DNA from: a virus | Virus record (IMG/VR): IMGVR_UViG_3300033417_000013 | Location: 1-50,855 of that record | Direction: 5' to 3' (one strand) | Length of the DNA stretch: 50,855 nt | In this document: piece after piece, positions 1-50,855 of the stretch | Numbering within the stretch: position 1 is the stretch's first letter | How the letters are laid out: every line of letters starts with the position of its first letter | Made by a program: the position numbers and the translations under genes | Notes under the pieces: generated by a model | What the model was told of the DNA's origin: nothing | What the model saw: the letters and a program-made list of their open reading frames with translations, nothing else | The model's database searches: none

Positions 1-127
1 GCTACCCTGGAAGATTTCGACCAGTGGCGGACAAGGAACCAACACGCGCTCATAGCACAGGTTCAGGCAATCGACCCATTCCGGCGCAACCTTCGTGCTT
101 TCAGCCATCGTGTAGGCCCACAGTCGT
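1..127. repeat. Terminal overlap, identical to 50729..50855 (circular contig closure)
   Basis: Read directly: bases 1-127 (gctaccctggaag...cccacagtcgt) recur exactly as the last 127 bases. 127 is a common assembler k-mer length. Confidence 0.95.
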
Positions 128-306
128 TTGTGACTGTACGTTTCAGCCCATAACGGATTGCCAGTCAGGATGGCGATGTCACCGCTACCGTCGTCGGTCA
201 CGGTCACGCCGCTGGCTTCGAGGCCGGACTTCAGCCCGCGTTCCATCAAGCCGTAACCCGCCGCACCGTTGTACTCATTGGTGGCAAAGAGTGATATGCT
301 AGGCAC
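1..306 (-). CDS. Glycosyltransferase (GT-B/GT4-like), 5' part of the junction-spanning gene (GTG at 306, continues 50728..50066)
   Basis: The frame of ORF 50066..50836 stays open 66 codons upstream through the junction to GTG 306. A TGA lies 9 codons further up. The GTG overlaps the TAG of gene 299..529. Confidence 0.7.
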   Translation of the reverse strand, partial: MPSISLFATNEYNGAAGYGLMERGLKSGLEASGVTVTDDGSGDIAILTGNPLWAETYSHKRLWAYTMAESTKVAPEWVDCLNLCYERVLVPCPPLVEIFQGS

Positions 307-529
307 TTGGCAACACCCTGAATATGATATTCATAAGCGAACGGAACCATTTCGGTTGTCCGGCTACCAAATCATGCTTGAACTGTTCAATCGCAAGGTG
401 TGCATTCCATCGTGCGTACAAGAATGTCCCGCGCAGCATATCACGATCTTCGTCGCTCAATGTACACTCCCAATCGCGTTCAACCATTGCAAAAAACTGA
501 TCGTCCGTGACTTTCGAGGCCATGCTCAC
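299..529 (-). CDS. Hypothetical protein (76 aa)
   Basis: ORF between the capsid gene and the GT cassette. GGAG lies 8 nt before ATG 523 (GTG 529 is an alternative). The stop is coupled to the next gene. Confidence 0.55.
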   Translation of the reverse strand: MSMASKVTDDQFFAMVERDWECTLSDEDRDMLRGTFLYARWNAHLAIEQFKHDLVAGQPKWFRSLMNIIFRVLPSA

Positions 530-539
530 ACTCCATAAT

Positions 540-560
540 AGGGGGCAACCTTCACCCCCT
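540..560 (-). terminator. Hairpin after the major capsid gene (possible attenuator or RNA stabiliser)
   Basis: AGGGGG, 9 nt, CCCCCT between the capsid stop (587) and the next start. No long U-run. Confidence 0.3.
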
Positions 561-586
561 TATTATATCACGTTGTGACTCTCAGT

Positions 587-1705
587 CTAGCTGATGGTCG
601 GGTTCGTCCAGGACGAATTCTGTTTCCCGGCCACGCCGTTGGTGCGATCTTCACCCACGCCGACGCCAAACTCAAATTCGACATTCAGGCGGTTGATGGG
701 ATAGCGGGTTTCATCGGAAGCCGAAACTACGATGAACAGCCCGAAGCCCTGATCGGGGTGAACACGCACGGCCAGCGAGTTACGCGGGTCGTTGTTGCCA
801 TACGACTTGTACATCCACGCATAGTCGGTGGGGATACGGGCGCTGCTGTACAGGTTAATCAGTCCATAATCGGACTGAAAGCCGCCAAACAGTTCACCCA
901 TCGCCACCATCGGCGTGCCGGTATTGAAGAAACGCGGCCCGGTGGTTTCGCTGCCCCGGTCAATGATCTGCACCGTCGGCGCAACCATCTTGATAAAGTC
1001 ATCTTCCGCCGCATAGCTGGCGACATCCGCCCGGCTCACCGTGCAGTCAAACGGCGCAGTATGTCCATGCTCTTGCAGGGTTTCTGCCATCGCGTTCAAC
1101 AGTTCAGCATAGCCGGTGTTGTTGAAGATGAAGTGATCGTGACTGGATGCGAATGCTTCACCGCCAAACGCGGGCGGGGTGAAGTCCACATTGCCGCCGG
1201 TTCCGCGCACGAATGGCACATTGTAGCCGCCTGAACCAATCGCAAATTCCGTATTGGTCAGGGCGCGGGTCAGCAAGCCTTTTTCAAAACGCCATTCGGC
1301 CTGCCGGGTGAAGGTCTGGATGGTGCTGCGCAACTGCGGCGCACGCGCATCCCGGAAAAACCGCCATGAGCCACCCAGCGCCCGCCCATAGGCGTTGAGT
1401 TCAATCATGTGGCCAATGGTCTGACCATGCACGATGTCCGGGCGGTCAATGTCGGTAATCGGGGGCATCTCGGTAACGCTGCCACCATCGGGGTACTCGA
1501 AGTGATCCATCTCGGTGATGGATAGCACACCACCCCAACGGCGCATCATTTCCTGATTGAAGTCACCAATGGCGGTTCCGACCAGTGCGATGAACTGTCC
1601 GAAGTTCGTGCCATCGCGCATCTGCCATTCGGCAATTTTTGTGCCATCAACGCCTGTCGGGAGCGCCTGCTGCACCACTTGCATGGGGCCTAATACTTCA
1701 GCCAT
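587..1705 (-). CDS. Major capsid protein (inferred)
   Basis: 372 aa, last gene of the head module directly after the scaffold/protease and decoration-like genes. Call is by synteny only. Confidence 0.75.
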   Translation of the reverse strand: MAEVLGPMQVVQQALPTGVDGTKIAEWQMRDGTNFGQFIALVGTAIGDFNQEMMRRWGGVLSITEMDHFEYPDGGSVTEMPPITDIDRPDIVHGQTIGHMIELNAYGRALGGSWRFFRDARAPQLRSTIQTFTRQAEWRFEKGLLTRALTNTEFAIGSGGYNVPFVRGTGGNVDFTPPAFGGEAFASSHDHFIFNNTGYAELLNAMAETLQEHGHTAPFDCTVSRADVASYAAEDDFIKMVAPTVQIIDRGSETTGPRFFNTGTPMVAMGELFGGFQSDYGLINLYSSARIPTDYAWMYKSYGNNDPRNSLAVRVHPDQGFGLFIVVSASDETRYPINRLNVEFEFGVGVGEDRTNGVAGKQNSSWTNPTIS

Positions 1706-1718
1706 GTCTCACGCTCCT

Positions 1719-2138
1719 TTAGCTATTGCTACTGGCATCTTCAATGTTGGGGTTGACGAACAGAACGCTCGCCGACTCAGCATATCCGATTGGCTTTGTC
1801 CAGGTTGCACTGCCGGTGGGGGCGGTTTCCACAATTGCGCCCGCTGTCTCCCCGACATATTGTTTCGCCCCAGGGGTCAGGCTTGAAAAGCCCCCCACAG
1901 GCCCGTATACACACACGGTCACGGCATCGCCATCTGCGGCGGTGGTTTCACCCGCATCGCCTACTGCCACAATCACACCGATAGCCTCACTGGTGACGGC
2001 GACATTAGCATCGGTCAGTTCGACATCGCCATCGCTGGCGTTATACACCGACTGCCCCATTGCTACCGTACCCCCGGCCAGATACTGCCGTTTGATTGCG
2101 CCCTCAAGAGCGCGAACATTTGCTGCGGTAACGGCCAT
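1719..2138 (-). CDS. Head decoration / DUF2190-like protein (inferred)
   Basis: 139 aa, Gly/Ala/Val-rich, between the scaffold and capsid genes, which is the usual DUF2190 position. Confidence 0.45.
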   Translation of the reverse strand: MAVTAANVRALEGAIKRQYLAGGTVAMGQSVYNASDGDVELTDANVAVTSEAIGVIVAVGDAGETTAADGDAVTVCVYGPVGGFSSLTPGAKQYVGETAGAIVETAPTGSATWTKPIGYAESASVLFVNPNIEDASSNS

Positions 2139-3253
2139 TAGCTATTCCCTCCAATGCCCAGATAATTGCGGGCGGCGGCGCGACCTTCGGGGCTGTCATC
2201 AACTTTCAGACCATCACCGTCTGCCTGAAACTCCCGCACAAAAGCGTTAGGGCCGCGCTGCTCACGAACCAGGGACTTGGCAAGGCTCTTGAAGTTGTCT
2301 TTGGCAAGCAACCCCGTGACCCGTGCTTTGGCTTCATCGACAGACCCGACCAGCGCCCGTTCTGCGCCGTCGTCGGTTTCTTCGATCAGATATTCGCTGA
2401 TGAATGGCTGCAACTCTTTGAGTTCCACCATTTCAGCGATCACCGCTTTCACGTCTGTGACCAGATTGCGGGCGCGGGTGGCCGCCAGTTCAGCGACCAG
2501 CACCTTTGCATCAGCCAGCGGATTGTCCGTATCCAGCGACAATTCACTAACCAGCGCCTGCAACGTGGTTTGGGACGTTTCGAGTTCAGCGATGGTGCTT
2601 TCATGCGCCTTGATGGTGTCCTGCAATTCGCTGACCAATTCGCGTTGTGCGTCCCGGTCTGTCCGCAGTTCGGCCACCAGCGCGTCGTTCGTGTTCTCGC
2701 TCACGTCTGTGTCCTCGTTTGCTATTTCGGATGTGATTTTCGGGATAGCCGCGCTATCCTCAAGTGATACCCTGTCGGAATGCCCGATGTCTAAATCTTC
2801 GAGGTTCATATCCTCAAGTCCCTGCTTACCGCGCAAGCCATAGACTGAGGTTCCAACACGGGCATTGGTGCGCTTGGCATCCCGGAAATACTCACGAACC
2901 GCGTCCGCATACTTGGGGATGTACGCTTTTGCGTAGGCTGTGCCATCATCCGCGATCATGGCTCCCACCCAACGCAATGAAGGCAGGTCATACCGCGTAG
3001 ACCGGTCTTCAGGTTTAATGTGTCCCAGATTGCCCTCAACGCGCTTGGTGTTAATCTGGCTAACCACCCGTTCCACCGCCGCGCGGTTCCATGTCAGACC
3101 GTTGCGTGAGGTTGCCCCGACTCGCAGTATGGGCAGTGTCACAAACATGTCTTCTTTAGGGTTGAATTGGCCGGCCTCGACACCGGGCGCGAAAGGCACA
3201 TCCGGGTAGTCACCCTTAAACTCAGTGACTAAGCTGTACAGCAGTTCACTCAT
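2138..3253 (-). CDS. Prohead protease-scaffold fusion (inferred)
   Basis: The N-terminal ~150 aa show an S78-like pattern (GNLGH ... WVGAMIADDG ... VGTSVYG). The C-terminal ~200 aa form an acidic coiled coil. Confidence 0.5.
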   Translation of the reverse strand: MSELLYSLVTEFKGDYPDVPFAPGVEAGQFNPKEDMFVTLPILRVGATSRNGLTWNRAAVERVVSQINTKRVEGNLGHIKPEDRSTRYDLPSLRWVGAMIADDGTAYAKAYIPKYADAVREYFRDAKRTNARVGTSVYGLRGKQGLEDMNLEDLDIGHSDRVSLEDSAAIPKITSEIANEDTDVSENTNDALVAELRTDRDAQRELVSELQDTIKAHESTIAELETSQTTLQALVSELSLDTDNPLADAKVLVAELAATRARNLVTDVKAVIAEMVELKELQPFISEYLIEETDDGAERALVGSVDEAKARVTGLLAKDNFKSLAKSLVREQRGPNAFVREFQADGDGLKVDDSPEGRAAARNYLGIGGNS

Positions 3254-3265
3254 GGTAAACTCTCC

Positions 3266-3294
3266 AAATAAAAAAGCGCCCGGTTGGACGCTTT
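3266..3294 (-). terminator. Intrinsic terminator-like hairpin upstream of the scaffold gene
   Basis: Minus strand: AAGCGTCCAACCGGGCGCTT followed by TTTTTTATTT, then GGAGAG and ATG 3253. Confidence 0.5.
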
Positions 3295-3313
3295 CGGATT
3301 GGCTGGTAGAAAG

Positions 3314-4321
3314 TTAATTCCGCGTTAGATCAACATCCAGCAGTGCCAGCGCCCCCAGCAGCAGGAATAAGAAGCTGCGTTCACTGGCAGGTGTGGCATA
3401 CGGCGGCGGTTCGTTGGCCGCGATCATCGCCCGTAGTTCCTCAGTGACTTCCGCCGTAGGCCGGGTGTTGCTTCGTAAATGACAAAGATCATGCGGATGT
3501 GCCGGATAGCTTGGCACACTATCCAACGCATACGGACTACCCGCCGCCAGATCATCGCAGATGTCAATCTCAGGATGCGACGGCGACAACACCCAATCAA
3601 TCGTCTCCACATATGGGTTGGCTTTGGCGCTGACGATCATCGCCCGCCCATGCGCGGCGGTAATCTCGGTACGGGCCAGACGGCGCGCATCGTAGCTGCC
3701 ATCGTTTCCATACGGGGTGCGGGTTCGTATCTTCGCCCGGCCTGGAACCATAAACTGCTCCAACCGCTTGGCGATATTTACTGCACTGTCGCCCCGGCGG
3801 ATACCTTCTGCCAATAGTTGATCCACCTGCACCCTGGCTCGCACATTCACCTGCCAGATGCGATCACTCAAGATATAACCGTTGGGATCAACGAAGGTAT
3901 GCGCCGTGTCGTAATCCGCCAGCGGGTTGGGGTGGAATTGTTCGCTCACCATGCCCTGCCCCGACAGCAGCCAACGGTACACATCCTCCGGCACATTGCG
4001 TTGCAGCCAGACATGATGGCTATGTACCACCGCGCGGGTCACGCTGGCAATCCCGGCGTTCAGCAACCGCGCATAGGGTGACAGTGCCGTGACACCATCC
4101 TGTGCGAAGGCATTACGTCCAACGACGTACTCAGCGCTGATCATGCGCCCAATGCGTTCCTGCACAGGGGTCAGGTTGTCAGCGGGGATTGTGCCATCTA
4201 GCCTTGCCGCCGACAACAGCACCATGCGGGCTTGCTGGGCGGTGGCGGTACGCAGGGCGCGAAAGTCACGCTTGAACGCCCGTTGAGCAGCGGCTAAAGC
4301 GCGGGGGGCCTGGATGGGCAT
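3314..4321 (-). CDS. Head morphogenesis protein, Mu F / SPP1 gp7-like
   Basis: Motifs RLARTEITAAHGRA, DICDDL and YPAHPHDLCHL. TAATG overlap with the portal stop. Confidence 0.85.
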   Translation of the reverse strand: MPIQAPRALAAAQRAFKRDFRALRTATAQQARMVLLSAARLDGTIPADNLTPVQERIGRMISAEYVVGRNAFAQDGVTALSPYARLLNAGIASVTRAVVHSHHVWLQRNVPEDVYRWLLSGQGMVSEQFHPNPLADYDTAHTFVDPNGYILSDRIWQVNVRARVQVDQLLAEGIRRGDSAVNIAKRLEQFMVPGRAKIRTRTPYGNDGSYDARRLARTEITAAHGRAMIVSAKANPYVETIDWVLSPSHPEIDICDDLAAGSPYALDSVPSYPAHPHDLCHLRSNTRPTAEVTEELRAMIAANEPPPYATPASERSFLFLLLGALALLDVDLTRN

Positions 4322-5805
4322 TAGGCCGCATTCGGCACAGGTTCATCGTCACCCGTGTCCGGTTGCGCTTCCAACCGTTGCAGCGTCATCTCTAGCTGCT
4401 TTTCCTGTTCATCGTCGGCTTCCTCTTGCGCCGCTGCGACCTCCGCCGCCGGGTCTTCGATACCCAAGTCCAGCACCCGCAGTTCAGTCTCACGGGTCAG
4501 TAGGTTATCCAGTGAGGCTTGCGCGACCTTCTTGACCAGGATTTCATCGTCGCTTGGTGTGACTTCCGGCCATGTCAGTGTCATATCCTCGACCACCGGC
4601 AGGAACTCAAACAATGCGACACTCGCATACCACACTTGGAACAGATCACGCAGTGGCCCAGCCAGCGCCTTGCGCCAGCGGTCAATCAGGCGCACAAACG
4701 CCGGTAGCTGCGCTTCGAATGAGGCCATGCTGCTGGCAATCGCCCCGCCCCACACGCCTTCCGGGATGCCGGTATGTTCCAGCATCAAGTAGAACAGCGT
4801 CTTGAGCATGGCCTTGCTATCAGCAGCGAATGGCCCCGGCGCGGCAAACTCAAAGGTTGCTGGGGCTTTCAGCCAGAGCATGGTCAGTTCGGCAAAGTCT
4901 ACCACCGTTTCGGTTTGCGGGTTGCCTTCTTTGTCGGTGTAGTTGTCAGTGCGGGTGGCATTGACGCGACGATCATTCTCCGGGTTGTCGCTGGTGGAGA
5001 CCGGAATCGGCCTGCCCATAACCTCAACGCCATCCAGCGATTTATTCAGCAGGTCATCGTAACGGATGAACAAATGCAGCAAGCCCTCATACACCGGATG
5101 ACCGTGTGTCTCGTTGGCCTCCCGTTCGTTGTGATAGGGTACAACCGGCATTAAGCCGGTGGGGTTGGCGAATTCAAATATCTGGTCAGGTCGGGAAGCG
5201 CGTAAGGCATCCCCCATCTTAATAATCACCGTGCGGCCATCGGTGCGATATTCATCTACAATCGTCACCGTTTCCAGCTTGGTCGTGATCCTGTAGGCCA
5301 GCACCGTGCTGTAATCGAACGGGTCAGTCACCACTTCCACCGTATCCGGCGGGGCCATGCTCAGGCTGCCATCGGCGTTGACGATCAGGTAGCTATCACC
5401 CAGCGCCAGCCCATCGGTGTACCACGTCAGCAGCGTGTCCAGTTCATCCATGACAAACTGTGACAGGCGTTCGTTGGCGACCTCGTTGGTGGTATCAACA
5501 TCTACGCCACTGCCCAACACCCAGCTCGCCAGGATATTGAGGATGGGACGGGCGAATGCGCCGCCGAGTTCCGTCCCATCCTCTTTGCCCCGGCGGAAGC
5601 GCGACCACCAGGCGTAATCGACCTGGGTGCGGTCTACAGTGGTGCGATACGGGATATGGCGCGTGTAGGGTGACGTGGTGCGACCCACGATCTCGGAGAC
5701 CACCGCGCCTTCTTTGTGGCGACCATTCGTGCCATTGGCGATCACGGTATCCACTTCCACCACCGCTTCAGCAACGCTTGCCGGTGCTTGCTTTGCTTTC
5801 GTCAT
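4321..5805 (-). CDS. Portal protein
   Basis: 494 aa between terL and the Mu F-like gene. The start shares 1 nt with the terL stop. Confidence 0.85.
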   Translation of the reverse strand: MTKAKQAPASVAEAVVEVDTVIANGTNGRHKEGAVVSEIVGRTTSPYTRHIPYRTTVDRTQVDYAWWSRFRRGKEDGTELGGAFARPILNILASWVLGSGVDVDTTNEVANERLSQFVMDELDTLLTWYTDGLALGDSYLIVNADGSLSMAPPDTVEVVTDPFDYSTVLAYRITTKLETVTIVDEYRTDGRTVIIKMGDALRASRPDQIFEFANPTGLMPVVPYHNEREANETHGHPVYEGLLHLFIRYDDLLNKSLDGVEVMGRPIPVSTSDNPENDRRVNATRTDNYTDKEGNPQTETVVDFAELTMLWLKAPATFEFAAPGPFAADSKAMLKTLFYLMLEHTGIPEGVWGGAIASSMASFEAQLPAFVRLIDRWRKALAGPLRDLFQVWYASVALFEFLPVVEDMTLTWPEVTPSDDEILVKKVAQASLDNLLTRETELRVLDLGIEDPAAEVAAAQEEADDEQEKQLEMTLQRLEAQPDTGDDEPVPNAA

Positions 5806-7400
5806 CAGCTTAGTGGCCCCCGTCGCTTGGGTCGTGAGGGTGTCCGGTACAGGCCGGGTGCTGATGTTTTGGTCACGCCTGTCAATTGGTAGCGCAGCAT
5901 CGCATAGCGGGCTAATAACCGGGCAATCACCGTATCGTCCTGCGCTTCATCATCACTACCGCCTTTACCTTCCGCGCCATACGTCCACAGATTGGTCGCT
6001 GTTTGTTTCTTGACGAAGATATTCATTTCATGTTTCGCGTAACTGACATCCAGCAACCGCATTCCCAACTGCTGATAGGCTTCCTTGAAGCTGGTCACAA
6101 GGTTGTGCTTTTCAGGTAGGGTCATCGTAAATGGTTCCACAGTCGTCTTCAGGCTTGCGGTACTAAGTTCTCGGATCAGGGATTCAACATTATCCGACAT
6201 TGAATTCTTTTCCGGCACAATGAAGCCCACCTGCCAGAACTGGCAAGCCTTAATCACTTCCGCCCGGATGCTTTCGTACAGCATATGCCGCCAGCGATCC
6301 AGGTAGACTTCCTCAAAAGTGTCCGGGTCGAAGATGCACAGCGACGTGTAGTTTTCATCCTGCCCCCAATCCAGTCCGGCGACATACACCCGGTTTGGCT
6401 TCGGCTTATCCTGATACGGCCCACCCATCACCAGATGCACATTCGGAAACGCACTGTTACCGGAAGTCAGAAAGCAGGTCTCAACATCTTCGGGGTATTC
6501 CTGCGTGAACAGCACGTCCATTTCCGGCTCGCGCATCTTACGCCGTCGCCACTTGATTTGCGCCGGGGTCAGATTGTGCTTTTCAACCAGCGCCGCTTCT
6601 TCATCGGTGTAGGCCAGCGTTTCGCCCGGTTCCAGCGCAGCCTGGTATTCGTCAAACATAAACCAGGGGTAGAAGTGCAGCGCGAAATCGCTCTCGCCCG
6701 CCAGCACTTTTTGCACTTCCTCATAGAACATGCCCTGAGCGCCGTTGGGGGTGCTTTCCAGAAACACCCACGCATCCGGCGAAACGGCCTGCAATGCGCC
6801 CGACATGATACTTCTGGCATCCGTCCAAAAGGCGACTTCAGACGCATGGATACCACCGCCGAACGTACCGCCGCGCCCACCAACCTTTGACCCGGCAGTC
6901 TTGATGGTGGTGCGACTGCCATTATCATAGGTGGTCTGACCGTAATTGTTATATTCGCGCTGGACACCCAACGGCCTCGGCAACTCATCGTAGAAAATGC
7001 GGGCCATTTCGCGTAGAAACTGCGTGGTAGTCTCATCATGCGCCATTGACATGAAACGCGAGGCTTGACGCATCGACTGCCAGAAGTTGAACGCCTGAAT
7101 GACGGTGGTGAAGCCGAAACGCCGCGCCTTAAGAATCAGGTGCTTGGTGTTGCCGGATGCGATCACCGTCTCGTAAAAATGGCGCTGCACATTGTTCAGG
7201 ATAAACGGCACAAACTGGTCGTACTTATCTTGAATGACCAGATACTGCTCGCAGAAGTCGGGGAAATCGAGGTCTTGCCACCCCACCCCACCGCCGGGGC
7301 CGGTGCTAGTCTGCGTCGTTAAGCTGGTGCTGACGTACTGTACCAGTGTATCGAATGAAGTCTGCTTGGATTGCGGTAAGAGCGTCTCGGTCACTGACAT
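5805..7400 (-). CDS. terL: Terminase large subunit
   Basis: ATPase motif HLILKARRFGFTTV, C-terminal nuclease-like VYVAGLDWGQDE, 531-535 aa. GTG 7412 is an alternative start. Confidence 0.9.
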   Translation of the reverse strand: MSVTETLLPQSKQTSFDTLVQYVSTSLTTQTSTGPGGGVGWQDLDFPDFCEQYLVIQDKYDQFVPFILNNVQRHFYETVIASGNTKHLILKARRFGFTTVIQAFNFWQSMRQASRFMSMAHDETTTQFLREMARIFYDELPRPLGVQREYNNYGQTTYDNGSRTTIKTAGSKVGGRGGTFGGGIHASEVAFWTDARSIMSGALQAVSPDAWVFLESTPNGAQGMFYEEVQKVLAGESDFALHFYPWFMFDEYQAALEPGETLAYTDEEAALVEKHNLTPAQIKWRRRKMREPEMDVLFTQEYPEDVETCFLTSGNSAFPNVHLVMGGPYQDKPKPNRVYVAGLDWGQDENYTSLCIFDPDTFEEVYLDRWRHMLYESIRAEVIKACQFWQVGFIVPEKNSMSDNVESLIRELSTASLKTTVEPFTMTLPEKHNLVTSFKEAYQQLGMRLLDVSYAKHEMNIFVKKQTATNLWTYGAEGKGGSDDEAQDDTVIARLLARYAMLRYQLTGVTKTSAPGLYRTPSRPKRRGPLS

Positions 7401-7947
7401 TTTGCCGTACACTTTCCAACAAGGCGGCCATCAACAACATTGCCTGATCCACCGGGATCATCTGTTCCATCTCAATGCGCCGCTTGCGCTCATCAACGAC
7501 CAACTTACGCCGCTGTTCCATCGCTTTGTGCAGCGTGTCCCATTTGCTCACATAGGACGCGCCCGCTTCGATTGTCTCGAAGATGTAGATCAGCAGTTCC
7601 GGCTTTTCGTCTTTGGGCGCTTTCTTGTATTCAACGATCTGCGCTTGCAACTGTTCCCATAATTCGGGGCTGCTGTAATCGCCAAGCGATTCGATTAACT
7701 GTGCGGCGTAGGTATCCACCAACGCGATCTGATTATCCAGCGCCAGTTTGTCGGTATCGGCTGCGAAATCGTTATAGGTATCGAGCAAGCCAACCGGGAT
7801 GTATTTACTGTACCCCTTGCCTTGATAGTTCGGGGCTGCAATGCCCTTGAGGGACTTACCGCCGTGAATATGGCATACCTCACCACCATGCACCGCGTCT
7901 TTTTTACAGCGTTCACCGCTGCGTTTGGACTTTGCTTTACACTGCAT
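7306..7947 (-). CDS. terS: Terminase small subunit (putative)
   Basis: N-terminal Cys/His motif CKAKSKRSGERCKKDAVHGGEVCHIHGG plus a helical C-terminus, immediately upstream of terL. Confidence 0.6.
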   Translation of the reverse strand: MQCKAKSKRSGERCKKDAVHGGEVCHIHGGKSLKGIAAPNYQGKGYSKYIPVGLLDTYNDFAADTDKLALDNQIALVDTYAAQLIESLGDYSSPELWEQLQAQIVEYKKAPKDEKPELLIYIFETIEAGASYVSKWDTLHKAMEQRRKLVVDERKRRIEMEQMIPVDQAMLLMAALLESVRQNVSDRDALTAIQADFIRYTGTVRQHQLNDAD

Positions 7948-7981
7948 CGTTATCCATGAGGTGGTTGAACATCCATGAAGC

Positions 7982-8035
7982 CCCGGCCCGGTTGTTTTGG
8001 GAAGCCTGCTACTCAGTCGAATAGTCCGGGCCGGG
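7982..8035. promoter_or_regulatory. 10-bp inverted repeat in the leader upstream of terS
   Basis: CCCGGCCCGG (7982-7991) and CCGGGCCGGG (8026-8035) flank a 34-nt spacer in the terS upstream gap. Confidence 0.35.
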
Positions 8036-8168
8036 ATGCAAACCGGCGCTGCAACGGCTTGCCGTGAAGCTTGCCAACACGGTTCGAATGCGCCGGGGGT
8101 TGCTTATCACTATCGCCCTGCTCAATATAATGGCATTCAGCCCTATCGAGCGTTTATTTACCGAGCGT

Positions 8169-8192
8169 GAATCAAAAACGCCCCACAGGGGC
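8169..8192 (-). terminator. Intrinsic terminator (GAATCAAAAAC-hairpin element, copy 1)
   Basis: Minus strand: GCCCCTGTGGGGC followed by GTTTTTGATTC, after gene 8286..8612. Confidence 0.7.
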
Positions 8193-8285
8193 GCTTCGCA
8201 GCCGCGCGATGGCGGCATTTACTCTCCTGAAGTCTAACATGGTTAACCATTGTCTGTCAATACTTACATCACGCCAAATTAACGC

Positions 8286-8612
8286 TTACGCAACCATCCG
8301 GTTCATCTGCGCCACTTCCCGGCGACACTCCCGACACCAGGATTGCAAGCCATTGCGCTTGCGTTTATCGGGACTGAAGGCTTCACGCTTCTGGGGTATA
8401 TCGCAGCGGGTACATGTCACCTTGTATTGAAACACCCCTACCTCATCATAGTAGAACGGGCGCGGCTCCATGCGGATGGGCTGGCGTGGTGCGCGGCGTG
8501 GGTACAGCACTTCGAATTCGACAGAACGGTATGCGCCCATCTTCTGGGTTCCGAGCGCCCCGCTGTGGTTGCCAATGCCATACTTGATCGGGATGTAGGT
8601 CGGGGTTGCCAA
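8286..8612 (-). CDS. Zn-finger protein sharing the CxxC...CxxC module of the nuclease cassettes
   Basis: TTG start preceded by AGGAGG. C-terminus CTRCDIPQKREAFSPDKRKRNGLQSWCRECRRE. Confidence 0.6.
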   Translation of the reverse strand: MATPTYIPIKYGIGNHSGALGTQKMGAYRSVEFEVLYPRRAPRQPIRMEPRPFYYDEVGVFQYKVTCTRCDIPQKREAFSPDKRKRNGLQSWCRECRREVAQMNRMVA

Positions 8613-8697
8613 TGCGCCTCCTGAATAGCTGCCATGCCATTAGTGTACATTGTACACTAATCCTGTGAGTCTTGGCAACAGGGGAGCATTAAACATG

Positions 8698-9195
8698 TTA
8701 AATCACCCACTCGAAGAAATGTTCAATACGGCAAGATATAACCTCGGCTTGCTCATCGCCATATTTCTTCTTAAGCCAAACATCAGGAAGTTTTGACCCT
8801 TTTGATGTGTTACAGTAGGAGCATAAAGGAAGGATATTTGTACACTTATGTCCAACTGGATCAACCTTTAATGGAATCCAATGGTCGGCCTGTAACTTTC
8901 CGTCTACAGTCCTCTTCTTGCATACAGCGCATTGACCATTGAAGTAAAAATAAGCCAACATCCAATCAGTAGCTAAATAGTCATCACATAAGCGTCTGGT
9001 GGATATGGTTCTCTTACTACGTTTTAAGCGATTACATTCCTTGCATGGTGAGGTTAAATAAGAGCGCTTTAACTTCCTTTTGCCACCTTTTACATGATAC
9101 ACATTTTGACGAATAAAGTAATCATCTGTACTCGGCAAAAGCGTCTTGCACATCAAGCATTGTTTCATTTCGTGATTTTGGATAGAATCATTCAT
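8698..9195 (-). CDS. HNH homing endonuclease (copy B)
   Basis: CAVCKKR...LQADHWIPL...NILPLCSYCNTSKG. N-terminal CLMCK...CKECN zinc module. AT-rich relative to neighbours. Confidence 0.85.
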   Translation of the reverse strand: MNDSIQNHEMKQCLMCKTLLPSTDDYFIRQNVYHVKGGKRKLKRSYLTSPCKECNRLKRSKRTISTRRLCDDYLATDWMLAYFYFNGQCAVCKKRTVDGKLQADHWIPLKVDPVGHKCTNILPLCSYCNTSKGSKLPDVWLKKKYGDEQAEVISCRIEHFFEWVI

Positions 9196-9266
9196 GCTTT
9201 GACTCCTTGATAGTCAGAGGGCCAGTGGGTGTTAGCGCACCGCGACTGGCATTTTAATACTCTCTG

Positions 9267-9295
9267 ATTATAGCACAAAAAGTCGATAGTGCCAA
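9267..9295 (-). promoter_or_regulatory. Sigma70-like promoter TTGGCA-17-(TGc)TATAAT for HNH-B
   Basis: Minus strand: -35 at 9290-9295, -10 at 9267-9272, with an extended TG. Confidence 0.6.
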
Positions 9296-9346
9296 CCCTT
9301 AAATAGTTGGGCTGTCAATGCAAGGCAACGCTGGGTTAAGGCTGCG

Positions 9347-9736
9347 CTATTCCAATTCCGGCGGGATGTACGGTGCATCGCGTAACCCAAACCGAATGTC
9401 AAGCCACTCTACCCACTTGCCGGGATTCTGAACCACATCACGCCCTAGCTCCGTAAAGCGGTAACGGTGTTCCGGGAAGTGCCGTCGCCAGTCGTCATGG
9501 ATGCGGGGCGGGGATGATAACATCGGTTCGATCAACTCATCATCCATCAAGGACTGGAATAATTCATGCTCATGAGCGTAATCGGCAAACGCGATGTAGA
9601 AGTCCCACAATGGCGGCGATTGGATAGAATACGGTTTGCCCTCTACCTCGAACCGGGCAGTGGTTGGTTCGGTTCCAGCGCGTTCCTCCAACTGCCTGAG
9701 CATGTAATATTGTTCGATACTGTACAGCTTATCCAT
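9347..9736 (-). CDS. Hypothetical protein (129 aa)
   Basis: ORF in the minus-strand accessory block with protein-like composition. Confidence 0.6.
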   Translation of the reverse strand: MDKLYSIEQYYMLRQLEERAGTEPTTARFEVEGKPYSIQSPPLWDFYIAFADYAHEHELFQSLMDDELIEPMLSSPPRIHDDWRRHFPEHRYRFTELGRDVVQNPGKWVEWLDIRFGLRDAPYIPPELE

Positions 9737-9743
9737 CGCCTAC

Positions 9744-10082
9744 CTATTCCCGCTCAACCAGCTTCCGGTACGCCCTGCAGATGGCGCGGGCCGGGTCGTC
9801 GTGGTACGCCGTGATGTAGTACGGATCGCCATCCGTGCCGGTAGGGATACTCGCCTCCCACTTTGCGCCCCATTCCGCCAGGTTGCAGCGGTTGAGGCTG
9901 AAACCGGGAAGGTCTGCCACCAGCGACAGCGCGGCGTTGAGGTCATGCTCGAAGTCGGGTAGCAATACGTCATAGTGGGACGCTGGCGGGATACCGTACC
10001 ATTCGATGTTGCCATCGCGCGTGACAAACTTAATGTCACGCCAGCGCAGCGCCTCGGCGATCCGTTTGTTCATGTCGCTCAT
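9744..10082 (-). CDS. Hypothetical protein (112 aa)
   Basis: ATGA-type overlap with the upstream gene. Shares the N-terminus MSD[LM]NKRIA with that neighbour. Confidence 0.65.
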   Translation of the reverse strand: MSDMNKRIAEALRWRDIKFVTRDGNIEWYGIPPASHYDVLLPDFEHDLNAALSLVADLPGFSLNRCNLAEWGAKWEASIPTGTDGDPYYITAYHDDPARAICRAYRKLVERE

Positions 10083-10483
10083 GGTTGTGTCTCCAGTGCC
10101 AGGAACGCGCGGCGCATGTCCTGGGCCAGATTAATGGGAATACCAACCACCGTCCAGGATCGATCTAAGTGATTGATTCGCACACTCATGTCGCCTAAGT
10201 CAATGTCCGTAAACTTGACAATCGACCCCACAGGCCAGATGTGGCGAGTACCACGCGGGTCATGTGCATCTCGATTGTTATTCATGATCAGCGCTTGCGC
10301 CTCGACTGTCATCGTAAGTTTACAGCCAAGCGGCAAGCCGTATTCGTGATCCCACAACGCAGACTCGGCTTGCTCAAGGTCATGGTCAAGCTGATCCAGT
10401 TGTGCCTGGATGTCCTTTTGCGATGCGATGACCTCGCGCCGCTGCTGCTCCAATGCCGCAATCCGTTTGTTCAGGTCGCTCAT
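10079..10483 (-). CDS. Hypothetical protein with N-terminal coiled coil (134 aa)
   Basis: Start overlaps the upstream stop. MSDLNKRIAALEQQRREV... Confidence 0.65.
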   Translation of the reverse strand: MSDLNKRIAALEQQRREVIASQKDIQAQLDQLDHDLEQAESALWDHEYGLPLGCKLTMTVEAQALIMNNNRDAHDPRGTRHIWPVGSIVKFTDIDLGDMSVRINHLDRSWTVVGIPINLAQDMRRAFLALETQP

Positions 10484-10758
10484 GGGTTGCTCCTATCGCT
10501 GGCGGCGCGGTGGCCGCTATCACTAATCAATCCGACAGACTTTGCGTAATTGAACCCCTTTCGTAACAGTCTGAATTCGCGGCGGTAGGGGCCGTCTCGT
10601 ATATCTTTGTTCTCTTCAATATAGCCAAGATCGACGGCTCTATTGAACCCATCCCAATATTCGGGATGCCGGGATTGTAACCTCACCTCACGTCCCCATA
10701 CTGGCCTAATATAATGCAGCATTTCCTCAAGTGCTTCATACGCTGTTTTAGCCATCAC
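10480..10758 (-). CDS. Hypothetical protein (92 aa)
   Basis: Operon position and translational coupling. Confidence 0.6.
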   Translation of the reverse strand: MMAKTAYEALEEMLHYIRPVWGREVRLQSRHPEYWDGFNRAVDLGYIEENKDIRDGPYRREFRLLRKGFNYAKSVGLISDSGHRAASDRSNP

Positions 10759-10768
10759 TGGTTCGCTC

Positions 10769-11227
10769 CTATTCGCTTACCAAATTGAATGCGCTATTCA
10801 GGAAGTTGTTCCTCGACTCCGCCCCGTCACTGGCGACCTTGCGCTTGACCAGTGGCGTGTCGTCGTCGGGCGCGGGGGCGGTGAGCGGGCGGGGGTGACC
10901 ATCGGGAATGCCTGTGGTGCCGGTGGGTGGCGGGGTGGGTTGTTCGCTCAGTAACGCTTCCAGCTTGGCAAGTTGTCGTGTCAAGTCCGTATTGGGTGAC
11001 GGTTCCGGCAGCGCTCGAAACTCATCAACCACCCAGGGGAATAATTCGAGCAGCACGTTTACCCGCCCTGCCCTGAGACTGGTCACTAACCGGATACCAT
11101 CACGAATGGTACTTGCGAACTGTCGTTTCTTTTTCAACACATAGATCATATCCGCCAGCAAAAACTGGTCATCCTTTCTCAAGTCCAACCAGAATGAAAA
11201 CTTCTCACGGTTCCCGATACCTATCAT
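10769..11227 (-). CDS. Hypothetical protein (152 aa), first gene of the leftward accessory operon
   Basis: Folded N-terminal domain followed by a Pro-rich tail. Divergent from 11378..11845. Confidence 0.6.
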   Translation of the reverse strand: MIGIGNREKFSFWLDLRKDDQFLLADMIYVLKKKRQFASTIRDGIRLVTSLRAGRVNVLLELFPWVVDEFRALPEPSPNTDLTRQLAKLEALLSEQPTPPPTGTTGIPDGHPRPLTAPAPDDDTPLVKRKVASDGAESRNNFLNSAFNLVSE

Positions 11228-11240
11228 AGCAGACCTCGAA

Positions 11241-11278
11241 TCACAAAGTGCAACGGCAAATTCTATTCACAAAGCGCA
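11241..11278. promoter_or_regulatory. Direct repeats TCACAAAG(T/C)GCA x2 in a divergent intergenic region (operator-like)
   Basis: Copies at 11241-11252 and 11267-11278, 26-nt period. Confidence 0.4.
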
Positions 11279-11377
11279 GCATTACTGCCATTTTACTGTG
11301 TCCTTACTACATTCGCCACGATGGGGCAGGGGGAAGGGGTAGCGCGAGCTTATCGCAAGTGCTATCATTTGGGATAT

Positions 11378-11845
11378 ATGAGCGACTATAAGACCCTCAA
11401 AGAAATGGCGAAAGCCATTGGCTTGAACTACTCGACAGCACGGGGTTATGTTGAGCGGTTCCCGCAATACTTCGTGACACGCGATATTCCAGGCGTTCGC
11501 TGGCCTGTTTATGATGCTGAAGCCCAGGCTGTGCTGAAACTGATTATGGACACCTACGACGACGATGGGCAGACGCACAACGTCCTGGCAGCGCTTGAGG
11601 ATCGCTACGGCACGATTATTCCTGAAGTATCGCCTGAGAGCGACGGTAGTGTGAGCAGCGCGATAACAGCGAGAGTAACGCGAGAGATTGAATTGCTCAA
11701 GTCGGGGCAGGTGGGCATTGATTACGCGCTGTCGTCGCTCAGGTTCTACCAGGAACTGGTACGCGCCAAAGATGCGGAAATTCGGCACCTGAGGGCGGAA
11801 AATGAGCGACTTAAAAGCGAAGATCATGACAGTAGATACTCATAA
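11378..11845 (+). CDS. DNA-binding regulator (MerR/excisionase-like HTH + coiled coil), putative
   Basis: MSDYKTLKEMAKAIGLNYSTARGYVERF followed by a C-terminal coiled coil. The antisense 181-aa ORF looks non-coding. Confidence 0.5.
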   Translation: MSDYKTLKEMAKAIGLNYSTARGYVERFPQYFVTRDIPGVRWPVYDAEAQAVLKLIMDTYDDDGQTHNVLAALEDRYGTIIPEVSPESDGSVSSAITARVTREIELLKSGQVGIDYALSSLRFYQELVRAKDAEIRHLRAENERLKSEDHDSRYS

Positions 11846-12375
11846 GGCACACCGAATTCAAGTAGTGCGACCTGCTTAATCAGTAGGGTTTTTTCCTCAT
11901 TCAAATCATCTCTGAGTTTTTGTGCATATTCCAATTTGCCATACGCAACATTAGTTTCGCGCACAACTTCATGTAGCTGTCGCTCAAGATTTGCAAGTTT
12001 CGCTTCAGCAACTTTAAGTTCAGCCAAATCCTCAAGCTCCTGCTGCTTTTCCGCCGCCTTGTTATAACCCGCTGTGCTTGGTGGAGGGTAAGTATTCACT
12101 GTCCTCAAAAACTGAATGAGCGGCCTTTCTAACTCAAACCATTCATCGACAGTTCTGTATCTTGCGAAACGTTTGTGAAGTTCGGCTTCAGCATCAAGAT
12201 AGCCACCCAACCAACCTAACAACTCTACCTCACCATACTGCCGCTGTATTGCAGCACGACGCTTACTCCACCGATTTGTCGTGCATCCAATCTTGACCAG
12301 TCCGTACACGTCGCTGGCCTTATCGACACACTTGGCAAAGTACACAATGTAGTTGTCGGGCAGGGTAGTTGCCAT
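11824..12375 (-). CDS. T5orf172 / GIY-YIG-like domain protein with C-terminal coiled coil
   Basis: YIVYFAK...GLVKIGCTTN...ELHKRFARYR..EWFE pattern. TGATG coupling to the upstream XRE gene. AT-rich. Confidence 0.65.
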   Translation of the reverse strand: MATTLPDNYIVYFAKCVDKASDVYGLVKIGCTTNRWSKRRAAIQRQYGEVELLGWLGGYLDAEAELHKRFARYRTVDEWFELERPLIQFLRTVNTYPPPSTAGYNKAAEKQQELEDLAELKVAEAKLANLERQLHEVVRETNVAYGKLEYAQKLRDDLNEEKTLLIKQVALLEFGVPYEYLLS

Positions 12376-12602
12376 CAGCTTTCCTTAAGCCCCTCAATGT
12401 AGACAAGTTCTGACAAATCGCACTTAAAGTATTGGCACAACTTGATTGCGGTCACTTCGTCAACACGCGAAATGTCACCCTTGAGCCAGTTGTTAATGGT
12501 GAACCGATGGACACCGGACTCTCTGGCAACATCTGATGCTGAGATAATCCGGCGCTCCTGTTGTTGCTTTTCTTGGATCAACTCAAAGAGCCGATTTTTC
12601 AT
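12375..12602 (-). CDS. XRE/cI-like HTH repressor
   Basis: ISASDVARESGVHRFTINNWLKG HTH. GAGGTGG before ATG 12602. Divergent from the early promoter. Confidence 0.75.
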   Translation of the reverse strand: MKNRLFELIQEKQQQERRIISASDVARESGVHRFTINNWLKGDISRVDEVTAIKLCQYFKCDLSELVYIEGLKES

Positions 12603-12704
12603 TTTTGCCACCTCGTATCGTCCTTTCCTTATGATAACAGAACACAATTCACATGTCAAGCATCTATCTTTTATGAATAGTTTGATAATCTTAACGCTAT
12701 CTGC

Positions 12705-12733
12705 TTGACAATTTGCGGCACAATGAATACAAT
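12705..12733 (+). promoter_or_regulatory. Early rightward promoter TTGACA-17-TACAAT
   Basis: Consensus -35 at 12705-12710, -10 at 12728-12733, exact 17-nt spacer. Confidence 0.7.
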
Positions 12734-12802
12734 GGAATTATGGCTTTTACTTTAGCCTCTTGCAATGCTGAGGGTGTCTACTGTGGAAGTCTACCGAAAG
12801 GG

Positions 12803-12917
12803 GCCTTGTGGCCGGTATCTAGTTTAGCCGCCAGAACCGAGCCACAAGGCTTTCAACTCAGCACCCAGACCCGCATACGCGGGGTCGGAGCCTCATCAAT
12901 TTTATCATGAGGCTCCG
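12803..12917 (+). promoter_or_regulatory. Structured ~200-nt early leader (three strong hairpins)
   Basis: 10-bp stem 12803-12812/12841-12850; GACCCGC/GCGGGGTC 12868-12886; 11-bp stem 12886-12896/12907-12917. Confidence 0.5.
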
Positions 12918-12943
12918 GCGGTGACCACAAAGGAGCAACACAC

Positions 12944-13312
12944 ATGAACACAAAACCACTTCCGGGAGTAAACGACCCCGACCCAAACCGCTGTCACTGG
13001 TGCAATGGCGAATTGGCGATCATCCATTACCACTACGACCCGCCTTACAATGTCGTTGTCGGCTACAGTGATCGTTACGACTGCCATTGCATCAACGAGC
13101 AATGCGATGCGTTCATGGCAACCGGCGCGGTTACGACCTACCCACAGACAGCACAGCGTGTCGTTGACAGCCGCAAGAAGAAACGGGGCAGCAACAAGCC
13201 CGTGATCGACAGCTACGCCTTGTCCTACTTCCAGATCGACCAAGACGCACCAGTCACCACACTGGACATCGAACGGGCGCGGGCTGCAATCGGGCAGGGC
13301 GGAAATTCATAA
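12944..13312 (+). CDS. Zn-binding hypothetical protein (122 aa)
   Basis: AAGGAG 8 nt upstream. CHWCNG...CHCINEQC. Confidence 0.7.
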   Translation: MNTKPLPGVNDPDPNRCHWCNGELAIIHYHYDPPYNVVVGYSDRYDCHCINEQCDAFMATGAVTTYPQTAQRVVDSRKKKRGSNKPVIDSYALSYFQIDQDAPVTTLDIERARAAIGQGGNS

Positions 13313-13558
13313 TTCGTTCGGAAGTTCTTAGGAATTTTTTTCGATTTGCAAGGCATTCCGTAAGGTAATATCAAGGCGAGGCGCTTAAGACAGTGGCAAC
13401 TTATATTCGCACCCCCTCATACATCGTTATCCCCTCCGAACATTACCGCATGTTACGAAGCGCCCTGTCCGTGTGCATCAGGAGGTCGCCTATGGTTTGA
13501 AACTTCGCACCCCACACACGCCCGGACTATGTTAATATACTATTGGGAGAATAGACTT

Positions 13559-13777
13559 ATGCACAGTAAAATCAACGAATCACCAAGCGATACCCACATC
13601 CGTATCGTCCCGGCGGGCGCATGGAATCGCTATCGCATCCACGTCACCCGCGTCGAATGGTTCGGCCCGTCGTGGCGGATTGTCGATAGCCTGGTGACAC
13701 CGATCATGACCGGCGCGGCGGTGGATGAGCATCTGTACCGCTTCTACCACCGTCCAACATTGCAGGTGGCGGCATAA
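13559..13777 (+). CDS. Hypothetical protein (72 aa)
   Basis: GGGAG upstream of ATG 13559. Coupled to the next gene (TAATG). Confidence 0.5.
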   Translation: MHSKINESPSDTHIRIVPAGAWNRYRIHVTRVEWFGPSWRIVDSLVTPIMTGAAVDEHLYRFYHRPTLQVAA

Positions 13778-14085
13778 TGCCCCGCATGGAGGATTACCAC
13801 GCCGTACCACCCGGCATTGCGCGGGGTTGGTGGGGGACACGGCTGGGCAACGTGATACGAACACCCTTCACGTTATTCAGGCCATTGATGTTAGCGAGGG
13901 AGGGGCCGGGTGAAACGGTCACTACACAGTATCACGGGCAAGCGGAACAAGTCGCCAAACGAGAGCCGCACAACCCAACGCAGATCGCAGTCGCACCCAT
14001 GCCCCAATTTGATAAGGTGTGTCTCAGGTACTACACGGCCCTGTGGCCTGTGTTGAAGCAGGTGGAAGGCCGCGTTGTTGCCTGA
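13777..14085 (+). CDS. Hypothetical protein (102 aa)
   Basis: TAATG overlap with the upstream gene. Confidence 0.5.
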   Translation: MPRMEDYHAVPPGIARGWWGTRLGNVIRTPFTLFRPLMLAREGPGETVTTQYHGQAEQVAKREPHNPTQIAVAPMPQFDKVCLRYYTALWPVLKQVEGRVVA

Positions 14086-14216
14086 GAACACGACATGCAT
14101 GTCAGGCGGAGCCAGCGATGGTTTGTTGACCCTGCCTGTCCTGATTGTACACGAAAGCACAAAGTACGCCGTTAAGGTTTGCTGGATTTTCGAAAGATAG
14201 GCCACATGGCCTAAAG

Positions 14217-14262
14217 GAATCAAAAACCCCGGCGGTTGCAGGGTGACAGCCCTACGCCGGGG
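14217..14262 (-). terminator. GAATCAAAAAC-hairpin element, copy 2 (terminator polarity antisense to the early operon)
   Basis: CCCCGGCG...CGCCGGGG 8-bp stem. The U-run (TTTTTGATTC) exists only on the minus strand. Confidence 0.5.
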
Positions 14263-14291
14263 TAATAGAAATCTATATGGAGGGTAACACA

Positions 14292-15464
14292 ATGACTGAC
14301 CGACTTCAAGAATTCCACAACGAGGCCATTGAGATCGTGGCCTTCGAATGCCGCAAGCGCGGCTTCATGTTCCCTACCCACGCCGTCTTTTTGGACGATG
14401 TTCCCGGCGGTAAGGTGGTGATCCCCGTTTTCGCCGAAGACCTGAAAGCGATGGAGAAGGCAGGCTACAGCGTCAAGCAGTCCGCTGGCGACCTTGAGAC
14501 CCCCATTCCTGCCATTATCGACATGGACGGTGATGTCCTGCGCTACATTATCGCCGCTGATGGCACGGAGCATGAGATACGCCGCCGGGGTGAGGGACGC
14601 GAAAGTGCGGCGGGGCGGATGATTGCCAGTGCCGCGCCTCTCGCCATACAGGAACCTGCACCCGTCGATACACCAGCGCCGGAGCCAGTCAATGGCAAGG
14701 CCAGGCTGTACGCAAAGATGGCACGTGTGATGGGCAATATGCAGCGTATCCCGAAAACAGGCCACAACGCCCACTTCAACTATGACTTCGTGACTGAAGC
14801 GGATATTGCGGATGCTGTACGCCGTGCCATGTCTGAGGCTGGTATTGCGTTCTTTTGCGAGATTGTGGACTGGCGACGTGAAAGCAGCGAAGTAACACGC
14901 CGTGACCGGAGTGGCAACAATTACACCGTGACGAAGTGGACGACCTACCTGCAAGTCCGCTTCACATTTGCCTGCACTGACACCGGGGCAACGATTGAAC
15001 GCCTGTGGAACAGCGAGGCAGACGACGACCAGGATAAGGGAATCAACAAGGCTATCACCGCCGCGCAGAAATATTTCTTGAAGACCACGTTCATTATCAG
15101 CACAGGTGATGAGTTGGATGATCCAGATAACAGTGTAGACGACGCGCAGCAAGACAAGCCCGCACAAGCCAAGCGGCAACCTGCCAAGTCCACACCCAAA
15201 GCGCCATCCAAACCAGCGCCAGCGCCCAAGCCGGACAATGGCGACAAACAAGCGCCTGTATTCAAAGGCAAGTTTGATGAGCCGTTCAATACCACCGATT
15301 TCTGGAAGGCCATCAACGCCATGCCCTGGAACGCGCCCGCGCACAAGATCAACACCCTCAACAAAATGTGGGACGACGTAGAAATAGATGCCACCATGAC
15401 CGCTGAGGAAGCCATTGCCGCCGTTGAGACACACATGGCAGCGAAAGCCGAGGCATCCTCATGA
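14292..15464 (+). CDS. erf: ERF-family single-strand annealing recombinase
   Basis: LYAKMARVMGNMQRIPKTGHNAHFNYDFVTEADI...KGINKAITAAQKYFL, basic/Pro-rich tail. GGAGGG before ATG 14292 (ATG 14277 is an alternative). Confidence 0.8.
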   Translation: MTDRLQEFHNEAIEIVAFECRKRGFMFPTHAVFLDDVPGGKVVIPVFAEDLKAMEKAGYSVKQSAGDLETPIPAIIDMDGDVLRYIIAADGTEHEIRRRGEGRESAAGRMIASAAPLAIQEPAPVDTPAPEPVNGKARLYAKMARVMGNMQRIPKTGHNAHFNYDFVTEADIADAVRRAMSEAGIAFFCEIVDWRRESSEVTRRDRSGNNYTVTKWTTYLQVRFTFACTDTGATIERLWNSEADDDQDKGINKAITAAQKYFLKTTFIISTGDELDDPDNSVDDAQQDKPAQAKRQPAKSTPKAPSKPAPAPKPDNGDKQAPVFKGKFDEPFNTTDFWKAINAMPWNAPAHKINTLNKMWDDVEIDATMTAEEAIAAVETHMAAKAEASS

Positions 15465-15775
15465 GCGCACACATCATCGAACAAGGCGACCTGTGCCTCG
15501 GTGCGGGCCGCCTGTACGTGGCAGAGTACGTGATCCCCCGCAACGGCCTGATCGTCTGGTGCGAACTAGACTTCACCAAACAGCACGTATTCGCTGGCTT
15601 TCGCGCCGCGCTAATCCCGGCGTGTTGGTTCACGGTAGTGGTGCGCGGCTTCTGGACACCCAGCGCAGAGAAGCAGGCGGCGATGGAAATGGTCTACAAC
15701 GTGCTACCGGAGGATGACCACTGGCGCGGGTTCTACGGGAATGATGGCACGAAACGATGGGAGCGAGTGTCATGA
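15461..15775 (+). CDS. Hypothetical protein (104 aa)
   Basis: ATGA overlap with erf. Confidence 0.6.
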   Translation: MSAHIIEQGDLCLGAGRLYVAEYVIPRNGLIVWCELDFTKQHVFAGFRAALIPACWFTVVVRGFWTPSAEKQAAMEMVYNVLPEDDHWRGFYGNDGTKRWERVS

Positions 15776-16080
15776 CCAACACAGAACTTTCGAACCTGCA
15801 CGACCTCGAAACCGAGGACACCCGCTGGCTGACTGCGTTGGAGGCTATGCTGCACAACGCACGGATGCAGGCGGTGGACAGCCGCCAGTGGGACGTGGTA
15901 CATGCGCTAGAACGCGATGCGCTGGACTTGCTGATCACAGAATGGCACAAGGCGCAGCCGGTATTGGATGCTGCCCAAGACTTTGCGAATCGCCTACGTC
16001 CGCATACCGGGCCACAGTCGCCGCACTACCGCCTGCTGTGCGCGATACAGGCATACAAGCACGGGGAGGAACCATCATGA
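15772..16080 (+). CDS. Hypothetical protein (102 aa)
   Basis: ATGA overlap. Acidic helical protein. Confidence 0.6.
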   Translation: MTNTELSNLHDLETEDTRWLTALEAMLHNARMQAVDSRQWDVVHALERDALDLLITEWHKAQPVLDAAQDFANRLRPHTGPQSPHYRLLCAIQAYKHGEEPS

Positions 16081-16439
16081 CCACCAAATGCAAATGCTGC
16101 AATTGCGAACTGAGCGGCGGCCTGGATACCTATGGTGATGTGGGTGACGAACTGTGCCAACCGTGTTGGCTTGGCCTGTGCTACGAAGCCGAACACTACA
16201 CAAACAGCCTTGACTGGTACGGTCTCGCACCTCATCACCACGACCTGACGAAAACAGGTAGCGTGATTGGCAGTACGGTATTTGACCCGCTGCCTGATGA
16301 GAAGGATGACGAAGGCTGGTACATCATCAAGCCGGGGCTGTTCTTTTTACCGGACGATGAAACGGGCGGGGGCATGGGATTATGGCGCGATACCCGCAGT
16401 GTTATTCCCGACTACGAAAGCGAGGACGCAACCTCATGA
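16077..16439 (+). CDS. Zn-ribbon protein (120 aa)
   Basis: ATGA overlap. CKCCNCE...CQPCWLGLC. Confidence 0.6.
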   Translation: MTTKCKCCNCELSGGLDTYGDVGDELCQPCWLGLCYEAEHYTNSLDWYGLAPHHHDLTKTGSVIGSTVFDPLPDEKDDEGWYIIKPGLFFLPDDETGGGMGLWRDTRSVIPDYESEDATS

Positions 16440-16792
16440 CCAATTACGAAGTCTTCTTTGACCCTGCCAGTCGCACCTACGAACTGGCAGATCACGAACG
16501 TATGACCTACAACGTCCGGCGGCGCGGCGGTGTATGGCTGTCCCGCGAATGCACCGTTGACGACACCGGTAAGCATGAGCGTTACACCGAGATCGCCGAC
16601 GATAAGCTGATCGGGTGCTACAACACCGCCGTGAGCCAGTACCAATCGCAACGAGACAGCGCCAGTACGCCGCGTGTGGATGGGCTGTATAACCGGGCAG
16701 GGCAGCGGTTTAGTCCAGCCAGTGGGCGACCTGTGGTGCGGCGGTACAAGCGCCAGAGCAGGGCGTGGGATCGGAATGGGAAGGGGGAGTGA
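16436..16792 (+). CDS. Hypothetical protein (118 aa)
   Basis: ATGA overlap. Confidence 0.6.
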   Translation: MTNYEVFFDPASRTYELADHERMTYNVRRRGGVWLSRECTVDDTGKHERYTEIADDKLIGCYNTAVSQYQSQRDSASTPRVDGLYNRAGQRFSPASGRPVVRRYKRQSRAWDRNGKGE

Positions 16793-17010
16793 AAAAATCA
16801 CGCAATTGGAAAAGCCAGCGCACTCAGGCCCGCGCCCGGAAACGCGCCCAACGCCCGCCCAAGATACGCGCTGAACTCAAGCGCCATCGCGCGGTGTACC
16901 AGCGGGCGGCGGAGCTGCACAACGCCGGACTGGACAGGGTGCGTGTGCCGAGAGCGCAGCCGCGCGTGTTGGACATGCGGCCCTGGCTGGCACTGCGGAA
17001 GGCGGGCTGA
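16789..17010 (+). CDS. Small highly basic protein (73 aa)
   Basis: GTGA overlap, GGGGGAG upstream, Arg/Lys-rich. Confidence 0.45.
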   Translation: MKKSRNWKSQRTQARARKRAQRPPKIRAELKRHRAVYQRAAELHNAGLDRVRVPRAQPRVLDMRPWLALRKAG

Positions 17011-17011
17011 G

Positions 17012-17320
17012 ATGTTCATCATGCACACGCTGTACGCACTCAAACCGCTGGTTGGGCAACGCCGCATGTTCGAGGCGACGTTTGAGCGTTACGGTCACTT
17101 CGTGGAGGATGGACGGCGTGTGTTCACCGCTTGCCTGCGGGATGTACGCGACTGGCGCGATAGCCCGGTGGTGGCGGAACACACCTGGATACACGCCAGC
17201 CGGGAATGGGACAGCCTGGAATTGGAGCGCGGCGATACCGTGTACTTCGAGGCGACGATCCGCGAAAGGTTGGACGGCAAGATCACGCTATGCGATGCCG
17301 TGCCGGTGGGGGTTAGATGA
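17012..17320 (+). CDS. Hypothetical protein (102 aa)
   Basis: ATG 1 nt after the upstream stop. Confidence 0.55.
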   Translation: MFIMHTLYALKPLVGQRRMFEATFERYGHFVEDGRRVFTACLRDVRDWRDSPVVAEHTWIHASREWDSLELERGDTVYFEATIRERLDGKITLCDAVPVGVR

Positions 17321-17788
17321 GCTACCCATTACAGTACCCAACGGGTTCTTCGTGCCACGCTTGGCCTATTGGCCTACGTTCTGGCACGAGCGGGCTGTAC
17401 CGCCGCATGACTGTAATTATAGCATATCCGTTCTGGATTAGGAAGGCTGTCAGGACGGGTACTGCGGATTATGAGCTACCCAGGGGCAACCCTGTTCGGA
17501 AGCTGCAACTTACCAATCTGTTGATTTCGAATATCAGGTGAGTTGCGTAGACCAGATAAGCGCTAGCCACCGGGATTCGTCCTGGTGGTTGGGGCATGAG
17601 GTTAGAGAACAGTTTGACTAAACACGGCAAGCAAGATAAATTCAGCGGCGGTATGGGAAACAAAAACGACCCCTGGCAGGGCCGTCTGTACCATCACTGT
17701 ATTTGTCGGGCGCACGAGTGCGCAATGACGCGCTTCGTGTTGCCCACTGCCGAGATTGTATCACGGAGAATGAGAGGATGTCAAATTT

Positions 17789-18031
17789 ATGGATAGCCAA
17801 ACACGTGAACCTGTTAATGCCATCTGGGACAGCGAGGCTGAGGCGTGGTACTGCCCGCAGTGCTATCACCCGCTCACTGAGGATGGCTTCTGGGAGGATG
17901 ATAACGGATCGTTCGTGCTGTGGGCCTGCAATGACTGCATGATTGAATTTGGTCGAAGGTGGGGTGATAACGGATCGCCAGTAGCGAATGCTGATGACAT
18001 CGCCCGTGACGCGCTGAAAGGCGGTGAATGA
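17789..18031 (+). CDS. Zn-ribbon protein (80 aa)
   Basis: YCPQCYHPL...ACNDCMIEF. Confidence 0.6.
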   Translation: MDSQTREPVNAIWDSEAEAWYCPQCYHPLTEDGFWEDDNGSFVLWACNDCMIEFGRRWGDNGSPVANADDIARDALKGGE

Positions 18032-18243
18032 TGTTGAAAACACTTGATCTAACCATAGAGGTTGATCTGACACTTTTCGATGACGGTCATGTGGAGTGGC
18101 AGATTCACGAATCGCCATTCTTTAGCAGCGGGAGTTTTTATCCTGGAGCGCAGGGTGCTATGGCACAGTACATCCTAAAACTGATGGCGACTAAGGCCGC
18201 CGAGTCCGCAGCCCCCGACACCGCGGCGGACAGCGAAAAGTAA
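18028..18243 (+). CDS. Hypothetical protein (71 aa)
   Basis: ATGA overlap. Confidence 0.55.
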   Translation: MMLKTLDLTIEVDLTLFDDGHVEWQIHESPFFSSGSFYPGAQGAMAQYILKLMATKAAESAAPDTAADSEK

Positions 18244-18290
18244 GCCCGTGCTGATGGCGACGGGTATAGGAGATGAGAGCATGTTTGTAG

Positions 18291-18319
18291 TTGGCAGATT
18301 AGAGCGTTTATGGTACAAT
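18291..18319 (+). promoter_or_regulatory. Promoter TTGGCA-17-(TGg)TACAAT
   Basis: -35 at 18291-18296; extended -10 at 18311-18319. Confidence 0.6.
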
Positions 18320-18410
18320 CAGGGGAGTGTTTTACCCCATACAAAAAGTGACCCCCGGTGGGTGCTGTCAACACCGCCGGAGGCCATTACGGACACGAAA
18401 GGAGCCTTCT

Positions 18411-18584
18411 ATGTCCGCTAAACCTATTATGCATGAATCGAACGATTCAGGCAAGACCCCGCAAGAACCAACTTCAGAATTCTACTGCACCTACTGCCGT
18501 GCCACGCGCGAGTGTATTACGTGCTGGCATGGTCGCATGTTGCGTGAAGCCGAAGCCAGCGATGGCGGGGGTTGCGATGAATAA
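18411..18584 (+). CDS. Small Zn-binding protein (57 aa)
   Basis: AAAGGAG upstream. CTYCRATRECITCWH. Confidence 0.55.
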   Translation: MSAKPIMHESNDSGKTPQEPTSEFYCTYCRATRECITCWHGRMLREAEASDGGGCDE

Positions 18585-18792
18585 CCAACACGATTCAGCA
18601 ACCCCGAACGAACCATTATCAAAAGAACACGTCCAACTGATCGCCGCTGCCTTCGGTTTGCCCGCCCCTGCGTGGGCGCAAGCTGAGGTGCATTTGATTG
18701 ACGCGGAGATTGACGCTGAAGCCGCAGCATGGCAACAAGCGGCGTGGGACGCGCTGACCGAAGCCAGCGATGGCGGGGAGGTGGAGGCATGA
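18577..18792 (+). CDS. Hypothetical acidic protein (71 aa)
   Basis: 8-nt overlap with the upstream gene. Confidence 0.5.
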   Translation: MNNQHDSATPNEPLSKEHVQLIAAAFGLPAPAWAQAEVHLIDAEIDAEAAAWQQAAWDALTEASDGGEVEA

Positions 18793-19400
18793 AAGCACCG
18801 AGCGAGAAACACCTGGAAGATTGGATCGTTGCGAATCCTGAGAAGACACTACCGAACTTCTGGTATGACGGCCACGACTTTCATGTACCTTTGATTTCAA
18901 CTATCTTGCGCCGCCAGCCCAACTTTTCTCACGGCAGACCGGACATTGTCTTCAAGTCACCTACCGCAGTCTGCGTTATGGAACTGAAGCGCGGGCCTAT
19001 CAAGGCTGATACGGTTACTCAATGCCTGCGCTACATGTATGACCTCCGGGATATTGGTTACAGCAGACACAACCAAGAATGGAATGTTGGAAAGCGCGAG
19101 CTACCTATTCCTGAAATTCAAAACCGCGCGGTTTTAGGTTTTGTTGTTGGAAACTCTATTCCAGACAGCAATCTATTATTGGCCTGTGAATTGATCGAAA
19201 TCACACCCATCCTCTATGAATACGATGGCGAGAACTACACCTTCACAACTTGCTATCGTAAGAACAATTCACATGATATGTCGTCTGTTGATTGGGCTGA
19301 CGGGGCGGTGGGTGATGCATTCTTAGATGCCATGTATGAACTCCGACGGCAGGAACAGGCGTGGCAAAAACTTAGAGATGAACGAGGATTGCAGTCATGA
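18789..19400 (+). CDS. PD-(D/E)XK nuclease (NucS/DUF91-like), putative
   Basis: EKHLEDWIVANPEK N-terminus and GRPDIVF...VCVMELKRG (D..E.K) motif. ATGA overlap. Confidence 0.55.
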   Translation: MKAPSEKHLEDWIVANPEKTLPNFWYDGHDFHVPLISTILRRQPNFSHGRPDIVFKSPTAVCVMELKRGPIKADTVTQCLRYMYDLRDIGYSRHNQEWNVGKRELPIPEIQNRAVLGFVVGNSIPDSNLLLACELIEITPILYEYDGENYTFTTCYRKNNSHDMSSVDWADGAVGDAFLDAMYELRRQEQAWQKLRDERGLQS

Positions 19401-20416
19401 GCCGATCCTATCTATCAGATAAGAAAATCCTTGTCGTCAGTAAGCCGTTAGCAAAGGCGCTGGGTGTTGCTATGAGCATCGTGCTACGCCGGGTTCAACA
19501 CTGGCTTGAACACAATGAGAATGATGAGGATAAGGCACTATCTCACTTCCATGACGGTCACTGGTGGACATTCAATGGTTATCAGAAATGGACTGATGAC
19601 ATTGAGATATACAGCAAATCGACAATCAAACGTCTGTTCACAGACCTTGAGAAGCTAGGACTGCTAATCTCTACCAGCAAATACAACAAGCGGAAGGGCG
19701 ATCAAACCAAGTGGTACACCATCAATTACGAGGCTTATGATGCCTTCATTGTCATGTGGAATCAGCATGGATGCCCACTGCACAAGGACGGCAAAAAGCC
19801 AAAAGAATACCAAGCCTTCATAGACCAATGGACTACAGTAGGTATACCCACTGTAGTACCACCAATAGACCACAGTGATACCACCAATAGACCACAGTGG
19901 GTACAGCAAGAGACTACTGTAGGCTCACCGTTACCAGAGAGTCCTTCAGATGTTTCTACAAATGGTTCTACAGAGAGTGAGATTCAATCAAAGATTTTGA
20001 CCGCTGAGGAAGCTAAGCGTTTTCTCTCCCTCCCCACCCATTTGCAGAATTTTGAACTTCGGAGCATGAACTCGCATCCAATCATTGATGGCTATTCTGA
20101 AGCACTTGGCACAACCTACATTGCCAGCGACAAAGATAAAATATCAGCAATTCGTGCGCAGATAGCTGGGTACACCAGGGATGATGCAAAAGAACTAACA
20201 GCATCCAAGATCAAAGACGGCAAGACGACTTATCCGTTTTCATGGATGATTACGGATTTAGCAACGACACGCAAACAACCCCCACCCGGTTCCGGCGCAC
20301 CCTCCCCCAACGGCGACCCACCCGATGCCACACCTGAAGAAATCGCGGGTCGGGTAGCCGCCCTGCGCAACGCCATCGAGAACCGGCGCGGCGCTAGCCA
20401 AAAGGACAGCGCATGA
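19397..20416 (+). CDS. Replication initiator / replisome organiser (wHTH), contains iterons
   Basis: Sits upstream of the DnaC-like loader. N-terminal wHTH-like region. Internal tandem DNA repeats at 19857-19899. Confidence 0.6.
   Translation: MSRSYLSDKKILVVSKPLAKALGVAMSIVLRRVQHWLEHNENDEDKALSHFHDGHWWTFNGYQKWTDDIEIYSKSTIKRLFTDLEKLGLLISTSKYNKRKGDQTKWYTINYEAYDAFIVMWNQHGCPLHKDGKKPKEYQAFIDQWTTVGIPTVVPPIDHSDTTNRPQWVQQETTVGSPLPESPSDVSTNGSTESEIQSKILTAEEAKRFLSLPTHLQNFELRSMNSHPIIDGYSEALGTTYIASDKDKISAIRAQIAGYTRDDAKELTASKIKDGKTTYPFSWMITDLATTRKQPPPGSGAPSPNGDPPDATPEEIAGRVAALRNAIENRRGASQKDSA
19857..19899. repeat. Tandem 21-nt iterons TACCACCAATAGACCACAGTG x2 (22-nt period), candidate origin
   Basis: Exact copies at 19857-19877 and 19879-19899, flanked by related CACTGTAGTA / ACTACAGTAGG / ACTACTGTAGG motifs. 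Confidence 0.6.
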
Positions 20417-21354
20417 CCAGCTTACGCGATGCACTGAATGCGGTACTGAAAGCCAGCGACAAGGTAATCGACTTTGAACAGGCCGCTGCAACGGTGGGGC
20501 AGTCACCCCCGGCGCGGGAAGTCGAATGCACGATCTGCAACGGCGCGGGGTTCGTGGTTAACGGCGCATACGACCCGAACACCATGCACTACAGCGAAAC
20601 AACGGTACGCTGCCCTGATCCTGATTGTCCAGTCGTCAAGCGCAATCTCAAGGCGCGATACGACACCCTGATTGCCAAAGCGCCGCTGCCTGCGGAGTAT
20701 GCCAACTTCGACTTTCAGGACTGGTATCGGCTTTCCGAACGTCAACCGGACATGTGCCGGGGCAAATGGTTAGGGATTGGCGCGGCAATGGTCTTTGCTC
20801 ACAGTTCCGAGGTGGGGCATTGGTTCCGACTACAAGAGGCTTACGCGATGGTCGATGTAGATCAGCCCGCGCCAAACGAATTCAGTAAAAACAGCCTGCT
20901 CCTGGCAGGGAAGCCCGGTGTTGGTAAGACCTCACTGGCAGCTTGTATCGTCAACGATCTGCGCACGAAGGAAATCCCGGCGCTGTACGAACGGGTATCC
21001 AACATCCTGGATGCACTTAAAGAGCCATTCAATCACGGCAATGATCGTGAATACGATTACGGCGAAACCGAGCAGAAGATTCTCAACACGTTCAAATACG
21101 CGCCGGTGTTGGTCATGGATGAATTCAACCTTGCCCGCGCCAGCGATTACAGCCGCCAGCGCCTTGAGGACATTGTGAGGCATCGTTACGCGCACCAACT
21201 ACCGACGGTGATGACTACCAACCTCACCAGCTTTGACGAATTCAACGAGCATTGGGGGGATCGTGTCGGTCATGCGGTAGAGGGTATGGCGCATTGGATC
21301 GTGATGAGTGGGGCCGAACTGCGCAGACGCGGCGGCCCGGTGGAGTCAATCTGA
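20413..21354 (+). CDS. DnaC/IstB-like AAA+ helicase loader
   Basis: Walker A GKPGVGKTSL, Walker B VLVMDEF. N-terminal CTICNG...CPDPDC zinc module. Confidence 0.8.
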   Translation: MTSLRDALNAVLKASDKVIDFEQAAATVGQSPPAREVECTICNGAGFVVNGAYDPNTMHYSETTVRCPDPDCPVVKRNLKARYDTLIAKAPLPAEYANFDFQDWYRLSERQPDMCRGKWLGIGAAMVFAHSSEVGHWFRLQEAYAMVDVDQPAPNEFSKNSLLLAGKPGVGKTSLAACIVNDLRTKEIPALYERVSNILDALKEPFNHGNDREYDYGETEQKILNTFKYAPVLVMDEFNLARASDYSRQRLEDIVRHRYAHQLPTVMTTNLTSFDEFNEHWGDRVGHAVEGMAHWIVMSGAELRRRGGPVESI

Positions 21355-21683
21355 TGAAACTTACGGACCAACATCACGACTGGATACGTCACAGCATCAG
21401 CCTGACCGCCGCGCTGGTGAACATGAACTCACAGGCGCGGGATGCGCTGTACACCCCGCCACAGCAAGCGTTGCAAGCGGCGCTGTTGGATGCCAAGCGC
21501 GAAACGTACAGCCTCATGCGCGGCAACCTGACCATGACCCCGTATCAGCAGCGGGTAGCGGCTTACCTGATGGCCTATGCCGACGCGCATATCTATTTTC
21601 AGATCGACGGTGACGAATTTCCAGGCGCGATGAACAGCGCCCGGTTACGCCTGCACCAGCGGGCGAAAGGAGCGGCTGCATGA
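21354..21683 (+). CDS. Hypothetical protein (109 aa)
   Basis: TGATG coupling. Confidence 0.55.
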   Translation: MKLTDQHHDWIRHSISLTAALVNMNSQARDALYTPPQQALQAALLDAKRETYSLMRGNLTMTPYQQRVAAYLMAYADAHIYFQIDGDEFPGAMNSARLRLHQRAKGAAA

Positions 21684-21886
21684 CCACATTCGCCACACGC
21701 TTGCGCAGCGCCCGTAATGAGCGCGGACTCACGCAGGTTCAACTTATCGCCGCCATCGGCGCATACCACAAGGACACCATCTCGCGCTACGAACACAGCA
21801 CCCTCACCCCGCAGTTGCACACGTTCACCAGACTGTGCGACGCGCTGGGGGTTAGCGCGGATTGGCTCCTGGGGAGGGACGGATGA
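21680..21886 (+). CDS. XRE/Cro-type HTH protein (68 aa)
   Basis: RLRSARNERGLTQVQLIAAIG...ISRYEH. Confidence 0.75.
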   Translation: MTTFATRLRSARNERGLTQVQLIAAIGAYHKDTISRYEHSTLTPQLHTFTRLCDALGVSADWLLGRDG

Positions 21887-22263
21887 CTCGCACAGGCCGC
21901 GTCCTCAACGAGACACCGAATTATGACCGCTACCGGTTGGATGATCACATCACCGCGCCGCGCCGAACCTGGCACGAGTTGGGCTTGCCCCGCACACGCG
22001 CACCCAAGACCCAGACGGAAGTCGAGCAGCTAGAGGGGCGGTGTGAACATCGGGAACGTCCCAAGCGGCGGGCGGATAGGAAATATGCCAATGTCTACCT
22101 TGACGGTGCAAAGTGGGTATTCGCATTCCAGTGCGATAACGTCACACACCGGCAAAGCGGATTTATCACCGAAGACGAGGCGGCGCGGGGCTACAACGAC
22201 TATGTGTGCCAGCGCGGGATAGCGCGGAAGCTATTGAGTGTTACGACAGAGGGGGCGGCATGA
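21883..22263 (+). CDS. AP2-domain DNA-binding protein
   Basis: YANVYLDGAKWVFAFQCDNVTHRQSGFITEDEAARGYNDYV matches the AP2 fold pattern. Confidence 0.6.
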   Translation: MTRTGRVLNETPNYDRYRLDDHITAPRRTWHELGLPRTRAPKTQTEVEQLEGRCEHRERPKRRADRKYANVYLDGAKWVFAFQCDNVTHRQSGFITEDEAARGYNDYVCQRGIARKLLSVTTEGAA

Positions 22264-22574
22264 GCGACCATCTTATTCGTATCAACGACTTTCGTTTGGA
22301 GGTATGGGAGACCAACAAAGGCCATTCGCTGGGGTTGTTCAAGTGGCGTGTCTCAAGATTAGTACGCGACCTCGAAACGTGGGTCACTGTCGATAAATAC
22401 ACACGGTACTTGACGTATGACCAAGCGTTGCGCGAGGGTGAGGCCGCGCTCAAGAACGCGCGTGAGGCGCTATGGTGTCCAGATTGCATCACCGTCTTAG
22501 AGCCTTTCCACCGCTGGAATAAGCCGCCAAAGTTCAAGTGTCCAACCTGTGGCTATGCGGAGTACCCATCGTGA
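22260..22574 (+). CDS. Zn-ribbon protein (104 aa)
   Basis: WCPDCITV...KCPTCGY. ATGA overlap. Confidence 0.6.
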   Translation: MSDHLIRINDFRLEVWETNKGHSLGLFKWRVSRLVRDLETWVTVDKYTRYLTYDQALREGEAALKNAREALWCPDCITVLEPFHRWNKPPKFKCPTCGYAEYPS

Positions 22575-23245
22575 TGACCCGCATCCCGCAACATATCTGG
22601 CTGCAAGTCGACAGCCTGCCCGCCACGTTTGCCGCCGTGTGGGTAGACAAGGTGGGGCGCGTGTTCGTGCTGTACCACTGGCGCGTTCTGTGGGCGGCGC
22701 TGGGCTGGGTGATCGCCGAGGCGCTGGCGTGGCTGGAATGCTGGGTGACGGTGTGTGCAAGTCAACATCAACAATGCTCGCCGCTGTTATCTGGTGATGG
22801 TTACTGGCTTGGCACATACGATGGTGATCCCCGTGCGTTTGCGCTGTACAGTCGCCACTACTCATTCCGGTCCCGAACAGGCCAACGCAATCGCTATCTC
22901 ATTGGCGGGCCGGGTGAAAAAATGGTGTTGCTGACATACCAGTGCAACGCGCTGTTTGTCTGGCGGAAATTCATTGATGCCAGCGGACAGCAAGGCATCA
23001 ATTGTGCGGTGTTTCGCAATGAGTCCGGTATTCAGGCCAGCGCACTAATCCTAGAAGCAATGGATATGGCGTGGCGACGCTGGCCCGGTGAGCGCCTGTA
23101 CACGTATGTCAACGCCAAAGCGATACAATCCAGTAATCCGGGATATTGTTATCAGATGGCTGGGTGGCGCAAGTGCGGTATCACAAAGGGCGGGTTAGTG
23201 ATATTGGAATGCTTGCCACAAACAAACGCGAGGGTAGCCGCGTGA
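22574..23245 (+). CDS. Hypothetical protein with hydrophobic N-terminal segments; C-terminal FRNE...NPGYCYQMAGW domain
   Basis: TGATG coupling. The C-terminal pattern may be a small acyltransferase-like fold (weak inference). Confidence 0.5.
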   Translation: MTRIPQHIWLQVDSLPATFAAVWVDKVGRVFVLYHWRVLWAALGWVIAEALAWLECWVTVCASQHQQCSPLLSGDGYWLGTYDGDPRAFALYSRHYSFRSRTGQRNRYLIGGPGEKMVLLTYQCNALFVWRKFIDASGQQGINCAVFRNESGIQASALILEAMDMAWRRWPGERLYTYVNAKAIQSSNPGYCYQMAGWRKCGITKGGLVILECLPQTNARVAA

Positions 23246-23353
23246 CGCTGGAACGGGCGCGGGGCAGGGGATGGCAGACGGGGCCGCGCCAGTTGCGGCT
23301 GATTGCGTGATGAGTTCGAATAAAACCGATTCTAAACCTTGAAAGGAATTGAG

Positions 23354-23686
23354 ATGCAAACAACAGCCGATAGATTGACAATGGCTCAAGACAATAACGA
23401 CAGCATTAAAGCCTACTTCCGAATTCGCAAAATGTATGGAAGTTTGAGCTACCACCAGGGACAACGGCTTCAAAGATTGTTGGAGACGCGCAAATTGTAT
23501 CGCAGTGATGAACCGATGAAAGTCTGGGTTATCAAGGATGCCTATGGAGAGTTCAACATGGTATGTCTTGAGGATGATTTCAACGACTACATGAGTGAGT
23601 ACCACAGTGAGGATACGCCGGTAAAATGGCACAATGAAACCATGACCGGGCGAGAGTTTGGGAACCTTGAGTTTTACGACATCTGA
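23354..23686 (+). CDS. Hypothetical protein (110 aa)
   Basis: GAAAGGA upstream. AT-richer. The antisense 290-aa ORF was rejected. Confidence 0.55.
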   Translation: MQTTADRLTMAQDNNDSIKAYFRIRKMYGSLSYHQGQRLQRLLETRKLYRSDEPMKVWVIKDAYGEFNMVCLEDDFNDYMSEYHSEDTPVKWHNETMTGREFGNLEFYDI

Positions 23687-23719
23687 TTTTGACCGTTCCA
23701 GGCAACGAAAGGACGCACG

Positions 23720-24178
23720 ATGACAACACCCAACGAACTTGAGGCGATCCGGCAGCGACGCGAGCGGCAAATCGAAGCGCGTGAATGGCTTAATCAGGTT
23801 GAGGCTGATGCTAACTATCATCCAACCGGACAGGAAGCTGCAAACCATTTTATGTCTGCGGAAGTTAAGTGGTCTGGCGAACACATCGACACACTGCTGG
23901 CGCATATCGAACGCCTGGAATTCATGTACACCAGCAAAGAACCGGGAACGCAAGGCGCAATGCTGGATGCGTACCATAAGATCGCGGAGGGGTTGCCGGG
24001 ATACAACCCGGTTGATTCTAGCAAGACGGGCGTTGATGTGATACGCGAGCATATCGAACGCCTGCAAGCCATCGAAGCGGCGGCGGCGGACGTACTGGTG
24101 GCGGCAGACTATTACGATGCTGTTGAGACGAGTAAGGCGATGAACGCGCTGCGAGAGGCGGTGGGGCGGGATGGATAA
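23720..24178 (+). CDS. Hypothetical protein (152 aa)
   Basis: AAAGGA upstream. Helical acidic protein. Confidence 0.6.
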   Translation: MTTPNELEAIRQRRERQIEAREWLNQVEADANYHPTGQEAANHFMSAEVKWSGEHIDTLLAHIERLEFMYTSKEPGTQGAMLDAYHKIAEGLPGYNPVDSSKTGVDVIREHIERLQAIEAAAADVLVAADYYDAVETSKAMNALREAVGRDG

Positions 24179-24365
24179 ACAAGCTGAAATTCGTCAAGAG
24201 GCGGCGCGGATAAAACAGGAAATCAAAAGCCTGGAAAATCAGATTGAAATACTTCAGCTTCAGTTGAAGCACCTACGAGCCACCTGTGACCATCCAAACC
24301 AATATCGGCACAACTCATGGGGTGAAGTGGGTATGTATTGCCCCGATTGCGGACGGCAGACTTGA
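24171..24365 (+). CDS. Coiled-coil + Zn-ribbon protein (64 aa)
   Basis: 8-nt overlap. CDHPN...YCPDCG. Confidence 0.55.
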   Translation: MDKQAEIRQEAARIKQEIKSLENQIEILQLQLKHLRATCDHPNQYRHNSWGEVGMYCPDCGRQT

Positions 24366-24565
24366 GGCGCGAATGAGGCGGTGGGGCGGGGCGGGTGAGG
24401 GGGATGCTGCAAAAATTCCTGCCCCGTATCAGGCATACCCCAAAATGCGCCCAAATACCGCCCGTAGCGCGTTGAATGGAAGCACCATGCCGGATACCAC
24501 GTTGGGGCATATAAACGCACCGTGACGGGGATTTTCGATATTTATAAAAGTGTACATGAAAATAC

Positions 24566-24594
24566 TTGACAGTAACGCTAGAGTGTGGTTTAAT
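24566..24594 (+). promoter_or_regulatory. Promoter TTGACA-17-TTTAAT with flanking CGCTAGAGT direct repeats
   Basis: -35 at 24566-24571, -10 at 24589-24594. CGCTAGAGT at 24576-24584 and 24603-24611. Confidence 0.55.
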
Positions 24595-24626
24595 AGGTGT
24601 ATCGCTAGAGTTACTAAGGATACAAA

Positions 24627-25529
24627 ATGGCTACTCAAACACAAGGCATTCAACTTGCAATCATCAGCGACGCGCCAGATGGTTATGGCATTGACCGACT
24701 AATCGACAAACGTCTGATACCGTTCAAGGCCGCTGCCAGCTACGCGGTGAAAGTGGTCACTGACCCCGCTAACTATAAGTTCACCGGACACGGCAAGCCA
24801 ATGTGGAAGCACAGTATTGAGATTATAGATGCCTCGCACTATCAAGTTGCCAAGATGCAATTATTTGGTGAAACGCAGTGGGACACGGTTATTGAACATA
24901 CCAGTATCTACCCCGCAGTGCAGTATGTCCTGGCATCCATTCGCAATGCGGTATCTGAAGTGACTGCGCTTGCCAATCAGGAGATGGCACCCACTGAGAT
25001 TGAAAATGAACTTGGCTTAAATCCCGGTGTTGTGCGGAAATACATTCATGACCACCGCGAAAAACTTGAGGCAGACCGCATCATCCGACATGCGGATAAA
25101 CGCACGGTTCTTATGCGGCGCGGCTTCGTATTGGCACGGTGGGGCAGACAGGGCGAAAAGCGGGTTGAGGATGTGCCGGAATTTACCCGCCTTATGAGCA
25201 ACCTAAGTGAGATGAAACCGCATGTTTGGGAGCAATTGGAGGCTTTAGACTTTGGTGAAGAACCTCGAACCAAAACCGCATTCGCAGATTACTACCGCAC
25301 AAAATCAATTCGCCTTGATGCTTTTGGCGCTGCAATCGAGAAGGTTGTGCCACGCTCTGAAAAAGAGGCTGCGTACTATCGGGTTGAAACATGGAATATT
25401 GACAGTCCGGTTCGTGAACACGATCTGACCATCCATAAGGTTAAAGATCGTATTGCCGCAGATTACGACGTTCGCATGTATCTACTAGGTCGCAAACTCA
25501 AGGCCCTGGTCTCCTACGGGGTTCGCTGA
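24627..25529 (+). CDS. Hypothetical protein with central HTH-like segment (300 aa)
   Basis: First gene after the promoter. MAPTEIENELGLNPGVVRKYI. Confidence 0.65.
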   Translation: MATQTQGIQLAIISDAPDGYGIDRLIDKRLIPFKAAASYAVKVVTDPANYKFTGHGKPMWKHSIEIIDASHYQVAKMQLFGETQWDTVIEHTSIYPAVQYVLASIRNAVSEVTALANQEMAPTEIENELGLNPGVVRKYIHDHREKLEADRIIRHADKRTVLMRRGFVLARWGRQGEKRVEDVPEFTRLMSNLSEMKPHVWEQLEALDFGEEPRTKTAFADYYRTKSIRLDAFGAAIEKVVPRSEKEAAYYRVETWNIDSPVREHDLTIHKVKDRIAADYDVRMYLLGRKLKALVSYGVR

Positions 25530-25873
25530 TGTATGGAGTGATCGGTATCCGTCTGATTATCGGTTCCAGTCGCTGGCCGAGTCGCCCTAAGCCATGGGTT
25601 GCTCGGCTTACCAGACTAGATGATCATTACGGGTTTGCTAGAGAGTTCATCCGAGCCACCTACGATTACACCCACGCCAGCAAAGCTAACGGCAAAGGTA
25701 CACGTATGTATTTCGCCATGCCGCCGGGGGTGTATGAGGGTTGTTGGCCTATCTCGTGGAAGCATGAACACAGAGGTTTTTGGCAAGTGGATGAACAAGG
25801 CAATATCTACGACATCACCAGAGAGGAGGTAATCGAATGCCTGAAAAAGTCGGTCTCGGAATCAGTGTCCTAG
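25529..25873 (+). CDS. Hypothetical protein (114 aa)
   Basis: TGATG coupling. Confidence 0.6.
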   Translation: MYGVIGIRLIIGSSRWPSRPKPWVARLTRLDDHYGFAREFIRATYDYTHASKANGKGTRMYFAMPPGVYEGCWPISWKHEHRGFWQVDEQGNIYDITREEVIECLKKSVSESVS

Positions 25874-27072
25874 AAGCCGCACAGCAGCGCATTACGGAGA
25901 TATTCGACATCTTCCCGCGCATTCTGGTGTCTTTCAGCGGCGGCAAAGACAGCACGGTCATGTTACATCTGGTCATGCAGGAAGCGCAGCGGCGCAACCG
26001 TAAGGCGGGTGTGCTGTGCGTTGACCTCGAAGGACAGTACAAGCTCACCATAGATCATATCCAGCGGTGTTACGACCTGTACGCTGACCACATTGAACCG
26101 TACTGGATATGTTTACCGATTGCCTTGCGTAATGCCGTGTCCAACTACGAGCCAAAATGGACATGCTGGGAACCGGGGCGCGAAAATGACTGGATACGCC
26201 AACCGCCGGACATGGCGATTACCGATCATGAGACACTTCCGTTTTATCGCTACTATCAGGGGCGAGCGATGGAGTTTGAGGAATTTGTACCGAAGTTTGG
26301 GGATTGGTACGCACAGGGCAAACTCACTGCCACGTTCGTGGGTATCCGCACGGGCGAAAGTCTTAACCGCTGGCGCACAATCGCGGGACACGGACAAAAG
26401 TTCGAGGGGCGCAATTGGACAAACCATGTCATGAAAAGCACCTGGAATGTTTACCCGATTTACGACTGGCACACGAATGACATTTGGACGTACCACGCCA
26501 AAACGAACCTGCCCTACAACCGACTGTATGACCGGATGCACCAGGCCGGGTTATCTGTTCACCAGATGCGAATCTGCCAACCCTATGGTGACGACCAGCG
26601 TAAGGGGTTGTGGCTGTTCCAGATTATCGAACCGGAGACATGGGCGCGGATTGTGGCACGGGTGAACGGCGCTAATCAGGGCGCGTTGTATGCCAACGAG
26701 TCCGGCAACATTCTAGGCCGTATCAAGATCGTCAAACCAGAAGGTCATACATGGGAATCGTTTGCTCACCTACTGCTGAACAGTATGCCGGAGAAAACCA
26801 GCGAACACTACAAGAATAAAATCGCCACATTCATCGCATGGTATCGTGACTTGGGGTATCCCGATGGTATCCCGGATAAGATGCCATCCGACCTCGAAGC
26901 GGCACGGCAAGCACCAAGCTGGCGGCGTATTTGCAAGACGCTCCTGCGTAATGACTACTGGTGCAAGGGATTGGGTTTCTCACAGCAGACAGGAACCGCA
27001 CACACACAATACAAGCAACTCATGGCGAAACGGAGGAACGAATGGGGTATCTTTCCGCTCTCAACCGACTGA
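25837..27072 (+). CDS. PAPS-reductase-like PP-loop protein with long C-terminal extension (IbrA/YbdN-like)
   Basis: PP-loop VSFSGGKDSTVM. 411 aa. GAGGAGG upstream. Paired with the ParB-like gene. Confidence 0.8.
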   Translation: MPEKVGLGISVLEAAQQRITEIFDIFPRILVSFSGGKDSTVMLHLVMQEAQRRNRKAGVLCVDLEGQYKLTIDHIQRCYDLYADHIEPYWICLPIALRNAVSNYEPKWTCWEPGRENDWIRQPPDMAITDHETLPFYRYYQGRAMEFEEFVPKFGDWYAQGKLTATFVGIRTGESLNRWRTIAGHGQKFEGRNWTNHVMKSTWNVYPIYDWHTNDIWTYHAKTNLPYNRLYDRMHQAGLSVHQMRICQPYGDDQRKGLWLFQIIEPETWARIVARVNGANQGALYANESGNILGRIKIVKPEGHTWESFAHLLLNSMPEKTSEHYKNKIATFIAWYRDLGYPDGIPDKMPSDLEAARQAPSWRRICKTLLRNDYWCKGLGFSQQTGTAHTQYKQLMAKRRNEWGIFPLSTD

Positions 27073-27671
27073 TAGACGAATTACAGCAACTTGATGACTG
27101 CGAACGCATTGAGGCGATTAATCAGGCAAAGCTGGCATTGCACGAAGTGTCGCCTATGCGTGATGAACCTGTAGACTGCGTACTGTGGGTGCTGGCGGAT
27201 ACCGTGCAAGCCAATGACTACAATCCAAATGTTGTAGCCCCGCCGGAAATGAAGTTATTGAAACACAGTATCGAGGCCGATGGTTTCACGCAGCCGATTG
27301 TCACATATCCAATTAACGGACACCGTGAGGTGATTGATGGTTTTCACCGCAATCGCGTTGGCAAAGAGGTCAAGGCGATCAAAAAACGGTTGCGCGGGTA
27401 TCTGCCGGTAACAACCATCCGGGCAGATCGTGAGGATCGTGAGAACCGGATTGCATCGACTATCCGCCACAATCGGGCACGGGGCAAACATACGGTGGAT
27501 AACATGTCTGAGATCGTGGTGGAACTATCCCGCCGTAACTGGACAGATGCGAAAATCGCGCGGGAACTTGGCATGGAATCCGATGAAGTTCTCAGGCTCA
27601 AACAGATCAGCGGCCTGGCTGAATTATTCGCAGACCGTGAATTTTCCCAAGCGTGGGAGATAGCACAATGA
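27042..27671 (+). CDS. ParB/Srx-like nuclease-domain protein (IbrB/YbdM-like)
   Basis: VIDGFHRNRVG and RHNRARGKH motifs. GGAGG 5 nt before ATG 27042. Overlaps the 3' end of the upstream gene. Confidence 0.75.
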   Translation: MGYLSALNRLIDELQQLDDCERIEAINQAKLALHEVSPMRDEPVDCVLWVLADTVQANDYNPNVVAPPEMKLLKHSIEADGFTQPIVTYPINGHREVIDGFHRNRVGKEVKAIKKRLRGYLPVTTIRADREDRENRIASTIRHNRARGKHTVDNMSEIVVELSRRNWTDAKIARELGMESDEVLRLKQISGLAELFADREFSQAWEIAQ

Positions 27672-27895
27672 CCAAAAAATACCGCAAACGCGACTCGCAG
27701 CACCCCAAAATTCTGCTGATCCTCACCAGTGAACAACTGGCGGCGCTGGATGCTGTGCTTGGAGACCAAGACCGCAGCGCCTTCATCCGAGACGCGCTCA
27801 AGGCGGCGTTTGACGCGATGGGTGAACACTGGCCCGATAACATGCCAACGAAGGGCCACGCGCTGAAAAGCAAATCTGAAGAAAACGTGAATTAG
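27668..27895 (+). CDS. Ribbon-helix-helix (CopG/Arc-like) protein
   Basis: ATGA overlap. LILTSEQLAALDAVLGDQDRSAFIRDALKAAF. Confidence 0.6.
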   Translation: MTKKYRKRDSQHPKILLILTSEQLAALDAVLGDQDRSAFIRDALKAAFDAMGEHWPDNMPTKGHALKSKSEENVN

Positions 27896-27898
27896 TGC

Positions 27899-27927
27899 TT
27901 GACACGTAAGCATATATATGCTATGAT
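27899..27927 (+). promoter_or_regulatory. Promoter TTGACA-17-TATGAT with palindrome GCATATATATGC in the spacer
   Basis: -35 at 27899-27904, -10 at 27922-27927. Confidence 0.65.
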
Positions 27928-27955
27928 AGAAGTATAGTAAGTTAAGGAGAACGAC

Positions 27956-28228
27956 ATGAACAGCAACGAAATCAAAACAGCAGCGGACTTCACCATGCGC
28001 GACCAGAGCAGCCAGCCCTACGCCTGGATCATGGAAGGCAGCAGCCCGGAAGCCCTGAAAGATTGCGGCAATGTCGAACAATTCGTGCGCGAATACGTTC
28101 GGGGAACTATCGCAGGGTGGTACGAACCCCACAGCGCCAGCGACACCACCGTCTACAAAGTATGGCGCTCACAGTCAGGCGAGTTTCAGCAGATCGTCAA
28201 CTACATTCGCTCAGAACACATCAGCTAG
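27956..28228 (+). CDS. Hypothetical protein (90 aa)
   Basis: AAGGAG upstream. Shares the start context AGGAGnAACGACATGAAC. Confidence 0.65.
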   Translation: MNSNEIKTAADFTMRDQSSQPYAWIMEGSSPEALKDCGNVEQFVREYVRGTIAGWYEPHSASDTTVYKVWRSQSGEFQQIVNYIRSEHIS

Positions 28229-28279
28229 ACCCCACACACGCAGCCCTGGCAGGGGCATATCAGGAGCAACGACATGAAC
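28222..28279 (+). repeat. Repeated gene-boundary element, copy A
   Basis: CAGCTAGACCCCACACACGCAGCC-hairpin-TATCAGGAGnAACGACATGAAC. Confidence 0.8.
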
Positions 28280-28666
28280 AGCACAGACCACAGCAAATTC
28301 AATGACATCTTCGGTGACGAACCACAGACCGGCGACGATGTCAGCCCGGAAGCGGCCCGCCGCGCCTCACAGATGAAACCCACCAAAATGGTTACGGTCA
28401 CAAGCTACGACACCGAACTCGGTTACATCACCGAAACCGTGCCAGAGAGTGATGTTGACGGCCCGCAAGGTTACAACGCACCAGTGCGGGTGTCAGTTCG
28501 GCAAGCAGCGGCCAGCGCAGGCGTAAGCGAACAGACCATCCTCGACATTCTGAATGACGAAACCCGCCGCAATGAAGTATTCCCAACTGCGGAACATATC
28601 ACCGAAGATCGTTGGGTACTGAGCATGGATGAGGTTGTTAAGTACGGGCTGAACAAGAACAGCTAG
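28274..28666 (+). CDS. Hypothetical protein with C-terminal HTH-like segment (130 aa)
   Basis: VSVRQAAASAGVSEQTILDIL. Confidence 0.65.
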   Translation: MNSTDHSKFNDIFGDEPQTGDDVSPEAARRASQMKPTKMVTVTSYDTELGYITETVPESDVDGPQGYNAPVRVSVRQAAASAGVSEQTILDILNDETRRNEVFPTAEHITEDRWVLSMDEVVKYGLNKNS

Positions 28667-28718
28667 ACCCCACACACGCAGCCCCGGCAACGGGGCCTAT
28701 CAGGAGAACGACATGAAC
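28660..28718 (+). repeat. Repeated gene-boundary element, copy B
   Basis: Near-identical to 28222-28279. Hairpin GCCCCGGCAACGGGGC. Confidence 0.8.
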
Positions 28719-28976
28719 GGACGCTACATCTGGAAACGCCGCAACGCCATGATCGCACGTGGCAAGCGCATTATAATGGCTCACTGGCGCAACTACACAG
28801 TGGACGGTGAACTGATTGATGACCGCCACCTCGCTCAGTGGTTCACCCGCAACATCGGCAGGTACGCCATGTGGCAGATGGGACGCAGTATCCAGCCGCA
28901 GAACGTGGATGGAATGCAGCGCAAGTTCTGGCAGGATGTGATCGCGGAATTGGAAGCGGAACACGAGATAGGGTAG
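28713..28976 (+). CDS. Hypothetical protein (87 aa)
   Basis: Same start context as the two preceding genes. Confidence 0.6.
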   Translation: MNGRYIWKRRNAMIARGKRIIMAHWRNYTVDGELIDDRHLAQWFTRNIGRYAMWQMGRSIQPQNVDGMQRKFWQDVIAELEAEHEIG

Positions 28977-28999
28977 GCCGCAAGGCCGGGAGAGACACG

Positions 29000-29323
29000 A
29001 TGTCACTACCTAAAGGTGCAAAATGTCCCGACTGTGGGAAGGCGCAATTTAGCGAGATTTCCACTGGCAGTTTAGTGCGCTGTATCTACTGCGGGAAGGC
29101 ACACCATATTGATTTATACTGGTGGCTATCGGATACCCAGCATGATGATTATATCTTTCGCTTACGAGAAGCGTTAAAGCGCAGCAAAGTCACGCAGGTA
29201 CAATTCGCCCGGATGGTGGGATGCTCGCCTTCGCATATCAACACCGTGTTTAACGGACGCAACCATTACATTTCAAAACGTATCTGGGAAGTTGCTCGGC
29301 GATATGTCAGCTATCGGAGCTAG
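29000..29323 (+). CDS. Zn-ribbon + XRE-type HTH protein (107 aa)
   Basis: KCPDCGKA...RCIYCGKA followed by VTQVQFARMVGCSPSHINTVFNG. Confidence 0.65.
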   Translation: MSLPKGAKCPDCGKAQFSEISTGSLVRCIYCGKAHHIDLYWWLSDTQHDDYIFRLREALKRSKVTQVQFARMVGCSPSHINTVFNGRNHYISKRIWEVARRYVSYRS

Positions 29324-29349
29324 AATCAAAAACGCCCCGGCAACGGGGC
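29323..29349 (-). terminator. GAATCAAAAAC-hairpin element, copy 3 (minus-strand polarity inside a plus-strand operon)
   Basis: GCCCCGGCAACGGGGC preceded by GAATCAAAAAC on the plus strand. Confidence 0.5.
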
Positions 29350-29380
29350 ATAGGCCGGGAGAGACGGGAGAGGGGAGCTG

Positions 29381-29635
29381 ATGATATTACACAATGTCAT
29401 GATCGTCGTGAATACACACTGTGTAATGCACGATATTGTCGTCACGTCGGCAGAATTCAGAACAGCAGCAGGCTATGAATGGCTGGAAATACGAGGTCAC
29501 ATTGAGGGAACGGATACGCCCGTTGAGATGTGTATCAGTGACAACGAACCGTATCGGTGGGAGGGTGTCATAGGCAAGCCGGTTGAGGATTACAACTCTC
29601 GGCAATCGGAATCAAAAACGCCCGACCAGTCGTAA
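29381..29635 (+). CDS. Hypothetical protein (84 aa)
   Basis: GGAGAGGGGAG upstream. The 3' end overlaps terminator copy 4. Confidence 0.45.
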   Translation: MILHNVMIVVNTHCVMHDIVVTSAEFRTAAGYEWLEIRGHIEGTDTPVEMCISDNEPYRWEGVIGKPVEDYNSRQSESKTPDQS

Positions 29636-29645
29636 CCAGTCGGGC
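29609..29645 (-). terminator. Intrinsic terminator of the lysis operon (GAATCAAAAAC element, copy 4)
   Basis: GCCCGAC...GTCGGGC stem. TTTTTGATTC on the minus strand. Confidence 0.6.
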
Positions 29646-29666
29646 GTAATCGGGGGGATACCTAGT

Positions 29667-29699
29667 CAGCGCCTGCGGAGAACGGGCGCTGTTTTGTTT
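29667..29699 (+). terminator. Intrinsic terminator of the rightward operon
   Basis: CAGCGCC, 11 nt, GGCGCTG followed by TTTTGTTT. Confidence 0.65.
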
Positions 29700-30359
29700 C
29701 TAGCCTTTGTACGCAGACTGCCTTAGCCCATCAGCAACACCCCGTGCAATCTGTTCTGCAATCCCATCGCTTTCAATCTCAAGGGTTGCGAAGTTGGCTT
29801 CGATCAACTGCGGCTCTTCGCCCATATTGAACCATTTCGCGCCTTGAGGTCGAGCGATGATCGGAATTTTCAACCCAGAACCCAGCGCCGCATACGACAA
29901 TCCGGCTACGCCGAGCATGGCGAGTAGGGTAGTTGCGGTGTTTCCGAGCAGCGCCCCGATGTCGATGGCCCTGCCTAACACCTCTTGGAAACCAAAGATT
30001 TGTGCGATCATGTAGATGATACCGAAGGCCGCTACCAGTAGCGCCATAATTCGCTCAGTGTCCAAGACAGTATCAGGTAGCACAAACCGCGAACCGGCAA
30101 CCACGATGAAGAACAGAAATCCGATGACGATGCGAGTGTTGTTGCTCTCGATAAATTCACCCAGACCGCCAAACAGATTGTCGGCAATCGGCCCGGTATC
30201 CGGCACTTCGTCAACAGGATCAACCACTGGCGTTGGTTCCGGCGTAAGCGTCGGGGCAGGGGTCTGCGCTGACACAGACGGCAGCAACCCGAACAGCACG
30301 ACGAATAGCACCAGCGATACCACCGCAGCAGCCCGCCAGTTGATGTTGATTGAATTCAT
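29700..30359 (-). CDS. Multi-pass membrane protein (holin candidate), 219 aa
   Basis: N-terminal signal/TM, Pro/Thr linker, 3-4 further hydrophobic helices. Last gene of the lysis cassette. AGGAGA upstream. Confidence 0.6.
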   Translation of the reverse strand: MNSININWRAAAVVSLVLFVVLFGLLPSVSAQTPAPTLTPEPTPVVDPVDEVPDTGPIADNLFGGLGEFIESNNTRIVIGFLFFIVVAGSRFVLPDTVLDTERIMALLVAAFGIIYMIAQIFGFQEVLGRAIDIGALLGNTATTLLAMLGVAGLSYAALGSGLKIPIIARPQGAKWFNMGEEPQLIEANFATLEIESDGIAEQIARGVADGLRQSAYKG

Positions 30360-30409
30360 GTTTCGTTTCTCCTATTTGGCAACTACCCGGAAATTCCGAA
30401 TAGTTGAAT

Positions 30410-30511
30410 TCACCCGTTCGATTGTGTGTGATACGACAGCCACACCATCACCGCCGCCAGCGCAAACAGCAGCACCAGCAGGCCGCGCCACGTGATCGGT
30501 TCTTTGTGCAT
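30410..30511 (-). CDS. 33-aa single-TM peptide
   Basis: ATG directly abuts the TAG of the upstream hydrolase (TAGATG). MHKEPITWRGLLVLLFALAAVMVWLSYHTQSNG. Confidence 0.45.
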   Translation of the reverse strand: MHKEPITWRGLLVLLFALAAVMVWLSYHTQSNG

Positions 30512-32374
30512 CTACGCCGCCTCTTCAGTATTCAAATCTTCGAGCAGCAGCAGCGCCTGATAGCCTTGCGCGATTTTGTCGTTGGCTTCCGCCAGTGCCT
30601 TGAATCCATCCGACAGCAGCTTCCAGGCTTGTTTACGCGCTTCCTTCTCGGCATCGGTTGGCGGCGCTGGCTGCGTATCGTCATCCTCGATGGGCGGTTC
30701 TTCTTCGATGGGCGGCGGGGTCGGATCAGTGACCGGCGGGGTGGGGGGCGCAAACTGCTCACCGACACCATCAACAGCCACCGCCATCCAACCGATATGC
30801 GTCTTACCACCAGCGTCCACTTTCACACCGATGAACTGGTGATCATCGGCCTTATACAGGATGTCCAGGTACACCGCCAGCAGCGTATTGGCGCTCACGA
30901 CTATCAGTAACTTGCCGCGCTCATGATCGTACACGTTGCCTTCCAGGTCGGTGTGTTTGCCCGCCTCCAAGAATGGCGCGTCTAACAATTCGCGGGTCAG
31001 GGTCAGCAGCCGGGCTGTCCAGGCGCTGGACTCAACCGCTGGCAGCGGGGGAACCGGCGGGGCCGGGTCAGCCACTTCCGCAAAGGCCGAACCGGTGCCG
31101 AATAACGCCGTGCCTTTCGCGTCAGACACCCAGCCATTGCCTTCCCAATACCAGGGGTAGCCATTGCCCTCAGTTTTGGTGTCGGGGTACAGGTCGAATT
31201 CCGTACCGGCCTGTAGGGTGCGAATGACGCTGTTGGGTACGCGATCATCCGGCCCGTAGCGCAGATTGCGATTGCCACCAATGCGGACGCGCTTGGGGCT
31301 GCCGAGTGGCTGCGTCGGCTGAATTAAGGGGTTAGGTTGTGCGACCATCGGCGGCTTCTCAAATCTCGGCGCGTTTTGCGCCACTAATTTAGCGGTGTCA
31401 TTGTCCATGTGGAAATTCTTGACCTTCTTGTCCTGACCAATGCCGATGCAATACACCAGCACCCGTTTGCCGCGCAGCTGTTCGTTGTAACGCGCGTTCA
31501 ACTTGGCACTCAGTACCTCAGCGCTCATGCCCTCAGCATTCGGCCCGTGTTCACTGGTCAAGCCCCGGTCATAGTTGTATTCGCCCATGACGATGACCGG
31601 TGTGAATTTGAACTTATCCTCACACCGGCGCTGAATCAGATCAGCCGTGCGCAAGCCGTCCACATTGTTATCATCAAAGTAGCCGTTATTGCTGATGATG
31701 ACATTCGGGTTGTCGTAATCGCCCATATTGCGCTTGACGGCTTCCAGCAGCGGGTCAAGCACGCCACTGTTGAGGATCGCCGGGGCGGGGTGGTGAGTGG
31801 ACATCCGCAGCACGGCAAAGCGACAGCCTTTCGGCACGCCATAGTCCAACCGTTCGGCTTCCATCCGGGCGTAGTCGACTAACTCATCCGCGCCGATGTG
31901 TCCCTCGCAGTCGGTCACCACCAGCCAGCGCCGGGTGTGGTAGTTGTGCGCGATCACCAGATTATCGACAAATTCCCGGTACGGCAGTCGCCACATGCCC
32001 TTGTCGGTGTTGTCGGTTGCCCCCGGCGGTTGGTGGATCATGTGTCGCCAGACGATATGCATCGCCGGAATATGCGCCTGGATCATGAGCGCCCGCTGTA
32101 CCGCTTGCTCATATTGCGCCGCGCCCGTCAGGTTGACGTACCGCGCTTGGGATGCTTTCAGCAGTTCCAGGTAGCCGTCAGCGCCAAACCAGCGCCCATC
32201 CTCGTAGACGTTGCCCGCGAAGTTGAAGCTGAATGCCGACTCGCCGCCCGCCTGCGCTGTCACGTCCACCGCTGGTATCGCCTGGAACAGCGTGGTGTCG
32301 TCAACGCGCGGCGACATGGCTTCGATGTCGGGGATGAGTTTGATGCGTGAGAAGGGCGGGGTGTTGGGGGTCAT
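30512..32374 (-). CDS. Large cell-wall hydrolase candidate (endolysin?), 620 aa
   Basis: N-terminal ~330-aa alpha/beta region, SH3b-like segment (RYGPDDRVPNSVIRTLQAGTEFDLY...GYPWYW), Pro-rich linkers. Located in the lysis cassette. Confidence 0.4.
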   Translation of the reverse strand: MTPNTPPFSRIKLIPDIEAMSPRVDDTTLFQAIPAVDVTAQAGGESAFSFNFAGNVYEDGRWFGADGYLELLKASQARYVNLTGAAQYEQAVQRALMIQAHIPAMHIVWRHMIHQPPGATDNTDKGMWRLPYREFVDNLVIAHNYHTRRWLVVTDCEGHIGADELVDYARMEAERLDYGVPKGCRFAVLRMSTHHPAPAILNSGVLDPLLEAVKRNMGDYDNPNVIISNNGYFDDNNVDGLRTADLIQRRCEDKFKFTPVIVMGEYNYDRGLTSEHGPNAEGMSAEVLSAKLNARYNEQLRGKRVLVYCIGIGQDKKVKNFHMDNDTAKLVAQNAPRFEKPPMVAQPNPLIQPTQPLGSPKRVRIGGNRNLRYGPDDRVPNSVIRTLQAGTEFDLYPDTKTEGNGYPWYWEGNGWVSDAKGTALFGTGSAFAEVADPAPPVPPLPAVESSAWTARLLTLTRELLDAPFLEAGKHTDLEGNVYDHERGKLLIVVSANTLLAVYLDILYKADDHQFIGVKVDAGGKTHIGWMAVAVDGVGEQFAPPTPPVTDPTPPPIEEEPPIEDDDTQPAPPTDAEKEARKQAWKLLSDGFKALAEANDKIAQGYQALLLLEDLNTEEAA

Positions 32375-32751
32375 GGCAAATCGCTCAGAAATGGTGTCTT
32401 CAATTTGAACTCGCCGACAACAAGCGGCCCGGTCTCAATCATCATTGGGACATTCTCAAGGCCAGCTTCCACACAACGCTGGGCAATGCAATTGATACAC
32501 AATAGGCCCTGCCCATCGTGCGGGGCAATGACAGCCCACACATCATTCGGGACTAATATTTCAATCCAGGCATCATCCCCGTAAGGAATGCCGCAGTCAT
32601 AGCAACCATCAGCCACTGGTGTACCTTCCCAAGTAATCTCCGTTTTCGAGAACGCCTTGTCATGGGGTGGTCTATGCGGTAGAGGCATCATCGCGCCGGG
32701 GGTGATCGGTGGTGTATTAGGCATCGCGCCAAACCAATCTATCGTACTCAT
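32371..32751 (-). CDS. Cys-rich hypothetical protein (start uncertain)
   Basis: CYDCGIPY...LCINCIAQRC. ATGA overlap with the hydrolase gene. Possible starts at 32751, 32724 or 32763. Confidence 0.5.
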   Translation of the reverse strand: MSTIDWFGAMPNTPPITPGAMMPLPHRPPHDKAFSKTEITWEGTPVADGCYDCGIPYGDDAWIEILVPNDVWAVIAPHDGQGLLCINCIAQRCVEAGLENVPMMIETGPLVVGEFKLKTPFLSDLP

Positions 32752-32986
32752 AATCAAGTGCAATATCCTCGATTGGTTCCCAGTTGAGGTGGGGAGTCAT
32801 ATCAAATTTGGCATGGTGTTGCATGATTACCCTTACACACTTACCACGCATAAGCACTTGTTTCTTTGACTGTGCAAATTCATTCCAATCAAGGATGCGA
32901 CGATAACAACTTGGGCAATAAACATGATTGGACTTGTCCGCAGCGAAACGATTCCCGCACTTAATGCAATATTTTATTTCAGCCAT
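32717..32986 (-). CDS. Zn-ribbon protein (89 aa)
   Basis: YCIKCGNRF...YCPSCYRR. Confidence 0.55.
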   Translation of the reverse strand: MAEIKYCIKCGNRFAADKSNHVYCPSCYRRILDWNEFAQSKKQVLMRGKCVRVIMQHHAKFDMTPHLNWEPIEDIALDYEYDRLVWRDA

Positions 32987-33613
32987 CTAAGCCGCCGCTC
33001 CTGTACTCTCATTGCGTCCACTATCCACCGTCGCATCCTTCGCCCCGTCCGCATCCAACGGCTTGACGTTGCGCGGGGGCAGCGCCTCGGCTGGCGGCGG
33101 GGTGGGGTCGAATTTGCGGCGAATATCGGAGAGTATTGTCATCATGGTACTTTGTGTTTTCTGGATACTCTCTGCCAGCGCTTTGTAGGTTTCCTCACGG
33201 CCCTCACCTTTGTTTACAGCAGTCACCATGAAATTGCCTAAGCGCTCTTGCTGACTTTTCAACGCTTCAATGTTATCCGATTGCTGATCGGATTTAGCAT
33301 TGCCTAACTCCCACCGCGCCTCACGATTGCCTTCGTTTTTCGCCAGTGTTTCGAGGGTGATCTGCTGCGCACGTAGGGTAGTGTCGATATGGCCTAGCCC
33401 TTCCAACAGGCCCATGATGACCTGATGTTGGTTGGTGGCAAACTGGCTCGCCAGTTCTACGGTATGCCCATTGCCATTGCCGCTGGTAGATGGTCGCTTA
33501 ATCAACACATAGACCAACATCACCAGGACAATCCCCTGGATAACCATTGCCGCCGCAATCAGCGTCCCGCCTGGTGTAGCGAGTATTTCTCCGATGTCAA
33601 AACCTGGCGGCAT
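32987..33613 (-). CDS. N-terminal TM + coiled-coil + Pro-rich tail protein (208 aa), spanin-like architecture
   Basis: TAATG coupling to the receiver gene. TM LIAAAMVIQGIVLVMLVYVLI followed by ~120 aa of coiled coil. Confidence 0.6.
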   Translation of the reverse strand: MPPGFDIGEILATPGGTLIAAAMVIQGIVLVMLVYVLIKRPSTSGNGNGHTVELASQFATNQHQVIMGLLEGLGHIDTTLRAQQITLETLAKNEGNREARWELGNAKSDQQSDNIEALKSQQERLGNFMVTAVNKGEGREETYKALAESIQKTQSTMMTILSDIRRKFDPTPPPAEALPPRNVKPLDADGAKDATVDSGRNESTGAAA

Positions 33614-34047
33614 TAGAAAAAGCCCTCCGGTGGCGGGGTACTGGTGAGCGACCAATACAACCCTAGACTTTTGATGTTTTGCTGCAATGTCTCAGCAGTC
33701 ACCGGCTTACGGACATACACACTCGCGCCTAACCCAAAGCTGCGAATACGATCCTCCTGTTGGTCGGAATGGGTGAAGACCATCACCGGAATCAGTCGGG
33801 TTGCTGGTTGGGCTTGCATCTGTTCTAAAACCCACAGCCCATCGTGACCGTTGAGTTTAATATCAAGCATGACCAGCGTAGGCAGTCGCTTGGATTCATC
33901 CATCAGGTATTGAATCGCTGTCTTGCCGTCGCTAATATGTTCTACCGGGTTCGCAATCAACCCTTGCCGCAGTGCGCGAATGGTCAAGATAGCATCACTC
34001 TGACTATCTTCTACCAATAAGATCATCTCTAGGGCTTCACTGTTCAT
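33613..34047 (-). CDS. Single-domain response regulator receiver (CheY/Rcp1-like)
   Basis: ILLVEDSQSD (E13, D14), LVMLDIKL (D62), VMVFTHS (T92), YVRKPV (K114). 144 aa, no output domain. Confidence 0.85.
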   Translation of the reverse strand: MNSEALEMILLVEDSQSDAILTIRALRQGLIANPVEHISDGKTAIQYLMDESKRLPTLVMLDIKLNGHDGLWVLEQMQAQPATRLIPVMVFTHSDQQEDRIRSFGLGASVYVRKPVTAETLQQNIKSLGLYWSLTSTPPPEGFF

Positions 34048-34180
34048 CTAAGCCCCCGCTTGGCAGAGGCAGCGAACAACATATTGCATTACAATATTCC
34101 ACAGCGGTTGCCTCCATGATGGGTATGGTGGTAAGCGTGACACGCGCCGGGGTGCTGACAACATCCCGGCGTTTGTGCGT

Positions 34181-34405
34181 TTAGGTGATGCTCGAATTCT
34201 TGAAGTTCAGTGGCGTTACTGTGTCAATCCCCTTTGAATCCAGATCGCACAGATGCCATGCCATATCCGCAATCAACACTGGCTTAAAGTCGTACCCCTG
34301 CGGATCGAAGGCAATGTACTCGCCTGCCTCGATCATCACGGTATAGCCTAACGCCTTGAGTTCGCGCTGGCGTTTGTTCGTCGCCTTGATGGGTAATGGT
34401 GTCAT
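34181..34405 (-). CDS. Hypothetical protein (74 aa), first gene of the receiver-lysis operon
   Basis: GGGGGA upstream of ATG 34405. Confidence 0.5.
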   Translation of the reverse strand: MTPLPIKATNKRQRELKALGYTVMIEAGEYIAFDPQGYDFKPVLIADMAWHLCDLDSKGIDTVTPLNFKNSSIT

Positions 34406-34432
34406 GTTTCCCCCAAATACACACAATCGTCA

Positions 34433-34497
34433 TACGGTAATGATACCGTACATTAACACCCCTGTCAGCATAAGTATGTGCATTGTAACGCAATGCA
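34433..34497 (-). promoter_or_regulatory. Promoter CTGACA-17-TATCAT with two 7-bp inverted-repeat operators
   Basis: -35 at 34463-34468, -10 at 34440-34445. TACGGTA-4-TACCGTA at 34433-34450 (over the -10). TGCATTG-5-CAATGCA at 34479-34497. Confidence 0.55.
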
Positions 34498-34525
34498 AAC
34501 CGTGCGCATACCGGGGCAGGGGCGG

Positions 34526-34552
34526 GAATCAAAAACACCCCGGTATGGGGTG
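34526..34552 (-). terminator. Intrinsic terminator (GAATCAAAAAC element, copy 5)
   Basis: Minus strand: CACCCCATACCGGGGTG followed by TTTTTGATTC. Confidence 0.7.
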
Positions 34553-34559
34553 CTTTGTG

Positions 34560-34830
34560 ACAGTCGGAGGCTCTTAGTTACAGTATCCCTATGGACTTCT
34601 CAGGCAACGAATGCGCTTGTGCGCTGCGTTTCCGCCTGATCGCGCTGTACCTGCGGTGTGGGGGCCTTGCACCCTGTCGCCGGATTGCGTACCGGAGCGT
34701 TCCAGTCGCCCCCGCTGCTACGACGCAGCCAGCCTTGAGCGGGGCGATGTAAGAAGCCGGGGGGACAGCCCCGGCTACGAGTGAAGGAATAATACGTTGG
34801 ACGCGCATATCCCTGATGAACAGTATACTA
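34560..34830 (-). ncRNA. Candidate structured non-coding RNA or long structured 3' UTR (class unknown)
   Basis: No credible ORF. Nested GC-rich hairpins: 34755-34776, an 8-bp stem around 34707-34746, and CAGGC..GCCTG around 34601-34638. Ends at a strong terminator. Confidence 0.35.
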
Positions 34831-34892
34831 CAGAACGCCATTAGCGGCGGTTATAAGTTCGTTATAATTCGCGCCATGACTCCGGGGCAGGG

Positions 34893-35099
34893 CTACGCTC
34901 CGGGCTGGGGCGGCGGGGCAGGGGGATCGTCATCAAAAAAAATCCGCAGAACGTCGATGGGTATTGTGTCTGTGTCAGGATGCAATGCTTCTGTCAAGCG
35001 CTCGATTAGATCGTCCCGTGTCCCGTGATCGGGTTCAGTATCCCCGATGATTATCTCGGCAAGTTTACGCCGTTCGGTTTCGTCGTACAGGTCTGCCAT
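34893..35099 (-). CDS. Small highly acidic protein (68 aa)
   Basis: AGGAGG upstream. About 19 Asp/Glu, Pro-rich tail. Own extended -10 promoter. Confidence 0.6.
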   Translation of the reverse strand: MADLYDETERRKLAEIIIGDTEPDHGTRDDLIERLTEALHPDTDTIPIDVLRIFFDDDPPAPPPQPGA

Positions 35100-35150
35100 G
35101 TCGCCTCCTGGGGATAAAGTTGCGATATATGCGCTGGTCGCTTATGGCCC

Positions 35151-35159
35151 ATTATAACA
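35151..35159 (-). promoter_or_regulatory. Extended -10 promoter TGtTATAAT
   Basis: Minus strand GTGTTATAAT, about 45 nt upstream of ATG 35099. Confidence 0.55.
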
Positions 35160-35290
35160 CATTCCCGTCTGATAAGAACTCTTATATTTATAAACAAGTT
35201 GTGGTATTACTATGATAAATGTGATAAAATAAGTACATCGCAAATGAAGACAGCCAGCGAGTTCAGCGCTGGCTGTCGGTAGTCAAACAA

Positions 35291-35995
35291 ATGGAGAGTC
35301 GCATGACTACAGCACGTACTATAACAAAAAGTTGCAATGGTTGTAAGAAGGAAGTTGCATTAGTCGATTTCCACTTTCGCTCTAAGTATCGTGGTAAGAT
35401 AGTTGTTCCAACCGAACCTGCCCATGTCATAAGTGAATGCAAAACCTGTATGAGAGAACGTGGTAAAACCCAGAACCGTTTATCGCCCCATGAAACTCGA
35501 ACCGCCAGTGAGATGATGTTCATAGAGTATCTTGCATCACGTGGTGTCCCTGCCCTACCGGGCAAAGCGGTACAGTTTGCAGACGTAGACATCGTAGCCT
35601 ATGGACATATCTGGGTTGAAGTTAAATACTCAACCTTAGATTACAGTCACAACGCAAAGCGTTTTCGCTGGAGCTTCTCACCCAAGCAAGTTGAGCGCGG
35701 TGTCTATGGACACATCATTGCGCTGATCTGCGATTACGGCGAACGACAGACTTACCACCTGTTCCCCTGGGATGCGAAGTATTTCTACAATGAGGATAAT
35801 AAGCCAAAGACGGGTATCAACTTCGTACCTGGACAAATGGAAGCTGTGAAACACAAACGGCGGCATATCCTGACACAACCCGTTATGGACTTAGCGCAGG
35901 ATCGTACCAGTCTGATTAGCACTTACCTCACTCGAATTCATCATGCATTGTGTGAAGGTAAGCGCCCTGAGAGAGAGAGGCCCTTCTCTCGCTGA
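35291..35995 (+). CDS. Free-standing PD-(D/E)XK-type endonuclease with N-terminal CxxC...CxxC module
   Basis: CNGCKKEVALVDFHF...ECKTCMRERG, then FADVDIVAYGHIWVEVKYS (D..E.K). AT-rich. ATG 35303 is an alternative start. Confidence 0.6.
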   Translation: MESRMTTARTITKSCNGCKKEVALVDFHFRSKYRGKIVVPTEPAHVISECKTCMRERGKTQNRLSPHETRTASEMMFIEYLASRGVPALPGKAVQFADVDIVAYGHIWVEVKYSTLDYSHNAKRFRWSFSPKQVERGVYGHIIALICDYGERQTYHLFPWDAKYFYNEDNKPKTGINFVPGQMEAVKHKRRHILTQPVMDLAQDRTSLISTYLTRIHHALCEGKRPERERPFSR

Positions 35996-36000
35996 ACATC

Positions 36001-36016
36001 GGGGGCTTCGGCCCCC
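36001..36016 (+). terminator. Hairpin GGGGGC-TTCG-GCCCCC after the nuclease gene
   Basis: Starts 6 nt after stop 35995. The U-tract is weak. Confidence 0.4.
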
Positions 36017-36077
36017 CACTCCCTTTCATTCCCGTAACATTCCACCGCGCCAACATTACAGCGCTGTAATGCGCCCC

Positions 36078-36167
36078 TCACCCCTCTCGCATCCCGGCCC
36101 ACGCCGCCAGCGCGATCACGCACAGCAGCAGCACGACGTTGAGTGACCATTCGGTGTCGTAAGTCAT
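36078..36167 (-). CDS. 29-aa single-TM peptide, possibly leaderless
   Basis: MTYDTEWSLNVVLLLCVIALAAWAGMREG. The ATG lies 6 nt downstream of TGGTATAAT. Confidence 0.35.
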   Translation of the reverse strand: MTYDTEWSLNVVLLLCVIALAAWAGMREG

Positions 36168-36173
36168 GCTGGT

Positions 36174-36182
36174 ATTATACCA
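36174..36182 (-). promoter_or_regulatory. Extended -10 promoter TGgTATAAT
   Basis: Minus strand TGGTATAAT immediately after the stop of 36196..36840. Confidence 0.45.
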
Positions 36183-36195
36183 CGCGGCGCGGGGT

Positions 36196-36840
36196 TCATC
36201 CCGGTAGCATCCCTACTGCGAAATCATCTAATTCCAACGATGTGTTCGTATTGATACGAACCCCAAAACTACCTGACTGGCTGTATGTTGCGTCTTCCAC
36301 CTGTCCTATAAATGCCCAGCCTTCGCCCCGATTCTCGTAAGCAGCTATTGTGTCACCTCGGATACGCGCTCCAATCTGCATTCCATCTTCCAGATCGTCA
36401 ATTGCTACGGTGTCAAGCTCAGTGCCAACACCGTCATCCAACCGACCAAACGCAACATGATGATTGCCGGTGCTATCCAGAACAAACGCAACCTGATACG
36501 CATCAAAAGTAGCAATTTCCGCTGTGTCCTTTGCACGCAGTAAAAAAGCGGCAAGGGGCGTTGGTGCGCCACCCTCCGGCCCAACTATAGATAACGTTGC
36601 CGTGAGATCATAATCAGCCTTCGTGGGTGGTGTATTCCAAACACCCAGGTTTGACGTACTTCCCACAGCAACCAATCGGTTATCAACGACATCGCCCTGG
36701 CCGAATACCCACGTCCAGTTATCGTTCGCAGGGCTTTCGTTGGGCCGGTTGAAGTCGTCTAAAATGACCGCACCCTCGCCGAACGCCCCCGCTCCGCCGC
36801 CGTGCATCAGCAGGGCGAGTTTGTGTGCGTTTGTACTCAC
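36196..36840 (-). CDS. Tail-associated beta-sandwich (ConA/LamG-like lectin?) protein
   Basis: 214 aa, last gene of the tail module. DDF motifs near both termini and all-beta composition. Weak inference. Confidence 0.3.
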   Translation of the reverse strand: MSTNAHKLALLMHGGGAGAFGEGAVILDDFNRPNESPANDNWTWVFGQGDVVDNRLVAVGSTSNLGVWNTPPTKADYDLTATLSIVGPEGGAPTPLAAFLLRAKDTAEIATFDAYQVAFVLDSTGNHHVAFGRLDDGVGTELDTVAIDDLEDGMQIGARIRGDTIAAYENRGEGWAFIGQVEDATYSQSGSFGVRINTNTSLELDDFAVGMLPG

Positions 36841-37178
36841 CGCCCGCCCTCGCGTGTGGCCTGCACCCCCAGCAACCGGCGCTTGAGGATCGCCCGCAAC
36901 TGCGTATCGTCCGCTGTGTCCAGCGCGTCAATGTCGGCTTGCAGCGCCGCCGCTTCAGCGGCCTCGGCCTGCTCTGCCGGGGTCAACTGTGTGCCATCAT
37001 GCACCGCAATCACGGCAGTGGCAGTCGTCACGTCCCGATCGTCCACTTCCACCCAACCATGCCCCAGATCGCCGCGTCCGCCGTAGCCCATGCGCTCAAC
37101 GGTGATGCTAGCGGTTGTCAATTCGCCGCGTAGGATATTGTGCCGTGTTCGGCCCTCAAAGAGTATGCGTATCGTCAT
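36837..37178 (-). CDS. Hypothetical tail-module protein (113 aa)
   Basis: ATGA-type coupling. Follows the fibre gene. Confidence 0.55.
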   Translation of the reverse strand: MTIRILFEGRTRHNILRGELTTASITVERMGYGGRGDLGHGWVEVDDRDVTTATAVIAVHDGTQLTPAEQAEAAEAAALQADIDALDTADDTQLRAILKRRLLGVQATREGGR

Positions 37179-37186
37179 ATCGCCTC

Positions 37187-38647
37187 CTAAGCGCTAATCA
37201 GGTCGGGGCTGAGATTGTCGATATAACCGTGAATGTAGAAACTCATATTTTCATCCTGGGCATCGCCATAAGCGGCCCCCACCTGACTGCTGCTAACCTC
37301 AAAAACGCCTTCAAAGTTGAATGCATCAAACGACCCTGCTGTGTACATGAAGCGCGATACGCTGTTGACAAACCAGAACGTGTTTATTGTTGCTGCCGGT
37401 TGCGCGAGTTTTACATAAGCGATGACATAACGGGATGTCGTCGGCAATAGACCGCTGCAATCAATAGCTGTTGCCGCGCCTGACCCATTCCCAAGATCAG
37501 CGGCATTCAGAATGCGATAGGGCGCTGCGTCTGCTACTTCCGTAAAGCGGACTTCCCGCTTACACCCGCCACCGGCGACGGTTTTCTGTTTAATTAGGTC
37601 GCTGGTCGCATCGGTCACAACCGCCCCGACGTACCGTTTGTTGTCATCATAGCCGGTTGGCAGTGTCGGTGTGGTTGCACTCAGAGAGGCGATGAAGCCC
37701 GTACCGCTGCCGCCGCTACACATCCACACGTAGTAAATGGTATCGGATGCAATCGTACCGGTATCCAGCGCGTTAATGCCGGTGGTGGTCATATCAACCG
37801 AGCCGCCGCCGTTGGCGCTGGACATCAGGACGGCATGGGTATCATCCAGCGCCTGACCCTCAGCAATCGTGATGGCTTCGTCGCCGGTGACATTCACTTC
37901 CAGACCGATAATATGCCCGCGTGGTGTTGACCCGCCGCCACCCAACGCCAGAATGGTGGCGATTGTCGCCTCTTTAGGCGTGTTGGTGTCGTCAACATCC
38001 TTGAACACCAGCGTATCGGTATCGACGGGCGTACCCGTGTCCAACTTGTCGATGTCCAGGTTGACCGTGACGGTATCGGTTGCGCTGTCGGCTGTGCCAA
38101 TGCCCGTTCCACCCAGGATACTCAGGGTATTGCCATCGGTGATCGTCTGCCCGCCGCCCGTGTCGCCCGCAACGGTGAATGAGGTCATGCCCCCGCCGCC
38201 GCCAGTCTCGATGAAGCCGACCAGTACCCAGGTTGAACCGAAACGCACCAGATGCGCGGCCCGTCCTGTATTGTCCAGGCTGCGGTCACTGCCATCACCC
38301 GTGACGATATTGCCCGTGCCATGTTTGAGGACTACTGTGCGGGCATCATCGGCAGGCAGCAGATACAACACATCGCCATCCGCGCCGGTAATGGTGTCCA
38401 GGTCGTCGCTGGCTGCGTCGCTCTCGGTGTCCACCGTGTGCATGGACTGCGTGACGGTGATCACGCCGCTGGCTATCGTGAGTTCGGTGGCGGTCTCGAA
38501 GTTCAACTGGTCGAACGGCTGGGTGCCATTCAGCAGGTCTTCGATTGCGCCCTCAAGATCGCCGAACGGCGTGGTAAAGTCCGCCGGGTCAATCGTCGAT
38601 CCCGCCGGGCCGATGTTGCTGGTGTCTACCGTAATGTCCTGTGCCAT
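37187..38647 (-). CDS. Tail fibre / receptor-binding protein (putative)
   Basis: 486 aa, Gly/Thr/Asp-rich repeats. Position after Tal. AGGAGC upstream. Confidence 0.6.
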   Translation of the reverse strand: MAQDITVDTSNIGPAGSTIDPADFTTPFGDLEGAIEDLLNGTQPFDQLNFETATELTIASGVITVTQSMHTVDTESDAASDDLDTITGADGDVLYLLPADDARTVVLKHGTGNIVTGDGSDRSLDNTGRAAHLVRFGSTWVLVGFIETGGGGGMTSFTVAGDTGGGQTITDGNTLSILGGTGIGTADSATDTVTVNLDIDKLDTGTPVDTDTLVFKDVDDTNTPKEATIATILALGGGGSTPRGHIIGLEVNVTGDEAITIAEGQALDDTHAVLMSSANGGGSVDMTTTGINALDTGTIASDTIYYVWMCSGGSGTGFIASLSATTPTLPTGYDDNKRYVGAVVTDATSDLIKQKTVAGGGCKREVRFTEVADAAPYRILNAADLGNGSGAATAIDCSGLLPTTSRYVIAYVKLAQPAATINTFWFVNSVSRFMYTAGSFDAFNFEGVFEVSSSQVGAAYGDAQDENMSFYIHGYIDNLSPDLISA

Positions 38648-38660
38648 GTTCGCTCCTGGA

Positions 38661-38690
38661 AAACAAAAAAGCGCCTTAGTGGGCGCTTTT
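38661..38690. terminator. Bidirectional-looking intrinsic terminator before the fibre gene
   Basis: AAAAGCGCC, 6 nt, GGCGCTTTT with A/T runs on both sides. Confidence 0.65.
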
Positions 38691-38713
38691 GTGGATGGGT
38701 GGTCGGGGTGGTG

Positions 38714-38950
38714 CTAGGGCAGGAAGTAGTCTGCCGTCAATCGCACCCCGCATGTCCGGTCAATGTATTCAATACCCCCCAGCACGTAGCTGAAGACATC
38801 CGTGTAAGGGCCGATACGCGGCTCACCAAAGGTAAAGGCCTGTACACCATTTTCAACGATGGTAATGCCGGGGCAGGGTTCGCCCTGCTGGAAGGCTGTA
38901 TCTACTGGAGCTATCCACAGCATAAGTGACATCAATAATACAATCATCAT
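38714..38950 (-). CDS. Small secreted protein (moron), 78 aa
   Basis: Signal-like MMIVLLMSLMLWIAPVDTA, two Cys. GAGGG upstream. Own promoter and terminator. Confidence 0.6.
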   Translation of the reverse strand: MMIVLLMSLMLWIAPVDTAFQQGEPCPGITIVENGVQAFTFGEPRIGPYTDVFSYVLGGIEYIDRTCGVRLTADYFLP

Positions 38951-38975
38951 TCTCAACCCTCACTCTGATCTTTTG

Positions 38976-38984
38976 ATTGTATCA
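38976..38984 (-). promoter_or_regulatory. Extended -10 promoter TGaTACAAT (the TGA is the Tal stop codon)
   Basis: Minus strand TGATACAAT, about 25 nt upstream of ATG 38950. Confidence 0.45.
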
Positions 38985-40910
38985 TGAGAACACACTGATT
39001 GTCTGGATGGTTTCGTACACATCCAAATAGACTTTTACCAATCCCTGCCCACCACTGCATGAAATGACAATCGGGTGTGCTGCCTGCAAGGTTGCCACGC
39101 TGTTAATTTCATCGGTGATGTCGATCTCAGTGTCCAACCCTGTACCGCCGGAATCCAGGCCAATCCCGACTACCTGTGAATTAACCAGGATACCGATACT
39201 ATCTGGAAAGTCGGTATCATCGTTAATTCCATAGTTGAGATTATGGGTGTGCGCTGGCACACTGTGGGTATGACTGGGGATGGTTACGGTGTGCGTGTGT
39301 TCGGGCGATTCGTTGAATGAGCGCAGTGGGTCAAGGCTTTCCGAAGTCGGCAGCTCAAAGAATACAAAACCACCACTAGGGTTATCAGCGCGATATTGAC
39401 GAACGGTAAATCCACCCTCGTAAGTTTCATCACGCACCGCCCAAACATGCCTATGCGCTGTTGCGCTGCTGGTCGGGGCGCTACCGCCACCGCTACCTGA
39501 TGTTGAGCCACCGCCAGAAGCGGCCCCACTTGCCAATGCCCGGAAAGGTGATGTGACAACTCGCAGCACCACCCGGTTAATCGCCTGCACTGCATTGGTG
39601 ACATTCAATTCGAAGGTGACATTGTTGCTGCTGTCAATTTCAAACTGGTCAACATAGGTATAGTGTGAGAAATAAGGCTTCACCGAGACATTATTGATGC
39701 GTATATCTTCCAACGCACCGATCACCACCCGCGCATTGTCCACTTCGTAGCGGTCAATGTTGGCGATCTTGAGGCGCAACTGCGTCCCACGTGGCCCGTA
39801 TATCTCAGCCACTTCCATGATAAAGAAGTCACTATTAATGTCACGATACGTTACCAGTTCGCCCATGTCATTGGTAATCAGTCCTTTGTAGCGCACATGG
39901 ATTTTATCACCCGGTAGGATGTTCGTTCTGGGCTTACGCACCGTCACGCTGTAGCTCTCATACGGGTCTTTGTAACGATCCAGCCATGCCACCGCCGTAT
40001 CGTACAGCGCATTAGCAGCAGCCTCGACAGCAGCAGCGGATGTCCCGATGGGCGTTATGTCCTTAAATGTGCCGATTTTCTCAACTTGCCCGTAGCTGGT
40101 GATGCTGGCGCTGTTCTCAAGGTAGTACAGCGTTCTCCCGTCCGGCCCGGTGGTGCTTTGGATGGTATAAGGTGTGGTGCGAGTGCTGAATTCCAGGCTC
40201 AACATAGCATCGCCCTCGCCGGCCCCCAATGGCAGCAGCCAGTTGACCAGGCTTTCGCTGTCCTGAAGTTTGATAAAGCTCTCGATTAGCAACACATCAT
40301 CATTGCCCGCCAGATCACTGCGAACATGCGGCGCGTTGATAATCCGTAGGCCATTGCTGACCCCAAACGCCCCGATCTCAAGTGTGCCTGCCGTGCTGCC
40401 CTGCCGGAAGTGGATGCCCTGCTGTTGGACGACAGATTGCAGCGCCTTGAGGATACTGGCTCCGTCGAGGCGCACACTCAGCAGATCGGTGTTGTTGCCG
40501 CTGCGTGTCCACCCGGAAGTCAGCCCCAGCAGATCGTCGACAATGTCCTGCACACTGTCTGCATCATAGATACGGCCCAACAGCACGTTAGTAAACTTAA
40601 GCTCGGCAAGCAAATCAGGACCGTCCACAGTCAGCACCCAACCGCTGCTGTCGTCTTTTGCACCGATAGACTCAACAATGCCTTCAACCAACTGGCGTTG
40701 GTTATCCTGTTCATCCCACAGCAGTACCCGTACCCGGCGCTTGGGTTGTATTAAATCCAGCGCCCGTTCGTCAGTCCCTGGCAGGTCTACGGTAAAACTA
40801 CCGCAACCATCGAGTACCCTTGTCACTGAGGCGGCGGTAGTCGTCCGTATCGGGCCTTTACCCAACCGGTTGCCTGCTGCGTCAAATACCTCAACCAGAA
40901 TAGCCATCAC
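38982..40910 (-). CDS. Tail-associated protein / baseplate hub (Tal-like) with C-terminal HxH-repeat needle
   Basis: 642 aa after Dit. Gly/Ser linker, then EHTHTVTIPSHTHSVPAHTHNL. ATG 40907 is an alternative start. Confidence 0.6.
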   Translation of the reverse strand: MMAILVEVFDAAGNRLGKGPIRTTTAASVTRVLDGCGSFTVDLPGTDERALDLIQPKRRVRVLLWDEQDNQRQLVEGIVESIGAKDDSSGWVLTVDGPDLLAELKFTNVLLGRIYDADSVQDIVDDLLGLTSGWTRSGNNTDLLSVRLDGASILKALQSVVQQQGIHFRQGSTAGTLEIGAFGVSNGLRIINAPHVRSDLAGNDDVLLIESFIKLQDSESLVNWLLPLGAGEGDAMLSLEFSTRTTPYTIQSTTGPDGRTLYYLENSASITSYGQVEKIGTFKDITPIGTSAAAVEAAANALYDTAVAWLDRYKDPYESYSVTVRKPRTNILPGDKIHVRYKGLITNDMGELVTYRDINSDFFIMEVAEIYGPRGTQLRLKIANIDRYEVDNARVVIGALEDIRINNVSVKPYFSHYTYVDQFEIDSSNNVTFELNVTNAVQAINRVVLRVVTSPFRALASGAASGGGSTSGSGGGSAPTSSATAHRHVWAVRDETYEGGFTVRQYRADNPSGGFVFFELPTSESLDPLRSFNESPEHTHTVTIPSHTHSVPAHTHNLNYGINDDTDFPDSIGILVNSQVVGIGLDSGGTGLDTEIDITDEINSVATLQAAHPIVISCSGGQGLVKVYLDVYETIQTISVFS

Positions 40911-41785
40911 ACCCCGTAGTACGCATCATTGTATTTGAACGTCACAGTGGCTGCGTCGCCGCTGTTGGCGAACACCACGCGAATAGTATTGCTCCCCGGC
41001 AGCAAGCGCATCCATTCCGGGTGATCGTAATCGAAGGCGCTGTCAAACGCATCATTGCCCTCGTACAGCACCGATAAATCCCGCGCATCAATCACCAGTG
41101 TTTCGCTGTTACCGAGGGTCATGGTGCGCGTCACTTCATCGACCACCACACTATCGACAATGCGCTGGATGGTCGGGTTTTCCGCCGTTTGTGACCCGCT
41201 GCAAGCAATGGTGATCTGTGGATGGGTGATGGCGTTGCCGCTGTTGGTCAGGGTTGTTTCCGTTAGCACCCCACTGGCGGCCAGGGCGATCCCCGGCCAT
41301 TCCGCTTGTCCATACAAGGCAATGCCCCAGATCGCGCCGACACTACCCTCCGTTAGCCAGCGCGGATAGGACACCGACCAGGTAATGCGGAACGGTTGGT
41401 GCAGGTCACTGAAACGATCTTCTTGTTTGTCATACTCAATGTCAATGATCCGCGCATCGCAATAGCGTTCTTCGGCGGCGCTGTCGGACGGCTGCATGTA
41501 CAACCGCTGCTTGCCCCACCCTGCCATTCCGTTGATGGCATCGCGTCTTGCGCTCATCTGCGCTCGACTGCGGGCTACCAGCGTCAGTTCCTGCCGGACA
41601 ACCCCGCTGCGCTGCGAAGCGATGCCGGTTCCCTGTTCATCATGCCCACCGACACTCCCCGGTAGGTCGGTGATCTTCTCATCCAAGCGGCGGAAGTTGT
41701 CGTTGAAATTGCCCAGCGCCACGTAGGACTCGGTGAAGTCAAACGCCTGTGCTGTGCCGATAAAACCGTAGCGTGTCAGTGGCAT
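40907..41785 (-). CDS. Distal tail protein (Dit-like)
   Basis: 292 aa immediately after the tape measure gene. Confidence 0.6.
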   Translation of the reverse strand: MPLTRYGFIGTAQAFDFTESYVALGNFNDNFRRLDEKITDLPGSVGGHDEQGTGIASQRSGVVRQELTLVARSRAQMSARRDAINGMAGWGKQRLYMQPSDSAAEERYCDARIIDIEYDKQEDRFSDLHQPFRITWSVSYPRWLTEGSVGAIWGIALYGQAEWPGIALAASGVLTETTLTNSGNAITHPQITIACSGSQTAENPTIQRIVDSVVVDEVTRTMTLGNSETLVIDARDLSVLYEGNDAFDSAFDYDHPEWMRLLPGSNTIRVVFANSGDAATVTFKYNDAYYGV

Positions 41786-44208
41786 TAGCCCGCGCTCCTG
41801 CGTAATTGTTTCATCCGTGCGTCAAAGCCCTCGGCTGCCGCTGCACCCTCGGCGTAGCTATTGGCGCTGATGGTCAGGTTCTGGATAGTGATGCCGCCGC
41901 CCATGAGTTGATCCGCGTTGGGAACCATCGTGCCGGATGTGGAGGGTACAAATAGTTCCGGTTGTGCGCCCGTGCCGATCAACGCGGGTTGTCCTGCCCG
42001 TATCAGGCCGCCCATGTCATACGACTGTGAACCGAATACCGGGGTGTAACCGGGCGGGCCAGTCACGCCAACCGACCCCGGTGCGCCACCGCCTAAAATG
42101 CGAAGCTGATCCAGCGCCTGACCCACGCGGTCAATAATCGACTGTACAGCGTTAATGACTGGTTGGATGTAGTTGGTAGCGATGTGTTGAAACGTGTCGC
42201 GGAACCAGTCGATTATCGGCTGCAAGTGCGGCTGTACGGTTGCCCATAAATTAGAGAGTGTCGTCTGAAACTCATCCCACTTTTCTTTAACAGTTTCAAT
42301 CACACCCTGAATAACCGGCAAGCCGTTCTCGACAAACCATTGGTACAGCGCCTGCAATGCCACACTGACAAACAGCCACGAACCCTCTAATATGTCCAGA
42401 AAGCCCTGAATGGCAGGCAGCGCAGTATTGTTCACAAAATCCACAATCGCAGGCAGGGCATCGGTGACAAACCAATCGCGCAGGGCTTCCAGGCGTGGGA
42501 TGACTTCCTGCCCAACAAACAGGCTGACTTCATCCAGTACCCGTTTGACCTCACCCTCAAACTCACTGCCGAAAATGTCGCCGATGAGCGTCATGGCGGC
42601 ATCAAACAACGGCACACCGGCCTGGGTCGCTTCAAGGAAACGATTGAAGGCTTCGCCCACGCGCCCTATTTCTTGCGCGATGGGGCGCATTTGTTCCGGG
42701 GGGATTTTCAACAAATCCCCAACTGTCATAATGGTTTCAGTAAGGGAGTCAATCCAGCTTTCATTGCCTTCGATGATGAGTTGTGCGGTTCCTGCAATAC
42801 CCCTTAACACATCCCCAAAGTGGCTAAGATCAATGACGTTCAATGCATCCAGTGCCAGTGCCAATCCTGAAACGCCAGCAACGACAATACCAATTGGTGA
42901 TGCGATAATGCCCAACACTGTGCCGAAACCACCTAGCAACGGGCCGACCACTTTTAAGATCGTGCCAATGCCAATCATCGCCGGGCCTAGCGTCGTGACT
43001 GCTGCGACCAGTCCCACAATCGTATTGCGCAGTGCCGGGTTTTCTTGCCCCCAGGCATCGAAGGCGTTAATCAGTTCCGCCACGCGCATGACCAGTGGAC
43101 GCAGTACATCGTTCAGGAACGGCGTGAGGGTGTTGATCTGGAACGTTTCGATACTGCCGCGCAGGAAGGCTATCGCGCCTGAAAAGGTGTCCATACGGGC
43201 GGCGGCAACATCAGCCACGTCTGCGCCCTGTGACATCATAGACATCATATCTTCGATACTGTCGCCGCTGGTTAAAGCAATCAGCCCCAACTGCCCGAAC
43301 GATCCCGCTAAGTCCTGAATAGTGCGTGTGCGCTGTTCATCAGTCATCCCGGCAAGTCCGGCGCGAATATCTTCCATGACATCGCCCAGAGGCCGCGCCG
43401 CGCCGGTGGCGTCAAACATGGAGGTTCCCAGACGTTGCCACGCGCCCTGTGTGCGGTCGGTATCCGCTGACATCGCTCGCAGCATGGAGCGCAGTTGTGT
43501 ACCCGCTTCAGCGCCCTTAATGCCGTTCTCGGAGAACAGCGCCAGAATTGCCGCCTGTTCACGCATCGGGATATTAAATTGACTGGCCGCCCCGCCCAGG
43601 TTCTGAAAGCCCATGACCAGATCACTGAATTCAGCACTTGAGGAAGCCGCCGCGTCTGACATGGCCTGCACTACACCGCCCACATCCTCTACGCGCAGGT
43701 TCAGCGCGGCCATAATGTCGGTCAGGCCGTCGGACACAAAGCCCAATTCCTCACCACTGGCCGCCGCGCCCATGATGACGCTATCAATCGTCAGAAACGC
43801 TTCCTCAACGCTTTGCCCGGCGGTCAGCAGTTGCAAGAATGCCTCAACACCCTGACCAGCGCTGAATTGCGTATCGCGCCCGATTTCCAGCGCCTTGCTG
43901 CGCACACTTTCCATCTGGTCAGTGGTCAGCCCGGCCCGCACTTCGATTTCTTTCAGCGCATCCTCGAAGCGGGCGGCTGCCTGTACCCCCTGCGCGCCAA
44001 AGGCGATAATCGGTGCAGTCAGCAGCGTCATTTGCGCTCCGACCTGCTGGAACTGGCCGCCGATGCTGCTGATACCGCGCCCGATATTCTGGAACGCGCC
44101 ATCCATTTGCTGCTGGGCTTGTTTGATGCCTGACCCGTCAAACGCTATGATTATGCGGCCATGAGCCGAGCCAAGATCGAATCCACCGCCGCCGGGGTTA
44201 TTGAACAT
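41785..44208 (-). CDS. Tape measure protein
   Basis: 807 aa, Ala/Gly-rich with hydrophobic central segments. Follows the chaperone pair. Confidence 0.9.
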   Translation of the reverse strand: MFNNPGGGGFDLGSAHGRIIIAFDGSGIKQAQQQMDGAFQNIGRGISSIGGQFQQVGAQMTLLTAPIIAFGAQGVQAAARFEDALKEIEVRAGLTTDQMESVRSKALEIGRDTQFSAGQGVEAFLQLLTAGQSVEEAFLTIDSVIMGAAASGEELGFVSDGLTDIMAALNLRVEDVGGVVQAMSDAAASSSAEFSDLVMGFQNLGGAASQFNIPMREQAAILALFSENGIKGAEAGTQLRSMLRAMSADTDRTQGAWQRLGTSMFDATGAARPLGDVMEDIRAGLAGMTDEQRTRTIQDLAGSFGQLGLIALTSGDSIEDMMSMMSQGADVADVAAARMDTFSGAIAFLRGSIETFQINTLTPFLNDVLRPLVMRVAELINAFDAWGQENPALRNTIVGLVAAVTTLGPAMIGIGTILKVVGPLLGGFGTVLGIIASPIGIVVAGVSGLALALDALNVIDLSHFGDVLRGIAGTAQLIIEGNESWIDSLTETIMTVGDLLKIPPEQMRPIAQEIGRVGEAFNRFLEATQAGVPLFDAAMTLIGDIFGSEFEGEVKRVLDEVSLFVGQEVIPRLEALRDWFVTDALPAIVDFVNNTALPAIQGFLDILEGSWLFVSVALQALYQWFVENGLPVIQGVIETVKEKWDEFQTTLSNLWATVQPHLQPIIDWFRDTFQHIATNYIQPVINAVQSIIDRVGQALDQLRILGGGAPGSVGVTGPPGYTPVFGSQSYDMGGLIRAGQPALIGTGAQPELFVPSTSGTMVPNADQLMGGGITIQNLTISANSYAEGAAAAEGFDARMKQLRRSAG

Positions 44209-44220
44209 CAGTCACCTTCA

Positions 44221-44243
44221 AATAAAAAACGCCCCGGAGGGCG
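44221..44243 (-). terminator. Intrinsic terminator immediately upstream of the tape measure gene
   Basis: Minus strand: CGCCC-TCCG-GGGCG followed by TTTTTTATTT, then GAAGGTGA and ATG 44208. Confidence 0.55.
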
Positions 44244-44250
44244 CTATCGG

Positions 44251-44481
44251 TCAGTCCGTCTTGCGTTGTCGTGCCATGTACATCAGTATCTTCGTGTGCT
44301 GGTGCAGATGGATTTCAATTCGCCACAGCATCAGCAGTACCGCCAACACCCCAATCGACCCGGCTAAGGCCGCAGACCCGGCAACCGCTATCGCATTATC
44401 CAGCAACGATACCGCCAGCCCGATAAAGAAACCCGTTGCCACAAACGCTAGCACTACCACCGCGTACACCCAGCTTCGCAT
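44251..44481 (-). CDS. Two-TM membrane protein (moron), 76 aa
   Basis: AGGAGG 6 nt upstream of ATG 44481. Two hydrophobic helices. Confidence 0.6.
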   Translation of the reverse strand: MRSWVYAVVVLAFVATGFFIGLAVSLLDNAIAVAGSAALAGSIGVLAVLLMLWRIEIHLHQHTKILMYMARQRKTD

Positions 44482-44512
44482 GATACACCTCCTATCCGTA
44501 AATATTACGGGT

Positions 44513-44521
44513 AGTGTATCA
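44513..44521 (-). promoter_or_regulatory. Extended -10-like TGaTACACT (the TGA is the stop of the T-frame ORF)
   Basis: Same architecture as the element at 38976-38984. Confidence 0.3.
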
Positions 44522-44800
44522 CTCAATCGCCCGCAGCGAACCCACGTCCAACGTGGGCATATACTTGGGCAAGCCCAGCAGGTCGTGCAGCTTCATGCGC
44601 CGTTTAATGCGTGTGGTCTTATCGCTGCGTCCCTTGACCTTGTCCAGTTCGGCCTCGACGTAGCGCCCAAAGGTCAGCACCGCGTTATCGAACTGGTAAG
44701 CAATCCAGGGGTTACGTTGCAGCCCCAGCCTTTGACTTGGACTTGTGTGCAGCGCCGTTGCTTGATGGTACAGCGTCCATACCTGCGTCCGGTTCGTCAC
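44519..44800 (-). CDS. Tail chaperone extension ORF (T-like), in the +1 frame relative to 44712..45197
   Basis: No SD or ATG of its own. The frame is open from 44869. Overlaps the 3' end of the chaperone gene. Confidence 0.5.
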   Translation of the reverse strand: MTNRTQVWTLYHQATALHTSPSQRLGLQRNPWIAYQFDNAVLTFGRYVEAELDKVKGRSDKTTRIKRRMKLHDLLGLPKYMPTLDVGSLRAIE

Positions 44801-45197
44801 GAAAGGATTTAGCGCTCTGATATTCCCCTCCCAACGCCCAGGCGAACACGAACGATTTGTCCTGGAACGTCAGCCACTTGACCGGGATATGCTCACCGTC
44901 GGCTTCGGCATTGTCCCACAATTTGGGCTGCACGAAGCAGGCTTTGGCGACAATATCCAGCGTCTTGCCGATGTCCGGCAGGTTCTCTTTGGTGATGCCT
45001 AACTCGACCTGTTCGCCGCCGTTCACCCCGCGCATGACCAGATCACTCAGCAAGTCCGGCACATTGCCATCACTGGCGATCAGGTCAATGACATCAGGCC
45101 GCCGCAAAAGAACGGCCTTATCTGTGCCAGCCTGCGAGGGTAACTGCACTTCCTCAGCCTGCCCAAAGTCAGACGGGCTTGCAATGGTATACGTCAT
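44712..45197 (-). CDS. Tail assembly chaperone (G-like)
   Basis: 161 aa, acidic, between the tail tube and tape measure genes. Confidence 0.7.
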   Translation of the reverse strand: MTYTIASPSDFGQAEEVQLPSQAGTDKAVLLRRPDVIDLIASDGNVPDLLSDLVMRGVNGGEQVELGITKENLPDIGKTLDIVAKACFVQPKLWDNAEADGEHIPVKWLTFQDKSFVFAWALGGEYQSAKSFRDEPDAGMDAVPSSNGAAHKSKSKAGAAT

Positions 45198-45198
45198 C

Positions 45199-45816
45199 TT
45201 ACGCCACCACCGGACTGGTGAAGAACGCTTTGAACGCGCTACCCGTTGTCGGGGCTGTCCAGTCGGTATCAGTTTCGTAAATCTTCAGGCGGATATTCAT
45301 TTGGATATTGTTACGCACGACTGGAATCGCGCGTCCTTCGATTTCCTGAACCATGAATTGGTTCTGATTGCCGTCCAGTGAGAAGTTGGGCTGATTGCCC
45401 AGCTTGCACTTTTGCAGGCCCACGACGGCATAACCGCCGCCAGTGGTGCGCCCTACGCCAATCGCGCCAAAGTAAGGCAGGTCGCCATCCAGCCCTGCCT
45501 TGAAATCAACAGTCACGACACGGTTGGGGGTTGTGCCGCTGGTGTAATCGTTGGAGCCAGCGACAATACGGAAACCGTCACGATCCATCGCGCCCTGCCC
45601 CAACGTGATATTGGCCGCTACCGGGATCGCCAGCATATCGCCAATGACACCATAGCTGCGCAGGTCGTCGGTATCGCTTTCCGGCTCCACCATCAACTGC
45701 TGACCATGCACCAACGAAAATGGTGCGCCGTAAGCATCATTGTCTACATCATACGGGGCGACAATCAAGTCCCCCAACACAAAAATCACTTCACCGAAGG
45801 AAGCTACACCGGGCAT
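45199..45816 (-). CDS. Major tail (tube) protein
   Basis: 205 aa. Position upstream of the chaperone pair. Confidence 0.7.
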   Translation of the reverse strand: MPGVASFGEVIFVLGDLIVAPYDVDNDAYGAPFSLVHGQQLMVEPESDTDDLRSYGVIGDMLAIPVAANITLGQGAMDRDGFRIVAGSNDYTSGTTPNRVVTVDFKAGLDGDLPYFGAIGVGRTTGGGYAVVGLQKCKLGNQPNFSLDGNQNQFMVQEIEGRAIPVVRNNIQMNIRLKIYETDTDWTAPTTGSAFKAFFTSPVVA

Positions 45817-45834
45817 CGTTTACTCTCCTACTTG

Positions 45835-46299
45835 TTATTGTGAACGTGTGTAAAGCACAAAGCACCGCACCCAACTGGCGGATGCGTTTTGTAACCCTTC
45901 GTCAATGAATTCCGGCCCGCTGTCCACGTACTCGATATAGTTGGCCGTTTCGTCGTCACTGTTGATCGTTTTGCGATCCAGCACAATCTTGAGGCGCTGC
46001 TTCATGTTGCGGATGGTGGCGAAGCCGCTCTCATCGTACAGGTACACGCTAAAGAAGCGCCGTTCGCCCAATTGGATATTCGACTTGGTGTCCACACCAA
46101 ACGCGATCACGGCGCACGGTTCCAAATTGCCGTTGGCATCATACGCCCCGGCTGCGTCGAGATTGCTGGATGTTGCGCCGTCGTTGTTAGCGAAGTCGTC
46201 GGGGTTGATAAAGATGTTGCCGCCCGCCAGAGTATTGATCCCGCCCGCGCCGCTGTCGCCTGTGAGTAATGCCTTGATTGCTGCTTCTTGTAATGCCAT
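45835..46299 (-). CDS. Tail terminator / DUF3168-like neck protein (putative)
   Basis: 154 aa just upstream of the tail tube gene. Confidence 0.45.
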   Translation of the reverse strand: MALQEAAIKALLTGDSGAGGINTLAGGNIFINPDDFANNDGATSSNLDAAGAYDANGNLEPCAVIAFGVDTKSNIQLGERRFFSVYLYDESGFATIRNMKQRLKIVLDRKTINSDDETANYIEYVDSGPEFIDEGLQNASASWVRCFVLYTRSQ

Positions 46300-46305
46300 G
46301 TGTAC

Positions 46306-46332
46306 CCCAAACAAAAACGCCCCGAAGGGCGC
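46306..46332 (-). terminator. Intrinsic terminator after the HNH-A gene
   Basis: Minus strand: CGCCC-TTCG-GGGCG followed by TTTTTGTTT, starting right after stop 46333. Confidence 0.65.
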
Positions 46333-47142
46333 TTAGCTAACTGTTTCAAAGTATCGCTCTATTCGAGCGAGTATCTTGTTGGCAATCTCTGGATATTTCC
46401 ACTCAAGCCATTCTTTAGGATACCTATGTTGTTTACTAGCATTACATGATCTGCAAAGTGGAACAATATTATCTGGAACAGTGCCGTGACAACTCTCATC
46501 AAACAGCGGCGTCCAGTGATCCATTTGAAGTTTTTTTCCAGAACCACATACAGCACACTTCCCATTCCAGTAAGCCAACATAAAATCGTAATCAGATTTC
46601 GTGAAGGTATCAGGTAACATTCGCTTACGTGCCTCACGACGAACGTTTGATAATCTGCGATCTATTGGATTTTGTGCGTACTTTTCGCGGCGTAGTTTGT
46701 TTATACGCCTGCGATTATTACTCGCCCAATTGGACTTCTTCTCATGTACCTTTGCGTAGTTGCGCTTAGCGTATTCACTGTCATATTGTTTTTTATACTC
46801 TGCGTTTTTCTCACGCCATTCACGCGATTTCGCTAGATCATGTTCCCTGTTTTCTTGATACCACTTCCGTTTGCCAGCCCTGTATATATCTTCGTGTTCC
46901 TTGCGCCATCGGCGGTGATATTCGATGTTGCGGCGCTGCTTTTCGCCACCATATTCAGCGCGGCGACGTGCGTTGATCTCATCGGCATTTTCAGCCCACG
47001 CTTTTCTGCGTCTTGCATTGCGACATTCTCTACACTGAGTATGTAGACCATCTCGACAAGCCTTATTTGGGTGGAAGTATTCAATTGTTGCCGGTAGGAT
47101 TTGCTTACATACAGTACATGGTTTCGTGGTAGAATCAGACAT
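46333..47142 (-). CDS. HNH homing endonuclease (copy A) with Arg/Lys-rich repeat region
   Basis: CAVCGSGKKLQMDHWTPL...NIVPLCRSCNASKQ. N-terminal CTVCK...CRECRN. AT-rich. Confidence 0.85.
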   Translation of the reverse strand: MSDSTTKPCTVCKQILPATIEYFHPNKACRDGLHTQCRECRNARRRKAWAENADEINARRRAEYGGEKQRRNIEYHRRWRKEHEDIYRAGKRKWYQENREHDLAKSREWREKNAEYKKQYDSEYAKRNYAKVHEKKSNWASNNRRRINKLRREKYAQNPIDRRLSNVRREARKRMLPDTFTKSDYDFMLAYWNGKCAVCGSGKKLQMDHWTPLFDESCHGTVPDNIVPLCRSCNASKQHRYPKEWLEWKYPEIANKILARIERYFETVS

Positions 47143-47213
47143 GCTGTCGCTCCGGTTCGACTGACTAGCGATAGTGCCGTTGGGTGTTCTAGCACCGCGA
47201 ACGGCATCTGTTT

Positions 47214-47222
47214 ATTATACCA
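47214..47222 (-). promoter_or_regulatory. Extended -10 promoter TGgTATAAT for HNH-A
   Basis: Minus strand TGGTATAAT directly after the stop of 47225..47587. Confidence 0.5.
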
Positions 47223-47224
47223 TA

Positions 47225-47587
47225 TTACCTGCCACCAAGCATACGTTTATAACTGTCCCACACTTGCCCATAATGAACCTCAAGCGCAGGCCGCACGATG
47301 GCATATCTAGACGCATTACGGGTTTCTAAGAAAATCCCATAATCAAGTCCATGAGATAGCACAATCATAACGGCATCCCCGTTTTGAATGAGAAACGCAC
47401 GTCCCCATAGCGCTTGCCTTAAATTACCACTGCGGTCAGTCCAGGGGGCTTGCGATTTGGCATACGCTTCCAGCACCGCGCCCCAATGCTGCCCCAGATT
47501 GAACGAGGCTTGCTTAACCGCCTCGCCATACGCGCCAATGCGCTGCTTCATGCGCCGGTCTGTGCCGTGCCAGTTAATGGAGGTCAT
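47225..47587 (-). CDS. HK97 gp10-like neck protein
   Basis: 120 aa. PWTDRSGNLRQAL resembles the gp10-family D-TG-L-S motif. Confidence 0.55.
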   Translation of the reverse strand: MTSINWHGTDRRMKQRIGAYGEAVKQASFNLGQHWGAVLEAYAKSQAPWTDRSGNLRQALWGRAFLIQNGDAVMIVLSHGLDYGIFLETRNASRYAIVRPALEVHYGQVWDSYKRMLGGR

Positions 47588-47967
47588 TACTGGATTTGCT
47601 CCGCCCTGCTTTGTGTCTGATTGTGTACTGCCTTCTCCACATACGTCACCCGATAATTGCGCCGCGTACCTGTTGCCTGATAGCGGAACTCATCACCCTT
47701 GCGAATATCCGCATCGGCGAATCCCAGCACCAGTAGTTCGTCGCGACTGCCCTGCCCGACTTCCGTATTCGCTTCCTGTGTAGCGCTTGCTTGCCCTAAT
47801 GGTGCGATCAGGAAGTCTTGCGCGGTTTGTGCCACGCCGTCGCGGTACAGCACCACACTCACGCCGCGATGTCCAATCATGAAGCCAGGATCGCGGCTAA
47901 ATTGTGACAGCCAATCCTCAGTATCGCCGGTAGCATCCCAATCAAGATATGTGTTCAGGTTGGGCAT
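47587..47967 (-). CDS. Head-closure / head-tail adaptor protein (putative)
   Basis: 126 aa. Coupled starts and stops within the neck gene series. Confidence 0.5.
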   Translation of the reverse strand: MPNLNTYLDWDATGDTEDWLSQFSRDPGFMIGHRGVSVVLYRDGVAQTAQDFLIAPLGQASATQEANTEVGQGSRDELLVLGFADADIRKGDEFRYQATGTRRNYRVTYVEKAVHNQTQSRAEQIQ

Positions 47968-48371
47968 TATTCAATGCTCCCTGACCCAATCCGCCGCTGC
48001 CGCCCGATTTCCTCAGACGGCAGTGTACGGGTCTGGTGTGGGTAGCTGGCGATCTTCGACTTGAGGATATTGCTGTTCGTCCCCAGCGCCGCTTCCAGAT
48101 CATCGGCGTACAATTCGTACATATCCTTGATGTTGTCGCGGACTTGCTTCAACTTCTCACCCGTCGCCCCGGCGGTGTAATCGTGTAGCTTGGACGCGCT
48201 GGCAAGCAGTTGTCGCCATGACAGCGCCAGCGTCGCGTTGTGCCGTTGCAAGTCGCTGGCGGCGTTCACCATGCGATCCCAATTCCGCTGCAATTCCGAG
48301 TCACCGAAGGCCGTGTTGCTATCGCCCAGATCGGTACGCAGGTCACTCAGTTGCTGTGCGGTCAGTGCCAT
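47967..48371 (-). CDS. Head-tail connector (gp6-like), putative
   Basis: ATG 48371 overlaps the TGA of the GT2 gene (TGATG). MALTAQQLSDLRTDLGD... Confidence 0.5.
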   Translation of the reverse strand: MALTAQQLSDLRTDLGDSNTAFGDSELQRNWDRMVNAASDLQRHNATLALSWRQLLASASKLHDYTAGATGEKLKQVRDNIKDMYELYADDLEAALGTNSNILKSKIASYPHQTRTLPSEEIGRQRRIGSGSIE

Positions 48372-49003
48372 CAGTCCCACCCCCACCGTGTGCTTAAGCG
48401 TTCCATCGCTTGCTGACGCTGCTGTGGCGTAAGCTGGCTCATCATGCCTGTATCGCGTTTGTAGTGCATCAACGTCACCTGTGGCACATACACGCCCACA
48501 CAGCCCGCCGCTTCCAGTTGCAGCACCATATCCCAATCGTTGTACGGGAAGTCGTCATAACGCAGCTTATGGCCTGTATGCCACAGGAAGCCGTAGCGTG
48601 TGCCAAACTGTCCGACATTCAGCTTCGGATGCCATGCGCCGGGCTTGTGCGTTTCGTCTTGCAGCGGATAAGCCGTGTCGCCATAGGCGTACTGCTTGCG
48701 GGTGCGAACCGCCTCCCGCAGGGCATCAATTGCGCCCGGTGCATATTCGTCGTCCTGATCGCAGAAGATCACCCAACCGGTTTTGATGACATTCAAGCCA
48801 GCGTTACGGGCCGCAGATACGCCCTGATGTTCAATGCGTAGCAGGGTACAGCCTGAGACATCCAACGGGGTATCGCTGCCATCATCTACGACGATGACTG
48901 TCTTGATACATTCATTGGCCCAGGCGCTATCGACTGCCCGCTGCAAGTCGGCAGGGTTAGGATTGTACGCCGGGATGACGACGGTTACATCAGGTCGAGC
49001 CAT
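48371..49003 (-). CDS. Glycosyltransferase family 2-like
   Basis: VTVVIPAYNP...TVIVVDDGSD...FCDQDDEY. Confidence 0.85.
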   Translation of the reverse strand: MARPDVTVVIPAYNPNPADLQRAVDSAWANECIKTVIVVDDGSDTPLDVSGCTLLRIEHQGVSAARNAGLNVIKTGWVIFCDQDDEYAPGAIDALREAVRTRKQYAYGDTAYPLQDETHKPGAWHPKLNVGQFGTRYGFLWHTGHKLRYDDFPYNDWDMVLQLEAAGCVGVYVPQVTLMHYKRDTGMMSQLTPQQRQQAMERLSTRWGWD

Positions 49004-50073
49004 TGGTCAATCACCTTGTCCCACGAATAATTGTCGATGATTGCTTGCCGTGCATGTTGCCCACTGTACTGACAGGCTTCATGTGATCTCAGCAGATTCA
49101 AATAGCCAGCCATTTTTTTGTCATCATTTAAGGGTACGCTGGCTACCCCAACATGCTTCGCCAGCGCCTTATTCCCGCCGACATCCGTAATCACACACGG
49201 CAGCCCGTAGGCCATGCACTCCATGACCGCGTTACTCAGCCCTTCGGTGGTGCTGCAATTCACGGCAATGTCCCACCCCGCCAGCATGTCCAGATCATCC
49301 AAGCGCCCCGGCAGCCATACCACATCATGCAGGCCGCGTTCATCTACCATGCGCTGAATGGTGTCGCTGTAGTCACTGGGATAGCCCGCCATGATGAAGC
49401 GCAGGTTGGCGTAGTTCGGTGCAAGCCGTTCAGCCACCCGTACCAGCATCGGCTGATTCTTGATGCCATCGGGCCGGAAGTTCGCCAGCAAGCCAACAGC
49501 CACATGATGATCGTTAAGGCCCCAATAGCGCCGCGCCCGTTGGCGTAGTTCGGTTGTCAGGTCGGGGATATGTACCCCATTGGCGATGATACGCCCCTTG
49601 TGGATGTCGCCGCCGCAGTACAGCGGAATGCTATCGACCACCGCTTGCGAGTTGCCGACGATATGGGTTGCTGCCTGCATCCCAGCCATTTCGACATCTT
49701 CCGGCGTAGGGAACTGTTCTCGCACATGGCCCACACTTTCCAAGCGAATGACACGGGTATTCACGCCCGCACGTAAGGCCAGCATTGCGGTGGTTAGCCC
49801 CGTCGGATAACCGCAGCCAATCACCATATCCGGCGCTTCACCCTGGAACCACCCTTGTATCGCGTAGGGCCGGTTCATCGGGCCGAAGTTGACATGCGGC
49901 ACGTTGTTAGCCTCGATAAAGCTGCGCAGGTTGCCCGGCATGTCGCCGAAACCGTAGTAAATGCCCAGCTTGGCATCTATGCCGCGCTGCACCATCTGGT
50001 GGATCAGGTTGGCGGCTTGCTTCTCTGCCCCGCCGGGGTTGCCGGTGGCGATGACGTACAGGATTTTAGACAT
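48985..50073 (-). CDS. Glycosyltransferase, GT-B (GT4-like)
   Basis: MSKILYVIATGNPGGAEKQ N-terminus, C-terminal STTEGLSNAVMECMAYGLPCV. ATG 50073 overlaps the upstream stop by 8 nt. Confidence 0.85.
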   Translation of the reverse strand: MSKILYVIATGNPGGAEKQAANLIHQMVQRGIDAKLGIYYGFGDMPGNLRSFIEANNVPHVNFGPMNRPYAIQGWFQGEAPDMVIGCGYPTGLTTAMLALRAGVNTRVIRLESVGHVREQFPTPEDVEMAGMQAATHIVGNSQAVVDSIPLYCGGDIHKGRIIANGVHIPDLTTELRQRARRYWGLNDHHVAVGLLANFRPDGIKNQPMLVRVAERLAPNYANLRFIMAGYPSDYSDTIQRMVDERGLHDVVWLPGRLDDLDMLAGWDIAVNCSTTEGLSNAVMECMAYGLPCVITDVGGNKALAKHVGVASVPLNDDKKMAGYLNLLRSHEACQYSGQHARQAIIDNYSWDKVIDQWLDLM

Positions 50074-50855
50074 CGAGAATGTCCAGTATGTCCGCCGCCG
50101 TGCGCTTCCAGGTGAAGTTCGCCAGCAAATATTCACGGCCCTTCCAGGTATGTTCCAGCGCGGCCTCGTAGTTATTGACAATCCAGCGCAACTGTGCGTC
50201 CAGATGCGTCCGACTGATATTCACCCACAGACTGTCAGCGGCGTTAGCGTTCAACTTGCCGTCAAACTGTGACGGCCACATTTCCAGCACACTCACCGGG
50301 AAGCCCCACCGATCAACGTCCCACAGGCCCAGCCATTGCGTGGCAATCGTGGGAATACCCATCAGCACCGCCTCACGCGGGGGCAGGCCGAAGCCCTCGC
50401 CCCGGCTCGGAAACATGAACACCGCCGCCCGATTCATCAGCGCCTGATAATCCTCAGCGCTTTGTTCGCCGCGTACAATCGTCACCCCTGGCTGCGCACA
50501 GTTGGTCAGCCACATGGGGTTATCGCGGCACTTGATGACCAGTTCATAGCGGTCATCGTCGCCCAATACCCGATGCCAACTCATCATCGCATCCTGGGCA
50601 TTCTTGCGCATGTCACCCAGCGAGTAGGTCATGATGGTGCGCCTATCGCCATCCAGCGCCCGTTCGCGCCAGTCGATAGGCCGCGCATCCACCCCCAATG
50701 GCACGTAATGCACCGGCACTTCGACCCCGCTACCCTGGAAGATTTCGACCAGTGGCGGACAAGGAACCAACACGCGCTCATAGCACAGGTTCAGGCAATC
50801 GACCCATTCCGGCGCAACCTTCGTGCTTTCAGCCATCGTGTAGGCCCACAGTCGT
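50066..50855 (-). CDS. Glycosyltransferase (GT4-like), 3' part of the junction-spanning gene
   Basis: FPSRGEGFGLPPREAVLMGIPTIAT. The frame remains open beyond Met 50836 to the window end and on to 306. Confidence 0.8.
   Translation of the reverse strand, partial: RLWAYTMAESTKVAPEWVDCLNLCYERVLVPCPPLVEIFQGSGVEVPVHYVPLGVDARPIDWRERALDGDRRTIMTYSLGDMRKNAQDAMMSWHRVLGDDDRYELVIKCRDNPMWLTNCAQPGVTIVRGEQSAEDYQALMNRAAVFMFPSRGEGFGLPPREAVLMGIPTIATQWLGLWDVDRWGFPVSVLEMWPSQFDGKLNANAADSLWVNISRTHLDAQLRWIVNNYEAALEHTWKGREYLLANFTWKRTAADILDILDV
50729..50855. repeat. Terminal overlap, identical to 1..127
   Basis: Exact 127-nt duplicate of the window start. Confidence 0.95.

Follow-up and report, generated by a model that had tools for sequence, protein, structure and literature searches.

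An IbrA/IbrB-type cassette with its own promoter in a siphovirus-like phage genome, and a possible role in DNA modification

The DNA analysed here is a window of 50,855 nt from a tailed-phage genome, siphovirus-like in character, and it carries five overlapping, co-directional open reading frames (ORFs) with their own promoter, arranged around a gene pair of the IbrA/IbrB type. The features are as follows.

24566..24594, + strand: sigma-70-type promoter, with -35 TTGACA (24566-24571), a 17-nt spacer, TGn and -10 TTTAAT (24589-24594)
24572..24587, + strand: predicted operator O1, GTAACGCTAGAGTGTG, filling the promoter spacer with a degenerate version of the near-palindrome GTAACGCTAGAGTTAC
24599..24614, + strand: predicted operator O2, GTATCGCTAGAGTTAC, with one mismatch to the consensus, over the expected transcription start
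24627..25529, + strand: g1, 300 aa, putative autorepressor
25529..25873, + strand: g2, 114 aa, predicted all-beta protein
25837..27072, + strand: g3, IbrA/YbdN-type, 411 aa, PP-loop at nt 25930-25953
27042..27671, + strand: g4, IbrB/YbdM-type, 209 aa from ATG
27668..27895, + strand: g5, putative ribbon-helix-helix protein, 75 aa from ATG
27899..27927, + strand: downstream promoter TTGACA-17-TATGAT, predicted by a scan tool and starting 4 nt after g5

All five ORFs named in a preliminary description of this DNA are present where it had placed them. The g1/g2 junction is a TGATG overlap, the reading frames of g2 and g3 share 37 nt, and those of g3 and g4 share 31 nt, which bears out the claim that g4 begins within the 3′ end of g3; the ATGA overlap between g4 and g5, together with a ribosome-binding site, likewise agrees with the coupling described there. 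Shine-Dalgarno sequences are recognisable before g1 (AAGGA), g3 (GAGGAGG), g4 (GGAGG) and g5 (GGGAG). The cassette lies between the replication genes and later transcription units, and the genes that flank it differ in every relative. The downstream promoter (27899-27927) is stronger than the cassette promoter; its spacer contains a 12-bp perfect palindrome (GCATATATATGC, 27910-27921), and the cassette's 3′ limit is drawn here. The arrangement is best explained as a self-contained accessory unit that brings along a promoter and a repressor of its own.

The protein g3 consists of a PAPS-reductase fold (residues 1-236) followed by a DUF3440 domain from residue 238. It matches PAPS_reduct (PF01507; 1.2e-16, 61.7 bits, cut-off 22.5), DUF3440 (PF11922; 1.3e-35, 123.2 bits, cut-off 25) and phrog_2302 (1.3e-91), and its PP-loop SFSGGKDS (residues 32-39) is intact, so the earlier call of a PAPS-reductase-like PP-loop protein holds. 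Identity is 45% to a homologue on an E. coli chromosome (over residues 4-406) and 49% to a protein of Escherichia phage PhiR5_2 that carries the annotation IbrA. This nearly full-length likeness, the same two-domain architecture in E. coli IbrA/YbdN and the same adjacent ParB/Srx and HTH partner in overlapping frames (IbrB/YbdM) leave little doubt that the module is of the IbrA/IbrB type, as had been suggested; YbdN/YbdM are the K-12 paralogues of IbrA/IbrB from E. coli ECOR-9. There are many chromosomal copies. The nearest solved relatives of IbrA are FAD synthase and PAPS reductase. Across 165 homologues its only conserved cysteines are scattered (C376 in 95%, C247 and C366 in 80% each), and there is no invariant cysteine, Fe-S triad or Cys dyad.

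The partner g4 begins with a ParB/Srx N-domain and has an HTH in its C-terminal part (about nt 27519-27611); it also contains the segment TIRHNRARGxH, which is invariant. Its assignment to the ParB/Srx fold draws on a match to phrog_2159 ("ParB-like", 4e-74), the motif DGFHRNRVG at residues 99-107 (DGFHRNR at nt 27336-27356) and the IbrB family profile, which matches ParB 4umk and Noc at about 1e-4 and aligns DGFHRxR with their box II, GERRxR. The Pfam ParB_N score falls short (21 bits, with 26.3 required); the call made in the preliminary description is upheld by the family, motif and profile matches but not by Pfam. There is also a match of this domain to phrog_498 (5.5e-8), a family of phage DNA methyltransferases. 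IbrB is probably a nucleotide-binding protein of the ParB/Srx fold. A partition-type ParB CTP clamp is not supported: g4 ends about 20 residues past the HTH and has no clamp-type C-terminal dimerisation domain, the cassette holds no ParA partner, and the NCBIfam parB_part score is 15.8 bits against a cut-off of 58.5.

The cassette promoter, reported earlier as TTGACA-17-TTTAAT, can be read directly from the sequence; its -10 is of the extended type (TGn upstream of TTTAAT), and it is missing from the scan-tool list because this -10 does not have the canonical A at position 2. An identical -35/-10 layout is kept upstream of every g1 homologue. Overlapping the promoter are two copies of a 16-bp near-palindrome, GTAAC-N6-GTTAC, predicted to be operators. 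The core of both is CGCTAGAGT, of which the 50.9-kb window has exactly two copies, both at this promoter. These had been taken for direct repeats flanking the promoter; the repeats are real, but they are near-palindromic operator copies, one within the spacer and the other across the likely transcription start. While a 9-mer repeat on its own is weak evidence, the full repeated element is 13-16 nt long, with copies 27 nt apart, and a 16-mer search of the window gave three matches (0.18 expected), all at the cassette promoter. The element is also conserved upstream of every g1 homologue: the motif stands directly upstream of g1 in 9/9 g1 loci and was found in 1 of 177 loci that do not carry g1 (1.6 Mb). 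At one locus where g1 follows IbrB, promoter and operator have relocated with it.

Because the operator accompanies g1 in this way, g1 is very probably the autorepressor of the cassette and is better read so, with the repeats as its operators, than as a part of the chemistry of the larger unit proposed before. Its central winged HTH (about residues 120-165, nt 24984-25121, in an AlphaFold model; AF2 pLDDT 82) is preceded by an N-terminal domain with the motif FKAAASYA and followed by a beta-rich C-terminal domain. The winged HTH and a weak HTH_68 match agree with the HTH-like centre proposed earlier; a comparison of the model with the PDB gave no fold match. Covariation is what points to g1 binding these sites: it would occupy both operators, one in the -35/-10 spacer and one over the transcription start, and this would give negative autoregulation. 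The protein is rare, with only seven clusters among 5.8e9 proteins, and every recovered context of its homologues adjoins g2-IbrA-IbrB; it is a lineage-specific regulator outside the conserved core of the module.

That core is the pair itself. IbrB lies within 1 kb of IbrA on the same strand, in either gene order, in 158 of 160 IbrA-anchored loci, and the third partner of the pair varies, with three or more alternatives: the g2 family, a small family called U61, and an SNF2-like helicase. SNF2 or SF2 helicases adjoin IbrA in 23 of 80 genome loci; a helicase also adjoins it in S. thermophilus phage CHPC877 and Pseudomonas phage Amjad_SA, and in Mycobacteriophage Gaia the gene upstream of IbrA (gp102) is annotated exonuclease/helicase. 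Chlorobiaceae phage CV-1-33 is, together with Gaia and PhiR5_2, among the cultured carriers. The closest relative has a DNA methyltransferase within the same early block. The earlier picture of a conserved five-gene unit is not borne out, since g2 is interchangeable and g1 is confined to its seven clusters. The protein g5 does show the classic strand-helix-helix pattern in its sequence, in keeping with its description as a ribbon-helix-helix protein, but its RHH_1 score is under the cut-off (16.7 against 20.5 bits). No g5 homologue was found in 165 related loci, next to IbrB or otherwise, nor in 50,697 phage records, so it does not belong to the unit as had been supposed; it is a local add-on regulator, and its target may be the promoter that follows it.

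The protein g2 is a conserved third partner of one IbrA/IbrB subclade. It stands directly upstream of IbrA, mostly overlapping its start, in 26/26 loci that carry it, and in g2-anchored searches IbrA follows in every locus extending past g2, as does IbrB on contigs of sufficient length. Its model is all-beta, with eight strands and a C-terminal helix (AF2 pLDDT 88), and reaches a best TM-score of 0.38 against the PDB. The family is unannotated and has 1,429 cluster representatives at E<=1e-3. The g2 protein of the window has no Pfam or PHROG match; 10 of 61 family members match PF07410 (Phage_Gp111) weakly (best 1.4e-4, under the 27.1-bit cut-off), and distant members match phrog_26647 (2.9e-12). 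Both are small phage proteins of unassigned function, and the likeness gives the g2 family a name only.

Compared with the enterobacterial operons, which are under a LysR regulator, lack a third small protein and lie in a chromosomal island, the cassette sits in a phage early region and has a putative winged-HTH autorepressor with palindromic operators, a g2 that precedes IbrA in translational coupling with it, and an RHH protein at its end. A dedicated repressor is common to both: YbdO/CitR for the E. coli operon (PMC9068703), and putatively g1 in the phage.

The best reading of the cassette is that a ParB-like partner would bring an ATP-dependent adenylating enzyme to DNA, substrate and chemistry both being inferred; we put the probability that the module acts on DNA at roughly 0.45, and give the same value to this reading as a whole. 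The working parts would be three translationally coupled proteins, g2, IbrA and IbrB. IbrA would split ATP into AMP and PPi and adenylate its substrate at an oxyanion or carbonyl; IbrB would bind DNA and give IbrA access to dsDNA, as DpdB does for DpdA and ParB for T-dioxygenases; and g2, in place of U61 or an SNF2 helicase, may be an adaptor for target choice or for delivery of the incoming group. Several observations point to DNA as the target: the HTH of IbrB, the match of its ParB domain to phrog_498, the recurrence of SNF2/SF2 helicases beside IbrA, and the methyltransferase in the early block of the closest relative. In addition, the PAPS-reductase-domain enzymes DndC, SspD and BrxP all modify DNA (PMC12914056), and ParB-like partners are required by DpdA (PMC12839542) and, on dsDNA, by phage 5mYOX (PMC13229309).

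These ParB-like activators of dsDNA-modifying enzymes are a better-founded analogy for the module. In DpdB/DpdA (7-deazaguanine in DNA) and 5mYOX176/ParB176, a small ParB/Srx-fold protein adjoins a DNA-modifying enzyme and is needed for that enzyme to work on dsDNA; like IbrA/IbrB, these systems are found in phages with variable gene order. They differ in the enzyme, which is a transglycosylase (DpdA) or an Fe/2OG dioxygenase (5mYOX) rather than a PP-loop adenylating enzyme, and the 5mYOX ParBs have no obvious DNA-binding domain while IbrB keeps its HTH (PMC13229309). Several points count against DNA chemistry or limit its effect. IbrA does not have a conserved cysteine cluster to carry sulfur, and IbrB is without the C-terminal dimerisation domain of clamp-forming ParBs. 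The only phenotype known for IbrA/IbrB is activation of prophage eib genes in E. coli. No DNA modification is known to be attributed to the ybdNM operon of E. coli K-12. This operon is, for its part, repressed under laboratory conditions (PMC9068703). Palindromes of 4 bp are still depleted across the window, which argues against full protection by modification, as this would make avoidance needless. A search of the full-text literature for IbrA/IbrB biochemistry found annotation-level mentions only, in line with the preliminary description, which called the chemistry predicted and not demonstrated.

A less likely reading is that the pair is a transcriptional co-activator or counter-silencer with no covalent DNA chemistry. 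Annotation strings name IbrA/IbrB "co-activator of prophage gene expression", in keeping with the eib phenotype. IbrB, a ParB N-domain joined to an HTH and encoded between replication genes and later transcription units, might bind through the HTH, remodel nucleoprotein and switch on phage or host genes, with IbrA supplying or consuming a nucleotide cofactor. VirB (an anti-silencer) and KorB are ParB-family regulators of this kind, but IbrB does not have the C-terminal dimerisation domain of the clamp-type members. Such a role would also leave IbrA, a 400-aa adenylating enzyme whose intact PP-loop is strictly conserved, with nothing to do and the recurrent helicase, g2 and U61 partners unaccounted for, and the window yielded no repeated site specific to IbrB, its sole repeated operator tracking g1.

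It is rather improbable that IbrA modifies a substrate other than DNA (tRNA or other RNA, a free nucleotide or a small molecule), with IbrB as an Srx-like, ATP-using helper. Most PP-loop enzymes act on such substrates (TilS, ThiI, MnmA, TtcA, QueC, FAD synthase), both of the nearest solved relatives of IbrA use small molecules, and sulfiredoxin, the namesake of Srx, acts on a protein. When ybdNM is derepressed in E. coli, the whole Cys regulon is induced at the same time (PMC9068703 Table 1), possibly a sign that small-molecule sulfur is being drained. Weak matches of g3 to TilS, TtcA and LarE models exist, but every one of them falls far short of its family cut-off and extends over no more than the PP-loop and one further motif; the window has no tRNA genes, and the IbrB HTH and recurrent SNF2/SF2 neighbours are hard to fit to an RNA or metabolite enzyme.

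A role in superinfection exclusion or defence, in which the pair damages or marks foreign DNA or poisons the cell and g1 holds the effector off until needed, seems improbable. The tight repression, moron-like character and variable flanks of the cassette would suit it, as would the many chromosomal copies and the listing of PAPS-reductase (+Arc +ParBc) among putative effectors of YejK-like NAP defence operons (bioRxiv 10.64898/2026.04.06.716658). However, no PADLOC model was matched in full, the DndC and BrxP matches being weak, and the cassette is located among early genes and occurs also in phages with no detected lysogeny genes.

Canonical Dnd/Ssp/Brx-like phosphorothioation, the analogy drawn in the preliminary description, is very unlikely. 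The likeness is that DndC, SspD and BrxP are, as IbrA is, PAPS-reductase-fold PP-loop ATP pyrophosphatases, theirs acting on DNA, and that Dnd combines its enzyme with a ParB-superfamily protein, DndB. It is weaker than had been implied: g3 scores 33.1 bits on the DndC model (TIGR03183; cut-off 290.4), its PADLOC DndC match (33.6 bits) spans only about 60 residues, the Fe-S triad or Cys dyad, DndA and DndE are absent, and DUF3440 is absent from DndC. Every established phosphorothioation system requires a P-loop NTPase, DndD, SspC or BrxC (PMC12914056), and neither such an NTPase nor a cysteine desulfurase was found among the five genes or the other window ORFs scanned, a subset of the total. 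Any group added to DNA is probably not a canonical Dnd-type phosphorothioate.

That g3 is a CysH-type PAPS/APS reductase, an auxiliary metabolic gene (AMG) boosting host sulfate assimilation, which is the usual interpretation of viral cysH genes, is scarcely credible: the Pfam match to the common PF01507 fold, the PHROG label ("phosphoadenosine phosphosulfate reductase", AMG category) and a viral AMG survey that counted the DUF3440 clade as CysH (bioRxiv 10.1101/2021.01.05.425418) speak for it, but g3 scores 34.8 bits against 254 (TIGR02057), 35 against 154 (NF002537) and 22.8 against 235 (TIGR02055), has neither the ECGLH C-terminus nor the CC...CxxC motif, carries DUF3440 and an intact ATP-type PP-loop where the aligned E. 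coli CysH segment reads SSSFGIQA, and has an obligatory ParB/HTH partner that makes no sense for sulfite production.

The cassette is a further example of the known IbrA/IbrB pair, which is widespread and biochemically unsolved, accompanied here by two previously undescribed accessory proteins. If it does modify DNA, the net effect would be a post-replicative covalent change, most plausibly on the phage's own DNA, that may blunt host nucleases (an anti-defence role being a guess) or mark the DNA for expression.

The window (about 50.9 kb) is the metagenome-derived genome of a tailed phage. The cassette lies close to the end of a plus-strand early block, 3′ of its replication genes. The block includes an Erf-type annealing protein, an O-like initiator and a DnaC-like loader, and the minus strand of the window encodes the large terminase, portal, head-morphogenesis protein, major head protein and tape-measure protein. 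The cassette comprises the following features.

24572-24587: first copy of a 16-bp near-palindrome, GTAACGCTAGAGTTAC
24599-24614: second copy of the near-palindrome
24627-25529 (+): g1, putative winged-HTH protein
25529-25873 (+): g2, small protein predicted to be all-beta
25837-27072 (+): g3, IbrA (YbdN type)
27042-27671 (+): g4, IbrB (YbdM type)
27668-27895 (+): g5, putative ribbon-helix-helix (RHH) protein

Read directly from the sequence, all five are genuine reading frames and lie where the preliminary description placed them. Their junctions are tight (TGATG at g1/g2, a 37-nt overlap at g2/g3, a 31-nt overlap at g3/g4 and ATGA at g4/g5), and there are good ribosome-binding sites at the starts of g1, g3, g4 and g5. 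The overlapping frames, a 261-bp gap 5′ of g1 and a new strong promoter that begins 4 nt after g5 together point to a single transcription unit. No convincing terminator was found in the flanks: the RNA folds predicted at the upstream gap and at the junction between g5 and the next promoter were no better than those of shuffled sequence, and no terminator is claimed. Searches of the whole window gave no Rfam match and zero tRNA genes, and a nucleotide search of the cassette region against 50,697 phage records had no match. The 261-bp gap also holds, 5′ of the g1 promoter, a G-rich tract (24375-24403, GGCGGTGGGGCGGGGCGGGTGAGGGGG; RNA fold against shuffled sequence, z = -0.4).

The central pair belongs to an already known kind. 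The g3 protein matches PAPS_reduct (1.2e-16), DUF3440 (1.3e-35) and phrog_2302 (1.3e-91), carries the canonical PP-loop SFSGGKDS, and shares 45% identity over residues 4-406 with the copy on the E. coli chromosome and 49% with a protein of Escherichia phage PhiR5_2 (PV340546) that is annotated as IbrA. Its homologues fill more than 8,000 protein clusters (the closest is 90% identical), and 138 sequenced phages carry IbrA/IbrB. The g4 protein matches phrog_2159, “ParB-like” (4e-74), and a profile of 21 diverse IbrB homologues matched ParB (4umk) and Noc at about 1e-4, with DGFHRxR aligned to the box II motif GERRxR. Among 157 IbrB homologues a box-I-like segment, DGFHR and a TIRHNRARGxH stretch are almost invariant, and the C-terminal HTH (GM..DE.LRL.Q..GL) is conserved equally well. 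Of 160 loci anchored on IbrA alone (80 from viral contigs, 80 from genomes), 158 have IbrB on the same strand and no more than 1 kb away; in 50 of those 158 it is upstream of IbrA, and the linkage thus holds in either order of the two genes. Given the full-length homology, the shared domains and this adjacency, the earlier IbrA/IbrB assignment is sound. The PDB has no close match to either protein (the nearest solved structures to IbrA, FAD synthase and PAPS reductase, are remote, at about 1e-4 over two motifs), and none of the IbrA/IbrB papers found reports an enzymatic activity or a structure.

Genes within 2.5 kb of IbrA on the same strand were then counted in these 160 loci.

Third gene found beside IbrA/IbrB (viral contigs; genome loci)
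g2: 11/80; 10/80
U61: 62/80; 5/80
SNF2-like helicase: 3/80; 23/80
none detected: 7/80; 43/80

The spread over g2, U61 and helicase suggests that the pair acts, as a rule, with one further component that can be exchanged and comes from any of three unrelated families. The g2 family is not universal among the 160 loci. The g2 protein of the window has no match in Pfam or PHROG; a profile search of 1.8 billion representatives found 1,429 relatives (776 at E<=1e-10), and the family also occurs in Chlorobiaceae phage CV-1-33 (MT192033), together with IbrA and IbrB. Wherever context is visible g2 lies directly upstream of IbrA, usually overlapping its start: it adjoins IbrA in 26/26 IbrA-anchored loci that have it, and in searches anchored on g2 itself IbrA came next in every locus that reached past g2 (6/6 viral loci and the P0146 and P0170 contigs), with IbrB after IbrA wherever the contig was long enough. 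A metagenome scan with alignment A2 yielded two loci only. Outside the g1 lineage, genes upstream of g2 were singletons only, and the start-site estimate is unreliable there. The AlphaFold model of g2 (pLDDT 88) has eight strands and a C-terminal helix. In the PDB, Foldseek found a meaningful match for neither the g2 nor the g1 model (TM-score at most 0.38, the best for g2), and in BFVD the matches to g2 were all uncharacterised phage proteins.

U61 is an unannotated family of 125-140 aa with the motif WEDY..GMY...NR.AW.GQAAC, again with no match in Pfam or PHROG. It is the commonest third gene in viral contigs, usually in the order IbrB-U61-IbrA, and hhalign finds it unrelated to the g2 family (probability 0.15%). 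SNF2-like or SF2 helicases directly adjoin IbrA in 23/80 genome loci and in several cultured phages, and are thus a recurring, hitherto unremarked IbrA partner. Examples among the fetched relative loci are:

L014-L085, e.g. L080:4568-4993: U61 members
L172:3128-3526: U61 member, Pseudomonas phage Amjad_SA gp61
L189:5052-5450: U61 member, Mycobacteriophage Gaia gp106
L144:3736-4992: helicase beside IbrA
L187:1276-2511: helicase beside IbrA, S. thermophilus phage CHPC877 gp27
L172:4709-6667: helicase beside IbrA

The outer genes are more local. In 5.8 billion proteins g1 forms just 7 clusters, beside g2-IbrA-IbrB in every context recovered, and g5, which lacks homologues both in 165 related loci and in 50,697 phage records, is incidental to the cassette. 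With g2 not universal, g1 rare and g5 so isolated, the five genes of the larger unit that had been proposed are not conserved as a unit. Short forms of g1 (about 185 aa) consist of an N-domain and the HTH, which is winged in the structural model, and long forms (about 300 aa) have a beta-rich C-domain as well. Identity as a YejK-like NAP or as ChaC lacks Pfam support. One short homologue (P0152, L167:4324-4878) bears the JGI name “cation transport regulator ChaC”; the name looks spurious, as Pfam finds no such domain in the homologous g1 of the window.

DNA alignment showed one promoter design conserved upstream of g1 homologues with only 41-70% protein identity: a TTGACA -35 element, the near-palindrome filling the spacer, a TATAAT-like -10 element and, usually, a second palindrome copy over the transcription start. 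The CGCTAGAGT repeats reported earlier are indeed present twice, but they are the core of this near-palindrome and not simple direct repeats. In the window the near-palindrome has 3 matches against 0.18 expected, all at the g1 promoter. Across 1.6 Mb of fetched loci (up to 2 mismatches) it lies directly upstream of g1 in 9/9 g1 loci, and the 177 loci without g1 hold one occurrence, at an unrelated place. In L003, a locus with g1 downstream of IbrB, the promoter-operator block has moved along with g1. IbrB is ruled out as operator binder, since it is present in all 177 loci without the motif, and so is g5, since other g1 loci keep the operator without it, which leaves g1 as the sole candidate. 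From this association we infer that g1 binds the operators and, given that they overlap the core promoter, that it represses; g1 is thus most likely the autorepressor of the cassette. The promoter 4 nt past g5 (27899-27927, TTGACA-17-TATGAT with a TG extension) shares the operator-in-spacer design, with a perfect 12-bp palindrome, GCATATATATGC (27910-27921), in its spacer; candidate binders are g5 and a Zn-ribbon/HTH ORF at 28838-29323. A LysR-like gene, which we take to be ybdO, abuts 10 enterobacterial IbrA/IbrB copies upstream. YbdO/CitR represses E. coli ybdNM (PMC9068703), and the window cassette, with g1 as its presumed repressor, would likewise be kept repressed.

What might such a cassette do? 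The reading we favour, at a probability of roughly 45%, is a repressed, three-protein, ATP-dependent DNA-modifying machine. PAPS-reductase-type PP-loop enzymes spend ATP on adenylating an oxyanion or carbonyl, and a nucleophile then displaces the AMP; within this clade CysD acts so on sulfate and FAD synthase on FMN phosphate, and that DndC adenylates its DNA target is a proposal, not a demonstration. IbrA would be the catalyst, IbrB a DNA loader or activator and g2 an adaptor, with g1 repressing the cassette and g5 acting as a local regulator. DNA is argued for as the target by the IbrB HTH, the recurring helicase neighbours, a match of the IbrB ParB domain to phrog_498, a phage DNA-methyltransferase family (5.5e-8), and two experimentally grounded precedents to which IbrB may be likened: ParB-like DpdB enables DpdA on dsDNA (summarised in PMC12839542), and ParB176 enables a phage T-dioxygenase on dsDNA (PMC13229309). 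A circumstantial hint comes from E. coli, where ybdO deletion derepressed ybdN (log2 5.5) and ybdM (2.5) and raised the whole Cys regulon (cysDNC, cysJI, cysAWU, tcyP, yeeE) 4-7-fold (PMC9068703 Table 1). The authors draw no connection between the two; linking them to ybdNM, as we do here, YbdNM may consume sulfur.

A VirB/KorB-like transcriptional co-activator without chemistry would agree with the historical phenotype, activation of prophage eib genes in E. coli, but it offers no account of the conserved enzyme or of the helicases, and we regard it as unlikely. RNA, a nucleotide or a small molecule, the substrate of most PP-loop enzymes, is at odds with the HTH and helicase context, which makes this quite unlikely here. 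PAPS-reductase/Arc/ParBc genes in NAP-linked operons (bioRxiv 10.64898/2026.04.06.716658) suggest a defence or exclusion effector, a role that DNA chemistry would allow; as an account of the cassette it seems improbable.

Canonical phosphorothioation and CysH-type metabolism both fail their defining tests, the former being very improbable and the latter scarcely credible. The distinguishing features of phosphorothioation are missing from IbrA/IbrB, and so are those of sulfate reduction. On the models for DndC, CysH and APS reductase, IbrA reaches 23-35 bits, where the cut-offs are 154-290. Its cysteines are scattered and none is invariant among 165 homologues (the best are C376, 95%, C247, 80%, and C366, 80%), so there is no Fe-S triad, DndC Cys dyad, CC...CxxC or ECGLH tail. 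Alongside its PAPS-reductase-domain protein, every established phosphorothioation system requires DndD, SspC or BrxC, each a P-loop NTPase (PMC12914056); the cassette has none of these, and no cysteine desulfurase was found among the window ORFs scanned. The intact ATP-type PP-loop of IbrA and its obligatory ParB/HTH partner also speak against the usual interpretation of such viral genes as “cysH” sulfur AMGs (bioRxiv 10.1101/2021.01.05.425418). What the preliminary description reported in the sequence is confirmed, and its interpretation is supported in part: the IbrA/IbrB assignment holds, and the DndC-type analogy is weakened.

Beyond the cassette, a 398-aa ORF among the structural genes (48985-50181, minus strand) has a weak glycosyltransferase match (phrog_2170, 4e-9) and might supply this phage with a second function in modification or host conversion. 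AGCT, TATA, CTAG, GGCC and GATC occur in the whole window at 0.56-0.71 of Markov expectation, the usual signature of restriction-site avoidance. In the closest relative, L001 (IbrA 90% identical), the early block with the cassette also includes an N6/N4 DNA methyltransferase gene (L001:2605-3384), placed 2.6 kb upstream. Its replication module is DnaB-type, against O/DnaC-type in the window, and the IbrA/IbrB cassette therefore moves between phage backbones.

A broader proposal, which we hold to be doubtful, is that IbrA, IbrB and a small adaptor (g2 or U61) make up a fifth, mechanistically distinct ATP-dependent DNA-modification machine, in which a ParB-like partner would load the PP-loop enzyme on dsDNA and the group added would not be a Dnd-type phosphorothioate. 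Widespread in phages (the >8,000 clusters), it might be anti-restriction armour or an epigenetic switch, with interchangeable adaptors setting target or donor specificity.

IbrA/IbrB is among the commonest phage and prophage enzyme pairs still without a known reaction, and is routinely given a wrong label, either that of a “cysH” AMG of sulfur metabolism or that of a “partition protein”. Because the window is an uncultured metagenomic contig, it is one more instance and does not by itself open the problem. New in its cassette are a putative third subunit, g2, unannotated and family-specific, and a rare probable autorepressor with a defined operator. The analysis narrows the hypotheses and indicates that co-expression should include the third protein and not IbrA and IbrB alone. 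It also shows which genes form a set, and it identifies cultured carriers, Escherichia phage PhiR5_2, Chlorobiaceae phage CV-1-33, Mycobacteriophage Gaia (gp102-106) and S. thermophilus phage CHPC877, that make the chemistry accessible to experiment.

Follow-up and report, generated by a model that had tools for sequence, protein, structure and literature searches.

Organization of the late cassette

The window, that is, the whole 50,855-nucleotide stretch of DNA analyzed here, carries the genome of a siphovirus-like phage that belongs to a "soil-type", uncultured clade. Genes for the tape measure, Dit, and tail proteins lie at 36196-44208, and directly downstream on the same (minus) strand follows a cassette at the late-strand end. 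Convergent terminators close this cassette, and an oppositely oriented replication block lies beyond them. Its position after the tail genes, in the late/structural block, is that of a lysis cassette.

A hairpin with the features of an intrinsic terminator (34526..34553, minus strand; CACCCC..GGGGTG followed by a TTTTTGATTC tail) appears to close the upstream unit just ahead of the cassette promoter. It is one of five sites that combine a hairpin with TTTTTGATTC, all of them on the minus strand. A generic terminator scan did not list this hairpin. The promoter candidate (34440..34468, minus strand) is sigma-70-like, CTGACA-17-TATCAT, and is a consensus match only (10/12). It had been proposed as the start of the operon in the initial annotation, and is indeed the best match in the region 29300-36300, where promoter-like sites as a whole occur at chance level.

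The first open reading frame (34181..34426, minus strand) would encode 81 aa from a TTG codon, or more likely 74 aa from an ATG at 34405. No family was matched and no transmembrane (TM) segment was found in this product. It is 88% identical to a 74-aa gene at the related locus L003, and a homologue is absent from the relatives L001, L002, and L011. The description of the receiver as the second gene of the operon therefore applies to the window specifically, because the upstream ORF is not conserved in relatives.

The receiver gene and the gene of its membrane partner come next and are described below. All five ORFs that had been listed downstream of them (89, 130, 620, 33, and 219 aa) exist. 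The 89-aa product (32717..32986, minus strand) is a Zn-ribbon protein with a CxxC...CxxC motif and weak zinc-finger matches only, and its gene is not conserved in L001, L002, L011, or L012. A second CxxC...CxxC protein (32371..32763, minus strand) has 130 aa when read from a TTG; its true start is probably internal, at about M14, giving ~115 aa as in L003, to whose 115-aa gene residues 17-130 are 90% identical. After the 620-aa enzyme gene lies a 33-aa peptide with a single TM segment (30410..30511, minus strand), a candidate small holin or lysis accessory protein that shares 70% identity with a 33-aa gene of L003. The last gene of the unit (29700..30359, minus strand) encodes a 219-aa multi-TM protein that begins with what looks like a cleavable signal peptide (..PSVSA|Q) and has three more hydrophobic segments. 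L011 and L001 have homologues of 194 aa (30% identity) and 184 aa, respectively, at the equivalent position.

A strong intrinsic terminator (29609..29647, minus strand), with a 13-bp stem containing 8 GC pairs and a TTTTTGATTCC tail, marks the end of the unit. L001 and L011 likewise have a strong terminator after their last TM gene, and none lies between the receiver/partner pair and that gene in any of these three genomes. By its promoter and terminator signals, the cassette is predicted to form one unit. No cassette gene has a sequence match to known holin, endolysin, or spanin families in Pfam, PHROG, or NCBIfam, and the three membrane proteins near the enzyme (208, 33, and 219 aa) matched no holin family. 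Because of this, and because "hydrolase" is read from a barrel fold, NE...E residues, and SH3b-like domains, the term "lysis operon" is, for the window, one that we infer.

The receiver

The receiver gene (33613..34047, minus strand) encodes a 144-aa single-domain response regulator (RR) of the Rcp1/bacteriophytochrome-RR type. It matches PF00072 (Response_reg) with 58 bits and an E-value of 1.2e-15 (cut-off 30.2) over profile positions 1-110 of 111. A comparison with the PDB retrieved 111 receiver sequences at E <= 1e-5, and the closest are bacteriophytochrome-type single-domain RRs, namely 5ic5 (E 1.2e-22), 5brj, 3heb, RcpA (1k68), and Rcp1 (1i3c). Residues E13, D14, D62 (LVMLDIKL), T92, Y111, and K114 (RKPV) are all present in the translation. 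The ORF, the above-threshold HMM match, and the directly read catalytic residues thus bear out the earlier description of an intact CheY-like receiver. The Rcp1-like C-terminus has likewise been substantiated, as the PDB alignments (5ic5, 5brj, 3heb) continue along the LGLYW..PPPEGFF extension and run through LGLYWSLTSTPPPE.

The known RRs of this type (Rcp1/RcpA and the bacteriophytochrome RRs 1I3C, 1K68, 5IC5, 5BRJ, and 6XVU) are, like the window receiver, single domains of ~140-150 aa with the same active-site residues, and they share the C-terminal LG(L/F)(Y/F)W extension (PDB E 1e-22 to 1e-14). The LGxxW extension is the arm-in-arm dimer motif, from which a dimer is predicted only. In contrast to the window receiver, Rcp1-type RRs are encoded beside a phytochrome histidine kinase; the phage gene has none and adjoins a gene for a membrane/coiled-coil protein instead. 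Sequence differences also separate the two groups, with KLPKxDGLE and VDFxxF in the Rcp1 type versus KLNGxDGLW and VTAETL in the phage clade.

When seven receivers of the phage clade and seven cellular ones are aligned, D62, T92, and K114 are invariant in all 14 sequences, as are G129, L130, and W132 of the extension, and the switch residue Y111 is near-invariant, being Y or F. The metal-binding position D14 is Asn in the receivers of L001 and L011, and phosphorylation may therefore be dispensable in some members of the clade. This substitution, together with the fact that no encoded phosphodonor was found in the genome, is compatible with a phosphorylation-independent subunit, in which the receiver fold would serve as a structural or adaptor part of a complex with the partner and the active-site residues would be kept for folding or Mg2+. 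Phosphorylation-independent receivers are known among atypical response regulators. However, pseudo-receivers usually lose several active-site residues, whereas D62, T92, and K114 are invariant here, position 111 is always Y or F, and D62 and K114 are kept even in the Alteromonas phage receivers discussed below. A dN/dS of 0.115 within the clade also speaks against this explanation, and we regard it as distinctly unlikely. The closest relatives do not permit a dN/dS estimate, since eight metagenome contigs carry the receiver gene and the first 450 nt of the partner gene without a single nucleotide difference.

Changes specific to the clade are concentrated in the beta3-alpha3 loop (KLNGxDGLW) and at the start of alpha5 (VTAETL, not VDFxxF), which are output or dimer surfaces. 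These motifs are absent from all seven aligned cellular homologues. Helix alpha1 (DAILTIRAL), by comparison, resembles that of the cellular homologues, and alpha1 contacts kinases in known RR-HK complexes. The nearest cellular homologues are located in canonical HK-RR operons. The receiver appears to have been captured by a phage from a cellular two-component system with its active-site residues intact, and phospho-acceptance is predicted.

The abundance of the receiver family in bacteria, with cellular homologues reaching 45-50% identity, would fit a recently acquired host gene that rides along as a moron and plays no phage role. The gene is, however, kept although the receivers of these phages share only 50-70% identity and their replication modules vary (DnaB, Prim-Pol, and integrase contexts), and it is under purifying selection. 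In addition, a pattern scan on the clade-specific motifs found 0 clade members among 185,579 species-representative genomes. A passenger is therefore strongly disfavored and retains very little probability.

Absence of a cognate kinase

No HisKA, HATPase_c, PHY, or Hpt domain is found among the Pfam families listed for 79 window ORFs (25 of 33 families for 69 ORFs, with 10 cluster ORFs scanned besides). A six-frame tblastn search of the genome with a cognate-type HK from the operon of a cellular homologue gave no match (best E 0.54), and none of the related phage loci that carry the receiver/partner pair contains a kinase. The initial annotation was thus right in reporting no kinase. Canonical two-component systems combine a kinase with a regulator that has an output domain, both encoded together; here, the regulator is a single domain of 144 aa, and no kinase or Hpt accompanies it among the families listed.

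The membrane partner and its pairing with the receiver

The partner gene (32987..33613, minus strand) encodes 208 aa, and its start overlaps the receiver stop in a TAATG, as originally described. The protein consists of an N-terminal single TM segment (~aa 13-42), an NGNG linker, a helical stretch, and a Pro-rich tail. Its central stretch comprises ~115 aa without proline and shows heptad-like hydrophobic spacing, from which a coiled-coil character is predicted heuristically. A Shine-Dalgarno (SD)-like GGAGGG for the partner sits inside the PPEG codons of the receiver.

A profile search of 5.8 billion proteins yielded a partner family of seven members, from the window, L001, L002, L011, L012, L013, and L014; L003 repeats the window's pair. 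The receiver gene lies immediately upstream of the partner gene in all seven (six Pfam-confirmed, L014 by alignment). Six of the seven pairs have a 1-nt stop/start overlap (TGATG or TAATG), with the SD-like motif within conserved PPEG codons. Pairwise identities of receivers and partners correlate (r = 0.92). The downstream enzyme, unlike the pair, is domain-shuffled among the relatives. Adjacency and coupling of the two genes prove co-expression, not binding.

In six of the seven partners, the TM segment has zero K/R before it and 2-3 K/R just after it; the exception is L011, which has no K/R in the scored 15-residue flank. The positive-inside heuristic thus predicts an N-out/C-in topology, which would make the helical domain accessible to a cytoplasmic receiver. 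An Rz-like i-spanin was considered for this protein and rejected, as an i-spanin needs a type II N-in orientation with a periplasmic coiled-coil C-domain and the heuristic predicts the opposite topology. A kinase or Hpt surrogate was also rejected, because an ATPase domain is absent and the one conserved-looking His shifts position among members.

A distant partner homologue (hhalign probability 96%, E 2.7e-9) occurs in phage L028, directly upstream of a homologous enzyme. No receiver gene was called or Pfam-annotated in this neighborhood. Judged from L028, the receiver appears to be an add-on to the partner/enzyme arrangement.

The pairing bears on whether the receiver acts as a phosphate sink or decoy, which would drain or occupy a host histidine kinase and so jam host two-component signaling, for example in envelope stress or defense, with the partner localizing it or being unrelated. 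Phosphate-sink CheY proteins such as Sinorhizobium CheY1 are known, and the missing kinase and output domain, the conserved alpha1 helix, and the HK-RR operons around the nearest cellular homologues would all fit this role. A sink needs no phage partner, yet this receiver is always paired, and usually coupled, with a rapidly co-diverging membrane protein. Moreover, it is encoded at the late/lysis end of the genome, not among early host-takeover genes, its clade-specific changes fall on output or dimer surfaces, and a similar pairing recurs in lysis regions of Alteromonas phages. On this evidence, the receiver more likely regulates by way of the neighboring membrane protein than as a free phosphate sink, and we consider a sink quite improbable.

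A putative glycoside-hydrolase-like enzyme

The largest product of the cassette (30512..32374, minus strand; 620 aa) is a putative lysin in which a predicted TIM barrel is followed by SH3b-like wall-binding domains, a Pro-rich linker, and finally a long helix at the C-terminus. "Hydrolase" was originally an unverified guess. The protein matches no Pfam, PHROG, or NCBIfam family and no glycoside hydrolase (GH) family at the sequence level. The same protein and its positional equivalents in L001, L002, L011, and L012 have no Pfam match except a weak one to SH3_3, and those among these enzymes that were used as queries returned no significant PDB sequence match and no tblastn match in cultured phages. 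No other lysin domain is present among the Pfam families listed for the genome.

Structure prediction and residue conservation, on the other hand, point to a GH-like enzyme. A first AF2 model based on 8 sequences was unusable (pLDDT 52.6), and a model based on a 40-sequence alignment was used instead. In this model, residues ~45-340 form a (beta/alpha)8 barrel of eight beta/alpha units with pLDDT above 90, and residues ~360-535 form SH3b-like beta domains. The best Foldseek match of the barrel in the PDB is the GH5 enzyme Cel5A (6r2j, E 1.8e-5, TM 0.54), with generic TIM barrels close behind. A GH clan-A-like signature is made up of R110, C156-E157, N230, Y232, and E265. All 40 members of the enzyme family share R110 and E265, and variation is rare at the NE motif, N230, and Y232. 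In clan GH-A, the nucleophile Glu is found on strand 7 and the acid/base Glu in an Asn-Glu pair that follows strand 4; here, E265 lies in strand 261-268, and the near-invariant E157 follows strand 151-153. In the window enzyme, Cys156 replaces the Asn of the NE motif, which is near-invariant in the family. The C-terminal region shares homology with the SH3_3, SH3_4, and GW domains found in wall hydrolases of the M23, NlpC/P60, GH25, M15, and Amidase_5 types.

These features support a glycoside-hydrolase-like enzyme and putative lysin, and define a new TIM-barrel, GH-A-like family of putative lysins with SH3b domains. Alternatively, the enzyme could serve to depolymerize polysaccharides or be a wall hydrolase associated with the virion.

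Searches for relatives and a host

DNA relatives of positions 29000-36000 were absent from 50,697 cultured phage records. In IMG/VR, neither the single receiver and partner sequences nor the alignments of the partner and of the receiver clade retrieved a relative. In GTDB genomes, the partner alignment gave no match and the receiver-clade alignment gave just generic receivers at 27-30% identity. As neither the partner nor a clade receiver appeared in these genomes, no prophage copy was found and no host was indicated. The genome contains no tRNA genes. Relatives of TerL and the major capsid protein are remote (24-35% identity) and hence unsuited for host inference.

Receivers in the lysis regions of Alteromonas phages

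Receivers in a comparable setting occur in four unrelated lineages of cultured Alteromonas phages, R9Y1-3, R8W (with a further copy in the H4/4 genome), PB15, and PT11-V22. The named proteins are R9Y1 gp12, R8W gp48, a PB15 "response regulator", and PT11-V22 ORF30. They are single domains of 125-153 aa, each adjoining a membrane-anchored or helical protein, and the equivalents of D62 and K114 are invariant across them. Nearby genes encode GH108 and M15 enzymes with Pfam support, a protein with a weak C92-amidase match, or an annotated class II holin. The receiver gene of R9Y1 and PB15 runs into the start of a genuine endolysin gene; in R8W, it lies two genes after the holin. Comparable to the window receiver near its probable lysis genes, these receivers follow tail-fiber genes, lie among lysis genes, and have no kinase gene annotated nearby. 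A survey for receiver-lysis linkage found the pair kept in every relative of the window and receivers within Alteromonas phage lysis regions.

The two sets are analogous pairs. The Alteromonas receivers belong to a different subfamily (22-29% identity to the window receiver), and their partners are not detectably homologous to the window partner (hhalign probability 4%). Furthermore, their gene order is partner-then-receiver, unlike that of the window, and their endolysins come from recognized families (GH108, M15, C92), unlike the window enzyme.

Annotations of the Alteromonas phage proteins range from hypothetical protein to "PhoB" metabolic gene and "hybrid kinase". R8W gp48 was published as a PhoB-like AMG (PMC8228385). 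The Alteromonas phage papers draw no link between the receiver and lysis, and a literature search on phage-encoded receivers in lysis cassettes found nothing relevant. Two other candidates for comparison were set aside. The match in Burkholderia phage vB_E427 is an entire CusRS-like system that comes with an RND pump, host-like cargo that offers no comparison, and the jumbo-phage "cREC" receiver of NAD+/ADP-ribose systems is a divergent domain in a different context.

These loci help to judge whether the module serves lysis at all. It might instead control another envelope function, for example superinfection exclusion, a motility or pili block, anti-defense, or depolymerase secretion, and simply adjoin the lysis genes. 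The lack of a match to any known lysis family in the cassette, the variable Zn-ribbon genes between the pair and the enzyme, and the signal peptide of the last gene, unusual for a holin, are all in line with such a role. Against it, the enzyme gene directly follows the pair in L002 and L012 with zero intervening genes, the pair and the enzyme/TM genes are not separated by a terminator, and the R9Y1, PB15, and R8W receivers adjoin or lie close to genuine endolysin or holin genes. We judge a non-lysis role unlikely while leaving it some weight.

Comparison with known signaling systems

A precedent for a single-domain RR that acts on a membrane protein is found in Myxococcus xanthus, where EpsW~P activates the membrane enzyme EpsZ via direct binding (PMC12802240). 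EpsW acts post-translationally and promotes the active oligomeric state of EpsZ (PMC12802240). The NCBIfam EpsW model is among the top matches of the window receiver, at 51 bits, which is far under its 200-bit cut-off. Unlike the phage receiver, EpsW is cellular and fed by the Dif chemosensory kinase, and EpsZ is a phosphoglycosyl transferase, whereas the phage partner is a single-pass protein with predicted coiled-coil character.

Signal-dependent lysis timing by an accessory protein that binds a single-pass, holin-type protein, as would apply to the proposed pair, is exemplified by T4 lysis inhibition. There, the antiholin RI is a periplasmic sensor of superinfection and targets the periplasmic domain of the holin T. 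The window sensor, in contrast, is a cytoplasmic phospho-receiver, the partner domain is predicted to be cytoplasmic, and there is no sequence relationship. Two-component signaling is also coupled to holin/antiholin-like proteins (cid/lrg) and cell lysis in the LytSR system of Staphylococcus. LytR is a DNA-binding transcription regulator with a kinase, LytS, while the phage receiver has neither an output domain nor a kinase.

Vibriophage VP882 carries VqmA, a phage copy of a host signaling receptor, and uses host information for its lysis decision (PMC10426928). Like the window receiver, VP882 VqmA represents the receptor half only, with the signal-producing half absent. VqmA-Phi, however, is a ligand-binding transcription factor in a lysogeny-lysis switch, and the window receiver lacks a DNA-binding domain and is part of a late cassette.

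Proposed mechanism

Our preferred reading, to which we assign somewhat less than an even chance, is that a kinase-less receiver acts on its membrane partner to tune envelope disruption. The receiver and the single-pass partner would be made together, probably in fixed proportion because their genes are translationally coupled, and the receiver would bind the long helical domain of the partner, which is predicted to be cytoplasmic. The phosphorylation state of the receiver, set by a host histidine kinase or by acetyl-phosphate, would change the activity or oligomeric state of the partner. In this way, the pair may tune the timing of envelope disruption by the cassette that it heads, which comprises the enzyme, the small TM peptide, and the signal-peptide multi-TM protein. 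What we infer here is that the two proteins bind each other, where the phosphate comes from, in which direction the effect goes, and that this cassette serves lysis.

Implications for phage lysis

The chief life-history trait of a lytic phage is the timing of lysis, for which an internal holin clock is considered mainly responsible. To our knowledge, few signal inputs to lysis have been described, among them T4 lysis inhibition and the quorum-sensing control of lysogeny. Two-component signaling reports on nutrients, envelope stress, light, and redox state, and a phospho-receiver in a lysis cassette would link it directly to the moment of lysis.

The occurrence of receiver/membrane pairs in cultured marine phages as well suggests that phages read host signaling for lysis timing. 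A broader proposal, possible and clearly short of an even chance in our estimate, is that receiver-plus-membrane-anchor pairs are widespread unrecognized lysis regulators. They would have been captured repeatedly by unrelated phages, namely the soil siphovirus clade and Alteromonas sipho-, podo-, and myoviruses, with a host kinase or acetyl-phosphate setting the lysis time. Since the pairing recurs in cultured Alteromonas phages, this idea is testable now in a tractable host. If true, the energetic, envelope, or environmental state of the host would set the time of lysis. The present analysis also shows that an orphan receiver in a viral genome is not to be taken by default for a transcriptional or metabolic auxiliary.

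Identity of the receiver

The open reading frame (ORF) at 33613-34047 (-) is real and encodes 144 aa. A PF00072 HMM search, which the initial annotation had proposed, returned a whole-domain Response_reg match (58 bits, E 1.2e-15; curated cut-off 30.2). The residues described as catalytic, E13, D14, D62, T92, and K114, are all in place, and the aromatic switch residue Y111 is likewise present. The closest PDB sequences are 5ic5 (E 1.2e-22), 5brj, 3heb, 5te9, RcpA 1k68, and Rcp1 1i3c, the top matches being single-domain response regulators that partner bacteriophytochromes. The C-terminus had rightly been called Rcp1-like, because the PDB alignments continue through its LGLYW...PPPE extension. 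The receiver itself thus belongs, as an unremarkable representative, to the Rcp1/BRR subtype of a familiar superfamily. The defining context of this subtype is a cognate kinase encoded with it, whereas the window receiver lacks that context.

The absence of a kinase from the genome was borne out at two levels. HisKA, HATPase_c, and Hpt are not among the Pfam families listed (25 of 33) for 69 window ORFs, nor are they found in the ten cluster ORFs. Six-frame tblastn of the window with a 1,299-aa kinase from the operon of a cellular homologue gave no match (best E 0.54). This homologue, P0014, is 47% identical to the window receiver and belongs to a cyanobacterial MAG (GCA_039818555.1; L015 1098-7486). 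Its canonical operon encodes, in order, the 1,299-aa multi-PAS kinase, the single-domain receiver P0014, and a receiver-PAS-GGDEF-EAL protein, and shows the ancestral context from which the phage receiver gene was removed.

In an alignment of seven phage-clade and seven cellular receivers, D62, T92, and K114 are invariant. This speaks against a phosphorylation-independent structural subunit, a rather improbable reading that draws some support from the related loci L001 and L011, where Asn occupies the D14 position. These two receivers (L001 2991-3422 and L011 222-653) are 91% identical to each other, read LLVENDPDD at the metal-binding site, and retain D62, T92, Y111, and K114. The phage clade is marked by KLNG(H/K)DGLW after the acceptor Asp and by VTAETL at the start of alpha5, motifs that the seven cellular homologues (40-46% identical) lack. 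A pattern scan keyed to these motifs did not find the clade in 185,579 species-representative genomes or in IMG/VR. Purifying selection acts on the receiver (dN/dS 0.115, with 0.23 for the partner, from one unsaturated pair); that it is a passenger gene is scarcely credible.

A conserved pair of receiver and membrane protein

The stop codon of the receiver gene overlaps the next start codon as TAATG, as originally described, and an SD-like GGAGGG lies within its last codons. The downstream gene (32987-33613, -) encodes a 208-aa partner. Its single hydrophobic segment, at the N-terminus, and an NGNG linker precede about 115 residues that contain no proline and show heptad-like spacing of hydrophobic positions; the tail is Pro-rich. 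Among 5.8 billion proteins, a profile search recovered only seven members of this family (the window, L001, L002, and L011-L014), and L003 and seven further contigs repeat the window pair. A receiver gene is directly upstream of the partner in all seven, annotated by Pfam in six and recognized by alignment in L014. Six of the seven pairs have a one-base stop/start overlap (TGATG or TAATG), and the purine-rich SD-like motif is located in the conserved PPEG codons of the receiver genes. Receiver and partner identities co-vary (r = 0.92, 15 pairs). Replication genes in the flanks vary from phage to phage (DnaB, Prim-Pol, or integrase contexts), so the pair persists across divergent backbones. On these sequence comparisons, the two genes probably form one module. 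Such an obligatory partner, together with a position in a late cassette, weakens the alternative that the receiver serves as a phosphate sink for a host pathway, which we regard as quite unlikely.

In six of the seven partners, no K/R precedes the TM segment and two or three follow directly after it; the L011 partner has no K/R in the 15 flank residues scored. By the positive-inside rule, a heuristic, the long helical domain is predicted to be cytoplasmic and so within reach of a soluble receiver.

Eight metagenome contigs of separate sample origin (L003-L010, compared with window 32987-34047) share the receiver gene and the first 450 nt of the partner gene without a single nucleotide difference. 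Downstream, the genes diverge sharply: the cassette enzymes show 77% protein identity, and L003 carries an additional 98-aa gene. This pattern indicates that a recombination boundary lies within the partner gene or immediately beyond it.

Transcription unit and genome context

A GC hairpin with a TTTTTGATTC tail (34553-34526, -) lies just upstream of a promoter-like site (34468-34440, -), and the next strong terminator on the strand (29647-29609, -) directly follows the gene for a 219-aa protein. In L001 and L011, a terminator with a 14-16-bp stem stands right after the last TM gene, with nothing comparable within the block. From this shared layout, the cassette is likely to be co-transcribed as one unit. 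The receiver is the second gene of the unit in the window, as had been noted, but only in this phage, since the first ORF (74/81 aa) is not conserved in distant relatives. Five exact copies of TTTTTGATTC occur, all on the minus strand (8169-8178, 14217-14226, 29323-29332, 29609-29618, and 34526-34535), each directly 3' of a GC-rich hairpin; tolerating one mismatch raises the count to 8, where chance alone predicts 2.6. These sites appear to be the standard intrinsic terminators of the phage, with a shared tail.

The window is a siphovirus-like phage. An identical receiver is encoded on a metagenome contig of 50,869 bp, so the window corresponds to nearly all of that contig. Its minus strand encodes the major head protein (587-1705), a head-morphogenesis protein (3314-4321), portal (4321-5805), large terminase (5805-7412), Dit (40907-41785), and tape measure (41785-44208). 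The replication block includes, on the plus strand, ERF (14277-15464), a DnaC/IstB-like loader (20413-21354), and a 411-aa PP-loop/PAPS-reductase protein with DUF3440 (25837-27072). The last gene overlaps one with a weak ParB_N-like match (25837-27671, +), a pairing that in phages often goes with DNA modification. An HNH/endonuclease VII-like gene (35291-35995, +; PHROG 1035, E 8e-7), encoded on the opposite strand, separates the tail genes from the receiver cassette and looks like a free-standing homing-endonuclease insertion. Glycosyltransferase genes at the upstream end of the minus-strand structural block (48371-50836, -) are unusual cargo and may have a role in virion or host-surface glycosylation; the Pfam scan of the genome assigned Glyco_trans_1_4 and Glycos_transf_1 to two ORFs and Glycos_transf_2 to one, and PHROG 2170 matches 48985-50181. 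Neither tRNA genes in the window nor a close cultured relative of the phage were found.

The putative lysis cassette

The pair is followed by two small CxxC proteins whose conservation does not extend to the more distant relatives. They precede a 620-aa protein (30512-32374, -), a 33-aa TM peptide (30410-30511, -), and the 219-aa protein (29700-30359, -), which has a signal-peptide-like N-terminus and three more hydrophobic segments. A counterpart of this final signal-peptide multi-TM protein, with weak sequence conservation, occupies the equivalent position in L011 and L001.

Searches of Pfam, PHROGs, NCBIfam, PDB sequences, and cultured phages gave no match for the 620-aa protein, and an exhaustive profile search gave 86 relatives. 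Across 40 aligned sequences of its N-domain family, R110 and E265 do not vary, and an Asn-Glu pair (window C156-E157), N230, and Y232 are near-invariant. The window enzyme has DCE instead of DNE, so that Cys directly precedes the putative acid/base Glu. An AlphaFold model based on this alignment shows eight beta/alpha units in residues 45-340 (pLDDT above 90), with E157 just after strand 4 and E265 in strand 7. By fold, the top PDB hit is the GH5 endoglucanase Cel5A (E 1.8e-5, TM 0.54), with generic TIM barrels close behind. In a viral structure library, the 401-aa BFVD protein A0A1P8DJ79 leads by a wide margin as a structural match for the barrel (Foldseek E 8e-17, 20% identity), and the second hit is a GH5-domain protein of Pseudomonas phage POR1. 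Fold and residues together suggest the pattern of clan GH-A retaining glycosidases, with no claim to family membership.

The C-terminal beta region shows a relationship to SH3b domains. In relatives whose similarity is confined to this region, Pfam identifies SH3_3, SH3_4, or GW domains fused to M23, NlpC/P60, GH25, M15_4, or Amidase_5, and among PDB sequences the profile matches best to the SH3 region of an autolytic lysozyme. A catalytic barrel with a wall-binding SH3b region would constitute an endolysin-like architecture, and we consider the protein a putative enzyme of this kind. No other lysin domain was detected among the Pfam families listed for the window. An envelope function of the pair other than lysis is considered unlikely.

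Lysins are often domain-shuffled, and so is the large protein among relatives. The 817-aa protein of L002 (1805-4258) has only the C-terminal SH3b/coiled-coil part in common with the 620-aa protein, those of L001 (5058-6857) and L011 (2071-3600) only about 90 residues, and that of L012 (917-2608) nothing. None of the four has a Pfam catalytic domain, so several unrecognized putative lysin domains may be hidden there.

In two phages (L026 and L028), a 42-49% identical enzyme occupies the corresponding terminal position, and neither gene calls nor Pfam annotation place a receiver gene among its neighbours. Directly upstream of the enzyme, L028 encodes a distant partner-family homologue (5599-6216; hhalign probability 96%, E 2.7e-9, 141 columns). 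The upstream protein of L026 (7127-7810) has a similar TM-plus-helix/coiled-coil architecture and no detectable homology to the partner family. The membrane/helical protein thus appears to be a core component, and the receiver looks like an accessory gained by one sub-clade, an add-on to an older cassette.

Receivers in cultured Alteromonas phages

A survey for receiver-lysis linkage, suggested at the outset, gave weak tblastn matches in cultured phages, and inspecting them revealed a pattern. Four unrelated Alteromonas phage lineages have single-domain receivers in their lysis regions, each a receiver-only protein of 125-153 aa adjoining a membrane-anchored or helical protein; acceptor Asp and Lys are conserved in all those listed. 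In the siphovirus vB_AmaS-R9Y1 (also R9Y2 and R9Y3; OM287554, L030 3645-5189), the tail fibre is followed by gp13 (121 aa, N-terminal TM and charged helix), gp12 (150-aa single-domain receiver, PF00072 83 bits), and gp11 (GH108 + PG_binding_3 endolysin), with overlapping gene ends. In the Autographiviridae podovirus vB_AmeP_R8W (MW043865, L031 2985-4351), the order is tail fibre, class II holin gp46, gp47 (98 aa, TM and helix; homologous to R9Y1 gp13, E 8e-11), receiver gp48 (47% identical to R9Y1 gp12), gp49, and TerS; phage H4/4 also has a 47% identical receiver. PB15 (KX982260, L032 2702-4643) encodes a four-TM protein, a coiled-coil protein with a C-terminal TM, the receiver, and an M15 peptidase. 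The myovirus PT11-V22 (MN877442, L033 2702-4320) has a C92-type amidase (weak Pfam match), helical ORF29, receiver ORF30, and TM/coiled-coil ORF31.

No kinase gene is annotated near the receivers at these four loci. The records call them hypothetical, "putative DNA-binding response regulator" (published as PhoB), "response regulator", or "hybrid sensor histidine kinase". The R9Y phage paper never mentions the receiver, and the R8W paper takes its receiver for a PhoB-like metabolic gene for low phosphate (PMC8228385). The same design recurs, unrecognized, in cultured phages. By sequence these pairs are analogous, not homologous, to the window pair, which makes the recurrence more telling.

Proposed mechanism and implications

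Our preferred reading, held tentatively and at a little under even confidence, is that the receiver is a kinase-less phospho-switch modulating its membrane partner and hence the timing of envelope disruption. Co-produced with the partner, it would bind and act on the cytoplasmic helical domain. A host kinase or acetyl-phosphate would be the phosphodonor, and the partner, modulated in a positive or negative sense, would set when the cassette, presumably a lytic one, disrupts the envelope. The closest analogy in phage biology is T4, where the antiholin RI acts on the holin T. A close functional precedent is the phosphorylated single-domain regulator EpsW~P, which binds the membrane enzyme EpsZ directly and thereby activates it (PMC12802240).

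Full-text literature searches turned up no account of a phage lysis cassette that contains a receiver. What is new is the wiring: a kinase-less receiver in a conserved, coupled pair with a single-pass membrane protein, heading a putative lysis cassette. Receiver/membrane-protein pairs could conceivably represent a general class of signal-dependent lysis-timing regulators, a proposal that is more doubtful than probable and is directly testable in Alteromonas phages R9Y1 and R8W.

Follow-up and report, generated by a model that had tools for sequence, protein, structure and literature searches.

A glycosyltransferase cassette in the head operon of an uncultured siphovirus: a candidate virion glycosylation system

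What three glycosyltransferases (GTs) do in the middle of a virion-assembly operon is the question raised by a circular siphovirus genome (IMG/VR record IMGVR_UViG_3300033417_000013; the analysed stretch of 50,855 nucleotides is called the window). Mycobacteriophages O-glycosylate the C-termini of capsid and tail-tube proteins with phage GTs (Freeman 2023, as cited in PMC12363180 and PMC12619734). In the papers found, experimental proof of virion glycosylation by phage enzymes is confined to a few mycobacteriophages, in which it is an accessory trait altering antibody recognition. The candidate role proposed here for the three enzymes is glycosylation of the virion head, with GT-A priming and GT-B and GT-C extending the glycan (probability about 0.55). 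The hosts of the phage lineage are probably Chloroflexota (Anaerolineae prophages).

Genome junction and gene order

Bases 1-127 of the window recur identically as bases 50729-50855; the contig is therefore a circle of 50,728 bp. The contig junction falls within GT-A, and because the contig is circular, this "junction gene" of the earlier note is intact: the ORF reconstructed across the 127-bp terminal repeat runs from a GTG at 306 down to 128 and continues from 50855 to 50066. The minus-strand order is cement protein, major capsid protein (MCP), a 74-aa ORF (ORF74), GT-A, GT-B, GT-C and head-tail genes (Table 1). The earlier note had placed the GTs between capsid and head-tail genes, which holds, but had omitted ORF74. 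Its coordinates and its chain of overlaps were re-derived without change. The GT-A stop (50068-50066) and the GT-B ATG (50073) overlap by 8 nt (ATGTCTAA), the GT-B stop (end 48985) and the GT-C ATG (49003) by 19 nt, and the GT-C stop (48373-48371) and the ATG of the next gene (48371) by 1 nt (TGATG). The three genes are chained within the late head-to-tail operon, and the placement inside the virion-assembly operon stands as well.

Table 1. Features of the head and head-tail region in the window, in minus-strand order.
Feature	Coordinates	Strand	Size and assignment
Scaffold-like head protein	2138..3253	-	371 aa; coiled-coil-like; phrog_3219
Capsid cement/decoration protein	1719..2138	-	139 aa; C-terminus ...EDASSNS; candidate glycan acceptor
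Major capsid protein (MCP)	587..1705	-	372 aa, HK97 fold; C-terminus ...NSSWTNPTIS; candidate glycan acceptor
Post-MCP intergenic element	535..589	-	promoter-like TAGACT-16-TATAAT, then GGGGG-N9-CCCCC hairpin, U-rich tail
ORF74	299..523	-	74 aa; window-specific insertion between hairpin and GT-A
GT-A, N-terminal part	128..306	-	GTG start 306; 127-bp terminal repeat, reconstructed 322-aa ORF
GT-A, remainder	50066..50855	-	compact GT4, GT-B fold, 322 aa in all; proposed priming enzyme
GT-B	48985..50073	-	GT4, 362 aa; Pfam Glyco_trans_1_4, E 2e-17; proposed glycan-extending enzyme
GT-C	48371..49003	-	GT2, 210 aa, soluble; Pfam Glycos_transf_2, E 3.7e-17; proposed glycan-extending enzyme
HT1	47967..48371	-	134 aa; first gene of head-tail joining block
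Remaining head-tail block after HT1, as a whole	45199..47967	-	PHROG matches, gene order
HT2	47587-47967	-	head-tail block
HT3	47225-47587	-	head-tail block
HNH/EndoVII, inserted	46333-47142	-	phrog_1035 (endonuclease)
HT4	45835-46299	-	head-tail block
Major tail protein	45199-45816	-	phrog_4971

The capsid assignment of the MCP rests on its match to phrog_3990 (E 2e-17) and on an AlphaFold2 model (pLDDT 89), whose top Foldseek matches are the HK97-fold capsids of the Mycobacterium phages Adjutor and Patience. The cement family was recognized through its relatives, 7 of 19 of which match Phage_cement_2 and 5 of 19 Phage_cement (Pfam); its top PDB profile match is 8qsy, a "capsid stabilization protein" (E 0.012), and the window's own copy has no direct Pfam or PHROG match. 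The scaffold-like gene sits between an SPP1 gp7-like morphogenesis gene and the cement gene, and homologues of its protein occur in all related loci.

Between MCP and GT-A lies an element with a promoter-like match of 10/12 and a hairpin in the MFE fold (-21.8 kcal/mol, z = -2.1). In the relative L001 the same element follows the MCP stop, and the GT-A ATG stands directly behind it. The element may act in attenuation or RNA stability, setting the ratio of MCP to enzyme. ORF74, whose stop overlaps the GT-A GTG by 8 nt, has no Pfam or PHROG match and no homologue in any related locus.

Downstream, HT1 closes the cassette in 31 non-redundant loci. The earlier label "connector" for this gene is supported by the conserved gene order but not by a named family: Pfam, PHROGs and PDB profile searches gave none, and the relatives of HT1 match unnamed PHROGs only. 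Homologues of the head-tail block keep their order in relatives; the HNH gene is missing from a second strain, L067.

Three soluble glycosyltransferases

The nearest homologue of GT-A (P0001) likewise comprises 322 aa and is 80% identical. Two Pfam families match above their cut-offs, GT4-conflict with 45 bits (cut-off 26) and Glyco_trans_1_4 with 39.7 bits (cut-off 27). The EX7E motif reads EGFGLPPRE (E213-x7-E221), and R143 and K144 form the basic pair for phosphate binding. Among 100 homologues, R143, K144, E213, G214, P218 and R220 are invariant and E221 is nearly so (at least 90% conserved); judged from its sequence, GT-A is catalytically intact. An AlphaFold2 model predicts, with high confidence, a GT-B fold of two Rossmann-like domains (pLDDT 95.8, pTM 0.93). 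Foldseek yielded 511 PDB matches at E<=1e-3, and the best 50 of the 511 are all GT-B-fold enzymes. The best match is 3oy2, a glycosyltransferase of chlorovirus NY-2A (E 8e-16, TMq 0.79), and SenB, TreT and BshA are among the structural neighbours. These three families and the unusually compact size of GT-A would fit an enzyme kept for something other than a glycan, either a small-molecule product or a non-catalytic role in assembly. Such a role is very improbable, as the catalytic residues are invariant and an oligosaccharide is the product to be expected from the tailoring GTs, methyltransferases and sugar dehydratase encoded beside it.

GT-B matches Glyco_trans_1_4 (64.2 bits) and Glycos_transf_1 (53.5 bits) above the curated cut-offs and carries the EX7E motif EGLSNAVME. 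SdgB, Gtf1 and TarM are among its PDB sequence matches. Its subfamily is phage-restricted, with about 25 clusters of 39-84% identity, and the remaining matches fall to <=29%. GT-C matches Glycos_transf_2 (PF00535) with 63.2 bits (cut-off 23.3), and its translation contains DDGSD and DQDD, including a DxD motif. The classes first read from the open reading frames, GT4-like, GT4-like and GT2-like, were recovered by profile searches as GT4, GT4 and GT2, above Pfam cut-offs. Strain L067 carries all three GTs. Its comparison with the window gave pN/pS values of 0.07 for GT-A, 0.27 for GT-B and 0.14 for GT-C, which indicates purifying selection on all three between the two strains.

By hydropathy, all three GTs are soluble, none of them having a transmembrane segment (maximum 19-residue Kyte-Doolittle mean <=1.24). 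Pfam and PHROGs detected no flippase or membrane glycosyltransferase partner in the cassette or in the neighbouring genes scanned; soluble enzymes of this kind were counted in favour of head glycosylation. Phage systems known to convert the serotype (Gtr) are found close to the integrase or att site; the prophage expresses them, and they comprise membrane components, namely a membrane-anchored GtrB-like GT2, the GtrA flippase and a membrane GT-C-fold transferase. The cassette resembles GtrABC in consisting of phage-borne glycosyltransferases with a GT2 among them, but GT-C is a short protein without a hydrophobic segment. A Gtr-type system was considered and rejected: the genes scanned include no membrane components and no flippase, and the cassette belongs to a late operon instead of being att-proximal and lysogen-expressed.

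The alternative raised in the earlier note, modification of a host cell-envelope glycan, would take place late in infection and could concern a wall polysaccharide, a lipid-linked precursor or the glycan of an S-layer; it is a rather unlikely reading. It could destroy or mask the receptor, so that progeny escape from debris, or block superinfection; the adjacency to the capsid gene would then be historical. Such a target is favoured by two members of the GT-A1 subfamily that are cellular and lie outside phage contexts; their identity to the phage A1 enzymes is 38-45%. The first is located after ftsK. The second has Acyl_transf_3, UbiA, FAD_binding_4, SDR, methyltransferase and GT4 genes as neighbours, in what looks like a cell-envelope glycan biosynthesis cluster. 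The family can therefore act on non-virion acceptors, and these homologues were counted against head glycosylation. In NCBIfam, GT-B and GT-C come nearest to exopolysaccharide, PEP-CTERM, teichuronic-acid and Pgl-type enzymes, with scores far below cut-off throughout, and these matches favour the same host target. Against it, the enzymes are soluble, and their genes, translationally coupled in a late head operon, would not be expressed in a lysogen.

Modification of DNA is the classical role of phage glycosyltransferases (PMC12619734), and two features of the genome are of a kind at times connected with it, a PAPS-reductase/DUF3440 gene and a ParB_N match that is weak and below cut-off. Glycosylation of hypermodified bases before packaging, evading restriction as in T-even and other phages, is still the least probable of the alternatives. 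A Pfam scan of 20 early, replication-side ORFs detected no thymidylate-synthase-like or hydroxymethylase gene, nor any other gene for making hydroxymethyl-pyrimidines (or an equivalent) as in T-even phages; PDB and fold searches gave no similarity to T4-type DNA glucosyltransferases; and DNA-modifying enzymes would be expected beside replication genes, not behind the capsid gene.

A fixed first enzyme and exchangeable tailoring genes

A GT-A-family gene directly follows the MCP gene, or the cement gene where cement follows MCP, in 35/35 non-redundant related loci, defined by an MCP homologue of 33-75% identity and enough downstream DNA; no related locus with enough downstream sequence is without it. 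HT1 is present in 31 of these loci, and in about two thirds of the 31 no sizeable gene other than GT-A separates it from MCP. The contigs of six GT-A homologues were looked up; 4/6 have the same context, and the fifth (L067) starts inside GT-A. GT-A is a core head-module gene of the related phages. That the cassette would recur at this locus in related phages, a check suggested earlier, was borne out for GT-A, while the genes behind it vary.

At least seven cassette architectures occupy the one locus among the relatives examined. GT-A is followed by no further genes, by a GT2-like gene and an NDP-sugar dehydratase (4,6-dehydratase/epimerase), by an unknown gene and a methyltransferase, by GT-B and an FkbM methyltransferase, or by GT-B and GT-C. 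GT-B is present in the head modules of L067, L069, L070, L071 and L064. L070 and L071 encode a 339-aa MCP without detectable similarity, yet their GT genes lie inside the head module, which holds two GT-A paralogues, GT-B and a methyltransferase; the second paralogue lies in the head-tail block. The persistence of the GT-A position in these two loci despite the dissimilar MCP was counted for head glycosylation. The fixed position could also partly reflect block inheritance of head modules, which was counted against it. Cassette variation would fit a tracking of host glycan diversity, as expected for an envelope target. With a host-specific glycan as target, it is hard to see why GT-A keeps its place next to the MCP or cement gene even where the MCP has become unrecognizable.

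The cassette has its closest functional parallels in the mycobacteriophage systems Che8 gp108-110 and Corndog gp35-38 (Freeman et al. 2023, also cited in PMC11256854). These are phage-encoded sets of 3-4 soluble GTs, with or without methyltransferases, in siphoviruses with a comparable head module, and the window's MCP is structurally nearest to mycobacteriophage capsids. The enzyme types of the cassettes (GTs, methyltransferases, a sugar-nucleotide modifier) parallel both systems. In Corndog the glycosyltransferases are encoded inside the virion structural operon (PMC4351075), as they are in the window. BLASTP of GT-A, GT-B and GT-C against seven Che8 and Corndog proteins gave nothing better than E 0.002, a match of GT-C to the N-terminal GT2 region of gp108 over 58 aa. 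With no sequence similarity to the proven enzymes, the analogy is functional only. The position differs as well: the window has its GTs after MCP, Corndog between portal and protease, and Che8 at the right genome end. The core enzyme of the window lineage is a GT4, its predicted hosts are Chloroflexota instead of Actinomycetota, and its glycosylation is a prediction.

The capsid glycans of chloroviruses are made by cytoplasmic glycosyltransferases that the viruses themselves encode. The best structural match of GT-A, 3oy2, comes from PBCV NY-2A; its sequence identity to GT-A is 13% and its own function is listed as putative. Chloroviruses (PBCV-1, NY-2A) differ from the window phage in being eukaryotic giant viruses with a double-jelly-roll capsid, and their GT genes are not beside the capsid gene. 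The bacterial protein O-glycosyltransferases SdgA/SdgB and GtfA/Gtf1 are likewise cytoplasmic GT4 enzymes of GT-B fold that act on Ser of proteins (Ser-rich adhesins), and SdgB ranked fourth in the fold search with GT-A. In contrast to GT-A, they comprise about 500 aa with extra domains, and they act on long SD or SRR repeats instead of short C-terminal tails. Scores for these families all lie far below their cut-offs.

Candidate acceptors and proposed function

The Ser/Thr-containing C-terminal tails to which the earlier note had pointed exist and are conserved in MCP and cement protein. Across 120 cluster representatives, mostly 51-75% identical overall to the window's MCP, each of the last five positions (N to the end) of the C-terminal heptad [W/Y/F]-x-N-P-T-I-[S/T] shows 88-98% conservation. 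Ser-rich C-terminal tails occur in the cement proteins, those of relatives included. A floppy MCP tail was not supported: AlphaFold2 predicts it as ordered (pLDDT ~95), so its conservation may be structural instead of an acceptor signal, and this order was counted against head glycosylation. A few relatives with GT-A lack the tail Thr, e.g. WGNPIIA in L060, and outgroup mycobacteriophages without the glycosyltransferase keep an aromatic-x-x-Pro near the MCP C-terminus; both observations were counted against it as well.

A split of targets, with GT-A acting on a virion protein and with neck or tail proteins such as the tail tube, instead of the head, as substrates of GT-B and GT-C or of all three enzymes, is improbable. 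It would suit the contact of the cassette with the head-tail genes, the second GT-A paralogue within the head-tail block of L070 and L071 and the glycosylated tail tubes of mycobacteriophages (PMC12619734). The tail-tube C-termini of relatives are short and hydrophobic, not Ser/Thr-rich (...FTSPVVA, ...FAA), and it is the gene for MCP or cement, not that for the tube, which GT-A accompanies.

In the proposed glycosylation of the head, GT-A would be expressed late from the head operon, just 3' of the conserved post-capsid hairpin, and would transfer the first sugar from a host nucleotide-sugar to a head protein in the cytoplasm. The likeliest acceptors would be the MCP C-terminal tail (W-x-N-P-T-I-S), the Ser-rich C-terminus of the cement protein on the outside of the head, or both. 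The first sugar would then be lengthened by GT-B (GT4) and GT-C (GT2) to a chain of three or more residues. Relatives retain GT-A but have other tailoring genes in exchange (GT2-like, NDP-sugar 4,6-dehydratase/epimerase, SAM or FkbM methyltransferases), so that the glycan on display would differ from one sub-lineage to the next. The sequences establish which enzymes these are, that they are intact and under selection, where GT-A is fixed, how the cassette varies and that the tails are conserved; the acceptor, the sequence of the steps, the sugar donors and the role of the glycan in shielding, stability or adhesion are given as we infer them. Position, conservation and the mycobacteriophage analogy suggest a multi-sugar glycan on virion proteins, as the earlier note had supposed.

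A wider proposal is offered tentatively and is itself somewhat doubtful. The compact GT4 would be a universal, ancient core of the head module in a large uncultured siphovirus lineage, probably infecting Chloroflexota, and would glycosylate the capsid at a dedicated C-terminal tail of MCP and/or cement protein. Next to the GT4 gene, a hypervariable "virion serotype" locus would shuffle tailoring GTs, methyltransferases and sugar-nucleotide enzymes in the manner of an O-antigen locus. The system would have originated independently of that of the mycobacteriophages and would be obligatory, not accessory.

If the target were the host envelope, the locus would hold an unusual late-operon receptor-modifying enzyme conserved across a whole lineage. 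If head glycosylation is true, capsid glycosylation arose independently, with unrelated enzymes, and is a fixed core feature of an environmental phage lineage with hundreds of metagenomic members, which would extend what is known of protein glycosylation by phages. The swappable tailoring cassette should yield lineage-specific virion glycans. A compact candidate protein glycosyltransferase and a short candidate acceptor tag would be at hand, perhaps useful for glyco-engineering. The question would then arise what selects the diversity of phage-head glycans in soil or sediment, be it stability, adhesion to the matrix, or escape from defence or grazing.

Late operon and glycosyltransferase cassette

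The first 127 bases of the window (1-127) are an exact direct repeat of the last (50729-50855), and the window thus represents a complete circular genome with a true length of 50,728 bp. The contig linearisation point splits the gene of GT-A, the first of three glycosyltransferases. The late genes follow the classic siphovirus order. An earlier note had described GT-A, GT-B and GT-C as GT4-like, GT4-like and GT2-like, chained by overlaps of 8, 19 and 1 nt. Rechecking of the coordinates gave exactly these overlaps, and all three proteins scored above the curated Pfam thresholds, as GT4, GT4 and GT2, respectively. The expected catalytic motifs are present: GT-A and GT-B show EX7E, and GT-C shows DDGSD/DQDD. 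None of the three proteins contains a hydrophobic segment.

Features of the window, late genes in operon order, followed by further ORFs
Feature	Coordinates	Strand	Remark
Large terminase	5805-7412	-	
Portal	4321-5805	-	
SPP1 gp7-like morphogenesis protein	3314-4321	-	
Scaffold-like protein	2138-3253	-	ends ...GGNS; stop context 2138-2143
Cement (decoration) protein	1719-2138	-	139 aa; family matches to Pfam phage-cement families; ends ...SSNS; stop context 1719-1724
Major capsid protein (MCP)	587-1705	-	HK97 fold
Post-MCP element	535-589	-	
ORF74	299-523	-	74 aa
GT-A (GT4)	GTG 306, round the junction, stop 50066	-	322 aa; cassette follows MCP
GT-B (GT4)	48985-50073	-	362 aa
GT-C (GT2)	48371-49003	-	210 aa
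HT1, first of four small head-tail genes	47967-48371	-	start at 48371; head-tail genes follow cassette
HNH/EndoVII gene	46333-47142	-	interrupts head-tail genes
Major tail protein	45199-45816	-	
Chaperone, tape measure, Dit	after major tail protein	-	
HNH paralogue	8698-9195	-	
ORF with Cys-rich N-terminus	35291-35995	+	
Response-regulator receiver domain protein	33613-34047	-	PF00072, E 1e-15
PAPS-reductase/DUF3440 protein	25837-27072	+	
ORF with ParB_N match	26961-27671	+	weak, below cut-off
ORF	12944-13312		ends ...GGNS; stop context 13307-13312
ORF	28274-28666		ends ...KNS; stop context 28661-28666

The closest solved structures to the MCP are the capsids of the Mycobacterium phages Adjutor and Patience. 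Within the cement family, 7 and 5 of 19 members matched two Pfam phage-cement families, and the best PDB profile match was a capsid stabilisation protein. HT1, called a connector in the earlier note, is the conserved opening gene of the head-tail block; Pfam, PHROGs, a 17-sequence PDB profile and per-member PHROG scans yielded no named family for it.

Between the MCP and GT-A, the earlier note had overlooked ORF74, which overlaps GT-A by 8 nt and is thereby translationally coupled to it. It has no homologue among the related loci and no family match, and is a window-specific insertion. It is preceded by an element after the MCP stop, consisting of TAGACT-16-TATAAT (with TG), a GGGGG-N9-CCCCC hairpin and a U-rich tail. 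Promoter and terminator scans gave counts not above shuffled expectation, and the element is noteworthy only because a near-identical copy occurs in the closely related locus L001 (6758-6820), directly followed by the GT-A start codon. Possibly, it governs how much MCP is made relative to the enzymes encoded downstream.

The HNH/endonuclease VII gene between two head-tail genes is absent at this place in the near-identical strain L067. Similar genes occur elsewhere in the module of relatives, e.g. in L004 between GT-A and a GT2-like gene. A paralogue of 41% identity (BLAST) is encoded at 8698-9195; the likeness of the ORF at 35291-35995 is limited to its Cys-rich N-terminus. These genes look like mobile homing endonucleases.

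The tail-distal genes include one for a stand-alone response-regulator receiver domain protein. In the early region, the PAPS-reductase/DUF3440 protein adjoins the ORF with the ParB_N match; the two may form a DNA-modification or anti-defence pair. Four unrelated proteins, including the scaffold and cement proteins, end in -N-S-stop, which may be due to chance or to a common stop-context sequence (AATAGCTAA).

Fixed position of GT-A and variable slot

By blastn, the cassette had no match among 50,697 phage records, and tblastn searches with the MCP and GT-B found matches of 23-29% identity only, so no close cultured phage was recognized. IMG/VR, JGI metagenomes and GTDB genomes were scanned with the MCP, which added 60 further related loci (L008-L066) to five already known. 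After removal of duplicates, 42 distinct MCPs were obtained, 33-75% identical to that of the window. A GT4 of the GT-A family directly follows the MCP in all 35 non-redundant loci with sequence beyond the MCP; in L029 and L065, the cement gene is placed between the two. Every locus with at least about 1 kb downstream of the MCP carries GT-A. Of the 31 loci with HT1, about two thirds have no other sizeable gene between MCP and HT1. The GT-A family comprises 337 cluster representatives in a large protein collection. A contig look-up of six GT-A homologues revealed the same context for four; the contig of a fifth, L067, starts within GT-A.

The loci L070 (7001-14444) and L071 (7001-14402) belong to a more distant phage group and encode a 339-aa capsid protein without detectable similarity to the window MCP. 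Their head module contains three GT4 genes: one GT-A follows the capsid gene, another GT-A paralogue lies within the head-tail block, and a GT-B homologue precedes the scaffold gene, where L070 also carries a methyltransferase. The GT-A arrangement survives despite the dissimilar capsid protein. Contigs of 273 kb and 284 kb from Aggregatilineales and Anaerolineae MAGs each carry a relative as a prophage; both MAGs fall in the class Anaerolineae, phylum Chloroflexota. A literature search on Chloroflexota phages with capsid-adjacent glycosyltransferases retrieved nothing relevant.

The genes behind GT-A vary. Compared were phages with an MCP at least 54% identical to that of the window, plus the more distant L005. 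Most loci have no gene in this slot. L002 and L004 encode a 254-aa GT2-like protein and an NAD-dependent sugar 4,6-dehydratase/epimerase; L003, L032 and L068 a 242-aa unknown protein and a SAM methyltransferase; L008 a GT2-like protein and a methyltransferase; L033 and L005 a GT2-like protein alone; and L069 GT-B with an FkbM-type methyltransferase. GT-B with GT-C occurs in the window and L067. The GT-B subfamily is small and restricted to phages, with members 39-84% identical to GT-B; beyond it, identity falls sharply to at most 29%, and several of these matches are named bacterial glycosyltransferases.

L067 represents a second strain with the three-enzyme cassette. Over 4 kb, its nucleotide identity to the window is 100% in HT1, 98.5% in HT4, 97% in HT2, 92% in GT-A, 88% in GT-C, 81% in GT-B and 75% in HT3. 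This strongly mosaic pattern indicates recent recombination inside the module. The pN/pS ratios of 0.07 (GT-A), 0.27 (GT-B) and 0.14 (GT-C) indicate that all three genes are maintained by selection.

Enzyme features and candidate acceptors

In 100 aligned GT-A homologues, R143, K144, E213, G214, P218 and R220 are invariant, and E221 nearly so; these positions make up the EX7E motif and the basic pair that binds phosphate. AlphaFold2 modelled GT-A with very high confidence (pLDDT 95.8) as a compact fold of the GT-B type. Among solved structures, the model comes closest to 3oy2, a putative glycosyltransferase of chlorovirus NY-2A (TMq 0.79), followed by SenB, SdgB (a protein O-GlcNAc transferase), TreT, BshA and PglA. 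In a viral structure library, glycosyltransferases of uncultured tailed phages, giant viruses and archaeal viruses were nearest. A donor sugar was not assigned, as every NCBIfam match fell far under the family cut-off. A small-molecule or non-catalytic role is considered highly improbable. Glycosylation of DNA is the most improbable of the roles considered; no hydroxymethylase was found among 20 ORFs scanned.

The MCP and cement tails are plausible candidate acceptors. In 120 cluster representatives, the closest of 416 MCP homologues in all and mostly 51-75% identical to the window MCP, the C-terminal heptad is [W/Y/F]-x-N-P-T-I-[S/T], with W in 72% (aromatic in 98%), N in 92%, P in 90%, T in 90%, I in 98% and S/T in 88%. 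For L070 and L071, whose MCPs look unrelated, the C-terminus likewise reads I-T-W-P-[V/T]-S. The cement proteins terminate in a short Ser-rich tail (...DASSNS, ...NDPSSS, ...LPTS). The Ser/Thr tails to which the earlier note pointed thus recur among relatives, but the Thr is missing in a few GT-A-carrying relatives, and the MCP tail is predicted to be ordered, since AlphaFold2 places residues 361-372 with a pLDDT of about 89-95. A floppy acceptor tail was dropped on this basis. A further caution comes from two outgroup mycobacteriophages, MrMiyagi and DrLupo: they lack a glycosyltransferase behind the MCP, yet retain an aromatic-x-x-Pro element, beyond which the tail is longer and different. 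The GT-A subfamilies A1 and A2 pair with different cement-tail styles. This was rejected as independent evidence of enzyme-acceptor co-evolution because the split largely follows the MCP phylogeny.

Proposed role and known systems

All statements on the function of the cassette are inferences. The best explanation, at a probability of about 55%, is that a protein of the head (MCP, cement protein or both) is glycosylated in the cytoplasm. The first sugar would be attached by GT-A and further ones by GT-B and GT-C, with different tailoring enzymes acting in relatives. Such a role agrees with the location inside the late operon, with translational coupling and with a linkage to the capsid gene throughout the lineage, and equally with preserved catalytic residues, purifying selection and the range of enzymes encoded.

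Two members of the A1 subfamily, P0077 and P0082, are cellular. The two loci concerned, L074 (8001-8987) and L075 (8001-8978), are non-phage contexts. Identity of the two proteins to the phage A1 enzymes is 38-45%, and to one another 51%. The P0082 gene follows ftsK, overlapping its end. The surroundings of P0077 resemble an envelope glycan cluster, with genes for Acyl_transf_3, UbiA, FAD_binding_4, SDR, methyltransferase and GT4 proteins. The GT-A family is consequently not limited to virion targets, and mainly for this reason confidence in a virion target is moderate. A late modification of a host envelope glycan, the other option of the earlier note, is accordingly conceivable; set against the constant capsid-gene linkage, it is judged unlikely.

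Phage-encoded virion glycosylation is already a known kind of system. In the mycobacteriophages Corndog and Che8, the C-termini of capsid and tail-tube proteins are described as glycosylated (PMC12363180, PMC12619734, citing Freeman et al., 2023). Neck or tail proteins as acceptors of the cassette are improbable; the tail tube of these phages provides a precedent, and the linkage of GT-A is to the capsid gene. The enzyme repertoire of the cassette and its relatives parallels that of Corndog and Che8; homology of GT-A, GT-B and GT-C to Che8 gp108-110 or Corndog gp35-38 was rejected at the sequence level by BLASTP.

The observation itself is well supported, and the pattern across relatives is striking; the concept has precedent, and the virion target is putative. 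Compared with known virion-glycosylation systems, new aspects would be enzymes unrelated to the known ones, a core GT4 enzyme fixed beside the capsid gene, a hypervariable tailoring slot, and a different host phylum.
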